NCBI GenBank assembly: GCA_003233305.1
Contig: QILI01000111.1
Location: forward strand, 1,322 to 65,321
Source of the DNA: Mizugakiibacter sp.
Lineage (GTDB): Bacteria > Pseudomonadota > Gammaproteobacteria > Xanthomonadales > Rhodanobacteraceae
Length of the DNA: 64,000 nucleotides
Direction of reading: 5' to 3'
Shown here: in pieces, positions 1 to 64,000 of the stretch
How positions within the stretch are numbered: position 1 is the stretch's first letter
How the letters are laid out: each line of letters starts with the position of its first letter
Notes under the pieces: model-generated
Seen by the model: the letters and a program-made list of their open reading frames with translations, nothing else
Database searches by the model: none
Told to the model about the DNA's origin: nothing
Translations under genes and position numbers: made by a program

Positions 1-82
1 CCCTTGATTTTCTTGGTGATCTTGATCGACATATTGAAATCCGTATGGATTGTACCGGGTGGGTGGGCGAGGACTGCCCGAC

Positions 83-2227
83 TCACAATTTACCGTAATA
101 GCCTTCTTTCAAAGCGTCGAATAGGTTGGCGGCGGTGTGCATTTCACCGTCATATTCGATCTCCTCATTGCCGCGCACCTCGACCAAACTACCGTCCTCA
201 AGCTCAAAACGGTAGGTAGTGCTCTCAAGGTCGGATTCTTTGACCAGTACACCTTGGAAAGCGGCAGGATTGAAGCGGAAAGTGGTGCAGCCTTTCAGTC
301 CTTGTTGATGTGCATACTTGTAGATGTCCTTGAAATCCTCATAAGCATAGTCGGTCGGGACATTGGCGGTTTTGGAAATCGAAGAATCCACCCACTTCTG
401 GGCAGCCGCCTGAATATCGACGTGCTGGGTAGGGGTGACCTCGTCGGCGGCGATAAAATAGTCGGGCAGGCTGGAGTTAGAATTTCCTGTTGCAGGCATG
501 GCCTGAGCATTAATCAGAGCACGGTAGGCCAGCAGTTCAAAACTGAATACTTCGATCTTTTCCTTGGTCTTGCGACCTTCCCGGATGACGTTACGCGAAT
601 AGTGATGGGCGAAACTTGGCTCAATACCGTTGGAGGCGTTGTTGGCCAGGCTCAGGGCAATGGTCCCGGTCGGGGCGATTGAGGTGTGGTGAGTGAAGCG
701 AGACCCGGTTTTGGCGAGTTGTTCTATCAGTTCCGGAGCCACTGCGGCAACGCGCTGCAGGTAACGACTATAACGGGCATGGAGAATGCGGCCCGGAATA
801 CGATCACCTACCTGGTAGCCGTCCGCAGCCATTTCCGGGCGCTTACGCAGCATCTCGCCGGTTACTGCAAAGTCTTCGGTGAGAATGGGAGCAGGGCCCT
901 TCTCCTGGGCCAGTTCCAGGGCGACTTGCCATCCAGCCAGGGCCATCTCTTTGGCAATACGCTCGGTGAAGGTGCAGGATTCGGCGCAGCCGTAACGCAT
1001 TCTCAGCATGGCCAGAGTGGAGCCCAGGCCCAGAAAGCCCATGCCATGACGGCGTTTGTGGCGAATCTCATGGCGCTGCTTTTCGAGGGGCAGGCCGTTA
1101 ATCTCGACCACGTTGTCGAGCATGCGTGTGAATACCTGCACCACCTCCCGGTATTCGTCCCAGTCAAAATCGGCCTTGGGGCCGAAGGGATCGCGGACGA
1201 ACTTGGTCAGATTCACTGAGCCGAGCAGGCACGAGCCGTAAGGAGGCAGTGGCTGTTCGCCACAGGGGTTGGTGGCGCGGATATTTTCACACCACCAGTT
1301 GTTGTTCATCTCGTTGACCCGGTCGATGAGGATAAAGCCAGGCTCGGCATAATCGTAGGTAGAGACCATGATCATGTCCCACAGATGTCGGGCCTGAACC
1401 TTGCCGTAGATCTTGCAGGCCACCAGGCCATCATCGCGTACGACATAGTTTTGATGGGTGGGCCATTCGCGCCAGACCACCGTTTGCGGGTCGGACAGGT
1501 CGAGATCGCCCTGTTCCTTGATATGCACGGGAAACATCAGCGGCCAGTCACTGTCAGCCTCGACAGCCTGCATGAATTCGTCGGTGATCAGCAGCGACAG
1601 GTTGAATTGCCGCAGACGCCCATTCTCGCGCTTGGCACGGATGAACTCCCTGGCATCCGGGTGACTGATATCAAAGGTGCCCATTTGCGCGCCACGACGG
1701 CCCCCGGCAGAGCTGACGGTAAAACACATCTTGTCGTAGATATCCATAAACGACAGAGGGCCGGAGGTGTGTGCGCCGGCACCGGATACATAGGCGCCAC
1801 GGGGGCGTAGGGTCGAGAATTCATAGCCGATGCCACAGCCGGCCTTAAGTGTGAGGCCGGCTTCGTGTACTTTTTCGAGGATGTCATCCATGGAATCGCG
1901 GATGGTTCCCGAGACCGTGCAGTTGATGGTTGAGGTGGCCGGTTTGTGAGCTTTTGCTCCGGCATTGGAAATAATGCGCCCGGCAGGAATGGCCCCATGG
2001 CGCAGCGCCCACAAGAAGCGTTCATACCAGTGCTCGGACAAGTTCGGGTCGGCCTCTACCTCAGCAAGGGCATGGGCAACACGCTGATAGGTGCTGTCGA
2101 CGTCGTTATCAACCCGATCACCGGTTTTGGTACGCAAGCAGTATTTTTTATCCCAGATATCCTGGGAGGCAGGTTGTAGCGGAATTTCCGCGAGGGTCGG
2201 TGCGGGTTGGACGCGGGCCGTGCTCAT
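83..2227 (-). CDS. nrdJ: Class II (adenosylcobalamin-dependent) ribonucleotide reductase
   Basis: 714-aa ORF. 'QDIWDKKYCLR' N-terminus, 'RIISNAGA', and the 'NPCGEQPLPPYGSCLLGSVNL' active-site Cys loop are typical of NrdJ. Confidence 0.9.
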   Translation of the reverse strand: MSTARVQPAPTLAEIPLQPASQDIWDKKYCLRTKTGDRVDNDVDSTYQRVAHALAEVEADPNLSEHWYERFLWALRHGAIPAGRIISNAGAKAHKPATSTINCTVSGTIRDSMDDILEKVHEAGLTLKAGCGIGYEFSTLRPRGAYVSGAGAHTSGPLSFMDIYDKMCFTVSSAGGRRGAQMGTFDISHPDAREFIRAKRENGRLRQFNLSLLITDEFMQAVEADSDWPLMFPVHIKEQGDLDLSDPQTVVWREWPTHQNYVVRDDGLVACKIYGKVQARHLWDMIMVSTYDYAEPGFILIDRVNEMNNNWWCENIRATNPCGEQPLPPYGSCLLGSVNLTKFVRDPFGPKADFDWDEYREVVQVFTRMLDNVVEINGLPLEKQRHEIRHKRRHGMGFLGLGSTLAMLRMRYGCAESCTFTERIAKEMALAGWQVALELAQEKGPAPILTEDFAVTGEMLRKRPEMAADGYQVGDRIPGRILHARYSRYLQRVAAVAPELIEQLAKTGSRFTHHTSIAPTGTIALSLANNASNGIEPSFAHHYSRNVIREGRKTKEKIEVFSFELLAYRALINAQAMPATGNSNSSLPDYFIAADEVTPTQHVDIQAAAQKWVDSSISKTANVPTDYAYEDFKDIYKYAHQQGLKGCTTFRFNPAAFQGVLVKESDLESTTYRFELEDGSLVEVRGNEEIEYDGEMHTAANLFDALKEGYYGKL

Positions 2228-2374
2228 AATCCTTTTTTCCCCATATCAGTGCGGATTGCTTTGAGGCCTGAAACTCAGTAGTGAAGCGAGCGAAGGGGGC
2301 AATGGAGATCCCTTGTATCACCATTCTTTATGCCGTTCATGGCCCGAATCTCTCCAAGTGTCTGTAGGGCTCTA

Positions 2375-2422
2375 ACCCAACAGGTTGTTTTATTCGGGCG
2401 TGGAAACCACAACATGTTGTGG
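2375..2422 (-). promoter_or_regulatory. Candidate tandem NrdR boxes upstream of nrdJ
   Basis: ACCCAACAGGTTGTTT (2375-2390) and the perfect palindrome CCACAACATGTTGTGG (2407-2422) have centres 32 bp apart. They match the recalled NrdR-box consensus acaCwAtATaTwGtgt at about 11/16 and 12/16 positions. Confidence 0.5.
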
Positions 2423-2612
2423 TTGCGCCTGGGGAAGAGAAATTACTGCCAAGGGCCTGAGCTGTCAATATTGACAGAGTATCCCGACAGGGTCTGACAA
2501 GCAGCTAGCATGAACTCGGCAGGGGAAATGTGTCAAAAGGTGACGAAGTAGACAACTTGAGTGGTAAGGGATCAGGCATACTCCATATTGGCTTACCTCA
2601 AGAGATTGCTGC

Positions 2613-3653
2613 ATGTCTGGTTTCCGATTCGCACTATTGCTGTCGCTGTTGTGGCTGTCAGCACCGGCATTGGCTGCTCCCCCCACTCTGATTTTGCGTG
2701 GGGATACGACCACCACCCGCAATCTTGCTGAAGGCTTGGCCAAGGCCTGGGCCAAGCATGGCGGTGGGCATCTGCAGGTACAGCCGTTCAACACCATTTC
2801 CGGTATTGACAACACCTTATCCGGCAAGGCGGATATTGCCGGTTCAGCACGGCCGGCGTTTTCCGGGCGGGCTAAGGAATCGCGATTGAACTTCACCCCG
2901 GTAGCTTGGGATGCCTTGGTACTGATTGCCCAACATGGCAACCCGGCCCGCAACCTGACCCTACAGCAGATCTACAATATCTATCTTGGTCGAATCAGCC
3001 GATGGAATACGGTGGGAGGAGCCAATCAGGCCATCCATCTCTACTCAATCGCCAGCCCCCTGGATGGGTTGGAATTTGATCTGCGGCAATTTGTTTATGG
3101 CCGGGGTAATCAGCAGGTGGCGGCTCCTTGGTTATTTCTCAACACCCGGCAGATGGACAGTGCTGCCGGGCAGGATCCACTGAGCCTGGCCGTCACGGCC
3201 TATTCCAACGTATTCCATGATCGGCAAGTCAAGATGTTGACCGTGGAAGGGATGCGGCCCGATGCAGCAACCATTGCCGCAGGGCGCTATCCGCTATACA
3301 TGCCCTTGTATTTTGCGACCTTGCCGGGTGGCCGCCATGCGGCTGCAGTAGCCCGGTTCATGGCATTTTTGAAGACCCCGGCGGCGGCGGCGGTAATGCG
3401 AGCCCACGGTCTGATCCCTTATGCGGAGGGTTTGGCCTTACAACAGATGAGCAGTCAGCGGAATCACTGGCTGGCAGCGCGGATCCGGGCTGAGCTGAGT
3501 CACGGCGCGATAGCTATGAACGGCCCGCTGGTGCCTGGTGCGACTTACTCTCAAGGTACGAGTGAGGCACCGGCCAGCCCCGCCACGCGGGCGGCACGGG
3601 CTGATACGAAGGCGGCACAAGGGAATCATCGCGATGCCGACTCGGTCTATTGA
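2613..3653 (+). CDS. PstS-family periplasmic phosphate-binding protein (orphan, no pstCAB nearby)
   Basis: Signal peptide 'LLSLLWLSAPALA|AP'. PBP-like_2 pattern 'LRGDTTTT..L...W', 'DIAGSARP', 'LTLQQIYNIYLGRISRWNTVGG'. Confidence 0.7.
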   Translation: MSGFRFALLLSLLWLSAPALAAPPTLILRGDTTTTRNLAEGLAKAWAKHGGGHLQVQPFNTISGIDNTLSGKADIAGSARPAFSGRAKESRLNFTPVAWDALVLIAQHGNPARNLTLQQIYNIYLGRISRWNTVGGANQAIHLYSIASPLDGLEFDLRQFVYGRGNQQVAAPWLFLNTRQMDSAAGQDPLSLAVTAYSNVFHDRQVKMLTVEGMRPDAATIAAGRYPLYMPLYFATLPGGRHAAAVARFMAFLKTPAAAAVMRAHGLIPYAEGLALQQMSSQRNHWLAARIRAELSHGAIAMNGPLVPGATYSQGTSEAPASPATRAARADTKAAQGNHRDADSVY

Positions 3654-3707
3654 GCCTACTTGAGTAGCCTTTCGGAGTGAGAATTTAACCGATCGGATGG
3701 AATTATC

Positions 3708-3849
3708 GGGGGACCTCAAAAACCGTGGTGAGTGGTTTGATCGCCAGGTATCCTGGAATGAATCCCCGAGACCTATCAGGTAGCGGGGTGAGGAATGAGT
3801 TAGGACGCAACATGGCAGCAGCCGCGTAACGGGTTTTTCGAGCTACCCC
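3708..3849 (+). repeat. MITE-like intergenic element, copy 1 of 5
   Basis: Ends are GGGGACCTCAAAAACC ... GGGTTTTTCGAGCTACCCC (inverted). Internal 'GAGACCTATCAGGTAG..GGTGAGGAATGAG' is alignable to the copy at 18644-18785. Confidence 0.7.
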
Positions 3850-3940
3850 AACGATGTAGCCGGGGGGCGTGGTTGTAGTGCAGCGCGCAACAGTGCGCTG
3901 CACTATCATCGGCGCTTTCATAATCGCCAAGGGCTGCCCC

Positions 3941-5326
3941 ATGCCGATTCTAGTACCGAGCTCAAAAACCCTTAAACCGCTCTCGATTTTACCTTTGGAA
4001 AGTGAGACGTTGGCGGCTGCATTGAAACACTTTCCGTTGGCTACGCGGCGTTGGATTCGCGGTAACGGTTTTGAAGCTACCCCGGGCACGCATCTATTGC
4101 TTCCCGACCCCAAGGGCGGGGTTGCCCAGGTGCTTGCTGGCGTTGACCCGGGTGACCCACTGTGGTCGATGGGGGCCTTGCCCCAGCTTCTGCCGGTGGG
4201 CGATTATCGGATCGAATTTGCGGAGGGGTCGAGTCAAGCAAAGTTGACTGAGCTGGGCTTTGCCCTGGGTGCATACCGATTCTTGCGATATCGACCCCGG
4301 GTTCGATCACTGCCCCAGTTGGTGGTTGAACCGGCAAGGTTGACCGAGCTGCTACCGTTGTGGCGGGCGGTGAGTCGGGTACGGGACCTGGTCAACACTC
4401 CGACGGAAGATCTGGGACCGGTCGAACTCGGTGACGAAGTTCGTCAGTTGGCCCAAGCGTACGATGGGCAGTTTCGCGAGTGGGTAGGTGAGAAACTCCT
4501 CAAGGGAGGGTTTCCGTCCATCCACGCCGTAGGGCGTGCCAGTCACCGGGCCCCACGCCTGCTCCAGCTTGCTTGGGGCAAGACCCGTGACCCCAAGCTG
4601 GTTCTGATCGGCAAGGGCGTGTGCTTTGACACCGGGGGGCTGAATCTGAAGCCTTCCGGTTCCATGCGTTGGATGAAAAAGGATATGGGTGGCGCGGCTC
4701 AGGCCCTGGCTCTGGCCGAGCTGGTGATGCAGGCGCGCTTACCGGTTCGGTTGACCCTGTTGATCCCGGCCGTAGAAAACGTGGTGGCAGGTAATGCCTA
4801 TCGTCCGGGTGAAGTACTCACCACCCGTGCTGGCCATACCGTGGAGGTCGACAATACCGATGCCGAAGGGCGGCTGGTTTTGTGTGATGCGTTGGCTTAT
4901 GCAGTCGAGCAGAAACCTGATCTGATCCTCGATTTTGCGACCTTGACCGGGGCGGCAAGGGTGGCTCTGGGCCCGGATCTGCCGGCACTATTCAGTAACC
5001 GTGATGCCTTAGCTAAAACCTTGCTGGCCATGGCCGGTTTAGAACATGACCCGTTGTGGCGATTGCCGCTATGGCAGCCTTATCGGGTCATGCTCGATTC
5101 GTATCTGGCCGATATCGCCAACAGTGGAGTTTCGCGTCATGCCGGGGCGATCACCGCAGCTCTGTTTCTGCAGGCGTTTGTACCCGACTCGGTACCGTGG
5201 ATGCATATGGATCTGTATGCCTGGAACGATAGCGAGCGACCCGGTCGGCCGCGGGGTGGTGAAGCGCAAGGGTTGCGGGCTTGTTTCGCTTTTCTGCAGC
5301 AGAAGTACGGAACGGCTCGAACATGA
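3941..5326 (+). CDS. M17 leucyl aminopeptidase family protein
   Basis: 'VCFDTGGLNLKP', 'MKKDMGGAA', 'NTDAEGRLVLCDAL' M17 metal-site motifs. Start moved to the internal ATG at 3941 (MPILVPSS). Confidence 0.85.
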   Translation: MPILVPSSKTLKPLSILPLESETLAAALKHFPLATRRWIRGNGFEATPGTHLLLPDPKGGVAQVLAGVDPGDPLWSMGALPQLLPVGDYRIEFAEGSSQAKLTELGFALGAYRFLRYRPRVRSLPQLVVEPARLTELLPLWRAVSRVRDLVNTPTEDLGPVELGDEVRQLAQAYDGQFREWVGEKLLKGGFPSIHAVGRASHRAPRLLQLAWGKTRDPKLVLIGKGVCFDTGGLNLKPSGSMRWMKKDMGGAAQALALAELVMQARLPVRLTLLIPAVENVVAGNAYRPGEVLTTRAGHTVEVDNTDAEGRLVLCDALAYAVEQKPDLILDFATLTGAARVALGPDLPALFSNRDALAKTLLAMAGLEHDPLWRLPLWQPYRVMLDSYLADIANSGVSRHAGAITAALFLQAFVPDSVPWMHMDLYAWNDSERPGRPRGGEAQGLRACFAFLQQKYGTART

Positions 5327-5342
5327 CGGTTACCGTACCGGT

Positions 5343-6167
5343 TCAGTGAGCCATCAACATGGGCAGGCGGGCTTCGCGCAACAAACTACGAGTCACACCA
5401 CCCAGGATCATTTCAGCCAATCGTGAATGACCCCAGGCGCCGAGGACGATAAGATCCGCACGCATGTCTACAGCAAACTGGAGCAGTTCTACGGCGGTCG
5501 ACTTGACGGGCACAAAGTGTAGCAGCTCGGCAAAAATGGCGTGGCGCGAACACCAGTCGGTGAGATCCAGCGATGGCAACCAGGTCAGCCCATCCGGTCC
5601 TGTATCAGCATGTCCGTCGAGGATACACACCTGCTCCGCCTTGGCCAGGATCGGTACCGCCTCCGTCAAGGCCCGGGTGGCTTCCAGACTGCCGTCCCAG
5701 GCAACCAGTACTCGGCGGCCGGTTTCAGGTAGGGCGGTGTCGGTGGGGACCACCAGGACCGGACGGTTGGCGGCAAAAATGGTTCGCGAGGTGGCCCCGA
5801 ACCCCAGTGCCCCATCCTCTGGGTTGGCAGAACGTTCCATGATTACCAGTTGGGAACTGGCTGCGGCTAAGCACAGAACCTGGCCAATATCACCCTCACC
5901 GACCCGCCAGTTACCACGCAGACCGTAGGATTCGAGCGTTTTCTGCCACCATTCGGCCTTGTCTTCTGCGGCATGCCGAGAGCGTTCGGCTTCCATTACC
6001 TGCGCGGTGACGGCTTCAGGTACGGCGAATGCCGCCGTGGGTAGGGGGGCGGCATGGATGCCGTCGAGATGGGCATGCAGACGTTGGGCAAGTTTGCAGG
6101 CCAGACGGATTGTGGGATTTTCTTCACCGGGGTGTCGAACGTGAACACTGAACTCAAGAATAGACAT
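5343..6167 (-). CDS. Tandem-domain universal stress protein (UspA family)
   Basis: 'VLVAWDGS' and C-terminal 'ADLIVLGAWGHSRLAEMILGGVTRSLL' USP ATP-binding-type motif. Start chosen at MSILEF. Confidence 0.6.
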   Translation of the reverse strand: MSILEFSVHVRHPGEENPTIRLACKLAQRLHAHLDGIHAAPLPTAAFAVPEAVTAQVMEAERSRHAAEDKAEWWQKTLESYGLRGNWRVGEGDIGQVLCLAAASSQLVIMERSANPEDGALGFGATSRTIFAANRPVLVVPTDTALPETGRRVLVAWDGSLEATRALTEAVPILAKAEQVCILDGHADTGPDGLTWLPSLDLTDWCSRHAIFAELLHFVPVKSTAVELLQFAVDMRADLIVLGAWGHSRLAEMILGGVTRSLLREARLPMLMAH

Positions 6168-6287
6168 GGCGCAAACCTCCATACAACCACCATAGTGCAT
6201 GGTAAGCGCATCGGGCCTGGCCTGCATTCGAGCTGGATTCAGGGCCGGGTTTGCAAGATGTCACATAAATATCGAGGAGTGTTGCGC

Positions 6288-6737
6288 ATGCCGATGAAGA
6301 AGCTTGCCTTACTGGTTGCCGCCGTGATGCTGCTCGGTTTGGTGCCGTTGCAGTCGGCGAATGCCTATGGAAACGTGGCCTGCAAGATGCGCTACTCACT
6401 AAAAGGCTGGTCGCTGTTCTACCAGACAGCCCAGGGCAGTGGGATTGTCACCTGCAGCAATGGCCAGCGCCTGCGTGTCATTCTGGAAACCAAAGGCGGA
6501 GGCCTGACCATAGGTAGGTCGGAGATACGCGATGGCAAGGGTCGCTTCAGCGGGGTCCATACGATTACCGATGTGCTGGGTCGTTACATCACCGCCAATG
6601 TACATGCCGGTGCGGCAGAGTCCAGTTCTGCTCAGGTATTGACCAAAGGCAATGTATCGCTAGCACTGGCCGGAATAGGGCAGGGCTGGAATCTGGGCGT
6701 GGCTTTCGGCAAGTTTGTAATCAAGCCGGTGAAGTGA
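6288..6737 (+). CDS. Small secreted hypothetical protein
   Basis: Signal peptide 'MPMKKLALLVAAVMLLGLVPLQSANA|YG'. No family recognised. Confidence 0.5.
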   Translation: MPMKKLALLVAAVMLLGLVPLQSANAYGNVACKMRYSLKGWSLFYQTAQGSGIVTCSNGQRLRVILETKGGGLTIGRSEIRDGKGRFSGVHTITDVLGRYITANVHAGAAESSSAQVLTKGNVSLALAGIGQGWNLGVAFGKFVIKPVK

Positions 6738-6803
6738 ACCCACCATAGTGTTATCCACCTCAATGTGGAGATTGAACAGGGCACTGCGACCAGGGTGGGT
6801 AGC

Positions 6804-7283
6804 TCAGCTCAGCCAGACGAGTGTAAACAGTCCGATCATCATGAAACACAGGGCGAGCTTGAATAATAGGCCCAGGGTCAGGCCGATCCATGTAGCTAAG
6901 CTGATCCGGCTGGCATGGTGGGCACTCGTACCGGCCAGCAGTTCGCCAATGAATGCGCCCAGTAATGGACCCAGCAGGATGCCAGGCAGACCGAAGAACA
7001 ACCCGGTCAGGGTTCCGATCATGGTCCCGATCACGGCTTGCCGGCTGGCACCGTAACGTTTGGCACCCAAAGCTCCGGCGAGCAGATCAACACTCCAGGC
7101 GACGGCGGCGAGTACTGCCAGAACCAGCAGAGTGGGTAGGCCGACTCGGTGAAAATCGTCGGCCCAAGCCGTTATCAATAAGCCAGCGTACAGGATGGGT
7201 ACTCCGGGAAGGATAGGCAACAGCGCTCCGACCAGCCCGATCAGGGCCAGCAGAATACCGAGCAGATAGAGCAGCAGGGTCAT
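6804..7283 (-). CDS. DUF456-like integral membrane protein
   Basis: Four or more hydrophobic helices. N-terminus 'LLGILLALIGLVGALLPILPGVPILYAGLLI' is typical of DUF456. Confidence 0.6.
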   Translation of the reverse strand: MTLLLYLLGILLALIGLVGALLPILPGVPILYAGLLITAWADDFHRVGLPTLLVLAVLAAVAWSVDLLAGALGAKRYGASRQAVIGTMIGTLTGLFFGLPGILLGPLLGAFIGELLAGTSAHHASRISLATWIGLTLGLLFKLALCFMMIGLFTLVWLS

Positions 7284-7288
7284 CGGCA

Positions 7289-7440
7289 GGGAACCTGGAA
7301 AAACCTACTATGCGAACCGATTACGGTGTCGTGTACTCATTAGTTCCTTGCTTTATCTACGTGTACATCTCGTTGCTCATTCCACGACTTCTGGTACTTG
7401 GCCCGTTTGTAACGGTTTTTCGAGGTTCCCTGTATTTTAC
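7289..7440 (-). repeat. MITE-like intergenic element, copy 2 of 5 (inverted relative to 18644-18785)
   Basis: GGGAACCTGGAAAAACC ... GGTTTTTCGAGGTTCCC terminal inverted repeats. The interior aligns along its length with the reverse complement of 18644-18785. Confidence 0.75.
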
Positions 7441-7466
7441 GAGTCTCGATGGCAGAGAGCGTTACC

Positions 7467-8381
7467 TCAATCGCTATACCAGGCTCCCCGGTAGGACACA
7501 CCGGGTTGGGGTCGTTCACGAAAAACCTCGCGGCGGAAGCGGAACAGAGCGGCCGGCCGGCCACGGCCGGTATGGGTGTGGACACCGGTCGCCTCGACCA
7601 GGCCCGCATGTTCGACCAGCCGGCGGAAGTTTTGGATATGCAGGCGTTTGCCGGCCAGTGCTTCAACGACTTTTTGCAGTTGCGACAGGGTGAATGGGTC
7701 CGGCAACATTTCAAAGATTACCGGACGGTAGCGAATTTTACCGCGCATCCGGCCCAGCGCGGTAGCGAGAATACGCCGATAATCACGGGCCATGGACAGC
7801 CCACTGGTGTGCTGGGGTAGCGGGTGCGGATGATGCTGGGCCTCGCTTACCAGGTCTGCTTCCCACAGTAGTTCGTAGCGATCCAGACAGCGCTCAGTAT
7901 CCCAGGGCATACCATCCAGGCCGAAATGCAGGGCGATGCGCTCACTACGTTGCGGGTGGTTTTGGGCCCAGTTCTGTAAGCTTGGCACCAGTTCCTCGGT
8001 GATTATATCGGGACGGCGCTGGCGCCAGTCCTCCCACGGCAGGAATGCATAGATATCGCGCCAGTGCGCTTCTCCAGCCGGAGGGGAGCGTTCCCCCATC
8101 AGGGCGAGATAGGTGATGCCCAGTCGGCGCAGGCTGGGTTCGGCCTCGCCGCGATGCCGGTCACCAAAGGTGTATAACTGCTCGACGTAGCCAAGGGTCA
8201 GACCGGTGCTACGTTGGACCCAATCGCGCATACCACGTTCCAGGGTTGGATGATTGTTGGTATCCAGGGGACCTGATGGCAAGGCGCTGCCAGATGGGGT
8301 GTCGACAGTCAGTACTCTGGGAGAGTCGGCGGTTACTGCAACAATGACTGTATCCAGGGTGACCGCGAGCCCCGACGGCAT
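7467..8381 (-). CDS. Nudix-related transcriptional regulator (NrtR/NadQ-like)
   Basis: N-terminal Nudix-like fold 'VIVAVT...VLTV', 'GYVEQLYTFGDRHRG'. C-terminal winged-helix 'FTLSQLQKVVEALAGKRLHIQNFRRLVEHAGLVEATG...GRGRPAALFRF'. Confidence 0.5.
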   Translation of the reverse strand: MPSGLAVTLDTVIVAVTADSPRVLTVDTPSGSALPSGPLDTNNHPTLERGMRDWVQRSTGLTLGYVEQLYTFGDRHRGEAEPSLRRLGITYLALMGERSPPAGEAHWRDIYAFLPWEDWRQRRPDIITEELVPSLQNWAQNHPQRSERIALHFGLDGMPWDTERCLDRYELLWEADLVSEAQHHPHPLPQHTSGLSMARDYRRILATALGRMRGKIRYRPVIFEMLPDPFTLSQLQKVVEALAGKRLHIQNFRRLVEHAGLVEATGVHTHTGRGRPAALFRFRREVFRERPQPGVSYRGAWYSD

Positions 8382-8460
8382 GCCGAATTCCTCATAGATT
8401 TCAAGTAGAGACTAACAGGCGTCGCCACCTGGCCCAAGTAAATAGTGAGGTGTAGAACAC

Positions 8461-10062
8461 TCAAAGATTCTGGTAATTTGGCCCGCTACCGCCTTCCGGT
8501 GGAACCCAGTCGATAATCTGGTAGGGATCCTTGATGTCACAGGTTTTACAGTGTACACAGTTGGCGGCATTGATCTGCAGGCGCTTGCCAGAGGCATCCT
8601 CGACAATTTCATAGACTCCGGCTGGGCAGAAGTTGGTACATGGGTTGCCGTATTCTTCGATACAGCGGCTGATGCAAATATCAGGATCGGATAGGTGCAG
8701 GTGGACAGGCTGGTCCTCGTCATGGCGAGTGGCAGCGAAATACACCGAGGCCAGGCGGTCACGTGGCGGCAAGTCGCACTGGACATAATGGTGCTTGGGT
8801 ACCAGATACTGATCCAGTTTCTTTAGCGCCGACCAGTCGGCATGATTTTTCAATGTCCATGGTGAATAGCCCGCTGTGATCGTTTCCCAGGAGGCATTTA
8901 TCAGCCCCAACCGCAGTCCCCGCTTAAAGCCGGGCCGGATGTTGCGCACTTTCTTAAGTTCGGCCATCACTGGTGAGTTGCGCAGCCGGGTATCCCAACC
9001 CGCAGAGCTGTGTTGTTGGGTGAAATGCTCAGCGGCCAGCATGCCCGAACGCAGGGCCTGGTGGGTGCCCTTGATCTTGGGTACGTTGAGCAGTCCGGCG
9101 GCGTCACCGATGAGCATAGCACCGGGCATTTCCAATTTCGGTAGTGACTGGTAGCCGCCCTCGACCAGGGCACGGGTACCCGCAGAAAGGATCTGCCCAC
9201 CTTCCAGCAATGGTTTAATTTTGGAGTGCTGTTTGAGTTGTTGAAAGGCTTCAAAAGGGGAAAAACCGGGATTCTGGTAATCGAGGCCGACAACCAGGCC
9301 AATAGCGATACGGTCCTGGTCCAGATGATAGAGAAAGCTGCCCCCATAGGTATGCGGGTCGAGTGGCCAGCCCAGAGTGTGGATGACTTTACCCGCTTGG
9401 GTGCGGCCAGCGGGTACCTGCCACAGCTCTTTGAGACCGATGCCATAGGTTTGTGGGTCGCTGTTCTGGTCCAGTCCGAAGTGTTTGATGAGTTGCTTGG
9501 AAAGATGACCCCTGCAGCCTTCCGCCAATACCGTGAGTTCAGCGCGAATATCGATGCCCTGAGTAAATCCCGGTTTGGGTGAACCGTCCCGGGCTACCCC
9601 CATGTCACCGATACGCACTCCGGCGACTGCAGCGTGCTTATCGAACACGATCTCGGTCGCGGCAAAACCAGGAAACACATCGACCCCCAGGGCCTCGGCC
9701 TGGGGTGCCAGCCAGGCACAGGTTGCACCCAGACTGATAATGAAGTTGCCTTGATTGTGCATCTGCGTGGGTACCGGCAAGCGGAGTGCGCGTTGCGGGT
9801 CACGCAATAGCCAGAACTCATCCTGACTGACGGGTATGCAGATCGGGGGTGGATTGCTGCGCCAGTCCGGCAGCAGGCTGTCGAGCGCCGCGGGTTCGAT
9901 GACCGCACCGGAGAGAATCTGCACACCCACCGTTGAGGCTTTCTCGATCACGCATACGCTGAGTGCGGGCTGGATCTGTTTCAGGCGGATGGCAAAAGCC
10001 AGACCAGCCGGCCCGGCACCGATGACGACGACATCGTATTCCATCACTTCACGAGCACTCAT
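8461..10062 (-). CDS. Electron-transfer flavoprotein:ubiquinone oxidoreductase (ETF-QO)
   Basis: 'YDVVVIGAGPAGLAFA' FAD fold. C-terminal 4Fe-4S 'CPAGVYE...CVHCKTCDIKDP'. Start taken at the internal ATG (MSAREVMEYD). Confidence 0.9.
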   Translation of the reverse strand: MSAREVMEYDVVVIGAGPAGLAFAIRLKQIQPALSVCVIEKASTVGVQILSGAVIEPAALDSLLPDWRSNPPPICIPVSQDEFWLLRDPQRALRLPVPTQMHNQGNFIISLGATCAWLAPQAEALGVDVFPGFAATEIVFDKHAAVAGVRIGDMGVARDGSPKPGFTQGIDIRAELTVLAEGCRGHLSKQLIKHFGLDQNSDPQTYGIGLKELWQVPAGRTQAGKVIHTLGWPLDPHTYGGSFLYHLDQDRIAIGLVVGLDYQNPGFSPFEAFQQLKQHSKIKPLLEGGQILSAGTRALVEGGYQSLPKLEMPGAMLIGDAAGLLNVPKIKGTHQALRSGMLAAEHFTQQHSSAGWDTRLRNSPVMAELKKVRNIRPGFKRGLRLGLINASWETITAGYSPWTLKNHADWSALKKLDQYLVPKHHYVQCDLPPRDRLASVYFAATRHDEDQPVHLHLSDPDICISRCIEEYGNPCTNFCPAGVYEIVEDASGKRLQINAANCVHCKTCDIKDPYQIIDWVPPEGGSGPNYQNL

Positions 10063-10159
10063 GGTTCTCTCCCGGACATCGGTGTTGGCTCCAATTGTCC
10101 GCGTTCCGCCCGCAGTGAGCAATGCGCGGCATAATGGAGGTATACCTAGGAGCTTGTCG

Positions 10160-11539
10160 ATGCGCGTAACCAATAATCACGATCAGGCCCGGTTCCCTCG
10201 CCCCGGGGTTTGTCGCTCACTGATGGCCTTGGCACGGGATCAGGTCACACCCGGGATGCTGGCCAAGGACTGTCTGGATGCCATTGCGCGTCACGATGCG
10301 AGCCTCGGAGCTTTCGTTGATGTGCGTCCTGAGTTAGTGCGGGGCCAGGCCCAGTCGGCGCAGCAGCGGCGCCGGGAAGGGGTGATCGGGCGACTTGATG
10401 GGATCCCTGTAGCGGTCAAGGATAACTTCGATATCGGTGGTTATGCCACCCGCGTTGGACTACCTAGGCCGGAACAGGCGGTAGCGGCGCACGATGCCCA
10501 GGCGGTCGCTCGGCTGCGTGCTTCTGGGGCAATTCTGATCGGCAAGACCTGTCTCGATGAGGGGGCTTTGGGAGCGGTGGGCGATAATCCACATGGTGGC
10601 CCGGTCCATCATCCCGAACGCCTTGAATATGTACCGGGGGGCTCATCTGCCGGCTCGGCCGTGGCGGTGGCTTCGGGCATGGCTCTTGCGGCAATCGGTT
10701 CGGACAGCCTTGGCTCGATTCGGATCCCGGCCAGCTATTGTGGTCTGTATGGGTTCAAGCCAACGCATGGTGAAATTTCTACCGTTGGTCTCACTACAGC
10801 GGCGCGACGCCTGGATTGTGTGGGGATTCTAGCTGCCGAGGTCGAGGATCTGGGGGTGTTGCTGCATGTACTTTCCGGTTACGACGTCGATGATATCCAC
10901 TCGCGACGACGTCGGGTTGCGCTGGACTTGCCCGATTGGGAGCCGGGTCGGCTGCGATGCGGATTGCTGGCGGATCTTGCCGAACTGAACGTTAAGCCGG
11001 AGGTGTGTGAGGTATTTCAGCAGGCCCTGGCAAGTCTGCAGCACAGCTTGGGAAGACGTCGGCAGGTCGATTTTTCCGACTGGCCATTTGCAGCCACACG
11101 GCGGGCCGGATTGTTGCTGATGGAGGTGGAAATGCTGCACACGTTTGCGGCGGATCTCAAGAATTCACAATATCCGGTATCAGCCCGATTTCGAAAAATG
11201 CTTGATTTTGCCCGCCGTAAGAGCGCTGGCGATTATGCGCAAGCTGACCGGGTGCTGGATGCGGCCAGGCTGAAAGCGCGGCGCTTGTTTGCCCAGGTGG
11301 ATGTGCTGGTTATGCCGACCACCCCGCAAGGGGCCTTTCCACTGGATGCTCCGGTTCCCGATAATCAGGCCGACCTGACCAGCTTTGCCAGCCTGGCCGG
11401 ATGTCCCGCCGTCAGTCTCCCCATGGGCCGGCTTCCGGATGGATTACCTATTGGTATGCAGATGGTCGGTCCCCCGGGTTCGGATTTGCGCCTGCTCGAA
11501 TTGGCAGGTATCTGTGCGGCCTGCCTGGATGTCGAATGA
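10160..11539 (+). CDS. Amidase (amidase-signature family, GatA-like)
   Basis: 'GGSSAGSAVAVASG' amidase signature, 'KDNFD'. The upstream part of the ORF overlaps ETF-QO on the other strand, so an internal start is used (10160 or 10223). Confidence 0.85.
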   Translation: MRVTNNHDQARFPRPGVCRSLMALARDQVTPGMLAKDCLDAIARHDASLGAFVDVRPELVRGQAQSAQQRRREGVIGRLDGIPVAVKDNFDIGGYATRVGLPRPEQAVAAHDAQAVARLRASGAILIGKTCLDEGALGAVGDNPHGGPVHHPERLEYVPGGSSAGSAVAVASGMALAAIGSDSLGSIRIPASYCGLYGFKPTHGEISTVGLTTAARRLDCVGILAAEVEDLGVLLHVLSGYDVDDIHSRRRRVALDLPDWEPGRLRCGLLADLAELNVKPEVCEVFQQALASLQHSLGRRRQVDFSDWPFAATRRAGLLLMEVEMLHTFAADLKNSQYPVSARFRKMLDFARRKSAGDYAQADRVLDAARLKARRLFAQVDVLVMPTTPQGAFPLDAPVPDNQADLTSFASLAGCPAVSLPMGRLPDGLPIGMQMVGPPGSDLRLLELAGICAACLDVE

Positions 11540-12191
11540 TACCTGTCCTATCGCCGCTTCAGCCGGGATTGTAACGATCCTGCCGGGAGCCGAGTTGCGT
11601 TTCTTTCCTGAATTTCTAACCGTTGGCGAAACCGGAGTTTTGTTTGACGAACTATGCAATACGTTAACGTGGACGCAACATCAGGTGTGCATGTTCGGGC
11701 GCGAGATGGCCGCGCCGCGGCTATCGTGCTGGATCGGTGATCCCCAATGCAGCTATCGCTATTCCGGTCAGCTGCATACCCCGCAGCCCTGGCCAGAGGT
11801 GCTCCGGGTCTTGCGAGTACGTATCGAAGAAGTTACCGCTAAGCGTTTCAACAGTGTGCTGGCCAACCTGTATCGCGATGGTGCGGATAGTATCGGTTGG
11901 CATGCCGACAACGAATCCGAGTTGGGTCTGGAACCGAGTATTGCCAGTCTCAGCCTGGGGGCGGCCCGCCGGTTCTGTCTGCGCCATCGGCATGACCCGG
12001 CCTATTACGCCGAATGGTGGCTTACCGATGGCAGCCTGTTGTATATGGCCGGGGGCACCCAAGCCCACTATCGGCATACCTTGCCGAAAACCCGCAAGCC
12101 GGTTGGCCCACGCATTAACCTCAGTTTTCGGTGGATTTTCCCGTCCGGTCAGGAAATCTCCACCTTCCACATTTCGACGGATCAGCAATAG
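11529..12191 (+). CDS. AlkB-family 2OG/Fe(II) dioxygenase (DNA/RNA alkylation repair type)
   Basis: 'NLYRDGADSIGWHADNE', 'HYRHTLPK', 'RINLSFR'. Overlaps the amidase stop by 11 nt. Confidence 0.8.
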   Translation: MSNDTCPIAASAGIVTILPGAELRFFPEFLTVGETGVLFDELCNTLTWTQHQVCMFGREMAAPRLSCWIGDPQCSYRYSGQLHTPQPWPEVLRVLRVRIEEVTAKRFNSVLANLYRDGADSIGWHADNESELGLEPSIASLSLGAARRFCLRHRHDPAYYAEWWLTDGSLLYMAGGTQAHYRHTLPKTRKPVGPRINLSFRWIFPSGQEISTFHISTDQQ

Positions 12192-12222
12192 CCGCCGAGG
12201 GCGACCGGGGTTCATGCCCTAC

Positions 12223-12273
12223 GGGATGGATCCTGACCCCGCATCGTGAACCACGACCGTGGGCAAGCCGGCG
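12223..12273 (+). repeat. REP-family 'head' module (solo copy)
   Basis: GGGATGGATCCTGACCCCGCATCGTGAACCACGACCGTGGGCAAGCCGGCG is alignable to 36699-36749 and 43117-43158. Confidence 0.7.
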
Positions 12274-12387
12274 GCCCGTAGAATGTGCTGAGGTACGCAC
12301 CGCATCAATCGAGACTACACGGCAAACAGACTGCTTGCTGGATAATGGGTGCCAGTTCGATAATGCTGGTTTTACCGGAGTTGTCTG

Positions 12388-13476
12388 ATGTCCTTGGCCT
12401 TCACCCCGTTGCATGCCTTACACCGCGAACTCGGTGCCCGCATGGTCGATTTTGGTGGCTGGGAGATGCCACTGAATTATGGTTCGCAGATCGAAGAACA
12501 CCATACGGTGCGCCGTGCAGCAGGCATGTTCGATGTTTCGCATATGGCGGTGGTCGACCTGCAGGGGACGGCCGTTCGCATGTTGTTGCGGTATCTACTT
12601 GCTAACAGCGTGGATAAACTCAGGGCTCCGGGCAAAGCACTCTATAGCTGCATGCTCAACCAGAAGGGTGGCGTCATCGATGACCTGATCACCTATTTTT
12701 TGGATGAGCAACACTTCCGCATGGTCGTTAATGCTGCAACCCGGGATCATGATCTGGCGTGGATCCGGGCGCATGCTGCTGATTTTGAGGTAGAGGTGAC
12801 CGAGCGCAAGGATCTGGCGATGATCGCGGTACAGGGGCCACAGGCCCGTGAACGGGTGATCGCCTTGCTGCCAGAGGCGGATCGGGCTTGTGTCGAGGCC
12901 GCGTCACGCTTTACGGCTGTAGCAAGCGACGGGTTGTTTATTGCCCGTACCGGTTATACCGGGGAGGATGGTTTCGAGATTGTGCTACCGGTTGCGCGTG
13001 CTGAGCCTTTCTGGCGACAACTACTGGATGTCGGAGTGCGCCCGGCCGGGCTCGGAGCACGTGATACGTTACGGCTTGAGGCAGGTATGAATCTCTACGG
13101 CCAGGATATGGATGAAGACAGCACGCCACTGGAAGCCGGACTGGCCTGGACGGTAGCGTTTGACGAAGGGCGTGATTTTATCGGTCGAGGCGCCTTGGAA
13201 CAGCAGCGTAGCAGTGGAGTTCCGAGACAGATGCTGGGTCTGGTACTGGATCAAAAGGGCGTCTTGCGCCATGGCCAGCAGATTGATGCGATGTGCGGTA
13301 AGGGGGAGATTCTTTCCGGCAGCTTTGCACCGACCCTGGGAAAATCGATTGCCTTCGCCCGTTTACCGGCTGGTGATCCAGGTGAGGTCAGGGTACAGAT
13401 TCGTGGCCGCTTTCTCACTGTGCGGGTCGTGAACTATCCTTTTGTCCGCGCTGGCAAGCCGGCGGCGGGAGTTTGA
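12388..13476 (+). CDS. gcvT: Glycine cleavage system aminomethyltransferase T
   Basis: '[48 protein letters not shown]'. Confidence 0.95.
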
Positions 13477-13539
13477 GATCAGCCCACTCGATCTGGCCAT
13501 GGACTACAATTTACCTTCTTCGAATCAGGAGATCTGTGC

Positions 13540-13935
13540 ATGAATGAGATTCCCGGCGATCTTAAATTTCTCAAGTCCCATGAGTGGGCCCGTCTTGAAG
13601 AAGACGGCATCATTCGAGTGGGCATTTCCGATCACGCCCAGGGTCTGCTGGGTGATTTGGTTTACGTCGAGTTGCCCGCGGTCGGTGATCAGATTCAGGC
13701 TGGCAGCGCTTGTGCTGTAGTTGAGTCCGTCAAGGCGGCATCCGATGTGTATGCGCCGATTTCCGGCGAAGTTATCGAGATCAATGAAGCGCTCAACGAC
13801 AGGCCCGAAGTCATCAACGAGGATGCCTTCGGAGCAGGCTGGATTTTAGCGGTTCGTGCGGGCAATCCCGAAGAACTGAAAGCATTGATCGATCCGGATG
13901 CTTACGCTGAATTACTGGAAAGCGAAGACCACTGA
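13540..13935 (+). CDS. gcvH: Glycine cleavage system H protein
   Basis: 'YVELP', lipoyl-lysine motif '[13 protein letters not shown]'. Confidence 0.95.
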
Positions 13936-13990
13936 CCTTACCTAAAACAGACATCCCGCAGATTCGATGCGGGATGCCGTGGATTTACCC

Positions 13991-15349
13991 ATGCCTTTTA
14001 TCCCCCATTCTGAAAATGATTTACAGTCCATGTTGTCGGCCTTGGACGTGGACAGTATCGAGGATCTGTTTGATGAGATTCCGGCAGTATTGCGGCAGTC
14101 GAAGATCGACGGTGTACCGGTAGGCATGAATGAGATGCAGGTTACCCGGTTATTGAAAACACGTGCCCAAGAAGACCGGGTCGTGCTCAATTTTGCCGGG
14201 GCCGGGGCTTACGAGCATCATATTCCTGCCGCAGTTTGGGAGATTGTGGGTCGTGGTGAGTTCTATTCGGCCTATACCCCGTATCAGGCCGAAGCCAGCC
14301 AGGGTACATTGCAGCTCATCTACGAATTCCAGACCATGCTGACCCGACTTACCGGCATGGATATCAGCAATGCCTCGTTGTATGACGGGGCGACATCCCT
14401 GGCTGAAGCCGTATTGATGGCCGAGCGCTGTATGCGCCGTGGGCCACGGCGGGTCCTGGTGCCGGACAGCGTTCATCCTGCTTACCGCAAAACCTTAAAG
14501 GCTCTGCTTGGTTTGCAGCAAATCGAGGTGGTCGAGTTAGCTGTTAGTGAACACGGTGGCCGGCTGGATCCACAACAGCTGCCGTCTCATGAACAGCAGC
14601 CCTTCACCGCCTTGGTAGTTCCCCAGCCCAATTATCTGGGCATACTGGAGGATGTCGATGCATTGACCGATTGGGCACATAGCCAAGGGGGCATGGTCAT
14701 TGCCGTGATCAACCCGCTGGCATTGGCAGTGCTACAACCACCCGGGCAGTGGGGCCGTAAAGGAGCTGATATCGTCTGTGGTGAAGGACAGCCGCTGGGT
14801 GTGCCGCTATCCTCGGGTGGCCCCTATCTTGGTCTGCTTGCCTGCAAGCAAAACTATGTGCGGCAGATGCCCGGTCGTGTTGTGGGTCGCACCACGGATC
14901 TTGATGGCCAGGAGGGCTATGTGTTGACCCTGCAGGCTCGTGAGCAGCACATCCGCCGTGCCAAGGCGACCTCCAATATCTGCACCAACCAAGGGTTGCT
15001 GGTAACAGCCGCCACCATCCACATGGCCTTACTCGGCCCGCAAGGCTTGCGCAGGGTTGCCCAGCAGTCCATGCACAATGCCCGGATGTTACGTGATCGT
15101 CTACTAACCATTCCGGGCGTCAGTACTGTGTCTGACCATCCCATCTTTCACGAGTTTGCGTTGCGGTTGCCGAAACCGGTTGGTGAGGTCATTGAATGCC
15201 TGGCGGTCGAGGATCGCATCCTTGCCGGGGTAGAACTTGGTGAGGATTATCCCGGTCTGGGAAATGCGTTGCTGTTGTGTGCAACTGAAACCAAGACGGA
15301 AGAAGATATTACCTGGTTCACAGATCGGCTCGCCCGAATTCTTACCTGA
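13991..15349 (+). CDS. gcvPA: Glycine dehydrogenase (decarboxylating) subunit 1
   Basis: '[20 protein letters not shown]', '[14 protein letters not shown]', '[18 protein letters not shown]'. No gcvPB follows. Confidence 0.9.
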
Positions 15350-15455
15350 TCGACATATTATTTTAAGCTTTGGCCGTAGCAAACTTGGACTGTTTGTGGG
15401 GTCAAGAGGATCCGATCAATGCTAATTTTTCGGTACGCTCAGGTCATTTCAACTA

Positions 15456-15471
15456 AGACGTCCAGACGTCT
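15456..15471 (+). promoter_or_regulatory. Two tandem MetJ metboxes (AGACGTCC AGACGTCT)
   Basis: 7/8 and 8/8 matches to the metbox consensus AGACGTCT, directly abutting, 132 bp upstream of the metJ-like start. A TATGAT -10-like hexamer lies at 15475-15480. Confidence 0.65.
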
Positions 15472-15555
15472 ATTTATGATAGGTTTTTATACCTATTTTC
15501 CATCGCCGGACTCGACAGGATGGGAAATCGAAACTTCAGTTATCGCTGAAATTGA

Positions 15556-15584
15556 TTGACAGTGGAAAAATGACGCAATAGTTT
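15556..15584 (+). promoter_or_regulatory. Possible sigma70 promoter for the metJ-fusion gene
   Basis: TTGACA (15556-15561), 17-nt spacer, TAGTTT (15579-15584). Pattern only. Confidence 0.3.
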
Positions 15585-15602
15585 CTGCACGGGAGCGACC
15601 GA

Positions 15603-16457
15603 ATGGTGACTACGACGTACATCGACCCATACATCGAACACGGATCGAAAACCGAACTGGTGCGTAAGGTTACGGTTTCGATTCCGTTGCATGTACTGCA
15701 CTTGGTGGTCGATGAGCGTACCCGCCGCCAAATTGGTAATCTCAGACACGCCACAATTAGTGATCTACTGTGCGAGGCGTTTCTGCACGCTTTCACCGGG
15801 CAACCACTGCCAACTGATGAGGAGCTGAGACGAACCATGGTTACGATCAAAAAGTCTGCTGTAAAAAAGTCCGCCGTACGTAAATCGATGGCGAAGAAAT
15901 CCACTACTACCAAGAAGCCGGTTGCCAAGAAACCCATGGCAAAGAAACCGGCAGTGAAAAAATCGGTGAAAAAGCCGGTTAAGAAGGTGGTCAAAGCTAG
16001 GGTTTCAGTAGCAGGTAGAACTGCAGCTAAGAAGCCCACAGTTAAGAAAACATCGGCAAAGAAATTAGTAAAGAAAGTGGTAACCAAGCAAGCTGTCAAG
16101 AAGGCGGCTGGCAAAGCGGTCAAGAAGCCGGTTGCGAAAAAGCCGGTGAAGAAGGTGGCTAGCAAGGTGACTAAGAAACCCGCCGCAAAGAAATTGGTAA
16201 AGAAAATAGTCAGTAAAGCGGTCAAGAAACCGGCCACGAAAAAATCGGTGAAGAAGGTGGTCAGCAAGGCGGTCAAGAAATCGGTTGCAAAAAAGCCGGT
16301 CAAGAAAGTGGTCAGTAAAGCGGCTAAGCAACCGGCTGTGAAAAAGACCGCTAAGAAAGTGGTGGCTAAGCCGGTTGCGAAAAAGAAAGCCACGGTTCGT
16401 AAGTCTAAGGGGAAAACGGCACCGGCACCGATCAAGCCGGTGGCAGTCGTTATCTGA
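15603..16457 (+). CDS. metJ: MetJ methionine repressor core fused to a ~205-aa Lys-rich histone H1/AlgP-like tail
   Basis: Residues 5-77, '[73 protein letters not shown]', are near-identical in pattern to E. coli MetJ. The rest is (A/S/P/V)xKK repeats with no acidic or aromatic residues. Confidence 0.85.
16110..16364 (+). repeat. Five consecutive 51-bp (17-aa) coding repeats within the Lys-rich tail
   Basis: [17 protein letters not shown] / [17 protein letters not shown] / [17 protein letters not shown] / [17 protein letters not shown] / [17 protein letters not shown]. Confidence 0.8.
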
Positions 16458-16869
16458 GACTTGGCAGCTTGTTGGACTATGGGGGTAAATAGCGAGGCAG
16501 AGGAACGATGCGCCGGAAAGTTTCCGATTTGAGGTAATGAGTGATTCTATTATCACGATAATTCGGGACGATCCGGTCTGCTGCTTTACTGGCGCGGCCG
16601 ATTTATGCATAGCCTGGCAAACGGTTCGAACCGTGGAAATATTTTTCCATAATAGACCCCGGAATCCTTCCCGACGATGCCCAGTGTCGGGAAGGATCCT
16701 GTAGATTGAGGTGGCCCAACTACACGGGGCGTGTCATTTTGTGTCAGAGATGTTTTTTGCATTGCCCACGGCGTATATTGGGGGTAGTGTTGGTGGCAAG
16801 CTGGCTCAATGGGGGTTGGCCGGTGCAATGCGCCGTTTGCTATCTGTTTTCAGAATTTTGAGAAGAACT

Positions 16870-17934
16870 ATGGTTAAGTTTTGCCATCAATGGGGTCGCT
16901 ATGGTTTCTTAGCCGTGGCATTGGGCGGTTTTGTGATACTGGGGGCCGGTTGCTCGCATTCGGGTCAGACTCCACAAAATAAATCCAAGGTAGCGGTGAA
17001 AGCTGCTACCGCACCGGCTAAAGCAGCGACCGCACTCGCCACACCAGCCACAGCAACTACAGTGCCAGCTACGCTAGCCAAAGCCGCGACCGTTGCACCG
17101 CCATCCGCTGAGCTACGAATGCAGGCAATGGGTGTGCACGAACTCTTGTCCAGCGCACAAGAAGCACTCAAGGATGATCGCCTGGTAGCCCCGGCTGGCG
17201 ATAACGCCATTGAGTATTATCTCATGGTGCTGAAAAAGCAGCCCGATAGCCGGGTGGCTCAGGATGCCTTACGTGAGACCTTCCCTTTCGCAGCTCAAGC
17301 AACGGATCAGGCGATCAACCAGAAGAATTTTCCGGAGGCACAGCGTGAGATCGGTTTACTTGCCAGGGCTGACCCAACCAACTACACCTTGACCATATTG
17401 CGTTCCAAACTGGATGCGCAACGCAAGCTAGTCGCCCAGCAGCAGAATGCTCAGCAGTTGGCTGCACAACAGAAGCTTGCCGCGCAGCAAGCGTCACAGA
17501 AGGCTCAGGAGGCCCGGCCTCCACCCCAGAAAAATATTGCCGAGATCGCTGCGGCGGCTAAGGTGGTGGAGCAGAAAGCGGCCACTGAGGCAGCAGCTCG
17601 TTTGCGTCAGCAGCTGGCGGCACAACAGAAGTTTGCCGCGCAACGCGCCGCACGAAATCACGGCGCGGTAGTGATCCGTATGGTGCCTCCCAAATTTCCA
17701 CTGAGTGCAGCCCGACGGGGCTTACAGGGGTGGGTGAATATACAGTTCACCGTGAAGACCGATGGTTCGGTCGGCAATGTACATGTAGTTCGTTCTGATC
17801 CACCGCGAGTGTTTGATCGTGCAGCGATTATTGCGGTCAGGCAATGGCGATTCAAACCGGCTGTTATCAACGGGCGGTCTACTGCCACTGTACACGAACG
17901 AAAGATCCAATTCACCCTGCCTAAAGCACCTTGA
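16870..17934 (+). CDS. TonB C-terminal-domain protein, probable lipoprotein
   Basis: Lipobox 'VILGAGC'. Ala/Thr/Pro-rich linker and Q-rich coiled region. C-terminal TonB domain 'PPKFPLSAARRGLQGWVNIQFTVKTDGSVGNVHVVRSDPPRVFDRAAIIAVRQWRFKPA'. Start uncertain (16828 or 16870). Confidence 0.7.
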   Translation: MVKFCHQWGRYGFLAVALGGFVILGAGCSHSGQTPQNKSKVAVKAATAPAKAATALATPATATTVPATLAKAATVAPPSAELRMQAMGVHELLSSAQEALKDDRLVAPAGDNAIEYYLMVLKKQPDSRVAQDALRETFPFAAQATDQAINQKNFPEAQREIGLLARADPTNYTLTILRSKLDAQRKLVAQQQNAQQLAAQQKLAAQQASQKAQEARPPPQKNIAEIAAAAKVVEQKAATEAAARLRQQLAAQQKFAAQRAARNHGAVVIRMVPPKFPLSAARRGLQGWVNIQFTVKTDGSVGNVHVVRSDPPRVFDRAAIIAVRQWRFKPAVINGRSTATVHERKIQFTLPKAP

Positions 17935-18018
17935 AATCTGTCGATACGTACTTTGAAGAAAATTTCCGGGGCGCGGTATCGGCCTAGGTTTGGAGTAGAT
18001 CTTGCCGTCTACCGGGCT

Positions 18019-18639
18019 TCAGTAGTCGAGCATTGCTTGCCGTAACAGTCGCAGAATGAGGATGCCTTGTTCAGAGTCGAGGGAGGCTTCATCAAGCCGG
18101 TCAAGCATGGCATAGGCTTGAGTATGTCCCCTCGCTGACAGTTGGCTAAGCAATCCGCAAGCGTCGGCGAGGATAAGTGTGGCCATGTCTGCACACCCAT
18201 AAGTGGAGTGTAGGGACCGATGCAGAATCTGTTCGGCTTCTTCTAACGCCCGCTGGGATCGCAAAGGGTATCGGTAACCGGTCAAGGGCCACCAGCGCAG
18301 TCGCGGTGTTCGATGCAATATATCTCGACGAGCGAGGTTTTCCAGTAGCTTGCCCGATAGTCCTGGCAGAGATTGCGTACTGCGCTTGAGTAACCGGCTA
18401 GGTGGGTAAGATTGAGAGCCCAGGGCCTGTTGCAGCTGCACCAATAGGGGCTGTTGTACGGGCATGCTGGAGTTATGTAGCAATGCACCCTCTGCGGCCA
18501 CAAGATGTCCGCTAAGGGTTAGATCGCAGAGTAGAGCGGTTGTAAAGAGTATCTGGCTTGAATAGCCGTTCACGATCGACGGTAAGCTGCCTTCTTCAGC
18601 ATCAAGTAGCAGCAGGGCAATGCGTTCGGCCAACAACAT
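18019..18639 (-). CDS. GPP34/GOLPH3-family protein
   Basis: N-terminus 'LLAERIALLLLDAEEGSL' and overall helical layout resemble bacterial GPP34-family proteins. Recognised by pattern only. Confidence 0.55.
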   Translation of the reverse strand: MLLAERIALLLLDAEEGSLPSIVNGYSSQILFTTALLCDLTLSGHLVAAEGALLHNSSMPVQQPLLVQLQQALGSQSYPPSRLLKRSTQSLPGLSGKLLENLARRDILHRTPRLRWWPLTGYRYPLRSQRALEEAEQILHRSLHSTYGCADMATLILADACGLLSQLSARGHTQAYAMLDRLDEASLDSEQGILILRLLRQAMLDY

Positions 18640-18643
18640 TTCA

Positions 18644-18785
18644 GGAAACCTCTAAAAACCGTTACGAGCGGGCCGAGTGCAAGGCCTCGCGGGGTGAGCG
18701 ACGAGACCTATCAAGGTGATAGGTGAGGAGTAAACGAGCACACGACACTGCAATCGGTTTGCGTAGTAGGTTTTTAGAGGTTCCC
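18644..18785 (+). repeat. MITE-like intergenic element, copy 3 of 5 (best-preserved)
   Basis: GGAAACCTCTAAAAACC ... GGTTTTTAGAGGTTCCC inverted termini. Internal hairpin ACCTATCA-AGGT-GATAGGT. TTCA lies on both flanks. Confidence 0.75.
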
Positions 18786-18965
18786 TTCAGTAGCTTAGTG
18801 TAATGCAAACCGAAATCGGCTGTGCCGGTAATGGGAGTACGAATAGGAAACGGGTACCTTGTCGACACCTTTCCAGCCTATACCATACAGTCCGTCCGGG
18901 ATGCATGATGCTGTTATGCTCGTCAAAGGCAGGTGCCACGGGGGTGCCGCAGTGAGAAACCATTC

Positions 18966-19553
18966 ATGATCACAATCATCATCTTGATTGTTCTGGCAGC
19001 CATTGTCATGTACTTCATCGGTATGTACAACGGACTGGTTCGGTCACGCAACAACTACAAGAATGCTTTTGCACAAATCGATGTTCAGCTTACCCGGCGG
19101 CACGACCTGATTCCTAATCTGACTGAGGTGGCCAAGGGTTACATGGCCCACGAACGGGGTACTTTCGAGGCGGTGACCCAAGCGCGAAATGCAGCGATGT
19201 CCGGTTTGGCCGCGGCCAAAGCCCAGCCCGGTAATGCCCAGGCGATGCAAAAACTGGGTGGCGCCGAGAGCCAGCTCACCCATGCTTTGGGACGATTGTT
19301 CGCGGTGGCTGAGGCTTATCCAGATCTCAAGGCTAACCAGAATATGATGCAATTATCAGAAGAACTCAGTTCTACCGAGAATCGGGTTGCCTTTTCCCGT
19401 CAGGCCTATAACGATGCAGTGATGACGTACAACAACCGTTGCCAAGTGTTTCCGGCATCGATGATGGTTGGTCAGTTCGGATTCCAGAATGCTGAACCGC
19501 TGACCATGGACGATCCGGCCAAGCGCGAAGCTCCCAAAGTGAGCTTCAGCTAG
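18966..19553 (+). CDS. LemA family protein
   Basis: Single N-terminal TM helix, then 'YNGLVRSRNNYKNAFAQIDVQLTRRHDLIPNL', 'AYPDLKANQNMMQLSEEL', 'YNDAVMTYNN'. Confidence 0.85.
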   Translation: MITIIILIVLAAIVMYFIGMYNGLVRSRNNYKNAFAQIDVQLTRRHDLIPNLTEVAKGYMAHERGTFEAVTQARNAAMSGLAAAKAQPGNAQAMQKLGGAESQLTHALGRLFAVAEAYPDLKANQNMMQLSEELSSTENRVAFSRQAYNDAVMTYNNRCQVFPASMMVGQFGFQNAEPLTMDDPAKREAPKVSFS

Positions 19554-19565
19554 TCCATTGCCAAT

Positions 19566-21560
19566 ATGGATTTTTTCGCTAATCAGGAACGTGCTCGCCG
19601 CCACTCCCGGCAGATGGTGGTATTTTTCGTGCTGGCCGTTCTGGCCATCATTGCCGCAGTGGATTTATTGCTTATTGTGGTCCTGAATCTGGGTCAACAG
19701 AGCGGGCAGACCGAGCTCGCGGTATCACCGGGGGTCTTGGTCGCGGTTAGTTTGGCTGTGGCCGGGGTGATCGGGCTTGCTTCGATGTTTCGACTGGCCT
19801 CTTTGCGTGAGGGCGGTGGAGTTATTGCCCGCGAAGTGAATGCTACGCTGGTACCTCCCGATACCCCTAATCCAGCGTGGCGGCGTCTACGTAACGTGAT
19901 CGAAGAGGTGGCGATTGCCTCGGGTGTTCCGGTACCTGAAATCTATGTGCTCGAAAAGGAATCCGGCATCAACGCCTTTGCTGCGGGTTATTCACCTGCC
20001 GATGCGGCGGTTTGTGTGACCCAGGGCAGTCTTGACAACCTGACCCGTGATGAACTGCAGGGCGTCATCGCTCATGAATTCAGTCACGTGATCCATGGCG
20101 ATATGCGCTTGAATATCCGCCTCATGGGGGTGGTGTTTGGTATTGTGGTACTCAGTGTCATTGGCCGGCAGATTCTGCAAGCCGCCTGGTGGAGTGGCGG
20201 ATCGGTTCGTATCGGTTCCAGCCGCAATCGGCGCGGCAATAGCGGTGGGCTCTGGGCACTGGGTCTCGGCCTGATGGCGATTGGGGCGATCGGGGTGTTC
20301 TTCGCCCGTCTGATCAAGGCCAGTGTGGCCCGGCAGCGCGAGTCGCTTGCCGATGCCTCGGCGGTACAATTTACGCGTCAGACAGAGGGTATTGCGGGGG
20401 CATTGAAAAAGATCGGCGCTCTTGAGGTCGGCTCAAGCTTTGCTGAGACGCAGACTGAAGAGGTGTCGCACATGCTGTTTGGAGAGGGTGGCCGTTGGTC
20501 GTCATGGTTTGCCACCCACCCACCCTTGGAGGTTCGTATCCGGGCCCTACAACCCGGCTTTGATGCGAAGGAATTTGGGCAGCTGGCACGTCGCTGGAGC
20601 CGCTTGCAAAAGGCCAAGGATCCGGAAGATCCGCGCGCTACGCTGACCGGTATGATTCCGACCTTGCTGGCTGCTACCGTGATGGCCGGGGCGGTACTCC
20701 CGGAGATCTCCAAGGCCTCTCTACCCGATGCGGTTCGTATTGATCCCGCGACAGTTGCATCGCAAGTCGGTGCGGGGGAACGCAAAGACCATCAAGTAGC
20801 AGCGTCTGTACATAATAGCCTACCCGAGGAGCTACGGGTGGCTAGCCGAGTTCCTGTTGAGGCTTTGTCGCTGGTGCTGGCGTTGGCTTTGGCCGCCGAG
20901 CCCGAGGCGGGGGCCCAGCAGATCCAACTCATTGCCAAGGCTTTCGGTGACCAACAGGCCGATCAGGTCACGGCACTGACGCTGTCGGTTCGAGGTTTGC
21001 ATGCCATGCAACGGCTGCCGCTGGCGGCACTGGCGTTTCCAGCACTGCGGCGTCTGCCACGTGCGCAGATTGAGCGACTGGTTGAAACCCTGCAAGCGCT
21101 GGCCCATGCCGATGGGCGGGTTGAACTCGACGAATACTGCCTGGCAACCTTGGTACGCGTGCAGATCCTGGATGCGCTCAATCCGGCGCATGGCTTTGTG
21201 GTAGGCAGTCTGCGGCTGGTCGATTGCCGTAATGAGTTCGCCCTGATCGCCGGGCTGGTGGCCCGTTTTGGCCATGATGACAGCGCATCGGCCAAGCACG
21301 CTTTTCTGCTGGCCATTGAGGACGCCCTACCGGGTACGACGATCGAGTATGCCCCGCCGCAGGCTTGGCAGGAGCAGCTTGACGTTGCGTTGGCACGCTT
21401 GGATCGACTCAATTCAGCCAGTAAGGAGCTCGTGGTTCGTGGACTGACCCGAGCGATTTGTGAAGATAATAGGGTTCGGGTCGCCGAGGCGGAGTTATTA
21501 CGGGTGGTCTGTGCCGCACTGCATTGTCCGCTACCAATCCATTTGCAAGGTGGTACATAG
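19566..21560 (+). CDS. M48-family (HtpX-like) zinc metallopeptidase with long C-terminal domain
   Basis: 'HEFSHV' HExxH motif between TM helices. The usual LemA partner. The ~330-aa C-terminal extension is of unknown function. Confidence 0.8.
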   Translation: MDFFANQERARRHSRQMVVFFVLAVLAIIAAVDLLLIVVLNLGQQSGQTELAVSPGVLVAVSLAVAGVIGLASMFRLASLREGGGVIAREVNATLVPPDTPNPAWRRLRNVIEEVAIASGVPVPEIYVLEKESGINAFAAGYSPADAAVCVTQGSLDNLTRDELQGVIAHEFSHVIHGDMRLNIRLMGVVFGIVVLSVIGRQILQAAWWSGGSVRIGSSRNRRGNSGGLWALGLGLMAIGAIGVFFARLIKASVARQRESLADASAVQFTRQTEGIAGALKKIGALEVGSSFAETQTEEVSHMLFGEGGRWSSWFATHPPLEVRIRALQPGFDAKEFGQLARRWSRLQKAKDPEDPRATLTGMIPTLLAATVMAGAVLPEISKASLPDAVRIDPATVASQVGAGERKDHQVAASVHNSLPEELRVASRVPVEALSLVLALALAAEPEAGAQQIQLIAKAFGDQQADQVTALTLSVRGLHAMQRLPLAALAFPALRRLPRAQIERLVETLQALAHADGRVELDEYCLATLVRVQILDALNPAHGFVVGSLRLVDCRNEFALIAGLVARFGHDDSASAKHAFLLAIEDALPGTTIEYAPPQAWQEQLDVALARLDRLNSASKELVVRGLTRAICEDNRVRVAEAELLRVVCAALHCPLPIHLQGGT

Positions 21561-21617
21561 ATGGCCGCGCGGAATCCTCGGGTTGACTGAGACCGATGGT
21601 CGTAGTCCGGTAGATCG

Positions 21618-23225
21618 CTAGTTTTGACTCGTTTCCGTACAAGCTCGGCCGAGTATTCGGTCCGCCGCCTGTTCAGCGATCATGATAACTGGGGCATGGG
21701 TATTGCCGGTCGGCAGATCGGGCATGATCGAGGCGTCAACCACACGCAGTCCGGCAATGCCATGGACTCGCAGCTCGCTGTCCACTACAGCTTTAGTATC
21801 ACGCCCCATCCGGCAGGTACCGACCGGGTGGTAGATGGTTTCAGCCTTGTGGCGAATAAAGGCTGCAAGTGCCGCGTGGTCGGTGATCTCAGCACCGGGA
21901 AAGATTTCCTGACCGCGATATGGATTGAAAGGAGTCTGGGCGAACAGCTCGCGGGACCGCTGCACGCCCTCAATCAGCATAGCAAGGTCATACCCTTGCG
22001 GATCACTGAGATATCCTGGTGTGATACTCGCCGCCACCCCCGGATCAGCCGCAGCAAGGCGGATGTTGCCACGACTTTTCGGGTGCAGGCCGCAGGCGTG
22101 CAAGGTGTAACCGTTACCTGACATGCGGTGACGGCCATGATCATCAAGTAGGGCCGGAACAAAATGGAACTGCAGGTCACATCCGGGACTCTCGGCAAGT
22201 TGGGAACGTACAAAGCCTCCCGCCTCGGCAATGTTCGAGGTGCCGATACCCTGGTGATGCAGCAAATATTGCAAAGCTACCCGCACATCGCTGGGGTGAT
22301 CGTAGGTGTCGCGATACGGAGTCGAAGCCAGGGTGCAGATATCCAGATGGTCCTGCAAATTACCCCCAACCCCGGGAGCATCGTGGTGGACATGAATACT
22401 GTGCGCACGCAAGTGATCGGCCGGGCCGATACCCGAGAGCATTAGCAGTTGCGGCGAGTTGATCGTGCCACCGCATAGCAGCACTTCGCCGGCTTCTACA
22501 AAATACGTACGACCCCAGCGATTGCGTATCCACACGCCGCTGGCCCGGCCCTGGCTGATCTCGACTCGTTCGACCAAGGCGTGAGTACGTATGCTCAAAT
22601 TGTGGCGATTACGTGCCGGTTTGAGGTAGGCGGTGGCGGCCGAACAGCGTGCACCATTGCGCTGGGTAACCTGATACAGACCAAAACCAGCCTGCTCGGG
22701 GCCGTTGAAATCGGAGTTGTGGGCGTATCCTGCGGCCAGCGCCGCCTCGATCAACGCGTCCGATAAAGGATTGTGATAACGCAGGTCAGAGACCGTTAGC
22801 GGACCTCCGGCACCATGCCAGGTGTCGGCACCGCGTTGGTTGTCCTCAGCCCGTTTGAAGTAGGGAAGCACCGCTTGCCAACTCCAGCGCGTATCATCAC
22901 TCAGTTCCGCCCAGCGATCGTAGTCGGCAGGGATGCCACGTACATAGCACATCGCATTGATTGAACTGGATCCTCCCAGCACCTTGCCACGCGGCCACCA
23001 TAGCCGGCGGTTTTCGAGCTCACTCACGGGCTCGGTGTCGTAGTTCCAGTTGATCCTGGAGCGACTCATCAGCTTGGCTAAGCCGGCAGGCATGTGGATG
23101 AAGGGGTGCCAATCGCTAGGTCCGGCCTCAACCAGCAGTACCCGCCGGGCGGGGTCAGCCGACAGACGGTTGGCAAGCACGCAGCCAGCCGAACCGGCGC
23201 CGATGATGATGCTGTCAAAAGTCAT
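21618..23225 (-). CDS. GMC-family oxidoreductase (choline dehydrogenase-like)
   Basis: '[20 protein letters not shown]', '[13 protein letters not shown]', C-terminal 'HPVGTCRMG' and 'VVDASIMP'. Confidence 0.85.
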
Positions 23226-23412
23226 AGGTGACTCCGTTTGCCACAGACCTTTACAGTGCTCGTCAAGCCATTGTCTGGCAAGACTGCATCGCATCTGTGT
23301 TAACAGATTGCGGGTACCGTAATCCCCTCTGGTTACAGAGCGCCTGTGGCTGTGGTGGGCAGCTTAGGTCTCCTATACCGGCCCAATCTACGACAGTGCA
23401 GGTACACAGCGC

Positions 23413-23586
23413 TAAAGTCTGCCATCCCGGGCGGAGCGTAGCGGAGACCCGGGATCCACGTACTGGCGACATTGCCTAAAGTTCCGATGGAACCTCCGAC
23501 ACTTTCCGGGCCGGGTAGATTCCTGCCTGCGCAGGAATGACGACAAGAGGGCCGGTTGGTGGATTCACGCCTGCGCGAGAATGGCC
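23413..23586 (-). repeat. REP-like palindromic unit(s), inverted orientation
   Basis: ATCCCGGGC..GACCCGGGATCCACG ... TCCGGGCCGGGTAGATTCCTGCCTGCGCAGGAATGAC plus a second partial GGATTCACGCCTGCGCGAGAATG. Confidence 0.7.
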
Positions 23587-23644
23587 AATGTAAACCGCCC
23601 CTGTTCTTCTTTCCCAGCGGGACGAGATTATGCTTCCGGTCGGC

Positions 23645-24073
23645 TCAGCTGACAATATAGCGTTGTAATTGCTCGATCTCGGTAGCTTGATCGTCGATAA
23701 CCGCCTTAACCAGATCACCGATTGATATCACACCGACAACCCGTCCGGATTGCTCTACCGGAAGGTGCCGGAAGCGCCCTTCGGTACAGAGTTTCATACA
23801 GGCCTCGACCGATTCTTCTGGGGTAACGGAGACCGGTGTCGAGGACATGATTTCCTTCACCGGGGTATCGTTGGAATGCTGGCCCAGAAGAATGACTTTC
23901 CGTGCATAGTCACGTTCGGAAATGATGCCGAGAAGCTTCTCATTACGCATCACCAGCAAGGCCCCGATACGATGCTCAGCCATGTGCTGGAGTGCTTCCA
24001 GAACGGTTTGGTCCGGGTCAATCGAATAGACGTCGGAACCCTTGCCTTCAAGTAGATGTTTAACCTGACACAT
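23645..24073 (-). CDS. CBS domain pair protein
   Basis: 'VYSIDPDQTVLEALQHMAEHRIGALLVM', 'GIISERDYARK', 'RHLPVEQSGRVVGVISIGDLVK'. Internal start MCQVKH. Confidence 0.75.
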   Translation of the reverse strand: MCQVKHLLEGKGSDVYSIDPDQTVLEALQHMAEHRIGALLVMRNEKLLGIISERDYARKVILLGQHSNDTPVKEIMSSTPVSVTPEESVEACMKLCTEGRFRHLPVEQSGRVVGVISIGDLVKAVIDDQATEIEQLQRYIVS

Positions 24074-24250
24074 TGTATGTTCCCTATGGTTGGCAGCCCT
24101 GTGGCACAAGTTTAGCGCGATGCTACGAGGCCTGCACGGTGGCTCATCGAGGCAGATAGACCCATCCGCCGAGTTGCCACATCGGTGTTTTGACCTAGGT
24201 GGCTCGGTGCTGCAAGTGAGGTGATCGGCGGTGACTGCCGGGAGCTGCAA

Positions 24251-27004
24251 TCAGGCTACCGCACCTTGGCGCAATGCCAACCAGTGGCGTAGCGGTTGCG
24301 GGCGCCCAAACAGGTAGCCCTGACCATACGGGCAACCAATCTGGGCGATCAGTTCGCGCTGGGTCTCGTTTTCAATTCCCTCGGCGATGAGTTGCAGATC
24401 AAGCGTGGTCGCCAGAGCCTGGATGGCACGCACTACGGCAAAGCTGCTGCCTTGTTTGCCATCGGCCAACCCGGTAATGAAGGAACGGTCGATTTTCAGC
24501 GCATGTAAGCGGTACTGGTGTAGATAACTCAGCGAGGAATAGCCGGTACCAAAATCATCCAGGGATATGTAGATGCCCTGTTCACGCAATTCATTGAGAA
24601 TCTGTCTGAAGGTTTGTGGGTTATCCAGCAGTACCCGTTCGGTTACCTCGACCCGTAAACGTTCCGGGGGGACGTTATGGCGGGCCAGCATGGCCAGCAG
24701 ACGTCCGGTCAGACCGCTATTACTGAAATGCTTTGCCGACAGATTGATGCTGACAAAGCCCGACTGAGTGCCAAGTAGGCGACCGATTTCACCGGTTACT
24801 TGTTCGAAAATCATCCAGTCCATGGCCTCAGAGACGCCGCTGTCATCGGCAACACCAAGAAAATCGTCGGGGGACAAGATCCCACGAGTGGGATGTTGCC
24901 AGCGCATCAAGGCCTCGTAGCCCACGATGGTACCGTCTTGGATCCCGGCAATGGGTTGATAGAAGGGCAGGAATTCATTACGGCTCTGGGCCCGGTGCAG
25001 ATCGACCTCGAGATCGAGGAGGGTGACGGCTTCCAAGCGCAATTGCTCGTCGAACACGGCCCAGCGTTGCCGCCCATCGGACTTGGCTCGATACATGGCG
25101 GCGTCGGCGTCTCTAAGCAGGTCCTCCGGTCGGGTGTAGCGCTGCTCAGACAGAATGATGCCAATTGAAGTAGAAGTGAAAACTTCCTTGGCACCAATCT
25201 GGAATGGAGCCTGCATTGAGGCCAGCACCCGGTCAGCAACTTGACTGGCGTCTTGCAGACCGGTGATCCCTTCCAGTAGTACCGCGAATTCATCGCCCCC
25301 CATGCGGGCTACCACGTCCTGGGTTTTGAGGCAGGAACGGATGCGATTACCAACCTGACACAACAGGTCATCACCGATCAGGTGGCCGACAGAATCATTG
25401 ATGATCTTGAATCGATCCAGGTCAAGGAACAGTACCGCGAAATGTCGGGCTGGATCCATGTGAATCCGTTCCAGGGCATGCTCGAGCCGTTGCGTCAACA
25501 GGATGCGATTGGGTAGGCCAGTAAGTGAATCGTGCAGGGTTTCGAATTTCAGGCGGCGCTCGACTCGTTCACGTTCAGCAATTTGTTCGCGTAGATCACG
25601 ATTGGCCAGGGCCAGGGCCCGGGTGCGTTCCGCAACGTGCCGTTCAAGATCGGTATTGGCAAGTTTGAGTGAGTCGGCCGCACGCCGACGGTCCAGCGCG
25701 TTGGCAATGTGATAGGACACAAAGGTAAGCAGATCCTGATCGCGGGTGGTGTAGCAATGCTCAGTGCTGTAGCTCTGTACCACCAGGGCACCCACGCAAC
25801 GCTCCCCGATCACCAGCGGTACACCCAGCCAGGATTCGGGATCCGTGCCCATCTGTACCACTTCACCGGATTCGCGGAGTTTCTTGATGATGTCGCGATT
25901 GGCAAGCAGGGCAGCACCGTGGTGCAGCACATATTCGGTTAACCCATGGCTGACCCGGCGGGGTTGTGGACTGCCGTCCTGCTCATCCACTGCATAGGGG
26001 AAATGCAATTCCTGGGTATCATCAGAGAGCAGTGAGATATAAAAGTTGCGGGCATACAGTAACCCACCGACAACGTGGTGTACGGCGGCATAGAAGGTTT
26101 CCAGGGAGTCGCTGGTCCCGGCCAGTTCAGCGATCCGGAACAGGGCTGCTTGCAGGCGTTCACCACGCTGGCGCTCAAGTACCTGTTGCTGCAGAACCTG
26201 ATTGGCATCCCGTAATGCTTCGGTCCGTTGCGTGACGCGATGTTCCAGCTCGGCCCGGTTTTCACGTCTTTCCAATGCCACTTGTATATGTTGGGCTACA
26301 TAGGTCAGTAGGGTTTGATCAGCATCAGAGTAACGGGCGTCCTCACGGTAACTTTGTACCGCAATGGCTCCTATTACCTCCTGGTCACGCAACATCGGCA
26401 CCCCCAACCAGTCCACACATGCCGGCCCGATAGGGTTGAGTAGTCCGTCCACTTGATCAGCGATGCTATCGAGCGATCCGCGCAGAGCTCGGCCATTGCG
26501 CAGTAGATACCAGGTTGGGCTCTGCCGAAGATCATCCAGTGGGAAACTACGTTCGGCATCGGGTGGATTGGCATCGGTAATGTCGGCGTAGTAGCCGAAG
26601 CGCACAGTTTGCTGCTGCCGATTGTAGAGGACAAAAAAGCAGTTTTCAGCGTAGGTCAGACTGCGTACGATGCCATGCAGACGTCGCATGACTTCATGCA
26701 GGGGTTGTTGAGCCTCAGCTTGTTCAGCAATAGCATACAGAGCCCGCTGCAAGCGTTCGGCTTGCTGTAACCTGCCCACCTCGTGGCGTAGGCTTTCCAA
26801 CTCATCGATATGCTGCTGCTGCGTCTCGATTAAGCTCTCAGCCCAGCGCAACAATGAGGTGGCAGGTGCGCTGGGAAGCTCTGCTGCTGCAGCCCGCAAG
26901 TGCTCGGCGGCGCTAGCCAGATCAGTAGGTTGATTGGCGCAGAACAGCGATCCGACCAGATCGGGCAAGTCCGGCAGCTGGAGTTTTGCAGACGGTGTCA
27001 CCAT
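24251..27004 (-). CDS. GAF-GAF-GGDEF-EAL c-di-GMP signalling protein
   Basis: 'RMGGDEFAVLL' GGDEF and 'GYEALMRW' EAL motifs, 'DDFGTGYSSL'. Two GAF-like regions N-terminal. Confidence 0.85.
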   Translation of the reverse strand: MVTPSAKLQLPDLPDLVGSLFCANQPTDLASAAEHLRAAAAELPSAPATSLLRWAESLIETQQQHIDELESLRHEVGRLQQAERLQRALYAIAEQAEAQQPLHEVMRRLHGIVRSLTYAENCFFVLYNRQQQTVRFGYYADITDANPPDAERSFPLDDLRQSPTWYLLRNGRALRGSLDSIADQVDGLLNPIGPACVDWLGVPMLRDQEVIGAIAVQSYREDARYSDADQTLLTYVAQHIQVALERRENRAELEHRVTQRTEALRDANQVLQQQVLERQRGERLQAALFRIAELAGTSDSLETFYAAVHHVVGGLLYARNFYISLLSDDTQELHFPYAVDEQDGSPQPRRVSHGLTEYVLHHGAALLANRDIIKKLRESGEVVQMGTDPESWLGVPLVIGERCVGALVVQSYSTEHCYTTRDQDLLTFVSYHIANALDRRRAADSLKLANTDLERHVAERTRALALANRDLREQIAERERVERRLKFETLHDSLTGLPNRILLTQRLEHALERIHMDPARHFAVLFLDLDRFKIINDSVGHLIGDDLLCQVGNRIRSCLKTQDVVARMGGDEFAVLLEGITGLQDASQVADRVLASMQAPFQIGAKEVFTSTSIGIILSEQRYTRPEDLLRDADAAMYRAKSDGRQRWAVFDEQLRLEAVTLLDLEVDLHRAQSRNEFLPFYQPIAGIQDGTIVGYEALMRWQHPTRGILSPDDFLGVADDSGVSEAMDWMIFEQVTGEIGRLLGTQSGFVSINLSAKHFSNSGLTGRLLAMLARHNVPPERLRVEVTERVLLDNPQTFRQILNELREQGIYISLDDFGTGYSSLSYLHQYRLHALKIDRSFITGLADGKQGSSFAVVRAIQALATTLDLQLIAEGIENETQRELIAQIGCPYGQGYLFGRPQPLRHWLALRQGAVA

Positions 27005-27162
27005 ATCAATGGGGGCGGTGTTGCGAAATTGTGCGGGTGGTCACGAGATGAGCCATAAAGTCTTGTTACGCAGTGCCGATGCTATTAGATAAATGTAAAA
27101 CGATGTAACATTCAACTACCTTACAATAACGTCTCACCGGTAACATAGTCGAAGAAATAACG

Positions 27163-28185
27163 ATGCTTGCGCGTTCTCTACAATACTTGGCAGCTCTGTT
27201 CGTCATCCTGCCCCTGATGGTACAGGCCCAGGCGACGCTGCCGGTTGCCGGGGCCAGAACCCAGGTTATTGAGCAACAGTATGCTAATCAGCTGCTGCAC
27301 CAGGCCCCCGTACAGGTGGCTGAGATCGCACCAGGCGTGGTGTTGCCATTATGGCGCTCCCGCGACGGTCGCCTGCTGGCTATCATAGCCTCGGTCAAGC
27401 CGGCTGCCAGCGCTTCGCTGAATGCGCCTTTTCTAGTAGCGGGCCATTCATTCAGTCTACGGGCCGTGGATGCTTCACCGTTGCTTACCGAAACCTTACG
27501 CTATCAATTTGACAACGGCCTGCATGCGGATGCCCGGGTGAGTCAGCGTACCTGGAAATTGACCCCGGATTGTTCCGCAACCTTGGGGCCATATTCATCC
27601 TGCCTTGGCGCAGGTGGTTCGGTGGCAGCTATGACAGCAGGTGCCGAGCTAGGGGTTGGCTTTACTCACCAAGGTTTGGGTTTCGAATTAGCCTTGGGTC
27701 TATCGCGCCCGTCCGGGTTGCCTGGGCCGGGGCGTGTTGTTCCCGATTTACTGGCAGGTAACTGGGGCCAGCTGCCGCTGGGCTTGGCAGGTAACTCAAC
27801 TAAGCTGCGCGCCCAGGGCCAGATAGCCCTGGGCCAGACCCTGCTGGGCTTGGGAGCCGGGTATGGGCAGATCGCTACCAATCCACTGCTGTTGCCCGGG
27901 CTATCCTCGTTCAGTGAAAAATCCTTGCGGCTCAGTTTGAATCGTGGGGCCTTCAGCGGGGTGATTACCGGCCGCGTGCTGGTACCCGATGGCCCGCGTT
28001 TGGTACCGGGCAGTGAATCAGGCTGGACTACGCTGGATCTGGGTATCACCTGGCGATTACCGTGGCATGGCGCGCTGAGCATCGGCACTCAGAATCTGTG
28101 GTCGCAAGGCAAGCCGCCTCCGGGCACCGCCAATGCCAATGGCACAGCACGTATCCCGTACGTACAGTATCAGCAGGATCTCTAA
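27163..28185 (+). CDS. Secreted or outer-membrane hypothetical protein
   Basis: Signal peptide 'LPLMVQAQA|T'. Gly-rich beta-strand-like C-terminal half 'LDLGITWRL...SIGTQNLWS'. No family recognised. Confidence 0.5.
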   Translation: MLARSLQYLAALFVILPLMVQAQATLPVAGARTQVIEQQYANQLLHQAPVQVAEIAPGVVLPLWRSRDGRLLAIIASVKPAASASLNAPFLVAGHSFSLRAVDASPLLTETLRYQFDNGLHADARVSQRTWKLTPDCSATLGPYSSCLGAGGSVAAMTAGAELGVGFTHQGLGFELALGLSRPSGLPGPGRVVPDLLAGNWGQLPLGLAGNSTKLRAQGQIALGQTLLGLGAGYGQIATNPLLLPGLSSFSEKSLRLSLNRGAFSGVITGRVLVPDGPRLVPGSESGWTTLDLGITWRLPWHGALSIGTQNLWSQGKPPPGTANANGTARIPYVQYQQDL

Positions 28186-28210
28186 TCTTTTCCCAAGGTT
28201 GTCTTGCTAT

Positions 28211-28362
28211 GGCTCCCAGAAATGGGCGCCGTGAACAGTCGGTTACGCGGCCCGCTTGCTGCGTTGTGTGTTCATTCACTCATCGCCTATCAGCCTGATA
28301 GGTCTCGGAGACCCGCTCCGAGGCGTTGGGTTCTCGAACTTCTCGCTACATATTGAGGTGCC
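28211..28362 (-). repeat. MITE-like intergenic element, copy 4 of 5 (degenerate)
   Basis: 'CCGCTTGCTGCGTTGTGTGTTCATTCACTCATCGCCTATCAGCCTGATAGGTCTCG' aligns with the reverse complement of 18690-18760. The termini are eroded. Confidence 0.45.
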
Positions 28363-28613
28363 TAAGTGTTTCTGCTACTTCGTAGCCATCGTCACGCCTC
28401 CAAAAAAGCCATCGTAGTCATTTCTATATTAGTCGATATGTGCGCTGCAACATCGGGTTTCAGGGGTAAGCCAATGTGAACAGGGGATTCCCAGACGGTT
28501 AGAAACTTGTTACAGTCGCCGTGACCAGGGTTTGGACGGCCTGTTCAGGCCGCACACGGATGCTGCATTTCATAACGACACATGTGTCACCTCACCGACG
28601 TTGGAGAGTCAGT

Positions 28614-31463
28614 ATGAACTTCGATACGAATAAACTTACCTCGGCTGTACGCCTAGCTTTGACGCTGGGTGCAGTGGCCGCGGTAGGCGTGGCCGGCAGC
28701 GCCATTGCGCAGACTGCCGGTAGCGCCACGACCCAGAACAAGCAGGCCAAGCAACTCAAGACCATCGTGGTTACCGGTTCGCGCATTCGCCGCGTGGACA
28801 TCGAGACGGCTAACCCCATTTTTACCATTTCACGTCAGAACATCACCCAGAGTGGCGCGGTCACCCTGGGCAATCTGATCCAGTCGATGCCGTCTATTTC
28901 CGGCCAGGCCACCAATCCCTACGTCAATAATGGCGGCGGAGATGGTGCGGCGTCGGTATCCCTACGCGGCCTTGGTTCACAGCGTACCTTGATGCTTATT
29001 GATGGCCACCGTGTCGTCAATAATGACATCAACCAGATTCCGGCAGCGATGGTTGAGCGGGTTGAAGTGCTGAAAGATGGCGCTTCGTCAGTGTACGGTT
29101 CCGATGCCATCGGCGGCGTGATCAACTTCATCATGCGCAAGAACTTCCAGGGTGCCGAGTTCAGCGCCAATTATGGAATCACCGATTACAGCGATGGCGC
29201 CACTCAAGGCGAGTCCTTCATGTTCGGCCAGACTACCGACAAGGGCAGTATTGTCGCCGGCATCTCCTACAACAAGTTTAATGCCATTTCTTCCAATAAC
29301 CGGAGTTTCTCCAACAAGGCGCTATATCTGGTCTCCGGTAGTGTCATGTCCTTTGGTTCCAGCCGCATCCCGAACGGACGTCTGGTCTTTGGTAACCAGG
29401 ATCTGGTCCGCATCACCGGCACCAACGGGACATCCCTGTCCGACTACAGACCTCGCGTGTCCTCGGATACTTTTAATTATCAGGCTCAGAACCTGATCCA
29501 GACGCCACAGGAACGCACCGATTTGTTCGTGATGGGCCATTATCAGTTGACCGATAACGTGCAGGCCTATCTGGATATCTTCCACAACAAGACCACCTCG
29601 CATTCGGCCGTGGCCCCGTCGTTGGCCGATACCGGTATCCCCAGTCCGCTGGTGATCTCAGCACTGAGTTACTACAATCCGGCAGGCGTCGCATTCTCCA
29701 ATGCCTCCGGCAATCGCTTCGAGGTTCGTTTTACCGGCCTGGGGCAGCGTATATCTCAGTACGGCACCACCACCGACCAGGTGTTCACCGGTTTGCGGGG
29801 TAATGTCGGCGATACCTCCTGGCAGTGGGATGCCGATATCAATTACGGTCACTTCTCTCAGGGTTACCAGGAACGAAACTACGTCAATCTTAAACAGGCC
29901 AACCAGGCATTTGGCCCATCGTTCATGAATAGTTCGGGTGTGGTGGTTTGCGGAACCCCAGGTAACGTGATCTCAGGTTGTACGCCCATCAACATTTTCA
30001 ATATCAATGCTCCGGCTCAGGCGGCACTGCTCAAGAAGTTCACTGCAAATCCGTTCTTCCAGTCCATTTATACCAGTCGTCAGGCCTCGTTTAACGCCAA
30101 TGGCGATCTGTTTGAGCTGCCTGCGGGCACCGTTAGCTTGGCCGTGGGATCCTTGTACCGTAAGGAATACACCAATTCATCGGTGAGCTCTGACATTCAG
30201 ATCAACCAGTTTACGGGTACCTGCCCGCTGGGAACCGGTTGTTCGTCTGGCTTGCAGGGTGGCTTCAGTGTCAAGGAAGCCTACGCCGAGGTATTGATTC
30301 CCATCCTCAAGGACATGCCTTTGGCCCATGCTCTGAATGTGGACATCGGCACCCGCTATTCGAAGTATTCCATTGCCGGTAGCACTACCAACTCCAAGAT
30401 TGCTGTGGAGTGGCGGCCGATTAAGGACTTGCTGCTGCGTGGTACCGTTTCGCAGGTTTTCCGTGCCCCTTCGATCAGTGATGTGTTTGCCGGCCCACAG
30501 AACAGTGCGCCGACCTTTGTCGATCCGTGCATTGGGTATATTCCAGGTGTCAGTCCGGCCTCTGAAAATGCGGCCTGCGGTGCTTCGACCGGTGCGACGG
30601 CAATTCCAAGTACCGGTATTGCAGCACCTTCCGTTTCGCAGACTAATTCGATCGTTTCCGGTTCGAAGTACGCAGGGTATTCCCTTAAGCCTGAGTTCGG
30701 TAAGAGCTTCGATTTCGGCTTTGTCTACGATCCCAGCTGGTTGCCGGGCTTTTCGACTAGCGTCGATCTGTGGCGCATTTATCTGAATGACACCATTGTG
30801 AGCGTTCAGGCGCAAACCGTAGCCGATATTTGCTTCAATAATCCGGCTAGTGCGTTTTGTGGCCTGATCCATCGTATTCCGATCGGTCGGATTTCCAATA
30901 TCTTTACGCCAACCGTTAATCTGGGACGGCTCGATACCTCGGGTGTCGACTTTGGATTCCGTTATCGCTTGCCGCACTTCAATACCTTCGGCTTTAATCC
31001 GGGCAATCTCTCGGTACGCTTCAATAGCACCTATATTGCCAAATATACGGACATTCCGGTACCGGGTGTATCCAGCGTTGCGCCGATCGTGAATGCCGGT
31101 AAGTACACTAGCCAGTTCGGTAACTTTGCCCGCTGGCGCGCTCTGACAACGGTTAACTGGACCCGTGGACCGTGGAGTGCGGTGTGGCGGATGCGCTACA
31201 TTGGTAAGATCGGTGTGCCGATCCAGGACTTCGGTACTGGTGCGTGGACGCAATTCAATTTCGGCTCCTATACCTACAATGATTTCTCATTGGGTTACGA
31301 GATTGCCCCGATCAATACCATGTTCCAGATCGGAATCAACAACGCGTTCAACAAGCAGCCACCGATCTTCACCCAGAACGTGGTGATCAACGCTAATACC
31401 GATGTCAATACTTACGATGTCATTGGGCGTTATTACTGGGCGCGGGCGACGGTCAAGTTCTAA
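28614..31463 (+). CDS. TonB-dependent outer-membrane receptor
   Basis: GGAGAG RBS and signal peptide ending 'AIA|Q'. Plug 'TIVVTGSRI', 'VEVLKDGASSVYGSDAIGGVINFI'. C-terminal 'YYWARATVKF'. Confidence 0.9.
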   Translation: MNFDTNKLTSAVRLALTLGAVAAVGVAGSAIAQTAGSATTQNKQAKQLKTIVVTGSRIRRVDIETANPIFTISRQNITQSGAVTLGNLIQSMPSISGQATNPYVNNGGGDGAASVSLRGLGSQRTLMLIDGHRVVNNDINQIPAAMVERVEVLKDGASSVYGSDAIGGVINFIMRKNFQGAEFSANYGITDYSDGATQGESFMFGQTTDKGSIVAGISYNKFNAISSNNRSFSNKALYLVSGSVMSFGSSRIPNGRLVFGNQDLVRITGTNGTSLSDYRPRVSSDTFNYQAQNLIQTPQERTDLFVMGHYQLTDNVQAYLDIFHNKTTSHSAVAPSLADTGIPSPLVISALSYYNPAGVAFSNASGNRFEVRFTGLGQRISQYGTTTDQVFTGLRGNVGDTSWQWDADINYGHFSQGYQERNYVNLKQANQAFGPSFMNSSGVVVCGTPGNVISGCTPINIFNINAPAQAALLKKFTANPFFQSIYTSRQASFNANGDLFELPAGTVSLAVGSLYRKEYTNSSVSSDIQINQFTGTCPLGTGCSSGLQGGFSVKEAYAEVLIPILKDMPLAHALNVDIGTRYSKYSIAGSTTNSKIAVEWRPIKDLLLRGTVSQVFRAPSISDVFAGPQNSAPTFVDPCIGYIPGVSPASENAACGASTGATAIPSTGIAAPSVSQTNSIVSGSKYAGYSLKPEFGKSFDFGFVYDPSWLPGFSTSVDLWRIYLNDTIVSVQAQTVADICFNNPASAFCGLIHRIPIGRISNIFTPTVNLGRLDTSGVDFGFRYRLPHFNTFGFNPGNLSVRFNSTYIAKYTDIPVPGVSSVAPIVNAGKYTSQFGNFARWRALTTVNWTRGPWSAVWRMRYIGKIGVPIQDFGTGAWTQFNFGSYTYNDFSLGYEIAPINTMFQIGINNAFNKQPPIFTQNVVINANTDVNTYDVIGRYYWARATVKF

Positions 31464-31500
31464 GTCAAGTCCAAGTTGTTTCGAAGTAAGTAAAAACTCT

Positions 31501-31534
31501 TGCCGCGCAGTGAAAGCTGCGCGGCACTTTTTTA
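31501..31534 (+). terminator. Rho-independent terminator after the TonB-dependent receptor gene
   Basis: TGCCGCGCAG-TGAAAG-CTGCGCGGCA stem-loop followed by CTTTTTTAT. Confidence 0.7.
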
Positions 31535-31556
31535 TCCCGTGCAATGATGGGTAGTC

Positions 31557-31690
31557 GGAAATGCCGTAAAACGGTTCGAGTACAAGACACTCCAGAGCGA
31601 ATCTCCAAGACATATCATGTAGATAGGCAAGGAGTGAGCGAGGACACAACGCGACAATCGGGCCGCGTAGTAGGTTTATCGAGATAGCTC
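31557..31690 (+). repeat. MITE-like intergenic element, copy 5 of 5 (degenerate)
   Basis: 'GATAGGCAAGGAGTGAGCGAGGACACAACGCGACAATCGGGCCGCGTAGTAGGTTT' aligns with 18718-18773 at roughly 75-80% identity by eye. Ends 1 nt before the ATG at 31692. Confidence 0.5.
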
Positions 31691-31691
31691 T

Positions 31692-33503
31692 ATGACCATT
31701 TTTTCAGACGACGCACTGTTTCAAGCCCTCAACGCGCAGCGCTACAAGGAGGCTGAGCAAGCAGCTCAGGCCAGGCTGGCCAGTAACGATGACGATGTGC
31801 AGGCCTTGCTGGTTCTTGCTGTGGCTCTGAGTAGCCAAGAGCGATGGGTCGAGGCCTTGCCCTTGTATCGTCGTTTAACTGAACTGCAACCCCGGCAAGC
31901 CGGGCATTTCAGCAACCTGGCAACGATTTTGCGTCAAAGCGGCGATCTCAAAGGTGCTGAAGCCATGTATCGGCGGGCCCTGGCCTTGCATCCGGGTGAT
32001 CCGGTACTGCTTTCCAATATGGGTTTGTTGCGCTGGCAGCAGGGTGATATGGTCGAAACACGGGAGCTGATGCTGGCTGCATTCCAGGCCGATTCCGGTC
32101 TTCCAGAGCCGCGTATCTATGGGGCACTGGCCTGCCATGCCTGTGCCGATGTTGACACCGCCAGGCATCTACTGGTCGGCTGTGAAGGCTGGCCGCATCT
32201 GGGTGAGGATTTTGAGGTAGACCTTGCCACAGCGTTGATCCAGATTGAGAGGCTTGAACAAGCCGAAACCCGCCTCAAACAGTTGATGCACCACTATCCG
32301 CAATCCAACAGGGCCCGTCTGCAACTGGCTGCGTTGTACGAACGCTCCAATCGCATCGCCGAGGCCGAGGCGTTACTAGATATTGCCGGACCAGATATCC
32401 CATCCAGTAGCGAAGAACTTTCTCTACGGGCGGCCCTGCTGATGCGTTCTGACCATCCTCAGCCGGCCCGTTTACTTTATGAGCAGATTTTGCAACAGGG
32501 TAATGCTACGGCCCCGAATGCCCCCTATTATTTTCTGCTGGCGAAATGTTGTGATCGCCTGGGCGATAGCACTGCAACGATGCAGGCGTTGCGGAAGGGG
32601 CATGCAGCCCAACTCGAGTCGGCCTTACGTCTGGAACCGGAACTCGCCGATCCTGTCAGTGAACCGCTGGCAGTCGAGAGCCATCGGGTGCCCGAAGCAG
32701 GCCGGCTGTGGGGTCCTATCGAGGCGCCCGATGAGGCGGCCTCACCGATCTTTGTGGTGGGCTTTCCCCGTTCCGGAACGACCTTGCTCGAGCAGATGCT
32801 CGACGCTCACCCTGATCTGCAGTCCATGGACGAGCAGGCATTTATACAAGATGTCATAGAAACCATGGAGAAGGCGGGCTATGCCTATCCAGGTGATCTG
32901 GGACGTATCGATAGCGCCACGGCCGAGCAGCTGAGAAAGGTCTACTGGTCACACGTTGCGACGGTTGTTACGCTTGATGCTGGCCAGCGCTTGGTTGACA
33001 AGAATCCTCTAAATATACTCAGGTTGCCTATTCTGATGCGGATATTCCCGCAGGCTCGGGTTATCCTGATGCTGCGCCACCCGGCGGATGTGATACTCAG
33101 TTGCTACATGCAGAGTTTCCGCGCTCCGGCGTTTCAGATTCTTTGCTCGACGTTACAAAGATTGGCCCGAGGTTATGTCAGCACCATGCAACTTTGGTTT
33201 GACCATATCGAACTGCTGCATCCTCAGGTGCTGGAGATTCGTTACGAGGATCTGCTGGACGATCCGCTCAAACATACTCGCTTGCTCGGTGATTTTCTGG
33301 GCTTGCAGGATGTTTCACCGCTGCTTCGGTTTGACGAGCATGCGCGTGCCAAGGGTTACATCAGCACCCCGAGCTATACTCAGGTGGTGAAACCCTTGAA
33401 CAACAAGGCGGTGGATCGGTGGCAGCGTTATCACGAACAGCTGGATCCGCTGCTGCCGATTCTCAAACCGATTATGGATCATTGGGGGTATCACCCGGAA
33501 TGA
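31692..33503 (+). CDS. TPR-repeat + sulfotransferase-domain protein (paralogue 1)
   Basis: N-terminal TPRs. PAPS 5'-phosphosulfate loop 'FVVGFPRSGTTLLEQMLDAHP'. Also 'VDKNPLNILRLPILMRIFPQA', 'YEDLLDDP'. Confidence 0.8.
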   Translation: MTIFSDDALFQALNAQRYKEAEQAAQARLASNDDDVQALLVLAVALSSQERWVEALPLYRRLTELQPRQAGHFSNLATILRQSGDLKGAEAMYRRALALHPGDPVLLSNMGLLRWQQGDMVETRELMLAAFQADSGLPEPRIYGALACHACADVDTARHLLVGCEGWPHLGEDFEVDLATALIQIERLEQAETRLKQLMHHYPQSNRARLQLAALYERSNRIAEAEALLDIAGPDIPSSSEELSLRAALLMRSDHPQPARLLYEQILQQGNATAPNAPYYFLLAKCCDRLGDSTATMQALRKGHAAQLESALRLEPELADPVSEPLAVESHRVPEAGRLWGPIEAPDEAASPIFVVGFPRSGTTLLEQMLDAHPDLQSMDEQAFIQDVIETMEKAGYAYPGDLGRIDSATAEQLRKVYWSHVATVVTLDAGQRLVDKNPLNILRLPILMRIFPQARVILMLRHPADVILSCYMQSFRAPAFQILCSTLQRLARGYVSTMQLWFDHIELLHPQVLEIRYEDLLDDPLKHTRLLGDFLGLQDVSPLLRFDEHARAKGYISTPSYTQVVKPLNNKAVDRWQRYHEQLDPLLPILKPIMDHWGYHPE

Positions 33504-33516
33504 ATCTTTCCGGGTT

Positions 33517-35349
33517 ATGTCCGTCATGTCTGCGCAGCTGATTCACCGGATCCTTGAGGCTCTGCAACAACAGCGCTATGCCGAGGCGCTGCGGATGTCT
33601 GGTGAACTGGTTCAGGCCATGCCTGGCAACGAAGCGGCGCTGTCCATGCTGGCCGTCAGTGAGCAGCACATGGGCAATCTTACGGCGGCGGCGAAGATAC
33701 TGGACCGTTTGGTCGGTAAATACCCGGACACTTGGCAGCATTGGAATAATTTGGGTAATATCTACCGGGCCCAGGGAAATGTCGAGCGCGCACTTCCCGC
33801 TTATCGAAAAGCGCTGGCGCTACAGCCGAAGCATGCCCGACTCCACGCCAACATCGGGCTGTTGCATCTCAATCGTGGCGAGTATAGCCAGGCTCGTGAA
33901 CACCTGCTGGCGGCATGTGAGCTGGATGAAGTGGAACCGAGTATGCGGGTTTGGGCAGCATTGGCCTGTCATGCCGAAGGCGATAATGCGAGCACCCAGC
34001 GGTTGCTCGAGGATGGTTCGGGTTGGGTGGATATTTCCGCCGAGGCGCGGCTGGAGTTGGGCGGGTTGCTATTGCAACTGGGTCGTTTCGATGAGGGGCA
34101 GCAGCTTCTGCAGCAACCGTTTGCGGAGGCCTCCCTGGCGGTACGAGCGGCGGTACGCCGAGCGTTTGGCTTCGAACGTATCAATCAGCTCGAGGCTGCA
34201 GTGGCCATCGTCAATGATTTGCCATCCGCTGAGCAGGTGGTCGATCTGCAGGCCCGGCAGGAGTTACTCAGCATCCTCGCCACGTTGGCAATGCGGCGCC
34301 AGGATTATCGGTCTGCGCGTGGGTGTTTTGAAGCGGCCCTGGCGCTCGATACCCCGTGGCGCGAGCGTGCGGTGCTGTGGTTCGGACTCGCCCGAGCCTG
34401 TGATCGGCTCGATGATACCCAGGCCGCAATGGATGCTCTGGCCGAGGCACATCGGGCACGAGCCTTGCCGGGACAGCCGCTATGGCAGCCGGGTAGCGGG
34501 CATCAAGGTGACCTGAAAATGGCCGACCAGCGGATTTCTACAGCGGTAGCGGGTTCATGGCTGCGAGCGGCTGTGCCTGAAGCACAACCCCCTCCGGTTT
34601 TCGTGATGGGCTTCCCGCGTTCAGGTACCACCCTGCTCGAGCAAATGCTCTCCGCGCACCCACTTTTCAGCTCTATGGATGAGCGCCCCTTTATTCTGCA
34701 ACAGGTCCGGCACATGGCGTCGTCAGCCGGAGCCTATCCAGACAATCTGTCGACTTTGACAGCCGAACAGCTGGAGGTGTTGCGGCAGCAATACTGGGAC
34801 AAGGTACGGTCTGTCGTAAATTTGCCGCAAGGGATGCGTCTGGTCGACAAGAATCCGCTGAACATGCTGGCCTTACCGATGATCATGCGGCTTTTCCCGC
34901 AGGCGCCGATCATCTTCTGTCAGCGCCATCCGGGAGCCACCATCCTCAGTTGCTATCAACAGGACTTCCAGGATCCTGAGGTGCGAGCGCTATGTGCATC
35001 ACTCGAACGCCTGGCGTATGAATATGTCGCCTTTCATCAACACTGGCAGTATCACCTTGAGCTGCTGCAGCCGCGCTTGTTGGTCGTCAGCTACGAGGAT
35101 CTGGTCGCTGACCTGGATGCCACCCTCACCGATTTGGGGGCGTTTCTTGGGGTGTCCGATACGACGGCCATGAAAGATTTCCAAACCCATGCCCAGACCC
35201 GTGGTTACATCAGCACCCCCAGCTATGCGCAGGTCGTCGAGCCTATCAATCAGGATGCTGTAGAACGCTGGCGGCGGTATGCCAGCTGGATGCAGCCGCT
35301 GTTGCCGATTTTGCAGCCGGTTCTGGAGCAACTTGGCTATGAGGCCTGA
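33517..35349 (+). CDS. TPR-repeat + sulfotransferase-domain protein (paralogue 2)
   Basis: 'FVMGFPRSGTTLLEQMLSAHP', 'VDKNPLNMLALPMIMRLFPQA', 'RGYISTPSYAQVVEPIN', 'AVERWRRY'. Collinear with paralogue 1. Confidence 0.8.
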   Translation: MSVMSAQLIHRILEALQQQRYAEALRMSGELVQAMPGNEAALSMLAVSEQHMGNLTAAAKILDRLVGKYPDTWQHWNNLGNIYRAQGNVERALPAYRKALALQPKHARLHANIGLLHLNRGEYSQAREHLLAACELDEVEPSMRVWAALACHAEGDNASTQRLLEDGSGWVDISAEARLELGGLLLQLGRFDEGQQLLQQPFAEASLAVRAAVRRAFGFERINQLEAAVAIVNDLPSAEQVVDLQARQELLSILATLAMRRQDYRSARGCFEAALALDTPWRERAVLWFGLARACDRLDDTQAAMDALAEAHRARALPGQPLWQPGSGHQGDLKMADQRISTAVAGSWLRAAVPEAQPPPVFVMGFPRSGTTLLEQMLSAHPLFSSMDERPFILQQVRHMASSAGAYPDNLSTLTAEQLEVLRQQYWDKVRSVVNLPQGMRLVDKNPLNMLALPMIMRLFPQAPIIFCQRHPGATILSCYQQDFQDPEVRALCASLERLAYEYVAFHQHWQYHLELLQPRLLVVSYEDLVADLDATLTDLGAFLGVSDTTAMKDFQTHAQTRGYISTPSYAQVVEPINQDAVERWRRYASWMQPLLPILQPVLEQLGYEA

Positions 35350-36664
35350 ACCGATGCTGCAACAGGCTGCCGATCTACGTAACCAGGGCCGTTGGGGTGC
35401 AGCGGCCCAGCAAGTGATTGAGCTTGCCAGGGCGGATATTGGCTTGCCGCTGAAAATGGAGTGTGTCAACTTTCTCAAGAATATCGAGCGGGGCGAGTCG
35501 GCACTATCAATCTGTCGGCAGCTTCTCGACCAGCCGGTAGATCCTCAACGCCCCATGATATTGGCCAGGATGGGCAGCCTGGAGCAGTCGCTGGGGCGCT
35601 TTGCCGAGGCCCGAGGGCACTATCTGGAAGCCATTGAAGCCGGCTTTGATCTCGATGCCTGGCCTATCCATGCGGCACTCGCTCACCTGCAGCGTTATAC
35701 CGATAGCAGCCATCCCGACTTGGCTCTGTTCGAGCAACTGGAGGCCAGACCGCAGTTGGGGACCTCGGCCCGAACGGCGTTATGGTTTGCACGGGCCAAG
35801 GCCTTTGACGATCTGGGTGAAGATGCACAGGCGGCGCGCTGGTTGCGGCAAGCCAACCAGCAGGAAAGACAGTTGCGGCCCTGGGATCGCAGTGCCTGGC
35901 AGGCGGGTATCGAACGAGCCAGGAGTTGGTCGGCAGGAGCATTGAAAGTAGAAGCTCATCAAGGGCGCCCGCTGTTCGTGCTCGGCATGCCGCGCAGTGG
36001 TACCACCTTGTTGGCCGAGCGTCTGGGGCGTCATGCTGAGATCGCCCAACGCGGCGAACTGCCATTTCTCGACTATGTGGCCAGGCAATGGGGGTATGCC
36101 GGATTACCCGGCGATACCAGCAATCTGCAGCAGGCCACCCACTTCTATAGAGCTCATCTGTACCAGGATGATGCACCGCGCAAGGTGTACCTGGACAAGA
36201 ATCCCATGAATCTGCGTTACCTCGGCCTGATCGCCAGCTTGTTCCCGGATGCGGCGGTGATCGTCTGTCGACGTGAACCACGCGATACTGCGCTGTCACT
36301 GTATTTTCAGCAATTCGCCCATACCGATTATGGCTTTGCTCAGGATTTTTCTGATATTGCCGAGGTGGCCCGGGATGCGGCAAGCCTGTTTGAGCAGACC
36401 CGGGCTGGAGGCGGTTTGGATTTATACGAAGTCGAATACGAGGCCCTGGTAGCGGAGCCACAAACGACCCTGGATTCGTTGTTGGACTGGCTGGGCCTGG
36501 ACTCGTTCGCAGCCATGCGTACTGGAACTGAGATCACCTCTATTGGAACGGCCAGTCTATGGCAGGCTCGCCAGGATATTTACACGCGTTCGATAGGCCG
36601 TTGGCAACGCTATGCCCAGCTGTTGCCGGAGTTGTTGGAACTCCCTTCGGTACCACCCCACTGA
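35339..36664 (+). CDS. TPR-like + sulfotransferase-domain protein (paralogue 3, shorter and more divergent)
   Basis: 'FVLGMPRSGTTLLAERLGRH', 'LDKNPMNLRYLGLIASLFPDA', 'IGRWQRY'. The start overlaps the paralogue 2 stop (ATGAGGCCTGA). Confidence 0.75.
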   Translation: MRPEPMLQQAADLRNQGRWGAAAQQVIELARADIGLPLKMECVNFLKNIERGESALSICRQLLDQPVDPQRPMILARMGSLEQSLGRFAEARGHYLEAIEAGFDLDAWPIHAALAHLQRYTDSSHPDLALFEQLEARPQLGTSARTALWFARAKAFDDLGEDAQAARWLRQANQQERQLRPWDRSAWQAGIERARSWSAGALKVEAHQGRPLFVLGMPRSGTTLLAERLGRHAEIAQRGELPFLDYVARQWGYAGLPGDTSNLQQATHFYRAHLYQDDAPRKVYLDKNPMNLRYLGLIASLFPDAAVIVCRREPRDTALSLYFQQFAHTDYGFAQDFSDIAEVARDAASLFEQTRAGGGLDLYEVEYEALVAEPQTTLDSLLDWLGLDSFAAMRTGTEITSIGTASLWQARQDIYTRSIGRWQRYAQLLPELLELPSVPPH

Positions 36665-36698
36665 AGCCGCAGCCGGACAATCTTGCCGGCTACCCCGC

Positions 36699-36903
36699 GG
36701 GATTGATCCTGGCCCCGCACCGCGAACCACGGCCATGGACAAGCTGGCGCCACTCTCCCCTTCGTCATTCCTGCGTAGGCAGGAATCCACTCGGCCCGGA
36801 TCACGTTGGAGGCTTGCTCGGACGCTACCGAAGATTGTGGATCCCGGGTCTACGCCCGGGATGACGAGCTGATACGCGGATCCCGGTCATTGCCCGGGGT
36901 GAC
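36699..36903 (+). repeat. REP-like element: head module + one hairpin unit + partial unit
   Basis: Head at 36699-36749, then GTCATTCCTGCGTAGGCAGGAATCC ... GGATCCCGGGTCTACGCCCGGGATGAC, then GGATCCCGGTCATTGCCCGGGGTGAC. Confidence 0.75.
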
Positions 36904-36975
36904 GGAAAGAGCATTGCGCTGTGCCCGGGAGAACGGGATTTTTATTTGCTGGCACCGCTCTGCGGCGTCACCCGC

Positions 36976-38736
36976 TTACGGACGCTCTGCGTCCAGCGCA
37001 TCAGCCATCCCTTGCCGCGCCAGTTCGAGCTGCTGCGGTAGGTGTTCGCCATAGTCCGCCAGATACTCTCCAATCCCCTGCAACTCTTCGCCCCAGGCGA
37101 CAGGGTCCACGTGTAACAGGGATTCGAGCTGAGCCGGGTCGAGGTTGAGGCCGTGTAGATTGAGGTCCTGGATTCGTGGCAGAAAGCCGATCGGAGTTTC
37201 CGTAGCACCGGTATGACCGTGGCAGCGTCCCAGAATCCACTCGAGTACCCGTAGATTGTCACCGAAACCCGGCCATAAAAAATCCCCCTGCTGATTCTTG
37301 CGAAACCAGTTGACATGGAAGATTTTCGGCAGTTTGGCTCCGGGGCGATCGAAAGACAGCCAATGGGCGAAATAATCACCGAAGTTATAGCCGCAAAATG
37401 GCTTCATCGCCATGGGGTCGCGACGCAGTACCCCGACCTTACCAGTGGCGGCGGCGGTGGTTTCCGAAGCCATTGAGGCCCCCGCCAAGACTCCGTGAGT
37501 CCAATCACGAGCCTCGAACACCAAAGGTATCAGGTTGGCGCGACGGCCACCGAAGACGATCGCACTGATGGGGACGCCCTGTGGATCCTCGGCATGACTT
37601 GACCAGCTCGGGCATTGATCGGCCCGAACGGTGAAGCGTGAATTGGGGTGGGCAGCCGGGCCATTGGCGGGGTCGAAAGTTCGACCTTGCCAGTCAATAG
37701 CCGGTTGGCCGTCATGCAGTCCCTCCCACCAAGGCTGTACGTCGTTGGTGAGGGCGACGTTGGTGAAGATCGTGTCATGGGTAAGCATGGCCAAGGCGTT
37801 GGGATTGGTCTTGCGGCTGGTCCCGGGGGCGACGCCGAAGAAGCCAGCCTCGGGATTGATAGCCCAGAGCCGGCCATCGGCACCCGGTTGCATCCAACAG
37901 ATGTCGTCACCGACGGTCCATATTTTCCAACCAGCACGACGGTAGCTTGCCGGGGGAATAAGCATGGAGAGATTGGTTTTACCACAGGCCGAGGGAAAGG
38001 CGGCCGCAATGTAGTGAGTCTCACCCTGGGGGTTCTCGATACCCACGATGAGCATGTGTTCAGCCAGCCAGCCTTGCTGATGGCCCTGCCAGGAGGCGAT
38101 GCGCAGGGCATGGCATTTTTTACCCAGCAGGGCATTGCCGCCGTAGCCTGAGCCGTAAGACTGGATCAGGTTTTCCTCGGGGAAGTGCAGGATGAAGCGG
38201 CGTTCGGGATTGAGTTCACCGGTGGAATGCAGCCCTTTGACGAAGCGTGCTTCACGCTCGATACGCTGCAGTGCGGCTTGTCCCATGCGGGTCATGAGGC
38301 GCATATTGGCGACGACGTAGGGACTGTCGGTGATTTCCACGCCGCAACGCGACAGGGGGGAATCGATAGGCCCCATGCAGTACGGCACCACGTACAAAGT
38401 TCGGCCTTGCATGCAGCCATCGAATAGCGCATCCATCTTGAGATGGGCATCATGCGGACTCATCCAGTGATTGTTCGGACCCACTGCATCACGCTGCTGG
38501 GTACTGATAAAAGTCAGATGTTCAACCCGCGCCACGTCATCTGGATCGGAGCGGTGCAGGTAGCAGTCCGGATGAGTCGTGGGATTGATGGCGATCAGTT
38601 CACCGCTGGCCAGCATCAACTCGGTCAAAGCCTGGGCTTCCGTGTCCGAACCGTCGCACCAGTGAATACGATCCGGTCGGGTTCTGCGGGCGGTTGCCTG
38701 TACCCACTCGTTGAGTGTTTCCAATTGACTGCTCAT
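36976..38736 (-). CDS. pckG: Phosphoenolpyruvate carboxykinase (GTP)
   Basis: 'AAFPSACGKTNLSML' kinase-1a motif, 'WMSP', 'YVVPYCMGP', 586 aa. Confidence 0.95.
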   Translation of the reverse strand: MSSQLETLNEWVQATARRTRPDRIHWCDGSDTEAQALTELMLASGELIAINPTTHPDCYLHRSDPDDVARVEHLTFISTQQRDAVGPNNHWMSPHDAHLKMDALFDGCMQGRTLYVVPYCMGPIDSPLSRCGVEITDSPYVVANMRLMTRMGQAALQRIEREARFVKGLHSTGELNPERRFILHFPEENLIQSYGSGYGGNALLGKKCHALRIASWQGHQQGWLAEHMLIVGIENPQGETHYIAAAFPSACGKTNLSMLIPPASYRRAGWKIWTVGDDICWMQPGADGRLWAINPEAGFFGVAPGTSRKTNPNALAMLTHDTIFTNVALTNDVQPWWEGLHDGQPAIDWQGRTFDPANGPAAHPNSRFTVRADQCPSWSSHAEDPQGVPISAIVFGGRRANLIPLVFEARDWTHGVLAGASMASETTAAATGKVGVLRRDPMAMKPFCGYNFGDYFAHWLSFDRPGAKLPKIFHVNWFRKNQQGDFLWPGFGDNLRVLEWILGRCHGHTGATETPIGFLPRIQDLNLHGLNLDPAQLESLLHVDPVAWGEELQGIGEYLADYGEHLPQQLELARQGMADALDAERP

Positions 38737-38872
38737 GTGCCCTGTTCCCTACGCGAATCCGGCAAACTAGCCTGCTACGTCGGCGTTGACAAGACGCAGT
38801 GCAGCGCAACGGCCGTGGTGACGGCAGCCGTTTATTGCAACGGGGCCGGTTGGGATGGGCCGGAAGCTGGCG

Positions 38873-39454
38873 TTAGCGGGGAATCAGCGTATCGATCACA
38901 TGCTCAACGTAGGCGTCATAGTCCTCATGGGACAGGCGCGGCAGACCAAGATGTACGTTGGTTTGTAGAAAGCCAATATAAGCGGCATAGGTCAGACGGG
39001 CTCGATGGGTGGCTGCCTCCCGATTCAGGCCCGCCTGGCGGAAGGCCAGGGCCAGAAAATCCATCCGCCGCTGCGATACCCGGGCCATCATCGGCTGAAC
39101 CCGTGGATGATCGAGCGTGCGTAGCAGCGAGGCGTAAACTTGATGTGGCTGCACTTCGCGGGCGATCCGTCGAAATAGCTCACGCAGCCGGGCCCGAGGG
39201 TCTCCTTGTGGGGCAATCTCGGCCAACAAGGTGCGCTCCACATCGCGTTCCCAGCGTTCCAGGGTGGCGTCAAGTAGCGCATCACGGCTGCTGAAGTGCC
39301 AGTAGAAACTGCCCTTGGTGACCCCAAGCTGCCGCGCCAGGCTTTCGATTGCCAGGCCGCCCAGACCGTGCTCGGCGAGCGCATGCAGCGCCGCGCATTC
39401 CCAATCGGTGGTGCTGAGACGGCGGTTACGTTGGGGCTTGGAGATTTTTTCCAT
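38873..39454 (-). CDS. TetR-family transcriptional regulator
   Basis: HTH 'LAIESLARQLGVTKGSFYWHFSSRDALL'. Internal start MEKISKP. Divergent from the hydrolase-fadE pair. Confidence 0.85.
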   Translation of the reverse strand: MEKISKPQRNRRLSTTDWECAALHALAEHGLGGLAIESLARQLGVTKGSFYWHFSSRDALLDATLERWERDVERTLLAEIAPQGDPRARLRELFRRIAREVQPHQVYASLLRTLDHPRVQPMMARVSQRRMDFLALAFRQAGLNREAATHRARLTYAAYIGFLQTNVHLGLPRLSHEDYDAYVEHVIDTLIPR

Positions 39455-39541
39455 CTGCCAATGGTAGCGGGGTCGGGGCAGTAGGCCAAAAGACCCGTCT
39501 ACCCCATACATACTTATGCACATTGATTTGTGTGCGGCAAT

Positions 39542-39565
39542 TGACCATACTGAAAAGTATGGTCA
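39542..39565. promoter_or_regulatory. Candidate TetR operator: perfect 10-bp inverted repeat, 4-bp spacer
   Basis: TGACCATACT-GAAA-AGTATGGTCA in the TetR / hydrolase divergent region. Overlaps the ATG at 39559. Confidence 0.45.
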
Positions 39566-40458
39566 GCTCAAATATCCCAAGCAGTTTTCCCCCAGTGGTT
39601 CGAGTCCGGATGGCAGATGGTATTGAGCTGGCCACGGAACGCTGGGGCGATCCTGCGGCACCGTGCCTGTTGTTTGCGCATGGTTTCGGGCAGACCCGTC
39701 ATGCTTGGAGTGGCGCCTGTCGGGCTTTGGCGGCAAGCGGTTGGCAGTGTCTGAGTTTCGATGCACGCGGGCATGGTGAAAGTGATCGTATGCCGGCCGG
39801 CAATTATCACCTGCAGCAGTTCATCACCGATTTACAGGCGCTGGCTACTGCCGAGTCCGAACCACCTGTACTGATCGGCGCCTCAATGGGGGGATTGCTG
39901 GGGATCGCCTTGGCAGGCACTTTACCCTCGCCGCCGCTGTCGGCCTTGGTGCTGGTTGATATCACCCCACGCTGGGAAGCCCGCGGGGTCGAACGGATTC
40001 TGGCCTTCATGCGTGCTTATCCAGAAGGCTTTGCGGATATCGATGAGGTTATGGCGGCTATCGGAAAGTATCTTCCACACCGCCGTGAGCGCAAGAATGA
40101 AGAGCGTTTACGGGCCTTGTTGCGAGCCTCCGACGATGGCCGGTTGCACTGGCACTGGGACCCGGAATTGCTGGATGCGGTGGCCGGGGAGGGTGAGCGT
40201 TACCAGCCTATGCTGCTGGAGGCTACCCGCAACATCCGCCTGCCGACTTTGCTAATTTCAGGTGGCCAGAGTGATGTGGTTTCGGATCGGACTGTGGATG
40301 AGTTTTTACAATTGTTGCCGCAGGCACAGCATGTGCAACTACCTAAAGCCACCCATATGGTTGCTGGGGATGCCAACGATGCATTCACTGTGGCGATCGA
40401 GAATTTTGTACGCGCCCTGCCGCAAGCAGCGCGCATTATCGAGGTGAACACAACATGA
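39559..40458 (+). CDS. Alpha/beta-fold hydrolase
   Basis: 'LLFAHGFGQTRHAW', nucleophile elbow 'GASMGG', C-terminal 'ATHMVAGD'. Start uncertain (39559 or 39610). Confidence 0.75.
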   Translation: MVSSNIPSSFPPVVRVRMADGIELATERWGDPAAPCLLFAHGFGQTRHAWSGACRALAASGWQCLSFDARGHGESDRMPAGNYHLQQFITDLQALATAESEPPVLIGASMGGLLGIALAGTLPSPPLSALVLVDITPRWEARGVERILAFMRAYPEGFADIDEVMAAIGKYLPHRRERKNEERLRALLRASDDGRLHWHWDPELLDAVAGEGERYQPMLLEATRNIRLPTLLISGGQSDVVSDRTVDEFLQLLPQAQHVQLPKATHMVAGDANDAFTVAIENFVRALPQAARIIEVNTT

Positions 40459-42926
40459 GTATCTTGCTGATGATTCTCGCTGCGTTGGTGGTAACGCTGG
40501 CGTGTACCTACATACGGCTTGGCGTAGTGGTTTGGGGGCTGCTGACTGCAGCGACTATAGCTGTGGTGGGACTGCTTGCTGGAACCGTACTGGCGATGGG
40601 TATTGTCCTATTGGTCTTTGCGCTGTTGGTGCTGCCATTCGCTATTCGTCCACTGCGGCGTTCGTTATTCAGTAAGCCGTTACTCAGTGCTTTTCGTAAG
40701 GCCTTGCCCAGCTTGTCTGATACCGAGCGGACCGCCCTGGAGGCTGGCACGATTGGTTTCGAAGGTGAGCTGTTTTCCGGCAAGCCCGATTGGAACGTAT
40801 TGCTGAGTCAGCCCAAGCCGGTATTGTCTGCGGCTGAGCAGGCCTTTCTGGACGGCCCGGTCGAAGAACTGTGCGGAATGCTGGATGAGTGGCAGATTAC
40901 CCATGAACTGGCTGATTTGCCGCCGCAGGTCTGGGAGTTTATCAAGAAGAACCACTTTTTCGGTATGATCATCCCCAAACAGTACGGGGGACTCGAGTTT
41001 TCCGCGCTGGCCCATTCTGCCGTGCTGCAGAAGCTGGCCAGCATGTCGGCGGTGGCTTCTTCGACGGTAGCAGTGCCCAATTCTCTCGGACCTGCCGAAT
41101 TACTGCTGCAGTACGGAACCGAGGAACAGAAGAACCACTATTTGCCCCGGCTTGCGGATGGTAGAGATGTGCCCTGTTTTGCCTTGACCGGTCCGTACGC
41201 CGGTTCGGATGCCACCTCGATCCCTGATTTCGGTATTGTCTGCAAGGGCGAATGGCAAGGCGAGACGGTGTTGGGGATGCGCCTGACCTTCGACAAACGC
41301 TACATTACCCTGTCACCGGTGGCTACCGTCGTCGGTCTGGCTTTTCAGTTGTTCGATCCTGATGCGTTGCTGGGGGCTCGCGAGGACATTGGTATTTCGC
41401 TGGCACTGCTGCCCCACGATACCCCGGGACTGGATATCGGTCGCCGTCACCTGCCGTTGAACGTACCGTTCCAGAATGGTCCGGTGCGTGGTCACGAGGT
41501 ATTCGTGCCGCTGTCATTCCTGATTGGTGGGACCGCTATGGCTGGCCATGGTTGGCGCATGTTGGTGGAGGTGCTTTCGGTTGGCCGGGCCATCTCACTG
41601 CCGTCCAATTCCACCGGTTTCGTGAAGATGGCGGCGGCGGCGACGGGTGCCTACGCCCGCATTCGCAAGCAGTTTGGCCTGGCTATTGGCCGTTTCGAAG
41701 GTGTGGAGGAAGCCCTGGCCCGGATTGGTGGCTATACCTATGCCATTTCGGCCTTGTCACAGTCGACGGCTGCGGCGGTCGATCGCGGTGAAAAGCCGGC
41801 AGTCACCTCGTCGATCGCCAAATATCACACCACCGAGTTGGGGCGTGAAGTAGTTCGTGATGCCATGGACGTGCATGGCGGCAAGGGCATCATCCTCGGC
41901 CCTGGCAATTACCTAGGGCGCAGTTGGCAGGGGACCCCGATCGGTATCACTGTGGAGGGTGCCAATATCATGACCCGCAGTCTGATGATTTTCGGGCAAG
42001 GTGCCATTCGCTGCCATCCCTATGTGCTCAAGGAGATGCATGCCGTTGGTCAAGCCGATCACCTGGAAGGTCTGCGGATTTTTGACCAGGCACTATTCGC
42101 CCACTTTGGTTTTGGGGTTTCCAATGCGGTGCGTAGTCTGCTGCTCGGGCTGGCACAAGGGCGGTTTGGTCGGGTCCCTGGAGACGCTTATACCCGGCGT
42201 TTCTACCGCAAGCTCAATCGGTATTCCGCAGCCCTCGCCCTGACTGCCGACGTGGCCATGGGGGTGCTGGGTGGCCGCTTAAAGTTCAAGGAAAAACTGT
42301 CGGCGCGCCTCGGCGACGTACTAAGTTACCTGTACATTGCCAGCGCCATGCTCAAGCGTTATGAGGACGAACAGCGCCCCGAGGATGAGCGGGTGTTGCT
42401 GGCTTGGGCCTTCCATGAAAGCATCTGGCGGATACAGAGGGCCCTGGATGGGGTGATTCGCAACTTCCCGGTGCGCCCGGTGGCCTGGCTGCTGCGGGTA
42501 CTGGTGTTTCCATTAGGGCGGCGGGAGGCGCCGCCCTCAGATCGTTTGGGACGGCGGGTGGCCGCACTGATTACCGCCCCCTGTGTAGGACGCGATCGCC
42601 TGGTCCAGGGAGCCTTTCTTGAGCCTACTGAGAACAACCAGGTGGGCCGCATGCATGCCCTATTGCCGGAAGTGGTTGCCGCGGAGCCGGTCGAACGCAA
42701 GTTTTTCAAGGCGCTGAAGTCCGGCCAGATCCGTACTCACCAGTACCTGCAACAGTTGGCAGAGGCCGAACAGCTGGGAGTCATCAGTGCCGAGGAACAT
42801 GCTCAGCTGAAGCGTTTACGCGAGCTGACCGCAGAGTTTATCAACGTGGATGACTTCGATGCGGAAGCCCTGCAGGCGGCCAGACCCCGCTCATCGACAG
42901 ACCCCTCCCTGCGCTCGGTGGCCTGA
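40455..42926 (+). CDS. fadE: Large membrane-anchored acyl-CoA dehydrogenase (FadE type)
   Basis: 823 aa. N-terminal TM helices, then 'FFGMIIPKQYGGLEFSA', 'ALTGPYAGSDA', 'EGANIMTRSLMIFGQGAIRCHPY'. ATGA overlap with the upstream gene. Confidence 0.85.
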   Translation: MSILLMILAALVVTLACTYIRLGVVVWGLLTAATIAVVGLLAGTVLAMGIVLLVFALLVLPFAIRPLRRSLFSKPLLSAFRKALPSLSDTERTALEAGTIGFEGELFSGKPDWNVLLSQPKPVLSAAEQAFLDGPVEELCGMLDEWQITHELADLPPQVWEFIKKNHFFGMIIPKQYGGLEFSALAHSAVLQKLASMSAVASSTVAVPNSLGPAELLLQYGTEEQKNHYLPRLADGRDVPCFALTGPYAGSDATSIPDFGIVCKGEWQGETVLGMRLTFDKRYITLSPVATVVGLAFQLFDPDALLGAREDIGISLALLPHDTPGLDIGRRHLPLNVPFQNGPVRGHEVFVPLSFLIGGTAMAGHGWRMLVEVLSVGRAISLPSNSTGFVKMAAAATGAYARIRKQFGLAIGRFEGVEEALARIGGYTYAISALSQSTAAAVDRGEKPAVTSSIAKYHTTELGREVVRDAMDVHGGKGIILGPGNYLGRSWQGTPIGITVEGANIMTRSLMIFGQGAIRCHPYVLKEMHAVGQADHLEGLRIFDQALFAHFGFGVSNAVRSLLLGLAQGRFGRVPGDAYTRRFYRKLNRYSAALALTADVAMGVLGGRLKFKEKLSARLGDVLSYLYIASAMLKRYEDEQRPEDERVLLAWAFHESIWRIQRALDGVIRNFPVRPVAWLLRVLVFPLGRREAPPSDRLGRRVAALITAPCVGRDRLVQGAFLEPTENNQVGRMHALLPEVVAAEPVERKFFKALKSGQIRTHQYLQQLAEAEQLGVISAEEHAQLKRLRELTAEFINVDDFDAEALQAARPRSSTDPSLRSVA

Positions 42927-43116
42927 ATGCGGACCGTGTCCATCATTCGGTTTGCGCCTGTAGGATGTGCTAATGGATGAATCGCATCGACAAGCAGATC
43001 CGGGTTAGCTCGCCGTAGGATACGGCGAGGTGCGAACCGCATCGGTCGAGACCACTTCTTCACCATGCATGGTGCCGAGCGGCATGAAAATCGCCTGCGG
43101 GTGAATCATTCATTCG

Positions 43117-43570
43117 CCTGGCCCCGCACTGCGAACCTTGACTATGGACAAGCATGCCGCCACCCACTTGTCATTCCCGCGCAGGCGGGAATCCACTCGG
43201 CCTGGATCACGTTTGAGGCTCGCTCGGGCGCTGCCGTGAGACCGTGGATCCCGGGTCTGCGCCCGGGATGACAAGACTTCTTGCAGTGCCCGCACCCCTT
43301 ATTGTCATTCCCGCGCAGGCGGGAATCCACTCGGCCCGGATCACGTTTGAGGCTCGCTCGGGCGCTGCCGTGAGACCGTGGATCCCGGGTCTGCGCCCGG
43401 GATGACAAGACTTCTTGCAGTGTCCGCACCCCTTATTGTCATTCCCGCGCAGGCGGGAATCCACCCGGCCCGGATCACGTTTGAGGCTCGCTCGGGCGCT
43501 GCCGCCAGATCGGGGATCCCGGGTCTACGCCCGGGATGACAGAAAAAGCATGGTGCTGCGCCCGGGATGA
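43117..43570 (+). repeat. REP-like element: head module + three tandem 134-bp units + partial unit
   Basis: GTCATTCCCGCGCAGGCGGGAATCC starts at 43170, 43304 and 43438, an exact 134-bp period. Each unit ends GGATCCCGGGTCTGCGCCCGGGATGAC. The units are near-identical. Confidence 0.9.
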
Positions 43571-43637
43571 CGATAATAGAAGGCGGCACGGTACCCGTGA
43601 ACATCGATGTGCGCTGAGCAAAAAACAGGCACGGATT

Positions 43638-45245
43638 TTAACGGCCTGCTGCCGTATCGACGGCATGCTCGCGGATTGCCGAGAAACGTATATCCGGAGA
43701 GCGCTCCTGGGCAAGCTGTAAATTCACTCTGGAAGGGGCCAAATACACCAGTTCAGCGGCGGCATCCAGGGCCAGATAGGGGGCATACTTCTCGCGGAAC
43801 GCTTGCAGCGTGACCTCGTTGTCGCAGTGAATCCAGCGGGTGGTGGTCACGCCGACGTTCTCGAAGCTTGCCTCGACGCCGTATTCGTCCCGCAGACGAT
43901 AGGCGACCACGTCGAACTGCAGTACGCCCACGGCACCGAGGATCAGGTCGTTGGACATCAGCGGGCGAAAGAATTGCGTAGCCCCCTCCTCGGAAAGCTG
44001 CGCTAAGCCTTTCTGTAGGGCCTTCATTTTAAGTGGATCGCGTAGACGGGCCCGTCGAAACAGTTCTGGGGCAAAGTTGGGAATACCAGTGAAGCCAAGT
44101 GCTTCGCCGGCCGTGAAGGTGTCACCGATGGCGATGGTGCCATGGTTGTGCAAACCAATTACATCACCCGGGTAGGCTAGCTCGACATGGTCACGATCTG
44201 CGGCCATGAAGGTGAGTGCATTGGCGATGCGCAGCTCTTTGCCGGTACGAACCTGCAGCATCTTCATGCCGGAGGTATAGCAACCGGAACAGACCCTGAG
44301 AAAGGCTACGCGGTCACGATGCTGTGGGTCCATATTGGCCTGGATCTTGAAGACGAAACCACTGAAAGCGGCCTCTGCAGGGTTTACTTCGCGGCCGGTG
44401 GTGGGGCGAGGTTGCGGCGGCGGAGCATGTTTGACAAAGAAATCAAGCAATAACTGCACCCCAAAGTTATTGACCGCCGAACCGAAGAACACCGGGGTCT
44501 GCGCACCGGCCAGATAGGCTTCAGGCTCGAAAGGATGGGACGCACCCTGTACCAGTTCCAGTTCTTCACGTAACTCGGCTAACAGGTCGGGTTCCAGGTG
44601 TCGGGCCAGATCGGGGTGATCCAGTCCCTTGATAATGGTGGAGTTCTGGCGGGTGAAATTCTTGCCAGGCTCGAACAGATGTACCTCGTCCCGCAACAGG
44701 TGGTAAATACCCTTGAGTCGCTTACCCATACCGATTGGCCAAGTGATCGGTGCGCACTGGATGCCGAGTACGGATTCCACTTCATCGAGCAGTTCGATCG
44801 GATTGCGGCCTTCCCTGTCGAGTTTGTTGATAAAGCTCATGATGGGCGTATCGCGCAGGCGGCAGACCTCCATCAGCTTGATGGTGCGGGCCTCGACACC
44901 CTTGGCGCAGTCGATCACCATCAAGGCCGAATCGACCGCGGTCAGCACCCGATAAGTGTCTTCGGAAAAGTCGGCATGGCCCGGGGTGTCGAGCAAGTTG
45001 ATGGTGTGCCCGGCGTAAGGAAACTGCATGACCGAGCTGGTGACCGAAATGCCCCGCTCTTTTTCCATGGTCATCCAGTCGGAGGTGGCATGGCGCGTGG
45101 CTTTGCGGCTTTTGACCGAACCGGCCATCTGGATAGCCCCACCGAACAGCAGCAGCTTTTCGGTCAGCGTGGTCTTGCCGGCATCGGGATGGCTGATGAT
45201 GGCAAAGGTACGCCGGTGACGGATTTCGCTGGAAACATCGGGCAT
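43638..45245 (-). CDS. prfC: Peptide chain release factor 3
   Basis: '[29 protein letters not shown]', 'DTPGHADF', 'NKLDR'. Confidence 0.95.
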
Positions 45246-45477
45246 GAGGGTAGTTCAGATAGATGCCAATGGGAGCCGGGCATTATAAGCCATGCAGCAC
45301 GATGTCTGGCTTGGTGCTCACCAGCCAGCTCTGTTGAAGCGGCGGTCATTATCGATCAAGCGGTCTGCTGGGTACTCATGTATCTGTATCTGCGGCACGT
45401 ACTGGTCGGCACACTGTGTGCAAGGTGGGCTAAAACTACAATCCAGATACCTCATGTGTTGATTGATAAAAGCAAAT

Positions 45478-45501
45478 AGACATATAGACGTCTATACCGC
45501 T
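45478..45501 (+). promoter_or_regulatory. Three tandem metbox-like octamers upstream of metX
   Basis: AGACATAT AGACGTCT ATACCGCT = 6/8, 8/8 and 5/8 matches to AGACGTCT. They overlap a possible TTGATT-N18-TATAGA promoter. Confidence 0.55.
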
Positions 45502-45539
45502 ATTGACGGATGATGGGTGTTCACGTAAAGTTACTCCCG

Positions 45540-45662
45540 AAACTCATCGAGACCGGCGGAGGGACAGGCCCTTTGATGCCGGGGCAACCACGCAACCGCA
45601 AGGCTGCGTACGGTGCCAACTCCTGCGGAGAGCGCATGTTGCGTTCGCCGAGAGATGAGTCA
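45540..45662 (+). promoter_or_regulatory. SAM-I (S-box) riboswitch aptamer in the metX leader
   Basis: P1 CTCATC...GATGAG. GAGACCGGCGGAGGGACAGGCCCTTTGATGCCGGGGCAACC. P3 hairpin ACGCA..TGCGT. ACGGTGCCAACTCCTGC...GAGAGATGAG. Matches the conserved S-box core. Confidence 0.85.
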
Positions 45663-45743
45663 TCCGTTCTGGCGCTATCGCCTGGTAACGGGTTGGCTGC
45701 TCCGGTTCTCCACAGGCTCGATGCTTGCTACAGGAGATCCGCC

Positions 45744-46790
45744 ATGACCTTTGAAAATTCTTCCAGCTTTGCTTCCGAATCCATCGGTATCGATATACCG
45801 GCGTGTCGCAATCATTCGCAGCAGCGTGGTGTGCCGGGGGTGATGGCCAGTAAGAAACTACGGATTCGTCCCAAGTACGCTCCCTCCGATCCGGTTGAGG
45901 TAGAGCTTGCCTACCAACTGGTGGGTGCAGCGGGAGCACCTGTGGTGCTGGTGCAGGGAGGTATTTCGGCGCATCGATCGGTCTGTGCGCACCATGCCGA
46001 TGCGGCACCGGGCTGGTGGGAACCGCTGGTGGGTATCGGCAAGGGTATCGACCTACGGCACTTCCGGGTGCTGTCTATCGATTGGCTGGATGCGGAGGCT
46101 TGTAGTGCGCAGTCGGTGTCTAGTGAGGATCAGGCGGAGGCTCTGGCCGGTCTGCTGGATGCCCTGTTTATCGACAAGGTTCACACTTTTATCGGTGCAT
46201 CCTATGGGGCCATGGTGGGCTTGGCCCTGGCCCTGCGGCACCCGCAGCGTCTGGATCGCCTGGTATTGATCGCTGGCGCCCACCGACCGCATCCGCTGGC
46301 CAGTGCCCAGCGTGCCATCCAGCGCGATATCGTTCGTCTGGGCCTGGCAAGCGGGCAGGTCGATCAGGCCATGTCCCTGGCGCGGCAACTGGCCATGACC
46401 ACCTATCGTGGGGCGAGTGAAATGGCGCAGCGCTTTCAGGGTGAGGCCACACAGATTGATGGCCGTTGGCAGCGGCCGGTGGAAGCATGGCTGCAGCGTC
46501 ACGGTGAGCGTTTCGCGCGATCCTTTTCAGCACGACACTTTTTGGCACTTTCCGAATCGATCGATTTGCATTCGATCGAGCCGGAGACGATCCAGGTGCC
46601 GACCCGGTTGATCGGCTTCAGCTCCGATCGGCTAGTACCTCTGGCCGATTTGTTTGAATTGCAACAGCGGCTGGGGGTGACCGCTTCGCTTGAGGTCCTC
46701 GACTCGCCCTATGGCCACGACGCCTTCCTCAAAGAGTATGACCGACTCACCCCTATCCTGCGTGATGCACTGGACCACGGAATCCACTGA
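45744..46790 (+). CDS. metX: Homoserine O-acyltransferase (MetX type)
   Basis: 'VVLVQGGISAHRS', nucleophile elbow 'GASYGAMVGLALA', 'SDRLVP', 'SPYGHDAFL'. Start placed after the riboswitch (AGGAG RBS, ATG 45744). Confidence 0.85.
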   Translation: MTFENSSSFASESIGIDIPACRNHSQQRGVPGVMASKKLRIRPKYAPSDPVEVELAYQLVGAAGAPVVLVQGGISAHRSVCAHHADAAPGWWEPLVGIGKGIDLRHFRVLSIDWLDAEACSAQSVSSEDQAEALAGLLDALFIDKVHTFIGASYGAMVGLALALRHPQRLDRLVLIAGAHRPHPLASAQRAIQRDIVRLGLASGQVDQAMSLARQLAMTTYRGASEMAQRFQGEATQIDGRWQRPVEAWLQRHGERFARSFSARHFLALSESIDLHSIEPETIQVPTRLIGFSSDRLVPLADLFELQQRLGVTASLEVLDSPYGHDAFLKEYDRLTPILRDALDHGIH

Positions 46791-46791
46791 A

Positions 46792-47967
46792 ATGAGCAAA
46801 CCCTCTTCCACCACTTGTGCGGTACGCGCTGGTATCGAGACGGATACCCAGCACGGTGCCATTGTTCCTCCTCTGCACCTTTCCACCAATTACAGCTTCG
46901 AAGCCCTGGGGTGCAAACGGGCCTACGATTACTCGCGTAGTGGCAATCCGACCCGGGATTTACTGGCCGGAGCCCTGGCAGAACTTGAGGGTGGAGCTGG
47001 GGCGGTGGTGACCGCAAGCGGCATGGCGGCAGTCGCTGTGGCGCTGGAGCTGGTACCGCAGGGCGGCCAGGTGATTGCTTCGCATGATTGTTATGGAGGC
47101 ACCTGGCGATTGCTCGATGCCTGGGCTCGCAAGGGTCGCTTTTCTGTACGTTTTGCCAATCTGTCCGATCCCGCCATTTTGTCTGGATTGGCTGGTGAAA
47201 AGCCGTCGCTGATCTGGGTCGAGACTCCTTCGAACCCGTTGCTACGGATTACCGATATCCGCCATGTGGTGCGGATCGCCCGGCAGCTTGGTGCGCTATG
47301 TGTGGTCGACAACACGTTTCTTTCTCCGGCCTTGCAGCAACCACTGCAATTGGGCGCGGATGTGGTGGTGCATTCGACCACCAAATATATCAATGGTCAC
47401 AGCGATGTGGTGGGGGGTGCGGTGGTGGCCCGTGAGTCCGGGCTGGCTGAGCAACTGCACTGGTGGGCCAACTGCCTTGGACTTACCGGGGCCCCGTTCG
47501 ACAGCTTTCTCACTTTGCGAGGTTTACGCACCCTGGGGCCACGGCTGCGTGCCCATCAGGAGAATGCCCAGGCGGTGGCACAATTGTTGGCCAGCCACCC
47601 TTGGGTGCGCCGGGTGCACTACCCCGGGCTGCCCTCGCATCCTCAATATACGCTGGCTAGCAGCCAGCAGAATGGCCCCGGGGCCATGCTGAGTTTTGAG
47701 ATGGAAGGGGGTGAGGAGAGCATCAAGGCTTTCCTGCACGGCTTGCAGTGGTTTTCATTGGCCGAGTCGCTGGGTGGGGTGGAAAGCCTGGTGGCGCACC
47801 CGGCCACTATGACCCATGCGGCCATGGCTCCGGAAGCCCGTCGTAACGCCGGGATTGCCGATGGCCTGTTGCGACTGTCGGTGGGTATTGAGGATACCGA
47901 TGATCTGCTCCGCGATCTCGCTGCCGGTCTGGTCCGGGCCGAGGCCGCGGCCCGGGTTGCTGCATGA
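46792..47967 (+). CDS. metB: Cystathionine gamma-synthase (Cys/Met PLP family)
   Basis: Collinear with E. coli MetB as recalled: 'YDYSRSGNPTRDLLAGALAELEGGAGAV', 'HDCYGGTWRL', PLP-Lys 'HSTTKYINGHSDVV', 'LAESLGGVESL'. Confidence 0.9.
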   Translation: MSKPSSTTCAVRAGIETDTQHGAIVPPLHLSTNYSFEALGCKRAYDYSRSGNPTRDLLAGALAELEGGAGAVVTASGMAAVAVALELVPQGGQVIASHDCYGGTWRLLDAWARKGRFSVRFANLSDPAILSGLAGEKPSLIWVETPSNPLLRITDIRHVVRIARQLGALCVVDNTFLSPALQQPLQLGADVVVHSTTKYINGHSDVVGGAVVARESGLAEQLHWWANCLGLTGAPFDSFLTLRGLRTLGPRLRAHQENAQAVAQLLASHPWVRRVHYPGLPSHPQYTLASSQQNGPGAMLSFEMEGGEESIKAFLHGLQWFSLAESLGGVESLVAHPATMTHAAMAPEARRNAGIADGLLRLSVGIEDTDDLLRDLAAGLVRAEAAARVAA

Positions 47968-49055
47968 ACGCGGTGCTGGACCGAGCGGCACTTGCTCGAT
48001 GTCAGGCCACCACGCTGAGGGCCGAGTCGTGCGCGCTGGTACTCCTCGGTACGGGGGGAGTGGGTGGCGCCTTCCTTAAGTTACTCAGTACCCCGGCGGC
48101 CAATGCTCTGCGATTGGTCGGGGTGGCCGATTCGAAGCGACAACTGGTTGCAGCTACCGGCCTGAGCCGTGACGGCTTGAGTGAGCGACTGGCTGTCCAG
48201 GGTGTCCAGCGCGACAACTCTGCCTTGCTTGCGGCCCTGGATGCCGCTGCTGCGCCGATCAAGGTTGTTATTGATGCAACGGCCAATATTGATCTGGCCG
48301 CCCAGCATCCTGAGTGGCTGGCCCACGGTATCCATGTGGTCACCGCCAACAAGGCTCTGGCCGGCGGCAACCTGGCTGGCTGGCAGACCCTGCAGGCGGT
48401 CCGGACACCGGACTCTGAATATGGTGATACTGCTACGGTTGGAGCGGGTTTGCCGGTACTTTTCATGGTGCGGCGCTTACGCGCTTGCGGCGACGGTCTG
48501 CTCGGTCTGCAAGGGGTATTTTCAGGTTCGCTGTCCTGGCTGTTCAACCAGTACGACGGCAGTCGGCCGTTTTCGGAACGGCTGCACGAAGCCCGGCGCC
48601 TGGGCTACACCGAACCCGATCCCCGATTGGATCTGTCCGGGGAAGATGTTGCACGCAAGCTGTTGATCCTGGCCCGTACCGCCGGTTGGGCCCTGGACCG
48701 GGATTCGATACAGGTGGAAAACCTGGTACCTGGGCCGTTACGCACTTTGCAGCGTGCAGCGTTTCTGGCCCGGGCAGAACAACTCGACGCACCGTTGGCT
48801 CGTCGGCAGGCCCAGGCCCAGACCCATGGGGCCGTGCTGCGTTATCTGGCCTGTGCCGATGGGCCGTGCCGTGCTCGCGTCGGGTTGGTCGAGGTGCCAG
48901 CCAGTCATCCCGCCGCCCATTTGCAAGGTTCCGATAATCTGTTCATGCTGCGCACCCAGCGTTATTCCAGGCAGCCGTTGGTGATTCAAGGGCCCGGTGC
49001 CGGGCCCGAGGTCACCGCCCAGGCTTTGCTGGGTGATGTGCTGGCGCTGAGTTGA
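47964..49055 (+). CDS. hom: Homoserine dehydrogenase, ThrA/MetL-type module without an aspartokinase domain
   Basis: 'LLGTGGVGGAFLKLL', 'VVTANKA', 'TVGAGLPV', 'GVFSGSLSWLFNQ', 'GYTEPDPRLDLSGEDVARKLLILAR'. ATGA overlap with metB. Confidence 0.85.
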   Translation: MNAVLDRAALARCQATTLRAESCALVLLGTGGVGGAFLKLLSTPAANALRLVGVADSKRQLVAATGLSRDGLSERLAVQGVQRDNSALLAALDAAAAPIKVVIDATANIDLAAQHPEWLAHGIHVVTANKALAGGNLAGWQTLQAVRTPDSEYGDTATVGAGLPVLFMVRRLRACGDGLLGLQGVFSGSLSWLFNQYDGSRPFSERLHEARRLGYTEPDPRLDLSGEDVARKLLILARTAGWALDRDSIQVENLVPGPLRTLQRAAFLARAEQLDAPLARRQAQAQTHGAVLRYLACADGPCRARVGLVEVPASHPAAHLQGSDNLFMLRTQRYSRQPLVIQGPGAGPEVTAQALLGDVLALS

Positions 49056-49097
49056 TTAGACTGCCGTGCAGAGTGGCTCGTACCGACCTGCGGGTTC

Positions 49098-50480
49098 TCA
49101 ACATTCAATAACATTCACAGCCAGGCCGCCGCGTGAAGTTTCCTTGTACTTGTCACGCATGTCCCGGCCGGTTGCTCGCATGGTCTGGATGACCTTGTCC
49201 AGTGATACAAAGTGCCGGCCGTCACCGCGCAGCGCCATACGGCTGGCATTGATGGCCTTGACCGAGCCCATGGCGTTGCGTTCTATGCAGGGAATTTGTA
49301 CCAGGCCGCCGATCGGGTCACAGGTCAGACCAAGGTTGTGTTCCATGCCGATCTCGGCAGCGTTTTCGATCTGCGCAGGACTGCCACCCAGGGCTGCGGT
49401 GAGCCCGGCTGCAGCCATTGAGCAGGCCACCCCCACCTCACCCTGACAGCCGACTTCAGCCCCGGAGATCGAGGCGTTTTCTTTGTATAGAATACCAATC
49501 GCCCCAGCGGTCAGCAGGAAGTCCAGTATCCCTTGCTGGCTGGCCGCGGGAATAAAGCGGTCGTAGTAATGCAGTACGGCTGGGATGATGCCTGCCGCGC
49601 CATTGGTCGGTGCGGTCACCACCCGGCCCCCGGCGGCGTTCTCCTCGTTGACCGCAAGTGCATACAGATTCACCCAGTCGAGGATGGTCAGCGGGTCACA
49701 CAGGCAGGCCTCGGGTCGGGCTCGCAAATTGTCGGCCATGGCCGGCGCCCGGCGTGGCACCTTGAGTCCTCCGGGTAATATGCCGGTCGAGTGCAGACCG
49801 CGGGCTACGCAATCCTGCATGGCTTTCCAGAGTGCTTCCAGCTCGGTATGGATCTGCTCGTCACTACGCCATACCTGCTCGTTTTCGGCCATGATCGCGG
49901 CGATACTTTTGTCCTGCTGTTGGCAATAAGCAAGCAATTCGGAGCAGCTTGAGAACGGATAAGGGACCGGGGTCGTGTCGGCGACAATGCGATCTGCAGC
50001 CGCCTCATCCTGGTTGACGACAAACCCGCCACCGACCGAATAGTAGTCCCGGGTTGCCAGGGTACGTCCGTCGCTATCCAAGGCAGTGAAGCGCATGCCG
50101 TTGGGATGATGGGGGAGTTTCTGCCGCTTGTTAAAAACCAGATCGCGACGTTCTTCGAAATCGATGGCATGCCTGCCGAGCAGGTGAATGTGTCCCTCGC
50201 TACGGATCTTCTCCAGAATCCCCCCGATACGGTCGGGGTCGATTTCATTCGGCCAGTTACCTTCCAGTCCCAGAAGTATCGCTTTGTCGGTACCATGACC
50301 ACGCCCGGTAAGGGCCAAGGAACCGAAGAGTTCGCAATGAATACGGTGTACCTGGTCAAGCTTTCCTGCTTCATCCAGCCAGCGGTTGACGAAACGCGCC
50401 GCGGCACGCATCGGACCGACCGTATGCGAGGATGACGGCCCGATGCCGATCTTGAACAGGTCAAAAATACTGATGGCCAT
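49098..50480 (-). CDS. sdaA: L-serine ammonia-lyase (single-chain Fe-S type)
   Basis: '[25 protein letters not shown]', '[13 protein letters not shown]'. Confidence 0.9.
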
Positions 50481-50538
50481 ATATGCTGAAAACCTTGAGC
50501 TTGAACTATTCTACGCCGGACAACATGGGATCCGTTGC

Positions 50539-50772
50539 ATGACATTTACGCTATACCATTTTGAAGGTTGCCATCTGTATGAGCAGGCCGAGGCTCTTCT
50601 GCAGGGGCTCGGCATAGAACATGCCCGTATCGATATCGATATCGGTGACGATGCCGAACTCGACGCACGGTATGGTGAGAGGGTGCCGGTTTTACACGAG
50701 AGCCCCAGCGGTCGGGAGCTGGGTTGGTCTCTTGATCCGCCGGCATTACGACAGTTTGTGCAAGGGCCATGA
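50539..50772 (+). CDS. Glutaredoxin-like small protein (DUF836-like)
   Basis: 77 aa, 'LYHFEGCHLYEQA', 'YGERVPVL'. ATGA overlap with birA. Confidence 0.55.
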   Translation: MTFTLYHFEGCHLYEQAEALLQGLGIEHARIDIDIGDDAELDARYGERVPVLHESPSGRELGWSLDPPALRQFVQGP

Positions 50773-51746
50773 CCGATTGCCGCAAGCTGCTGCAGGCACT
50801 GGCTACCAGGCAACCGGTTTCGGGGGCCAAACTGGCAGCACAACTCGGTATTAGCCGGGCGGCGATCTGGAAGCAGGTTGAAGGGTTGCGTGCCAATGGT
50901 CTTCCGATCGAGGCCCAGTCGGGCCGGGGTTACATGTTGCCCAACGCTTTGGACCTGCTGGAGGTCGACACGATTTGCCAGGCCTTACCCGCTTCGGTAC
51001 GTCAGCGCCTTGGGACGATTGAGGTGCATTGGGTGTTGGATTCGAGTTCCAGCGAGATGCAGCGGCGCATCGAGGGGCTGAAGAATGCCAGCTTTATTTT
51101 TACCGAGCTGCAAACCCATGGCCGTGGCAGACGGGGCCGGGTTTGGCAGGTACCACCAACCTTGGGGCTTACGTTTTCTCTGCTATGGCGTTTCGACAAG
51201 GGTTTTGCAGGGCTGGCCGGCTTGTCGCTGGCGGTGGGGGTGGCGGTGTCGGAAGTATTGGCCCGTTGCGGGGCCCGCGGCATCGGTTTGAAATGGCCCA
51301 ATGACGTACAGTATGCGAGCGCCAAGATGGGGGGCATTCTGGTGGAGTTGAGCGGTGAGTTTCTGGGTCCTTGCCAGGCGGTGATGGGTATCGGTATCAA
51401 CCTGCGGCTGCCTGCTGACATGCGCAAGCAATTGGATCAGCCGGTCTCCGATCTGGCTGAGGCTTGTGTTGGGGAGTTTCCTGCACGCAATACCTTGGCA
51501 GCGGCTCTGGTGACGGCCATGATTCAGGCCATGGACTGCTTTGCCAAGCGCGGCTTCGCCGCGTTTCAGCAGCGTTACACTGCGCTGGATGTGCTGCAAG
51601 GACAGAACTTGAGGGTGTTCCAGAGCGGTCGATTCTATCAGGCTCGAGGTGCCGGTGTGGATCGTCGTGGGGCATTGCGGGTCGTGAATGAAGTAGGCCG
51701 GATCGAGACCCTCGACAGTGCTGAGGTGACGGTGAGGACATCATGA
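50769..51746 (+). CDS. birA: Bifunctional biotin operon repressor / biotin-[acetyl-CoA-carboxylase] ligase
   Basis: N-terminal wHTH 'SGAKLAAQLGISRAAIWKQVEGLR'. Biotin loop 'GRGRRGRVW', 'KWPND'. Confidence 0.9.
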   Translation: MTDCRKLLQALATRQPVSGAKLAAQLGISRAAIWKQVEGLRANGLPIEAQSGRGYMLPNALDLLEVDTICQALPASVRQRLGTIEVHWVLDSSSSEMQRRIEGLKNASFIFTELQTHGRGRRGRVWQVPPTLGLTFSLLWRFDKGFAGLAGLSLAVGVAVSEVLARCGARGIGLKWPNDVQYASAKMGGILVELSGEFLGPCQAVMGIGINLRLPADMRKQLDQPVSDLAEACVGEFPARNTLAAALVTAMIQAMDCFAKRGFAAFQQRYTALDVLQGQNLRVFQSGRFYQARGAGVDRRGALRVVNEVGRIETLDSAEVTVRTS

Positions 51747-52495
51747 GATTATTGCTGGATCTCGGCAATTCGCGGCTGAAGTGGGCACTTTGGGATGGAC
51801 AGGTGTTGAGCGCGCGCGGTGCCGCCGCTTGGGGCCAGGACTCGCTGCGGGATGTCGTGTTGCCACAATGGACAGCTATGTCGGATATCAGCGCTATCTG
51901 GCAGGCTTCCGTGGTGGATGCTTCGCGTGAAGCTCAACTGCGAGAGATTCTTGACGCCCGTTTTGGCTTGACCCCCAAGCCGGTGGTTACACAAGCTGCA
52001 GCTTGTGGTGTGCGCATTGCCTATGCCCACCCTGAACAGTTGGGGGTTGACCGATTTTTGAGCCTGATCGCCGCCTGGGTCGCTGGCCATGCGCCCTGTT
52101 TGCTGGTGACCTGCGGTACGGCGATTACCGTCGATGCATTGGATGCAGCAGGGCGTCATCTTGGCGGTTTGATCGCTCCCGGACCGGATCATATGCGCGA
52201 GATTCTGTTGGCAACAACGGTACAAGTGCGGCCCCGGCAGGAAGGTCAGCTACTGGATCTGGCTGCCAATACCGCCGATGCCGTGACCTCAGGGGTCTGG
52301 CAGGCCGTAGCGGGTTTGGTTGAACACAGTCAGAACTACCTGCAAAGTAGCTGGGGTAACACCCCCAAACTGCTGGTAGCGGGTGGTGGGGGTGAGCGTT
52401 TACGGAGTTTGTTGGGGCCCACGGCAGAGCCGTTTTCCGGAGCGGTGCTGATGGGACTGGCACACTATCTGGCCTGCGCTGAAAGCAGTGCATAG
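51743..52495 (+). CDS. coaX: Type III pantothenate kinase
   Basis: 'MRLLLDLGNSRLKWAL', 'GVDRF', 'CGTAITVDA'. ATGA overlap with birA. Confidence 0.9.
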   Translation: MRLLLDLGNSRLKWALWDGQVLSARGAAAWGQDSLRDVVLPQWTAMSDISAIWQASVVDASREAQLREILDARFGLTPKPVVTQAAACGVRIAYAHPEQLGVDRFLSLIAAWVAGHAPCLLVTCGTAITVDALDAAGRHLGGLIAPGPDHMREILLATTVQVRPRQEGQLLDLAANTADAVTSGVWQAVAGLVEHSQNYLQSSWGNTPKLLVAGGGGERLRSLLGPTAEPFSGAVLMGLAHYLACAESSA

Positions 52496-52500
52496 CGGCA

Positions 52501-53172
52501 ATGCGGTGGGTGAATAACAGTATGTGGGCACGGCTGACCTTCCTGATTCTCCTGATCTTCAATCTGGCGGTAGGCGCATGGTTGCTGTTTGGGCAAGCGC
52601 TACAGCCCCAATTTACTGCCACTGATCCTGGGGTTCCGGAGTTGCGCCTTTTGCGCAGCACCCATCTGCCTGCGGCTGCCATCCAGCCGGCTTCCAAACA
52701 GGGGTCGGGAAGTGAGCGTCAGTGTATGACGCTGGGACCTGTGGATACGCGAACCCGGGCCGGGCAGATCATGCAGGCCCTGCAGTCCAAGGTGCCCACT
52801 ATCCAGTTTCACACTCAACAGGCCCAGGTTTCACGTGGTTGGTGGGTATACCTGCCACCTATGAAACGACGTGAACAGGCCTTAGAAACGGCTCGCACCC
52901 TGGCCTCGAAAGGAGTACATGATTATTACGTGATCAGCGCAGGAGAACGGGAAAATACTATTTCACTAGGCCTGTTCCATGATCCCAATAACGCCCGGCG
53001 CCGCCTGGCAGCCATCACCGCAATGGGTTTCCAGCCACGATTGACGCAGCGTATCGAGCAGGTTCAGCAGTACTACGTGGACTTCGTGATACCAACCCAG
53101 CCTGGATTCGACTGGACCCGCTACGTGTCCGATGCCTCAATCATTCACGCTGTGCGGCATCCATGCCCTTAG
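52501..53172 (+). CDS. SPOR-domain membrane protein
   Basis: N-terminal TM helix. C-terminal 'GWWVYLPPMKRREQALETARTLASKGVHDYYVI...ISLGLFHDPNNARRRL'. Confidence 0.6.
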   Translation: MRWVNNSMWARLTFLILLIFNLAVGAWLLFGQALQPQFTATDPGVPELRLLRSTHLPAAAIQPASKQGSGSERQCMTLGPVDTRTRAGQIMQALQSKVPTIQFHTQQAQVSRGWWVYLPPMKRREQALETARTLASKGVHDYYVISAGERENTISLGLFHDPNNARRRLAAITAMGFQPRLTQRIEQVQQYYVDFVIPTQPGFDWTRYVSDASIIHAVRHPCP

Positions 53173-53261
53173 CCGGGAGGTCACGGATTGCCGGTCCTCG
53201 CAGCCGGTCCTCGCAGCCGGTTCTTGCCAGGCCCGGCAGACTGCTAGAATACGCAACTCAT

Positions 53262-53334
<73 letters not shown>

Positions 53335-53765
53335 TCACCGACCCGGCCAAAATGGGTGCATGCTGCCATACTGTGAGTAGTCCAATTTCGACTTGGATGC
53401 TACCTGTGGCAGACCTCTGGCGAGGAGATGAAGATGGGTGAGCCCTTCGCTGGTATGCCAATTGCGGCGCTCGGTTCTACCCTTGGCTTGCGAAGGGCTT
53501 GACGCTGTCTTCACGGCTGAAGTCGGGTGGGTATCATGGCTTACCACATGCCGATCCGTGATCTGTATGGCCATTGCGTTATGATGGTCAGATAGGCACC
53601 CTCAGCATCCTGCAAACCGTTAGGGCAGGCAGGGAACAATTGCGAGAGTCTGGGTAGGTTCCGGGTACTTTGTGGATTCCAACCTGTTACCCATACAGAA
53701 TCAAGCAATTGCTTCGACTTTTTGAGCCTGAGTGCCGACCGTTTCCCAGCTTGCAAGGTGGCAGC

Positions 53766-54134
53766 ATGGGTGAAGATGACTTCGATTTCGATGCTCGAAT
53801 GATGGAGCTGGCCCGAGCATTTCTTGATGCTCTTCCGGGCAAGTATGAGCAGCTCGTTCAGCAATGGCAGCTTTGGAACAATAGGCAAGATCCTGCTGCG
53901 GTTGAGCAGATACAGTTAATTGCGCATCGTCTTAGCGGTTCGTCGGACAATTACGGATATGCGGCATTGGGCTGTTCAGCTCGGGCACTGGATGCCATGT
54001 TGAGGCATGGGATCCCGCTACAGGGCATTGAAAAGCCGGTTGCTGAATTGCTGGCGGCGATCAACGCAATACTAGGCCGATCTGCGACCCTCCAGGAACC
54101 CTCTGCACTGCACAATCTGCCAGTAAGCGGATGA
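53766..54134 (+). CDS. Stand-alone Hpt (histidine phosphotransfer) domain protein
   Basis: 'IQLIAHRLSGSSDNYGYAALG' resembles the Hpt 'H.lKGs....G' phospho-His helix. Confidence 0.55.
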   Translation: MGEDDFDFDARMMELARAFLDALPGKYEQLVQQWQLWNNRQDPAAVEQIQLIAHRLSGSSDNYGYAALGCSARALDAMLRHGIPLQGIEKPVAELLAAINAILGRSATLQEPSALHNLPVSG

Positions 54135-54360
54135 GCTCGTACTGAGCTGTGGGGGTGAGAATTTGTGGTATTTCGGCCACGGGTACAGGCTTGACGGCTG
54201 GTTGGATAACGTTGGCACCGAAGCTCTGACAGGTACCAGGGTGGTGGCACTTGGGATGGCTTGCAGAGTGATGCTATCGCCCATGTCGGCCGTTTAGCAA
54301 GCCCCCGACCGGATCGGCATGCTGGTGTGAGAAATCGGTAAATAAATAGGAGAAAACAAT

Positions 54361-55281
54361 ATGGCCGTGAAAAAACCGCTTAGTCTGATTGGGGTGCCTA
54401 CTGATATCGGTGCCGCTCATCGGGGGGCCTCAATGGGGCCGGAAGCGTTGCGTGTTGCGGGTCTGACCGAAGCATTGGTCGCACGGGGCATGCAAGTTAC
54501 TGATCGCGGTAACCTCGGCGGCCCGATCAACCCTTGGCAACCGCCACAGGATGGCTATCGACATCTTAAGGAGGTGGTGACCTGGAACCGGACACTGTGT
54601 GCGGCGGTGACAGCCGAATTGGAATGGGGGCGGCTACCCATGGTGTTGGGCGGTGACCATAGCCTGGCGGTGGGTTCAATAGGTGCCGTGGCCAGTTATT
54701 GCCAGGCGCAGGGCAAAACCTTGCGGGTGCTGTGGCTGGATGCCCACGCTGACTTCAATACATCGGCCATGACTCCGTCGGGCAATATACATGGCATGCC
54801 GGTGGCTTGTTTGTGTGGAATTGGACCACAGCCCCTGATCGAGTTGGTAGGTCCTACCCCGATGGTCAAGCCCAACGTATTTCGTCAAATTGGGATTCGT
54901 TCCGTTGATACCGGCGAAAAACGCCTGGTGCATGAAGCCGGACTGACCATTTACGACATGCGTTATATCGACGAAGTGGGTATGAAACGGGTGATGGAAG
55001 AAGCACTTGAGGGCCTGGATGAGCAAACCCATCTGCATGTCAGCTTCGATATTGATTTTCTTGATCCAGTCATTGCTCCGGCGGTGGGTACAACGGTGGC
55101 GGGTGGGCCGAACTACCGCGAAGCACAGTTGTGCATGGAGATGATTGCCGATACGGGATGTTTGGGTTCGCTGGATATTTTCGAGTTGAATCCAGCCTTT
55201 GACGAACATAATCGAACCGCACGACTGGCTGTTGATTTGATGGAAAGCCTATTTGGAAAATCCACCCTGATGCGGATCTGA
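54361..55281 (+). CDS. Arginase (ureohydrolase family)
   Basis: 'GGDHSLAVG', 'LDAHADFN', 'HVSFDIDFLDP', 'ELNPAFD'. Confidence 0.85.
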   Translation: MAVKKPLSLIGVPTDIGAAHRGASMGPEALRVAGLTEALVARGMQVTDRGNLGGPINPWQPPQDGYRHLKEVVTWNRTLCAAVTAELEWGRLPMVLGGDHSLAVGSIGAVASYCQAQGKTLRVLWLDAHADFNTSAMTPSGNIHGMPVACLCGIGPQPLIELVGPTPMVKPNVFRQIGIRSVDTGEKRLVHEAGLTIYDMRYIDEVGMKRVMEEALEGLDEQTHLHVSFDIDFLDPVIAPAVGTTVAGGPNYREAQLCMEMIADTGCLGSLDIFELNPAFDEHNRTARLAVDLMESLFGKSTLMRI

Positions 55282-55364
55282 AGCGCATCAGCAGGCCAGA
55301 GACGCTGGCAGCGCAGAACTGAATCTGCGTTAAGAATTGTTACCAATCAATGAGGGAGGGGGGG

Positions 55365-57257
55365 ATGAGCATGTATCTTGCATGGATGGCATTGGCTGCC
55401 AATAGGGTAGCGCCAGGGCGATTAAGCTCGATGCATGACTCATCCATACCCACACATTTACCTGCCAAGCCTGCGACCATCGCCATGGATGGTCTGTCTG
55501 CGCGTTGGGGCAACGGGGTGCGTAGGCGGCTGGCCTCCTGGTTATGGGTAACGCTGCTGCTTTTGGGTGTGGCCGGCCTTGCGGTAGGTGTATACGTACT
55601 CAGGCATGATCCAGCCATCGGGGCTACATCGTTATGGGTGTGGCTACTAGTGGGTACATGGTGGCTACTGCTGCTGGCAGCGGCCGCCGGTAGCCTGTTG
55701 GCCCGGCGGCGTATGCAACGGGCTGAAGCACTGCTTACCGCACTGGTAGATGATTTGCGTGAGCCTATCAGCGTGGTGGACCTTAAAGGTCGTTTTCTAT
55801 ATGTAAACCGGGTGGCTGCAGCAACCCTTGGTAGTGATGTCAAAACACTTTGTGGGCACTCCCAGCAAGCTTCTCTGGGTGAGGATGACGCCCGCTTGCG
55901 GGAAACAGAGATAGGGGCATTGCTGGTTGAACGGGGCCGCATCCATACGCGTCGGAGAGGCCCGGATGCAGAAGGACGGATGCGTGATTACCTCATCAGT
56001 AAAAGCCTGCTGCATACGCTGGGAGGCTATCCGTTCGCGCTGCTCGAACTGGGCCGTGAAGTTGGCGGAGAGCGGGCCTGGCGCCAATTCCAGGAACAGC
56101 GTGACAGTGAGTGGCGGGCTCTGTTCGAAGATCACCCGATGCCGGCCCTGGTATTGGGTCAGAATGATGGCTCAATGTTGGCGGTCAATCCGGCGGCTGA
56201 ACGTTTTTACGGCTATTCGGCGGAAGATTTGTTGGCCTTGGGGGTGTCGGCCTTGTGTGACGATATCGGTACGGATCCAGCCCTGGCACTGTTACGGAGT
56301 AGCAAACACCGGCACAGTGATGGGCAGATGTTGCCGGTAGAGGTCATCTCCAGTCCTATGCTGTACGCCGATCGTCCGGCTCGCTTGCTAGTAATGCGGT
56401 CTCATGTCGAATTCGACAAAACGCATTCGATATTGGAAAGGCGCTACCGTGATCTGGTGGAGTCCGGCTTATGGATGATGTGGACCCAGGACCGTAAGGG
56501 TTGTCTGCTGGAAGTTAACCAGGCCGCTGCTACGGCATTTGGTCATGAGCTGGAGACTTTGCCGGGGACCTGTCTGGTGGATCTTGTTGATGAGGCGGAC
56601 CGACAGGTGGTCGAGGTGATGATTGGACGTAGCGTCGAACGCAAGCGCGATACCGGGGTGATTGCCGTTCGTGACAGTCATGGCGAGCGCCGCATGTGGC
56701 AGTATCACAGCCTGTTCTACCCGGATGGGAACCCACCACATGCTTTAGTGCTGGCCCAGGACATCACCTTACGTCAGAACTACGAACGGCGGCTGCGTGA
56801 ACGCAGCAATCGTGATCCACTGACGGGGGCCTACAACCGACGCCATCTTGAGGAGTTCACAGCGCGTCTGGCGGCGGATGATGAAATGGGCTGCATCATT
56901 CTCGATGTGGACCACTTCAAGCGTTACAACGACACCCATGGGCACGTTCGGGGTGATGAAATGCTGGTCGAGTTGGCGAGGTTCCTGCGTCGTACCAGTC
57001 GCGCCCACGACAGCGTGGTGCGTTTGGGAGGTGATGAATTTTTACTGCTGCTGCCGGGAGCAAGTGATACCGCGCTGCGGGAAATTTCCAACCGGTTGAT
57101 GCAACACGCCGAGCCGGAACTGGGCTTTCGGGTTTCGACGGGCTGGGCTCAGCGCAAGGGTGACGAGTCATTGGAGCAGACCCTGAATCGGGCCGATCAA
57201 CAGTTACTCGCCTTGCGTGCCAAGGTTCGCGGACAATCTGCAGGACACCATCGATAA
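55365..57257 (+). CDS. Membrane-anchored PAS-PAS-GGDEF diguanylate cyclase
   Basis: GGGAGG RBS before ATG 55365 (or 55371). TM helices and two PAS-like regions. 'DPLTGAYNRRHL', 'RLGGDEFLLLL'. Confidence 0.8.
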   Translation: MSMYLAWMALAANRVAPGRLSSMHDSSIPTHLPAKPATIAMDGLSARWGNGVRRRLASWLWVTLLLLGVAGLAVGVYVLRHDPAIGATSLWVWLLVGTWWLLLLAAAAGSLLARRRMQRAEALLTALVDDLREPISVVDLKGRFLYVNRVAAATLGSDVKTLCGHSQQASLGEDDARLRETEIGALLVERGRIHTRRRGPDAEGRMRDYLISKSLLHTLGGYPFALLELGREVGGERAWRQFQEQRDSEWRALFEDHPMPALVLGQNDGSMLAVNPAAERFYGYSAEDLLALGVSALCDDIGTDPALALLRSSKHRHSDGQMLPVEVISSPMLYADRPARLLVMRSHVEFDKTHSILERRYRDLVESGLWMMWTQDRKGCLLEVNQAAATAFGHELETLPGTCLVDLVDEADRQVVEVMIGRSVERKRDTGVIAVRDSHGERRMWQYHSLFYPDGNPPHALVLAQDITLRQNYERRLRERSNRDPLTGAYNRRHLEEFTARLAADDEMGCIILDVDHFKRYNDTHGHVRGDEMLVELARFLRRTSRAHDSVVRLGGDEFLLLLPGASDTALREISNRLMQHAEPELGFRVSTGWAQRKGDESLEQTLNRADQQLLALRAKVRGQSAGHHR

Positions 57258-57282
57258 GTCGTACTACATATAACAAGGGGCT

Positions 57283-57383
57283 TAACAACGGGGTCAGGTC
57301 TCGTATTGTTGCATTAGTGCTGTTGAATACCCAAACCATGCATTTAGATAAATGCAACAATACGAGACCTGACCCCGTTGTTA
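57283..57383. repeat. Perfect 33-bp inverted repeat with 35-nt loop between convergent genes
   Basis: TAACAACGGGGTCAGGTCTCGTATTGTTGCATT (57283-57315) is the exact reverse complement of 57351-57383. Confidence 0.9.
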
Positions 57384-57411
57384 TGTGTTAGCCGACAAAG
57401 TGTTAAATAGG

Positions 57412-58830
57412 TCAATAGGCAAATTCTTGAAATAGTGGGTCTACCGAGCCTTGCCAGGCTCCATGGAACAGGGCGAGCTTGTGTTCTGCCGGGGTTTCAT
57501 TGGCCTGGGCGATTTCCATTAGCGGTTCGAGGAAACTGGCTTCGTCGGCACCGCCGGAACTCAGCCGGGCTCGGCGCTGCAGTCCGTGGGCGGAGATTTC
57601 CAGAACCCGCAGTGCCAGGTCGCGTACTGTGCCGTTGCCGAAGGGTAGTTGCAGAGCCCGCACGGGTACCTGATCCCGCAGCCGGTGTCGATCTTCCCGG
57701 CTGAAAGTACGCACCAGGTCCCATGCTGCGTCCAGAGCGGTGCTGTCGTAGAGCAGGCCGGTCCAGAGTGCGGGCAGTGCACAGATACGGTTCCAGGGGC
57801 CGCCATCGGCGCCGCGCATTTCAAGAAAACGCTTCAGCCGTACTTCAGGAAAAACCGTGGTCAGGTGATCGTCGAAATCCCGTTGGGTGGGTCGCTCGCC
57901 AGGCAGGGCGGGTAAACGACCATCAAGAAAATCAGCAAAGCTCTGCCCGGCACAGTCTATGTAACGGCCGTCACGGAGAATGAAGTACATGGGTACGTCG
58001 AGCATGTAGTCGATATAGCGCTGATAACCGAAACCATCTTCAAACACGAAGTCGAGCATACCTGTGCGATCCGGATCGGTATCGCTCCAGACCATCGAGC
58101 GGAAGCTCAGGGCGCCGTTGGCACGACCTTCGGTGAATGGGGAGTCGGCGAACAGGGCGGTCGCAACCGGTTGCAGGGCGAGTGCAACCCGAAACTTCTT
58201 GACCATGTCCGCTTCGCTGGCAAAGTCGAGGTTGGTCTGGATCGTGCAAGTGCGGGTCATCATGTCCAGCCCCAATTGGCCGCGGGTAGGCATGTACCGA
58301 CGCATGATGGCGTAGCGCCCTTTGGGCATCCAGGGAATATCTTCGCGGCGCCACTTGGGCTGAAAGCCCATGCCCAGAAAGCCCAGCCCGAGTTGTTCGG
58401 CAATCGCCCGGACCTCCCGCAGGTGCTCACTCACTTCGTTGCAGGTGGCGTGGACGTCCTCCAGTGGAGCGCCCGACAGTTCCAATTGGCCACCGGGTTC
58501 GAGAGAAATGGATGCCTCCTTGCGTTGCAGGGCAATGGGTTGGTCAGCTTCCAGAATCAATGTCCAGTCGAAGCGTTTGGCCAGCCCTTCGAGCATGGCA
58601 CGGATGCCAGCAGGGCCGGCATAGGGGGGCGGTCGCAAATCATCCAGGCGGAAGCCGAACTTTTCATGTTCGGTACCGATACGCCAGTTGGTAGCCGGTT
58701 TTTCACCACTGGCCAGATACGCAGTCAGATCGCGCCGCTGTTCAATAGGTTGGTCGGGCGCATGGCTGGGTATCGACACGGCGAGTCTCCGCGAAAAAGA
58801 GGACATGGGGGTGGGCGAACCGATCTGCAA
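57412..58830 (-). CDS. gshA: Glutamate-cysteine ligase, plant/alphaproteobacterial type (GCS2)
   Basis: '[12 protein letters not shown]', '[14 protein letters not shown]', '[18 protein letters not shown]'. Confidence 0.85.
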
Positions 58831-58842
58831 GGAGGACCGTGC

Positions 58843-59427
58843 TCAGTCGGGGTGTACGGCCGCGACCGAACGGGCATCCTCATGGCAGGGAGGCGTACCG
58901 CGGATGGCCGGTAATACATCCTGGGGCTGGGCGACCCGCTGCCACATACCAGCATGTTCGGGGTTCATGAAATGCTCGTCAATGCTGTGTTGCAGATATT
59001 CGGTCAATGGCGTGAAATAGCTGCGGGTATCGAGCAGGATAATGGGTTGGAAATACAGACCCAGTCGTTTCAGAGTAATCACTTCGAACAACTCCTCAAG
59101 GGTGCCGCAGCCACCAGGTAAGGCGACCACCGCATCGGAATCCAGCAACATTTGCTGTTTACGCTCGCGCATGCTCTCCACCCGTTGCAGACAAGTCAGG
59201 CCGGAATGTCCCCACTCCAGCTCATCCATGAAACGAGGCAGGATGCCGGTGATTTCACCGCCAGCTTGCAGGGCTCCGTCGGCCAGTGCTCCCATTGAGC
59301 CGCTGCCGCCACCGCCGTAGACAATATGACATCCGGCTTCGGCCAACAGAATACCCAGACTTCGGGCGGCCTGTCGGTATTCTGGATCGGCATGCTGACT
59401 GGACGCGCAGTACACACAAATGCGCAT
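58843..59427 (-). CDS. LOG-family (TIGR00730) nucleotide phosphoribohydrolase
   Basis: 'VYGGGGSGSMGALA' and 'LPGGCGTLEELFE' LOG motifs. Internal start MRICVYC. Confidence 0.85.
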   Translation of the reverse strand: MRICVYCASSQHADPEYRQAARSLGILLAEAGCHIVYGGGGSGSMGALADGALQAGGEITGILPRFMDELEWGHSGLTCLQRVESMRERKQQMLLDSDAVVALPGGCGTLEELFEVITLKRLGLYFQPIILLDTRSYFTPLTEYLQHSIDEHFMNPEHAGMWQRVAQPQDVLPAIRGTPPCHEDARSVAAVHPD

Positions 59428-59468
59428 GAAAAGGTTCCCTATACAAATTGGCACTCGGCTAAGTGAGC

Positions 59469-60020
59469 CTATTGTAAGCGGGATGGGGCTTGCAGAAGAG
59501 TGACGTGATCGCGGCGTGCGGGTGTGTTGCGGGAATAGCCTCTGAGCAAGCACGCCAGATCCATCGGCCTGCTAGCATTGCATAGCGTTGGGTTCAGTTC
59601 ACTCAGGGCGCGTACCAGCACGGTAAAGGCGGAGGCCAGATGACCATACAGTTCGGCCAGTGCATCGCGGGCCTGCTCGGCTCGGCAACGGTAGGCGGCA
59701 ATCCCGAGCTGCAGGAAATAGCTGGCCGATACATGGCGCCGCTGCATTTGCCCGGGAAACAGACCCGCAATCAACAGGCACCGATCGCCGGTTTCACCCA
59801 AGGCCCGTTCTCGTTGGCGTCCACCCAGCAGCAGGGCATCAAGGAAGTCCAGCGCCAGCAGCCGGGAAATCATGCCGGCATCCCGAAGATGGCGCATCAG
59901 GGTGAATACCAAATAGCTTTCCAGTTCCTCGTCCAGCACAATCCTGGCGCTCCGCGCTGCGTCGCGTACCAGGTTCTGCCATAGCGCCGTCGATGTTGCG
60001 TTCGAAATAATCCGGGTCAT
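59469..60020 (-). CDS. Hypothetical protein
   Basis: 183-aa ORF in a coding-like frame between rho and the LOG gene. No family recognised. Confidence 0.4.
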   Translation of the reverse strand: MTRIISNATSTALWQNLVRDAARSARIVLDEELESYLVFTLMRHLRDAGMISRLLALDFLDALLLGGRQRERALGETGDRCLLIAGLFPGQMQRRHVSASYFLQLGIAAYRCRAEQARDALAELYGHLASAFTVLVRALSELNPTLCNASRPMDLACLLRGYSRNTPARRDHVTLLQAPSRLQ

Positions 60021-60093
60021 GGAGCGCCTCCTGAAAAGGCTCTGCTATATGACCTTGTATCGGCATCGATCGCAAATAGCAAAGTGCTGGATA

Positions 60094-60123
60094 GAAAAAC
60101 GGGCCCACCTGGCAGATGGACCC
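60094..60123 (-). terminator. Possible Rho-independent terminator after rho
   Basis: On the minus strand: GGGTCCA-TCTGCCAGG-TGGGCCC followed by GTTTTTCT. Confidence 0.45.
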
Positions 60124-60150
60124 GTAGAGATGGAGTTCGCTAAGTGATAC

Positions 60151-61809
60151 TCAGCGACGCATTGCGCCAAAGAACTCGTCGTTGGTTTTGGTGTTCTTCA
60201 TCTTGTCCAACATGAATTCCATGGCGGCCAGTTCATCCATAGGATGCAGCAGCTTGCGCAGAATCCAGATCTTTTGCAGCAGGTTCGGATCAATCAGCAG
60301 ATCCTCCCGGCGGGTGCCCGAGCGGTTGATGTCGATAGCTGGATAGACACGTTTTTCGGCAATGCGACGATTCAGGTGCACTTCCATATTACCGGTGCCC
60401 TTGAACTCTTCGTAGATCACCTCGTCCATTTTCGAGCCGGTATCGATCAGTGCGGTGGCAAGAATGGTGAGGCTGCCGCCTTCCTCGACATTGCGTGCAG
60501 CACCGAAGAAGCGTTTGGGCCGCTGCAGGGCATTGGCATCCACCCCACCGGTAAGCACCTTGCCGGAGCTGGGGACCACGGTATTGTAGGCTCGCGCCAG
60601 ACGGGTAATCGAATCGAGCAGGATGATCACGTCTCTCTTGTGTTCAACCAGGCGTTTGGCGCGCTCGATAACCATTTCCGCAACCTGCACGTGGCGTACC
60701 GCAGGTTCATCGAAGGTTGAGCTGATGACCTCGGCACGCACTGAGCGGGCCATTTCGGTTACCTCTTCCGGCCGTTCGTCGATCAGCAGAATGATCAAGT
60801 GTGCTTCGGGATGGTTGTAAACCAGAGACTGGGCAATGTTCTGCAACATCATCGTCTTGCCGGCTTTCGGTGGCGATACGATCAACCCGCGCTGACCCTT
60901 GCCTACTGGAGCGGCCATGTCGAGGATGCGTGGAGTGATGTCCTCGCTCGAACCGTTGCCACGCTCAAGATGAAAAGCGGCCCGTGGAAACAGGGGAGTC
61001 AGATCCTCAAACGGAGTTTTGTTCTTGGAGACTTCCGGCGGCTCGCCATTGATGTCGTCAACCTTGAGCATGGCAAAGTAGCGCTCACCTTCTTTCGGTG
61101 AACGCACCAAGCCGGTGATGTAGTCACCGGTACGCAGGTTGAAGCGGCGAATCTGGCTGGGACTGACATACAAATCGTCGGGTCCGGCCAGATAGGATTC
61201 GTCGGCGGAACGCAGGAAACCAAAGCCATCTTGCAGGATCTCCAGAACCCCTTCACTCCAGACGATGCCGCCGTTGCGGGCGTGCGCCTTGAGGATGGCG
61301 AAGATCACTTCCTGCTTGCGGGCCCTGGCCACACCTTCATGGATGCTGAGTGACTCGGCCATTTCCAGTAAGGCGATGGCAGGCATCCGCTTAAGTTCGG
61401 TGAGGTTGATCAGCTTATCGGGATCGCGGGTCGTCTCGACGTACTCTTCATCGTCATCACGGGGCAGGCCGGCGTGGCGTGAGGTCGGGCGGTCAGGACG
61501 ATTGCGGCGTCGGCCGTGGCGCGCGTTACGGCCGCCATCACGGTTTTCACGTGGCCCGCGTCGCTCTTTCTTGCCATTGTCCCGGCTGCTGCTGCCATTG
61601 GAGTCACCGTCACTCGGCGGTGGCGGTGGCGGTGGCGGTGGTTCGGTAGCGGACCGGCTATTCACAGCAGTCTCTTTGCTGGGGGCAGCTGTGGAGGCGT
61701 CCTTCGACGTATCTGCAGGCGTTGCCTTGGTGGTTTCTTTGGATGATACCTTGGGGGTATCAGACGGGCTGGAAGCCTCGTCGCTGGTTTTGACGTCGTT
61801 CTCGGACAC
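60151..61809 (-). CDS. rho: Transcription termination factor Rho with ~130-150 aa disordered N-terminal extension
   Basis: The core from '[22 protein letters not shown]' onward is collinear with 419-aa E. coli Rho ('[15 protein letters not shown]', 'LIDERPEEV'). Start uncertain: GTG 61809 (GAGG RBS) or TTG 61869. Confidence 0.9.
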
Positions 61810-61955
61810 GGGAGGGCCTCGTTGGGGCCGGAGGGAATGGGAATTGCGCTGTTGCGCAGCAAACTGCAAGCGGTGCCGTGACGGCCCGCCGAATAGCTGA
61901 ATCTATCACCAAGCTGTCGCCGCGTCTACGCGGACACGGCAACAGTGCATGAATA

Positions 61956-62282
61956 CTACAGGGCCTGCTCAAGCATCTTGTTGATGACACCCTTGGATAC
62001 GGCACCCAATTGGGTGGCAACAACATTGCCTGCCTTGAAAACCATCAGGGTCGGAATGCTGCGAATATTGTAGTGGATAGCAGTCTTCTGGTTGCTGTCT
62101 ACATCGAGCTTGGCCACCTTCACCTTGCCGGCGAATTCATGGGCGAGTTCTTCGACCATGGGGGCAATAGCCCGGCAGGGGCCACACCATGCGGCCCAGA
62201 AGTCGACCAGGACCGGTAACTCGGATTTAAGTACTTCATTTTCAAAATCAGCATCGGCTACGTGTGTGATCAGTTCGCTCAC
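61956..62282 (-). CDS. trxA: Thioredoxin 1
   Basis: 108 aa, 'VLVDFWAAWCGPCRAIAP'. Confidence 0.95.
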   Translation of the reverse strand: MSELITHVADADFENEVLKSELPVLVDFWAAWCGPCRAIAPMVEELAHEFAGKVKVAKLDVDSNQKTAIHYNIRSIPTLMVFKAGNVVATQLGAVSKGVINKMLEQAL

Positions 62283-62461
62283 CGTAATACTCCGGATGGG
62301 AAAAATAGGGACAGATAGGGTACTGCGTGCCGGCTTAGGCTACACTTAGAGTTTGCCATGGCACAATCTGGCACCGACCGGCAGCTACGCCGATATTCCA
62401 TCGTATTACCGAACATGATTCAAGGGTGGGCTCGCCATCGCCATGTTCGGGGACCCCGTTT

Positions 62462-64000
62462 ATGGCCGATACAGTACTCACCGACACCTTCTTTGAACAG
62501 TTTGAACTTCATCCCCTTTTACAGCAGGGGATCGCCCATTGCGGCTTTACCCGATGCACCCCGATCCAGGCACTAACTCTGCCAGTCGCCCTCACCGGTC
62601 GTGATGTGGCCGGGCAGGCCCAGACCGGCACCGGCAAGACCGCAGCCTTTCTGGTGACCACCTTCAATCGCTTGCTGACCGAAACGGCCAAGGCGGCCCG
62701 TCGTCCGCAGGATCCGCGAGCACTGGTCATCGCCCCGACCCGGGAGCTGGCGATTCAGATCGACAAGGATGCGCGGGCCATGGGTAGCGACCTTGGGCTG
62801 CGTATCGCCTTGATCTATGGCGGCGTGGATTACGAACGGCAACGGCAGATGCTCAAGGGGGGGTGCGACATCATCATTGCCACGCCCGGCCGCCTGATCG
62901 ATTACTTCAAGCAGCATCTGTTCACACTCAATGCCGTTGAGGTGATGGTCGTGGACGAGGCCGATCGAATGTTCGACCTCGGTTTTATCAAGGATATCTA
63001 TTTTCTGTTTCGACGCCTGCCGCCACGTGGGGAAAGGCAAAGCCTGTTGTTCTCGGCCACCCTCAGCCATCGGGTGCTGGAGCTGGCTTATGAGCACATG
63101 AACGAGCCGGAAAAGATCGTGGTCGAAAGTGAACACATCACGGCTGACCGGGTTCGGCAACGCGTCTATTATCCGGCCAGGGAAGAGAAAATTCCGCTAC
63201 TTTTAAATCTCCTGGAACGTTCCGCTACCGAACGCAGTATCGTTTTTGTCAACACGCGGGCCGCCGTCGAACGGGTCGGCAACCATCTTTCCCGACATGG
63301 TTTCAGTGTGGCGGCACTCTCGGGCGATGTGCCACAAAAGAAGCGCGAGCGCCTGCTGACCCGGTTCCAAAGCGGTGAGGTGGAGATATTGGTGGCTACG
63401 GATGTGGCGGCTCGAGGTCTGCACATTCCCGATGTGAGCCACGTCTATAATTATGATCTGCCCCAGGATGCTGAGGATTATGTGCACCGGATCGGCCGTA
63501 CCGCGCGCCTGGGTGCGGAAGGCGATGCGGTCAGCTTTGCCTGCGATCGGTACGCGATGGGCTTGCCCGATATCGAAACCTTTATCGGCCAGAAAATCCC
63601 CATGGAACCGATCACCGAGGATCTACTGGTCACTCCACCACCCCGGCCACGCCCGCAGCCGGTTGCGGCAAGCAAACGAAACTCTGCAGCGGAGACGACC
63701 CATCAAGCAGATGCGCCGAAAAAGCCACGTCGCCGCCGTTCGCGCAAGCCGCGTGCGGAGTCGGTAACATCACAATCATCTGCCCCTGCTACGGGAACAT
63801 CGCCGACCACCGAGTCGGCAGCTGCGGCCAGCCCCGCAGTGCAGGAAGGTGCCGCGCCTGCCAGAAACCAAGCACAGCAGGCATCCGCAGCCCAACGGCC
63901 CAGCCAGGATTCGGCATCACGCTCCAGGCGTGGCCGTCGCGGTCGTGGCGGTCGCGGCCGTGGAGCAAAGTCTGCTGCGAATACCCATGCTCCGTTGGCG
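62462..64000 (+). CDS. rhlB: ATP-dependent DEAD-box RNA helicase RhlB (3' end beyond the window)
   Basis: Not in the ORF track because there is no stop within the window. '[35 protein letters not shown]', 'VVDEADRM', 'FSATL', 'HRIGRTAR'. Arg/Gly-rich C-terminal tail. Open frame runs to nt 64000. Confidence 0.9.

Follow-up and report, generated by a model that had tools for sequence, protein, structure and literature searches.

A candidate SAM-sensing MetJ repressor with a polycationic, H1-like tail in the Rhodanobacteraceae/Lysobacterales

The window analysed here, a stretch of DNA of 64,000 nucleotides, contains a gene whose product begins as a methionine repressor of the MetJ family and continues as a long, lysine-rich chain. 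The question raised by this locus is whether such a protein still works as a repressor that senses S-adenosylmethionine (SAM), and what the polycationic part would add to it. Searches covering 8 million papers retrieved none that describes a MetJ with a Lys-rich or H1-like tail. A 2014 survey of methionine regulons reported MetJ in six gammaproteobacterial groups and in none of the four Xanthomonadales genomes examined, and proposed SamR for the Xanthomonadales instead (PMC4239095); the present locus extends MetJ to a lineage where that survey saw none in four genomes.

The MetJ core and the polycationic tail

The metJ-tail gene (15603..16457, forward strand) comprises 284 codons and a stop codon, as indicated by the ORF translation, the MetJ HMMs and orthologues of the same architecture; it starts with ATG, and the motif GGGAG is located 8 nt 5′ of this codon. 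HMM searches clearly indicate the relationship of its N-terminal part to MetJ. The Pfam MetJ model PF01340 matched residues 5–90 with an E-value of 2.1e-36 and 124.2 bits (cut-off 25), and the NCBIfam MetJ equivalog model NF003622 gave 128.7 bits (cut-off 110). A phmmer search against the PDB retrieved the MetJ structures 1cma and 1mj2 (E-value 1e-30), and residues 5–80 aligned without gaps with residues 6–81 of Escherichia coli MetJ, 52 of 76 positions being identical (68%). The original prediction, which regarded residues 1–78 as MetJ-like, is borne out by these searches, and sequence comparison confirms the core as a genuine member of the MetJ family.

The ribbon-helix-helix core (residues 1–78; 15603..15836, forward strand), delimited with the alignment to 1cma, AlphaFold 2 (AF2) modelling and a Foldseek search, contains the β-strand KVTVS, helix A (residues 29–44) and helix B (residues 52–65), and its pI is 6.5. 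The similarity to MetJ stops at about residues 78–80, the alignment to 1cma ending at residue 80, and the C-terminal segment with helix C (approximately residues 80–104 in E. coli) is absent, as had also been proposed. Residues K23, T25, R40, R42, R43 and the segment E59–G67 (E. coli numbering) are identical in the window protein, where K22, T24 and R39 correspond to the base-reading Lys23 and Thr25 and to Arg40 of E. coli and are invariant in 45 orthologues; the whole β-strand that carries the base-reading residues is invariant across orthologues as well. The sequences of the SAM site, EAFLHAFTG (helix B, 59–67) and ERTRR (helix A, 39–43), are the same as in E. coli; the EAFLHAFTG segment is the one nearest to the SAM sulfonium, and most of the key residues are invariant in the 45 orthologues. 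The roles of the conserved MetJ residues have been described elsewhere (PMC2775130, PMC1282579). Two positions differ: at Thr37 of E. coli, implicated in dimer–dimer cooperativity of MetJ on adjacent boxes, the window protein has Val and most of the clade has Ser, and at Asn53 the window protein has Ile.

The AF2 monomer model, made with a 45-sequence alignment, contained a folded core with a pLDDT of 72–84, a moderately predicted helix at residues 72–96, and a tail with a pLDDT mostly below 50; Foldseek matches for the model were MetJ structures only. The tail is predicted from this model to be intrinsically disordered.

The low-complexity polycationic tail, recognised by composition, charge and AF2 modelling, occupies residues 79–284 (206 aa; 15837..16454, forward strand). 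Its first residue, Met79, does not vary within the clade, and its last residues form the hydrophobic PIKPVAVVI. The tail is composed of 73 Lys, 40 Val, 33 Ala, 15 Pro, 14 Ser, 13 Thr, four Ile, four Arg, three Met, three Gly, two Leu and two Gln; hence 35% of its residues are Lys and there are no Asp, Glu, Phe, Tyr, Trp, His, Cys or Asn, the net charge is +77 and the pI is about 12. The corresponding C-terminal part of E. coli MetJ has a net charge of −4. The anticipated tail of about 205 residues of (x-KK) type, with about one-third Lys and neither acidic nor aromatic residues, is thus found almost to the letter. KK pairs occur once per 4–5 residues; the main units are xVKK and xAKK together with a 17-residue super-repeat, and KPAA, KPVA and KPAV tetrapeptides occur one, four and one times, respectively. 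The super-repeat makes up a diverged tandem repeat (residues 171–254; 16113..16363, forward strand), in which TRF found a period of 51/102 nt with 70–77% matches, and which corresponds in the protein register to five copies of the 17-aa KAVKKPxAKKxVKKVVS. The minus-strand ORFs at 15536–16435 and 16065–16610 were taken to mirror the repeated Lys codons on the opposite strand and not to be genes.

The tail had also been likened to H1, AlgP and Hc1-type proteins. Its composition and the disorder predicted by AF2 agree with this likeness, but the models of HC2/H1-like proteins scored below their cut-offs (PF07382, 30.3 bits versus 40; NF038052, 17.2 versus 135; NF038053, 19.7 versus 80), and a search of 5.8 billion proteins with the tail only, a low-complexity query that is hard to search with, yielded a single match, the orthologue P0001 (E-value 8.7e-4). 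For these two reasons, the resemblance to H1, Hc2 and AlgP is one of composition, with no evidence in the sequences of common descent. The origin of the tail by fusion with a free-standing H1-like gene is likewise unsupported, since the tail-only search gave P0001 alone. No second Lys-rich tail turned up when the rest of the window was searched, and 468 kb of related loci contained only a few short K-rich ends, all in Luteibacter; the tail is therefore not a proteome-wide habit.

Orthologues and gene neighbourhood

The original prediction had treated the combination of a MetJ core and an H1-like tail as an architecture without known examples, and this part of it did not hold. A search of 5.8 billion proteins revealed more than 120 matches of 156–244 aa combining PF01340 with a weak PF07382 (HC2) match, and precomputed Pfam annotations show the MetJ+HC2 combination too; the architecture is already present in the databases by the hundreds under the plain name of MetJ. 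Where names are given to the tailed matches, they read MetJ or “met regulon transcriptional regulator MetJ” (NCBI, JGI); several hundred entries named “MetJ” are in fact two-module proteins. The named sources in this search are Rhodanobacter, Dyella, Frateuria, Fulvimonas and Metallibacterium, and the tailed homologues share a junction ending in x-M-A-x-KK, followed by (A/P/V)xKK repeats.

A genome scan in which each species was represented once (185,579 representatives) yielded 467 relatives, and the loci of the best 80 were analysed. All of these 80 belong to the Rhodanobacteraceae/Lysobacterales or are unclassified MAGs, and the genera among them include Luteibacter, Dokdonella, Rudaea, Tahibacter, Mizugakiibacter, Oleiagrimonas and Pinirhizobacter; the closest MetJ core among the species representatives, which do not include the genome of the window, is 84% identical, and a look-up of the exact window protein in public assemblies gave no record. 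Every complete ORF in these best 80 loci has a K/R/A-rich tail of 32–184 aa with a K+R fraction of 0.29–0.50, which answers, for the best 80 of the 467 relatives, the question about the lengths and the clades of the tailed homologues; the window tail, with its 206 residues, is the longest seen and owes its enlargement to the five copies of the 17-aa unit. The neighbourhood is also shared: gcvH is located upstream in 73 of the 80 loci and a gene for a TonB_C protein downstream in 60, with gcvPA in between in 15. The nearest relative, P0001, is 89% identical over the first 122 residues and has the same gene order as the window, gcvH-gcvPA-metJ-tonB_C; its tail, however, has 78 residues, about 128 fewer than the window tail, and the gap falls in the repeat region. 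Of the named genera represented in the fetched loci, Mizugakiibacter stands closest to the window by its GcvH (77%) and GcvPA (72%).

Clustering of the MetJ family at 50% identity gave 65 representatives, among which genuine long C-terminal extensions were of the Lys-rich type only, the sole exception being an unrelated protein of 211 aa whose extension is not basic; other long MetJ entries among the 65 were set aside as frameshifted enterobacterial sequences or mis-called starts. The helix C segment is kept in other representatives of the family, whereas the Lys-rich tail takes its place throughout this clade. Core-only forms of MetJ exist as well, namely an 81-aa protein (P0148) and a protein ending with ...ELRKMIK (P0122). 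Taken together, these comparisons show that the MetJ+tail architecture is a clade-wide trait of the Rhodanobacteraceae/Lysobacterales, a family of soil bacteria together with its relatives.

Met boxes, promoter-like elements and the SAM-I riboswitch

Two tandem met boxes, AGACGTCC AGACGTCT, together AGACGTCCAGACGTCT, are located at 15456..15471, 132–147 nt upstream of the ATG of metJ; they match the consensus in 15 of 16 positions and represent a putative autoregulatory operator. The tandem met-box consensus has three matches in the 64-kb window versus 0.1 expected, and these occur only in front of metJ and the metX operon. In the related loci, a box dimer matching at least 13 of 16 positions occurs at −165 to −190 in 36 of 80, with a density of 1.70 per kb versus 0.0023 per kb elsewhere; the clade form of the operator, (RGACGTCY)x2 with at most three mismatches, was found in 59 of 70 loci at a median position of −174 (4.6 per kb versus 0.07 per kb elsewhere). 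The clade-wide presence of boxes in front of metJ points to putatively retained autoregulation.

A promoter-like sequence TTGACA-N17-TAGTTT, read from the sequence, lies proximal to metJ (15556..15584, forward strand); an element of the form TTGACA-N17-TAGyTT is conserved across the upstream regions of related metJ loci in the clade, and its function as a promoter is inferred. The met boxes are located about 85 nt upstream of this element and are followed by an AT-rich, −10-like sequence, an arrangement pointing to a regulated promoter at the distal site and a constitutive one next to the gene. An Rfam scan of the 260 nt upstream of metJ with a permissive threshold revealed no RNA family; hence no known riboswitch corresponds to the conserved leader.

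The second set of boxes belongs to the metX-metB/Z-hom operon (45843..49055, forward strand), identified with NCBIfam and homoserine dehydrogenase models, the only methionine operon in the window and, together with metJ, one of the only two methionine-related transcription units found there. The metX product is a homoserine O-succinyltransferase (NF006449, 369.8 bits), metB/Z encodes an O-succinylhomoserine thiol-lyase (NF006450/TIGR02080) and hom was assigned with homoserine dehydrogenase models. Judging from the first position of the model alignment, the true start codon of metX probably lies close to 45843; a listed ORF of 426 codons starting from 45510 runs through the riboswitch leader. 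Three tandem met boxes, AGACATAT AGACGTCT ATACCGCT, giving two overlapping consensus matches, are located at 45478..45501 and adjoin the −35 of a promoter-like sequence TTGACG-17-TAAAGT (45503..45531), which is followed by a SAM-I riboswitch in the metX leader (45541..45661, forward strand; Rfam RF00162, 84.2 bits versus a gathering threshold of 44.4).

The boxes, the promoter and the leader are kept in five close relatives (L083–L087; 89–94% MetX identity), while the sequence further upstream diverges. In a sixth relative with 96% MetX identity, the locus sequence ends inside the boxes. No met boxes occur in the relatives whose MetX is about 45% identical; the SAM-I riboswitch is present both in the close relatives and in the scanned distant ones that lack the boxes, so the riboswitch looks older than the MetJ control at metX, which would have been added on top of it. 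The sequence data make the metX-metB-hom operon a probable target of the tailed MetJ.

Possible role of the tail and comparison with known systems

The reading that we consider rather probable is that the window protein is a working MetJ-type, SAM-sensing repressor, in which an H1-like tail stands in place of the acidic C-terminus. Because the met boxes are conserved in the clade, it can be concluded from the sequences that the tailed MetJ has probably kept met-box recognition, autoregulation and control of methionine genes. The dimeric ribbon-helix-helix core would read tandem AGACGTCT met boxes and sense S-adenosylmethionine, while the acidic C-terminal segment (helix C, net charge −4) appears to have been exchanged for a disordered polylysine tail carrying +77 per chain. 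Such an exchange should give a much higher non-specific and salt-sensitive affinity for DNA; the tail probably makes the repressor bind DNA non-specifically, through contacts with the backbone that would have no sequence preference, and may thereby raise the overall DNA affinity and hold the repressor on the nucleoid. SAM would remain the methionine signal at the met boxes. At metX, both initiation, through MetJ, and the leader, through the SAM-I riboswitch, would read SAM, so that one methionine operon would be read twice by the same metabolite, via a protein and via an RNA. Perhaps the tail also spreads occupancy from the met boxes into adjacent promoters, since the boxes sit upstream of the −35 or abut it and do not cover −10/+1.

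Some observations serve as counterpoints to this reading. The loss of helix C, which belongs to the SAM-responsive dynamic network in simulations (PMC2775130), may alter or abolish the SAM response; the distance of about 85 nt between the metJ boxes and the promoter-like element is awkward for direct repression; and the replacements of Thr37 and Asn53 also count against it. In E. coli MetJ, SAM shifts the operator Kd from about 10 µM to about 4 nM (PMC3267017), an effect credited largely to the electrostatics of the positive sulfonium charge (PMC1282579), although this explanation is debated (PMC2775130). MetJ is thus the textbook corepressor system acting largely via one positive charge far from the DNA, and a MetJ with 77 extra positive charges per chain offers a natural test of electrostatic activation; it raises the questions of whether SAM gating persists and how specificity is maintained against a large non-specific affinity.

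A broader role as a nucleoid protein gated by SAM, in which the tailed MetJ would coat or bridge DNA genome-wide through its tail while SAM occupancy of the core changes the tightness or the place of binding, seems unlikely to us; if it were true, not only met genes but also the compaction of the chromosome and transcription at large would respond directly to the methyl-donor status of the cell, and a link between SAM and the nucleoid is possible. In a narrower and likewise unlikely variant, the tail would let a repressor bound at upstream boxes spread and silence promoters tens of bp away, a way of acting that ribbon-helix-helix repressors are not known to use. Equally doubtful is a change of function into a nucleoid-associated protein that binds DNA essentially independently of sequence, with the core left mainly as a dimerisation or SAM-binding module and the met genes mainly under the riboswitch. 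The SAM-I riboswitch that is already present at the metX operon, the charge of +77 per chain and the conserved consensus-like promoter element, compatible with high expression, would all suit such a protein, as would the behaviour of a “truncated MetJ homolog” of Rhodanobacter, which gave over 600 DAP-seq peaks but no motif in a 2026 preprint and was set aside there (bioRxiv 10.64898/2026.06.06.730518). That protein most likely carries the tail, since every Rhodanobacter orthologue examined does. Its DAP-seq result fits tail-driven non-specific binding and could equally reflect lost sequence specificity; of the roles that the original prediction considered possible (nucleoid association, altered cooperativity, a function beyond methionine), the first gains indirect support from it; the tail may explain the failure of this homologue in DAP-seq. 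DAP-seq is, however, an in vitro assay, and the accessible part of the preprint does not mention added SAM. Against the repurposing also stand the invariance of the base-reading K23 and T25 and of the entire β-strand, the clade-wide enrichment of met boxes, 70- to 700-fold, at a fixed place upstream of metJ, and the conservation of the metX boxes while the flanking DNA drifts. As a hint in favour of the working repressor, the MetJ protein has been detected, and found to be regulated, in proteomes of Rhodanobacter R12 (bioRxiv 10.1101/2024.10.24.620115).

It is somewhat less probable still that the tail binds another polyanion, such as polyphosphate granules or RNA, and sequesters or localises the repressor without strengthening its operator binding. 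AlgP, with a comparable Lys/Ala/Pro tail, goes to polyphosphate granules through this tail (PMC9239181), and binding of this kind would be purely electrostatic; nevertheless, the neighbourhood of the gene (gcvTH-PA, TonB_C) contains no pointers to polyphosphate or RNA metabolism, and the available DAP-seq report describes abundant binding to DNA.

A third alternative, that the tail is a neutral low-complexity expansion that arose by repeat slippage and is tolerated on a truncated MetJ, has in our opinion little chance of being correct. The lengths do range from 32 to 206 aa, the sequences cannot be aligned between genera, the tail contains tandem repeats, the close relative P0001 manages with 128 fewer residues and a MetJ of about 81 residues can consist of the core only. 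These comparisons indicate that the tail length changes fast via the gain and loss of short repeats. At the same time, no complete orthologue lacks the tail, hardly any acidic residues occur in it, and Lys is abundant in it through AAA and AAG codons although the GC content of the window is 57.6%; a neutral expansion would not keep its composition across a bacterial family. The Lys-rich tail at such a GC content, together with the clade-wide exclusion of acidic residues, argues for selection on charge and not on sequence, and only the composition of the tail appears to be under selection.

We reject the view that the long ORF is an artefact of assembly or of a frameshift, or a merger of two genes (a metJ core and an H1-like gene), given a continuous frame, a junction and tail shared by over 100 proteins in the databases and by every complete orthologue from the 80 independent genomes, complete ones among them, mostly with conserved synteny, and repeats so diverged (70–77% identical) that a collapsed-repeat misassembly is unlikely; the single in-frame ORF first proposed stands on these grounds. 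The invariant Met at the junction follows GAGGAG, and an internal start giving an additional tail-only product is conceivable though highly improbable; GAGGAG simply encodes a conserved Glu-Glu.

Returning to the preferred reading, a MetJ-type repressor with an added polycationic tail, a comparison with known systems specifies what is shared and what is new. With E. coli MetJ (PF01340; 1cma/1cmb/1cmc), the window protein shares the core, the base-reading Lys and Thr, the ERTRR sequence, AGACGTCT tandem operators and, probably, autoregulation. Unlike E. coli MetJ, it lacks the last approximately 25 residues, which are acidic and include helix C, and has the disordered +77 tail instead; it carries Val in place of Thr37 and Ile in place of Asn53, and its probable target operon also has a SAM-I riboswitch. 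The tailed MetJ proteins of Rhodanobacter, Dyella, Frateuria, Luteibacter, Dokdonella and Metallibacterium (for example, WP_082823529.1 and WP_114340672.1) share the junction, the type of tail, the synteny and the upstream boxes; their tails of 32–184 aa are mostly Ala-rich (AAKKPAAKK), while the 206-aa window tail is rich in Val and Ser, includes the 17-aa repeat five times over and finishes with a hydrophobic stretch.

In mycobacteria, HupB/MDP1, Ku and topoisomerase I have Lys/Ala/Pro-rich C-terminal tails that boost the affinity of the DNA-binding domain; the partners of these tails are architectural and repair proteins and not a small-molecule-gated, operator-specific repressor. Chlamydial Hc2 and the H1-like proteins of Burkholderiales (PF07382, NF038052, NF038053) are similar in composition, with HMM scores below the cut-offs; they are free-standing nucleoid proteins, and the tail-only search found none of them. 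A further parallel is offered by AlgP and PhaF of Pseudomonas, which also combine a folded N-terminal domain with a long, disordered Lys/Ala/Pro tail of large positive charge; the tail region of AlgP binds DNA in vitro, that of PhaF is thought to do so, and the KPAA-repeat tail region is a mutational hot spot (PMC9239181). The window protein is not homologous to them in sequence, and its tail has x-x-KK units instead of KPAA arrays. An H1-like tail on a DNA-binding domain is thus a known principle, exemplified by AlgP and PhaF, and the difference lies in the N-terminal partner, which in the window protein is a sequence-specific, metabolite-sensing repressor.

Two predicted SAM inputs at the metX operon

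Control of the metX-metB-hom operon (45843–49055, plus strand) by S-adenosylmethionine is predicted to be double, with three met boxes, the tandem 8-bp MetJ operator sites, adjoining the -35 element and a SAM-I riboswitch (Rfam RF00162, 84 bits) located in the leader, both within 45478–45661. Both elements are retained at metX of close relatives; MetX relatives of ~45% identity retain the riboswitch and lack the met boxes. The 'metX' ORF, as read, comprises 426 codons, of which the first ~111 (45510–45842) span the riboswitch leader and are probably untranslated. The alignment with the MetX model starts at residue 129 of this ORF, and M112 (nt 45843) is a plausible candidate for the start.

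The upstream region and neighbours of metJ

A promoter-like element, TTGACA-N17-TAG(C/T)TT, was found upstream of metJ (15556–15584), and its sequence, together with the flanking AAAATCAAT, is very strongly conserved between genera. Among the 80 related metJ loci (one genome per species, best 80 of 467 relatives), the element lies ~20–70 nt 5' of the ATG. Since the met boxes of metJ, followed by an AT-rich -10-like sequence, are located a further ~85–100 nt 5' of this conserved element, the arrangement of motifs suggests the presence of two promoters.

The genes gcvT-gcvH-gcvPA (12388–15349) lie immediately 5' of metJ, and gcvPB is not adjacent to gcvPA in the window. This placement of glycine cleavage (one-carbon) genes beside the methionine repressor gene is conserved, gcvH being present in 73 of the 80 loci. 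The gene 3' of metJ (16711–17934) codes for a protein of 407 aa that has a TonB C-terminal domain and a long, low-complexity Ala/Gln-rich linker, and it is syntenic with metJ in 60/80 related genomes. Elsewhere in the window, a TonB-dependent receptor gene (28521–31463) is followed by three tandem paralogous genes encoding sulfotransferase proteins of 603, 610 and 461 aa (31692–36664), two of them with TPR repeats.

The core/tail junction and the tail end of MetJ

In all orthologues examined, Met occupies the junction between the MetJ core and the polycationic tail (codon 79, 15837–15839, in the window), in the contexts RRTM-, RRDM-, RRM-, RRIM- and RRPM-. A Shine–Dalgarno-like GAGGAG (15820–15825), which doubles as code for a conserved Glu-Glu, precedes it; this Met may be a mere relic, or it may still serve as an internal start and give rise to a tail-only protein. 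Two long F/L/T-rich minus-strand ORFs over the tail (15536–16435, 299 aa; 16065–16610, 181 aa) are most likely not genes, being the reverse-complement shadow of repeated AAG/AAA codons.

The representative search also returned P0176 (732 aa), composed of ~9 near-identical copies of a ~70-aa unit. It matched the helix A region of MetJ weakly, in nine places (E 6.6e-8, 30% identity), and this protein is probably spurious or a product of repeat assembly.

In Luteibacter (loci L002, L018, L027 and L054; minus strand, ~5000–5290), a second protein, encoded ~2 kb 3' of metJ, has a short Lys/Ala/Pro-rich C-terminal tail (...KAKAKAAPKKAATKKKKP); short basic tails are therefore carried by at least one other protein in this genus.

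The tail of the window MetJ ends in the hydrophobic PIKPVAVVI (16428–16454), that of its nearest orthologue, P0001, in PVKPVAVIV, and those of P0100 and L012 in PMKVAALAL. A short hydrophobic C-terminal peptide of this kind closes the polycationic tail in Metallibacterium as well as in the sub-lineage of the window, whereas Rhodanobacter-type MetJ tails have a basic end (...AKAKK); the hydrophobic end recalls non-polar C-terminal degradation tags.

Follow-up and report, generated by a model that had tools for sequence, protein, structure and literature searches.

A SAM-I riboswitch, SAM-I(Xcc), has already been characterised experimentally on the met operon XC1251-1253 of X. campestris, which has the same gene order as the operon described here (PMC6230763; PMC7270179). 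This orthologous riboswitch binds SAM and controls its operon mainly at translation, and uncharged initiator tRNA is needed as an additional factor to free the Shine-Dalgarno sequence (PMC7270179). metJ is missing from X. campestris, where the met promoter (-109 to +1) is unresponsive to methionine (PMC6230763). MetJ regulons have been reconstructed in Enterobacterales, Pasteurellales, Vibrionales, Aeromonadales and Alteromonadales, including Shewanella (PMC4239095); comparative genomics restricts MetJ to six gammaproteobacterial groups, outside which the Rhodanobacteraceae fall, and argues against horizontal spread (PMC4239095). A SAM riboswitch on a MetJ-regulated operon is not known in these classical MetJ lineages, whereas the putatively MetJ-regulated operon described here carries one.

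A metabolite-sensing protein acting at initiation in series with control by the leader RNA, with multiplicative feedback, is shared by several other operons. In the E. coli trp operon, TrpR and attenuation follow a similar logic. MntR and a Mn2+ riboswitch act on one operon at mntP of E. coli (PMC11647493), and SahR is combined with SAM-II on hom-metXC of Oceanicaulis (PMC4239095).

The window analysed here (the whole stretch of DNA, 64,000 nucleotides) comes from a member of the Rhodanobacteraceae near Mizugakiibacter, a soil-type gammaproteobacterium. Our preferred reading, to which a probability of roughly 0.72 was given, is that SAM turns its metX-metB-hom operon off through two switches in series, a MetJ operator and a SAM-I riboswitch; this dual-control interpretation is supported by comparative genomics. 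MetJ and SAM-I would both read SAM and both switch expression off, whereas SahR of hom-metXC senses SAH, and MntR and the Mn riboswitch of mntP switch expression on. No earlier description of the combination of MetJ with SAM-I, of MetJ in Rhodanobacteraceae or of a MetJ with a histone-H1-like tail was found in the open-access literature or bioRxiv, and the pairing of the two modules is new. The original prediction had called this co-occurrence unusual, which holds for the presence of MetJ in a Xanthomonadales family and not for the riboswitch, because SAM-I on this operon had already been characterised in X. campestris.

The metX-metB-hom operon and its SAM-I leader

The features of the operon and of its upstream region are as follows:

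43638-45245, minus strand: prfC, the divergent upstream neighbour
45478-45485, no strand assigned: metbox 1, AGACATAT, 6/8 matches to AGACGTCT
45486-45493, no strand assigned: metbox 2, AGACGTCT, perfect consensus (8/8)
45494-45501, no strand assigned: metbox 3, ATACCGCT, 5/8 matches, in register with boxes 1 and 2
45503-45531, plus strand: predicted sigma-70-type promoter, -35 TTGACG (45503-08), 17-nt spacer, -10 TAAAGT (45526-31)
45541-45661, plus strand: SAM-I (S-box) aptamer (cmscan, RF00162)
45622-45631, plus strand: 5' strand of P4, CCUGCGGAGA, which holds the Shine-Dalgarno mimic GGAGA
45707-45711, plus strand: anti-Shine-Dalgarno (anti-SD) element, UCUCC
45717-45723, plus strand: CUCGAUG, complement of the 5' P1 strand CAUCGAG (45545-51) and candidate anti-P1 element of the ON state
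45733-45737, plus strand: Shine-Dalgarno sequence GGAGA, 6 nt upstream of the metX ATG
45744-46790, plus strand: metX, homoserine O-succinyltransferase, 348 aa (370.7 bits on NF006449, whose cutoff is 296)
46792-47967, plus strand: metB-type cystathionine gamma-synthase / O-succinylhomoserine (thiol)-lyase (565 bits on TIGR02080, whose cutoff is 504)
47964-49055, plus strand: hom, homoserine dehydrogenase (matches to homoserine dehydrogenase models, all under curated cutoffs)

The metB ATG starts 1 nt past the metX stop, and the hom ATG and the metB stop overlap (ATGA); syntenic orthologues of hom in related loci match Pfam Homoserine_dh and NAD_binding_3. The TTGACG/TAAAGT pair was the sole sigma-70-like match in a promoter scan of 45200-45900, and the corresponding start of transcription is predicted to lie near 45538. 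ATTGAC and the TA...T of the -10 were invariant in seven leaders.

A SAM-I aptamer had been proposed at 45540-45662, and cmscan placed a significant one at 45541-45661, with a score of 84.2 bits against the curated gathering score of 44.4 (E 1.9e-18) over the whole model (positions 1-108 of 108); it lies in the 5' leader of a methionine gene, upstream of metX-metB-hom, and is followed by an expression platform. The proposed P1, CTCATC (45543-48) paired with GATGAG (45654-59), and all the core motifs quoted with it were found. Orthologous SAM-I aptamers scored 68-85 bits at 12 other loci. RNAalifold recovered P1, P2 and P3 from 16 aptamers with compensatory changes in each (UA to CG in P1, GC to AU in P2, GC to AU in P3), and in distal P3 and P4 the sequence differs among orthologues while the hairpins are kept. 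Covariation consistent with the four-helix junction (P1-P4) is therefore present, its support being modest because the aptamer sequences are close.

No intrinsic terminator was found in 45200-45900, and hence none between the aptamer and the metX ATG, so classical S-box termination/antitermination was rejected. The metX leader is ~206 nt long, untranslated and C-rich. When the seven diverged leaders were folded with P1 and the aptamer formed, the anti-SD element paired with the Shine-Dalgarno GGAGA in all seven. Given the lack of an intrinsic terminator and the masking of the Shine-Dalgarno sequence in 7/7 leaders, the riboswitch most likely acts on translation and not through premature termination, as far as sequence and folding models indicate. 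In the alternative (ON) fold, the GGAGA of P4 would pair with the anti-SD region, according to the RNAalifold consensus of the seven leaders and constrained folds; the CAUCGAG:CUCGAUG pairing was kept by RNAalifold in 7/7 sequences. This fold frees the Shine-Dalgarno sequence, and in constrained folds of five lineages the ON fold lay within ~1-6 kcal/mol of the OFF fold (-88.5 vs -89.7 kcal/mol in the window, -111.6 vs -111.3 in L083 and -92.2 vs -88.7 in L082). When P1 pairs were forbidden, the minimum-energy fold kept the Shine-Dalgarno sequence sequestered in all seven leaders, so that the proposed ON state is a product of the consensus and constrained-fold model, having emerged solely from RNAalifold and from enforcing the CAUCGAG:CUCGAUG helix.

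The system shares with SAM-I(Xcc) an orthologous operon (homoserine O-succinyltransferase, cystathionine gamma-synthase and homoserine dehydrogenase, in the same order) and a leader of ~190-206 nt with no intrinsic terminator and with an anti-SD:SD hairpin; of the dual-function platform of SAM-I(Xcc), three features were checked and found here, namely the operon in common, the missing terminator and the anti-SD hairpin. It differs in that a three-box candidate MetJ operator abuts the -35, whereas X. campestris lacks metJ.

The metbox array and the MetJ homologue

Three in-register metbox-like octamers had been claimed at 45478-45501. In a match-count scan this array, with 19/24 matches, was the best 24-mer of the window, none better being found, and only 0.007 24-mers with at least 19 matches are expected per window (300 first-order Markov simulations). 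A search with the consensus (AGACGTCT)x3 allowing up to three mismatches returned nothing, because the metX site has five mismatches, and it was replaced by the match-count scan and the simulations. The window holds two 16-mers with at least 14 matches, upstream of metX and upstream of metJ, where 0.013 would be expected (300 first-order Markov simulations), and its only two perfect AGACGTCT octamers are at these same two places. Box 2 is invariant across L001, L002, L080 and L082, and positions 7-8 of box 1 are variable (AGACATAC in L002, AGACATCC in L001 and GGACATAT in L080). The array consists of contiguous 8-bp repeats matching AGACGTCT, of which a MetJ operator has two or more, a cognate metJ with conserved base-contacting residues is present in the same genome, and the boxes are conserved at orthologous methionine-gene promoters.

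The boxes had been thought to overlap a plausible promoter, with the aptamer about 40 nt downstream. A promoter was indeed predicted and the aptamer begins 39 nt after the last box, while the overlap did not hold up: box 3 stops 1 nt short of the predicted -35, and the array covers positions from about -60 to -37, counted from the predicted start near 45538, both promoter and start being predictions. The operator is thus upstream of the -35 and not over the -35/-10 or the start, a position that activators also use, which is a caveat.

The second pair of boxes and the metJ homologue lie elsewhere in the window:

15456-15471, no strand assigned: tandem metboxes upstream of metJ, AGACGTCC AGACGTCT, 15/16 matches
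15603-16457, plus strand: metJ homologue (128.7 bits on the NCBIfam equivalog NF003622, whose cutoff is 110)

The ribbon-helix-helix (RHH) core and the SAM-contact residues of the MetJ family (PF01340 / NF003622) are present in this protein. Its core (residues 5-80) matches PDB 1CMA (E 1.1e-30) and is 72% identical to E. coli MetJ, with the same DNA contacts (Lys23, Thr25, Arg40) and the same SAM contacts (Glu39, Arg42 and residues 59-67, EAFLHAFTG), and these SAM-contacting residues are strictly conserved across Rhodanobacteraceae. In the lineage of the window Asn53 is replaced by Ile, Thr37 by Val and Asn46 by Gly. The canonical architecture of ~105 aa with helix C and the C-terminus was not found, as homology to E. 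coli MetJ stops near residue 80-88. Helix C and the C-terminus are missing, and a tail of ~200 aa follows that is rich in lysine, alanine, proline and valine, is histone-H1-like and matches PF07382 (HC2). A lysine-rich H1-like tail of 80-200 aa replaces the C-terminal helix in every Rhodanobacteraceae MetJ examined; a search of representative proteins with the MetJ core gave 65 representatives, in which the long 'classic' matches were frameshift products. Because of the missing helix C, the basic tail and the changes at Asn53, Thr37 and Asn46, the affinity, cooperativity or allostery of this MetJ could differ from those of E. coli MetJ.

Variable-length, low-complexity K/A/P repeat (PAKKA-type) tails on a DNA-binding core are shared with Chlamydia Hc2 (PF07382) and with Ku of Mycobacterium smegmatis, in which the tail modulates DNA binding (PMC3553676); here, as known from sequence, the tail is carried instead by a homologue of a sequence-specific, ligand-responsive RHH repressor.

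The pair upstream of metJ is the best 16-mer of the window, lies 132-147 nt before the metJ ATG and is a candidate autoregulatory operator. Equivalent arrays (13-14/16) precede metJ in Rhodanobacter, Dyella and Metallibacterium, which makes four genera with the window. No plus-strand promoter overlapping these boxes was found in promoter scans of metJ upstream regions. A role of the palindromic box pair as a conserved terminator was rejected, since it is terminator-like in the window only and not in the other genera.

Tandem 8-bp AGACGTCT repeats, two to five per operator, at methionine-gene promoters and at metJ are thus shared with the E. coli-type MetJ regulon, as is the RHH core with its base- and SAM-contacting residues. 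The differences from that regulon are the Xanthomonadales/Lysobacterales host, beyond the described range, the H1-like tail in place of helix C and the C-terminus, and an operator that sits directly upstream of the -35 in a fixed phase.

Conservation across relatives and metagenomes

A scan of reference genomes with MetX peptides gave mainly Caulobacterales and only two close relatives, and loci of the wider family were obtained by protein look-ups and by a DNA-pattern scan of metagenomes. Tandem boxes and SAM-I upstream of metX are kept in L001, L002, L080, L082 and L083, and MetX is only ~60% identical among the Rhodanobacteraceae that keep the metbox/promoter/SAM-I architecture. At least 120 metagenome contigs, and also several genomes, have this architecture. 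Metboxes were absent at the SAM-I-bearing outgroup loci L003 (Coralloluteibacterium) and L070 (Acidibacter). In one lineage (L085/L086) the boxes are degenerate (GGCCATAT AGCCGTCT ATATGGCC), which is a point against the two-switch explanation.

The whole architecture is conserved, including the 8-bp phasing. The distance from box to -35 was 1, 9 or 17 nt (1+8k) in 75 of 80 metagenome loci, the distance from TTGAC to P1 was 33-37 nt in 76 of the 80, and matches in register amounted to 25.9/40 compared to 5.4-10.8 when shifted by 1-7 nt; part of this conservation may be due to the shared ancestry of orthologous promoters and not to independent selection. There were 71 unique in-register metagenome operators, with two to five boxes per operator. 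The best box touches the -35 directly in about half of the metagenome operators, and in the 34 that share the layout of the window the promoter-proximal box had a mean of 5.97/8 matches. A weight matrix built from 169 boxes that the search pattern had left free gave A G A C G T C/T T, which is the metbox. Strong tandem matches in 1.53 Mb of fetched DNA numbered 181, of which 176 were at SAM-I leaders and three at metJ; an additional metbox array precedes a CysB-family regulator in L193. All sequence-level predictions made from the idea of dual SAM control, by a protein in trans and an RNA in cis, hold, and the metJ in the window, the conserved architecture and the lack of metboxes at the SAM-I-bearing outgroup loci also speak for it.

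Proposed mechanism, alternatives and significance

In the mechanism proposed, the first layer would be one of DNA and protein, at transcription initiation. At high SAM, with SAM as the putative corepressor, SAM-loaded MetJ dimers would bind the three tandem metboxes cooperatively at about -60 to -37, and MetJ bound against the -35 would hinder binding of RNA polymerase through sigma region 4 and the alpha C-terminal domains, so repressing the operon. The second layer would be one of RNA, chiefly at translation initiation. Residual transcripts would start a few nucleotides ahead of the SAM-I aptamer; with SAM bound, P1 and P4 would be locked and the anti-SD UCUCC (45707-11) would be free for the Shine-Dalgarno GGAGA (45733-37), a pairing that would block metX translation. 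Without SAM, in the near-isoenergetic fold, the 5' P1 strand would pair with CUCGAUG (45717-23) and the GGAGA of the P4 strand would take up the anti-SD element, by which the ribosome-binding site would open.

It is conceivable, if rather unlikely, that the RNA layer works mainly by Rho-dependent premature termination or mRNA decay, following or replacing blocked translation, in which case both layers would set the transcript level. A long (~206 nt), untranslated, C-rich leader without an intrinsic terminator would suit such a mode, the X. campestris study left a contribution of Rho open (PMC7270179), and coupling to Rho is known for the translational Mn riboswitch of E. coli mntP (PMC11647493); against it, translational fusions in X. 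campestris responded much more strongly than transcriptional ones (PMC7270179), and the conserved element of the expression platform is the anti-SD:SD helix. Rho or decay is compatible with the two-switch explanation and not exclusive of it. It is improbable that a MetJ-type protein binds the array otherwise than as a classical SAM-corepressed repressor, be it from -60 to -37 as an activator or architectural factor (class I/II activator-like, or a substitute for an UP element), or as a nucleoid-associated protein made largely SAM-independent by its H1-like tail, with the metboxes as nucleation sites only. An array that adjoins the -35 from upstream and does not cover the core promoter, the missing helix C, the match of the ~200-aa basic tail to a nucleoprotein family (PF07382, HC2) and the changes at Asn53, Thr37 and Asn46 in the window's lineage all speak for a non-repressor; however, every MetJ studied to date is a repressor (PMC4239095), the strict conservation of Glu39, Arg42 and residues 59-67 is hard to explain without ligand binding, activation would oppose a riboswitch that also turns the target operon off with SAM, and the contact of the best box with the -35 in about half of the operators favours steric exclusion.

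The identity of the array itself was also considered. That it is the palindromic site of another regulator (e.g. of the SamR/SahR type, known in Xanthomonadales), or a chance metbox-like conserved sequence upstream of the promoter, is very improbable. TATAGAC and GTCTATA together form a 14-bp palindrome, a single perfect box is itself palindromic, boxes 1 and 3 deviate from the consensus (6/8 and 5/8 matches), and metB, hom and metX2 are predicted SamR targets in Xanthomonadaceae (PMC4239095). The signal is, however, an 8-bp tandem repeat of two to five units and not one palindrome, as in L132 (AGACGTCT GGACATCT GGACGTCT AAACGTCT) and L119 (AGACGTCT AGACGTCT); the matrix of boxes not fixed by the search is the metbox, the same motif precedes metJ in four genera, and the 0.007 expected per window tells against chance. 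A SamR site was rejected as the motif, as its 24-bp ATC-N10-GAT palindrome does not fit 8-bp tandem repeats. That the metboxes serve the divergent prfC and not metX is scarcely credible: they do lie between prfC and metX, in an intergenic region of 498 bp and at 233 nt from the start of prfC, but the upstream neighbour varies among loci (MarR in L080/L083, a fatty-acid desaturase in L082, a co-directional UDG in L085) and the array nevertheless keeps its 1+8k-nt register to the metX -35, so prfC was rejected as the regulated gene.

A further and doubtful suggestion is that the MetJ of Rhodanobacteraceae may represent a functionally new kind of RHH repressor, a SAM-responsive core with an H1-like tail that nucleates on phased metboxes abutting the -35. 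The basic tail would then spread over or clamp the core promoter, or condense local DNA. If true, this would, with a translational SAM-I, give multiplicative, ultrasensitive, multi-signal control of methionine synthesis, in which, as in X. campestris, uncharged initiator tRNA may be a further input to the riboswitch; MetJ would have been acquired outside its described range, displacing or adding to the Xanthomonadales SamR.

The two-switch operon offers a natural test case of protein and RNA sensors of SAM in series on one operon, for which X. campestris is a close natural control, having this operon and riboswitch but neither metJ nor a promoter that responds to methionine. It opens the question of what the protein layer would add to the riboswitch, for example a saving in the cost of transcription, a steeper response, or another SAM threshold or time scale. 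The conserved H1-tailed MetJ, together with an operator strictly phased to the -35, is an undescribed architecture that could be tested in cultivable Rhodanobacter and Dyella, and the range of the MetJ regulon would be extended to a Xanthomonadales family.

Candidate MetJ operator, predicted promoter and SAM-I aptamer of the metX operon

A single riboswitch match was returned by cmscan for the whole window: RF00162 (SAM-I, S-box) at 45541-45661 on the + strand, scoring 84.2 bits against a gathering score of 44.4 (E 1.9e-18) and spanning model positions 1-108 of 108, with the P1 helix (CTCATC/GATGAG) that the original prediction had assigned to it. Each position of the window was also scored against two and three tandem copies of the 8-bp MetJ operator repeat, or metbox (consensus AGACGTCT). 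The three in-register octamers of the original prediction proved to be the best 24-mer of the window (19/24 matches) and its second-best 16-mer (14/16). The window was simulated 300 times with a first-order Markov model: 24-mers reaching 19 matches turned up 0.007 times per window, and 16-mers reaching 14 matches 0.013 times. Perfect AGACGTCT octamers occur only twice in the window, at 45486 and 15464. The predicted co-occurrence of metboxes and SAM-I on the metX operon was thus confirmed.

Features of the metX-metB-hom operon and its leader
43638-45245 (-): prfC, divergent, upstream of the metX operon
45478-45501: metbox array of three octamers, AGACATAT, AGACGTCT and ATACCGCT (6, 8 and 5 matches to consensus)
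45503-45508 and 45526-45531: predicted sigma-70-like promoter, -35 TTGACG, 17-nt spacer, -10 TAAAGT
45543-45548 (+): 5' strand of P1, CTCATC, paired with GATGAG at 45654-45659
45744-46790: metX, homoserine O-succinyltransferase (NF006449, 370.7 bits against a cutoff of 296)
46792-47967: metB-type gene (TIGR02080, 565 bits against a cutoff of 504)
47964-49055: hom, its ATG overlapping the metB stop

The genes of the operon are tightly packed. The promoter is the sole match of its kind in 45200-45900, in line with the plausible promoter originally proposed at the metboxes; the proposed overlap did not hold, as TTGACG begins at 45503 and box 3 stops one base before it. The array lies at about -60 to -37 relative to the predicted transcription start (about 45538), which is a few bases 5' of the aptamer. 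E. coli MetJ is established to bind adjacent metboxes cooperatively as SAM-carrying dimers (PMC4239095, PMC2775130). By extension from E. coli, SAM-loaded dimers would bind cooperatively at the metX promoter, where an array 1 nt before the -35 would be expected to clash with sigma region 4 and with alpha C-terminal domain docking and so lower initiation.

In reference genomes, the nearest MetX proteins came from two uncultured bacteria, a Mizugakiibacter (91% identity) and another member of the Rhodanobacteraceae (86%), Mizugakiibacter being placed in the Rhodanobacteraceae, order Lysobacterales (= Xanthomonadales). Elsewhere in the window, a TonB-dependent receptor gene (28521-31463) lies upstream of three consecutive sulfotransferase (Sulfotransfer_3) paralogues (31692-36664, + strand), the first two of which also carry TPR repeats; a GAF-GGDEF-EAL gene (24251-27004, - strand) is directly followed by a CBS-domain gene (23645-24250, - strand), a pair unrelated to the met finding.

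Conservation of the arrangement in relatives and metagenomes

The block of boxes, promoter and aptamer was retained in both close relatives (comparison loci L001 and L002), and in L001 the sequence further upstream had diverged from the window. In four more distant Rhodanobacteraceae lineages, whose MetX is only ~60% identical to that of the window and whose upstream neighbours vary (MarR, fatty-acid desaturase or UDG), SAM-I (74.6-80.4 bits) and the metX-metB-hom operon were retained in all four.

Promoter regions of metX in the four distant lineages (boxes, one base, -35)
L080: GGACATAT AGACGTCT ATACGGCC A TTGACA
L082: GGACGTAT AGACGTCT A TTGACA
L083: TGTCATAT GGACGTCT AAACGTCC ATAAAATC A TTGACA
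L085: GGCCATAT AGCCGTCT ATATGGCC A TTGACA (degenerate boxes)

The degenerate boxes of L085/L086 (2723-2746) have A3 changed to C, yet remain in register with the -35; this pattern could be operator decay or an altered MetJ specificity. No metboxes were found at the SAM-I loci of the same metX subfamily in Coralloluteibacterium (L003) and Acidibacter (L070), the two loci that made up the outgroup check. SAM-I, and not SAM-II, was observed 5' of this metX subfamily in these two genera, in L017 (an unclassified Pseudomonadota MAG) and in two genera of Caulobacterales, Litorimonas (L004) and Asticcacaulis (L067). Across classes, SAM-I and this type of metX appear to move as a pair, perhaps through horizontal transfer.

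Metagenome contigs were scanned for the succession ACGTCTA, TTGAC and CATCGAGACCGGC, with 0-20 nt allowed between the first two elements and 30-45 nt between the last two, and at least 120 matched; the statistics were drawn from 80 loci among the matches listed, 75 of them unique. The distance from box to -35 was 1 nt in 37 of these 80, 9 nt in 35 and 17 nt in 3, although 21 lengths were allowed. So strict an 8-bp phase suggests selection on how the last dimer is placed relative to the -35. Among the loci listed, the two boxes nearest the pattern-fixed box averaged 5.3-7.7 of 8 matches, and the in-register total was 25.9/40 compared with 5.4-10.8 for shifts of 1-7 nt. A weight matrix from the 169 boxes not fixed by the pattern gave A 0.76, G 0.53, A 0.89, C 0.74 at positions 1-4 and G 0.80, T 0.82, C 0.43 or T 0.37, T 0.86 at positions 5-8. 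Counting only boxes that match at 5 or more of 8 positions, operators in the loci listed comprised 2-5 of them, usually 3 or 4. A downstream MetX, 43-93% identical to that of the window, was found in 61 of the 75 unique loci, most others ending soon after the leader. Across the 1.53 Mb of sequence retrieved, 181 tandem sites matched at 13 or more of 16 positions, placed at SAM-I leaders (176), upstream of metJ (3) and elsewhere (2).

Five loci departed from the 1/9/17-nt spacing, including the metagenome loci L101, L110 and L138, whose SAM-I leaders share the 5' core and a -35 TTGAC and are without in-register metboxes. No metX was found downstream of these three leaders, even with 6.3 kb available in L138; to judge from such leaders, SAM-I evidently controls genes other than metX in related environmental genomes.

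A tailed MetJ homologue and its own upstream boxes

A tblastn search with E. coli MetJ gave 72% identity at 15618-15833 of the window, within a metJ homologue at 15603-16457 (+ strand; 284 aa; NCBIfam MetJ equivalog, 128.7 bits against a cutoff of 110) whose residues 5-80 match crystal structures 1CMA and 1MJ2 (E 1e-30). The core is strongly conserved in an alignment of E. coli MetJ with eight Rhodanobacteraceae homologues, onto which the contact residues named in PMC2775130 were mapped. Unchanged from E. coli MetJ are Lys23, Thr25 and Arg40, which there contact bases and backbone, and Glu39, Arg42 and residues 59-67 (EAFLHAFTG), which there contact SAM. Substitutions in the window's lineage are Thr37 to Val, Asn46 to Gly and Asn53 to Ile.

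The window's protein lacks the helix C and C-terminus of E. coli MetJ; from about residue 80 it has instead a histone-H1/HC2-like tail of ~200 residues in which lysine, alanine, proline and valine are abundant. A tail was present in every Rhodanobacteraceae homologue examined, including those of Rhodanobacter, Dyella, Frateuria, Fulvimonas and Metallibacterium (160-245 aa in total), the window's protein being the longest. Most tailed homologues carry Pfam PF01340 and PF07382 (HC2), and are named simply MetJ where the source gives a name. The gene order gcvT, gcvH, gcvP, metJ, TonB_C gene is shared across genera. No description of a MetJ with an H1-like tail was found in the open-access literature searched; to that extent the architecture is undescribed. 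As speculation, the basic tail may strengthen DNA binding regardless of sequence, or carry occupancy onto the core promoter. The MetJ family also includes another kind of C-terminal replacement, seen in P0277 (211 aa), where a MetJ core (55% identical) is joined to an unrelated, non-basic helical region of ~130 aa.

The best 16-mer of the window (15/16) falls in the interval from the gcvPA stop (15349) to the metJ ATG, 132-147 nt before the gene. Three other genera have equivalent pairs, 158-181 nt before their metJ.

Metboxes upstream of metJ
Window, 15456-15471: AGACGTCC AGACGTCT
Rhodanobacter: GGACGTAT AGACGTCC
Dyella: GGACGTCT ATACGTCT
Metallibacterium: AGACGTCT AGAAATAT AGACGTCC

Such boxes are the pattern expected if MetJ binds canonical metboxes and autoregulates, like E. 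coli MetJ. A conserved TTGACA-N17-TAG(T/C)TT follows ~85-95 nt further downstream of them. In L193, one of the two placements elsewhere, two more arrays (12563-12586, GGACGTCT AGACGTAA AAACGTTT; about 12775-12790, GGATGTAT AGACGTCC) precede a gene for a CysB-family LysR regulator, ~5 kb from the metX operon of the same contig; as E. coli MetJ controls metR, this regulator may by analogy be a further member of the Rhodanobacteraceae MetJ regulon.

Predicted leader switching and comparison with known systems

No intrinsic terminator was found between the aptamer and the metX ATG (terminator scan, 45200-45900). When P1 was enforced in folding, the Shine-Dalgarno GGAGA (45733-45737) paired with UCUCC (45707-45711; anti-SD), with an equivalent in 7/7 diverged leaders. 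RNAalifold on seven leaders returned an alternative fold that breaks the aptamer, in which the 5' P1 strand CAUCGAG (45545-45551) pairs with CUCGAUG (45717-45723), a helix kept in 7/7, and the 5' P4 strand CCUGCGGAGA (45622-45631) pairs with the anti-SD region. Enforcing CAUCGAG:CUCGAUG left most of the Shine-Dalgarno unpaired at an energy near that of the aptamer fold.

Constrained folding energies (kcal/mol) of the alternative (ON) and aptamer (OFF) folds
Window: ON -88.5, OFF -89.7
L083: ON -111.6, OFF -111.3
L082: ON -92.2, OFF -88.7
L080: ON -95.9, OFF -99.7
L085: ON -98.2, OFF -104.0

Because the two folds are near-equal in energy and the ON fold frees the Shine-Dalgarno, the leader is most likely a two-state translational switch tipped to OFF by SAM. 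With SAM bound and P1 formed, the anti-SD would pair with the Shine-Dalgarno and turn metX translation OFF; in the ON state CUCGAUG would take the 5' P1 strand and the P4 strand the anti-SD, leaving the Shine-Dalgarno mostly open. A caveat is that forbidding P1 alone left the Shine-Dalgarno sequestered in the minimum-energy fold; in Xanthomonas campestris the anti-SD hairpin is likewise reported to persist in vitro (PMC7270179).

The stacking of a transcription factor on a riboswitch is already known in principle. The same logic is seen in the E. coli trp operon, where TrpR is combined with attenuation. MntR is combined with a Mn2+ riboswitch at E. coli mntP (PMC11647493), and SahR with SAM-II at Oceanicaulis hom-metXC (PMC4239095). 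MetJ regulons have been reconstructed in six gammaproteobacterial groups only, namely the Enterobacterales, Pasteurellales, Vibrionales, Aeromonadales and Alteromonadales including Shewanellaceae; the authors remarked on the absence of horizontal transfer of MetJ to other lineages (PMC4239095). For Xanthomonadales a different factor, SamR, was proposed, SAM-I lying outside that analysis (PMC4239095; PMC5343134). No description of MetJ together with SAM-I, or of MetJ in Rhodanobacteraceae, was found in the open-access literature searched.

Comparative genomics supports dual control of metX-metB-hom by MetJ and SAM-I. The experimentally studied SAM-I of X. campestris works without a terminator and chiefly at translation, and its expression platform also binds uncharged initiator tRNA (PMC7270179); it resembles the window in its orthologous operon, terminator-free leader and Shine-Dalgarno-sequestering platform (here predicted). 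X. campestris is reported to lack metJ, and its met promoter (-109 to +1) to be methionine-blind, only the 5' UTR responding (PMC6230763); the characterised system is therefore without a protein layer, whereas the Rhodanobacteraceae arrangement adds a predicted MetJ operator. The system is a combination of two known modules and not a new kind, joining a SAM-I orthologous to a characterised one to a predicted MetJ operator in a lineage not previously described as a MetJ host. To a specialist this arrangement should come as a moderate surprise, and X. campestris offers a clean natural comparison with it in the study of layered protein and RNA sensing of one metabolite.
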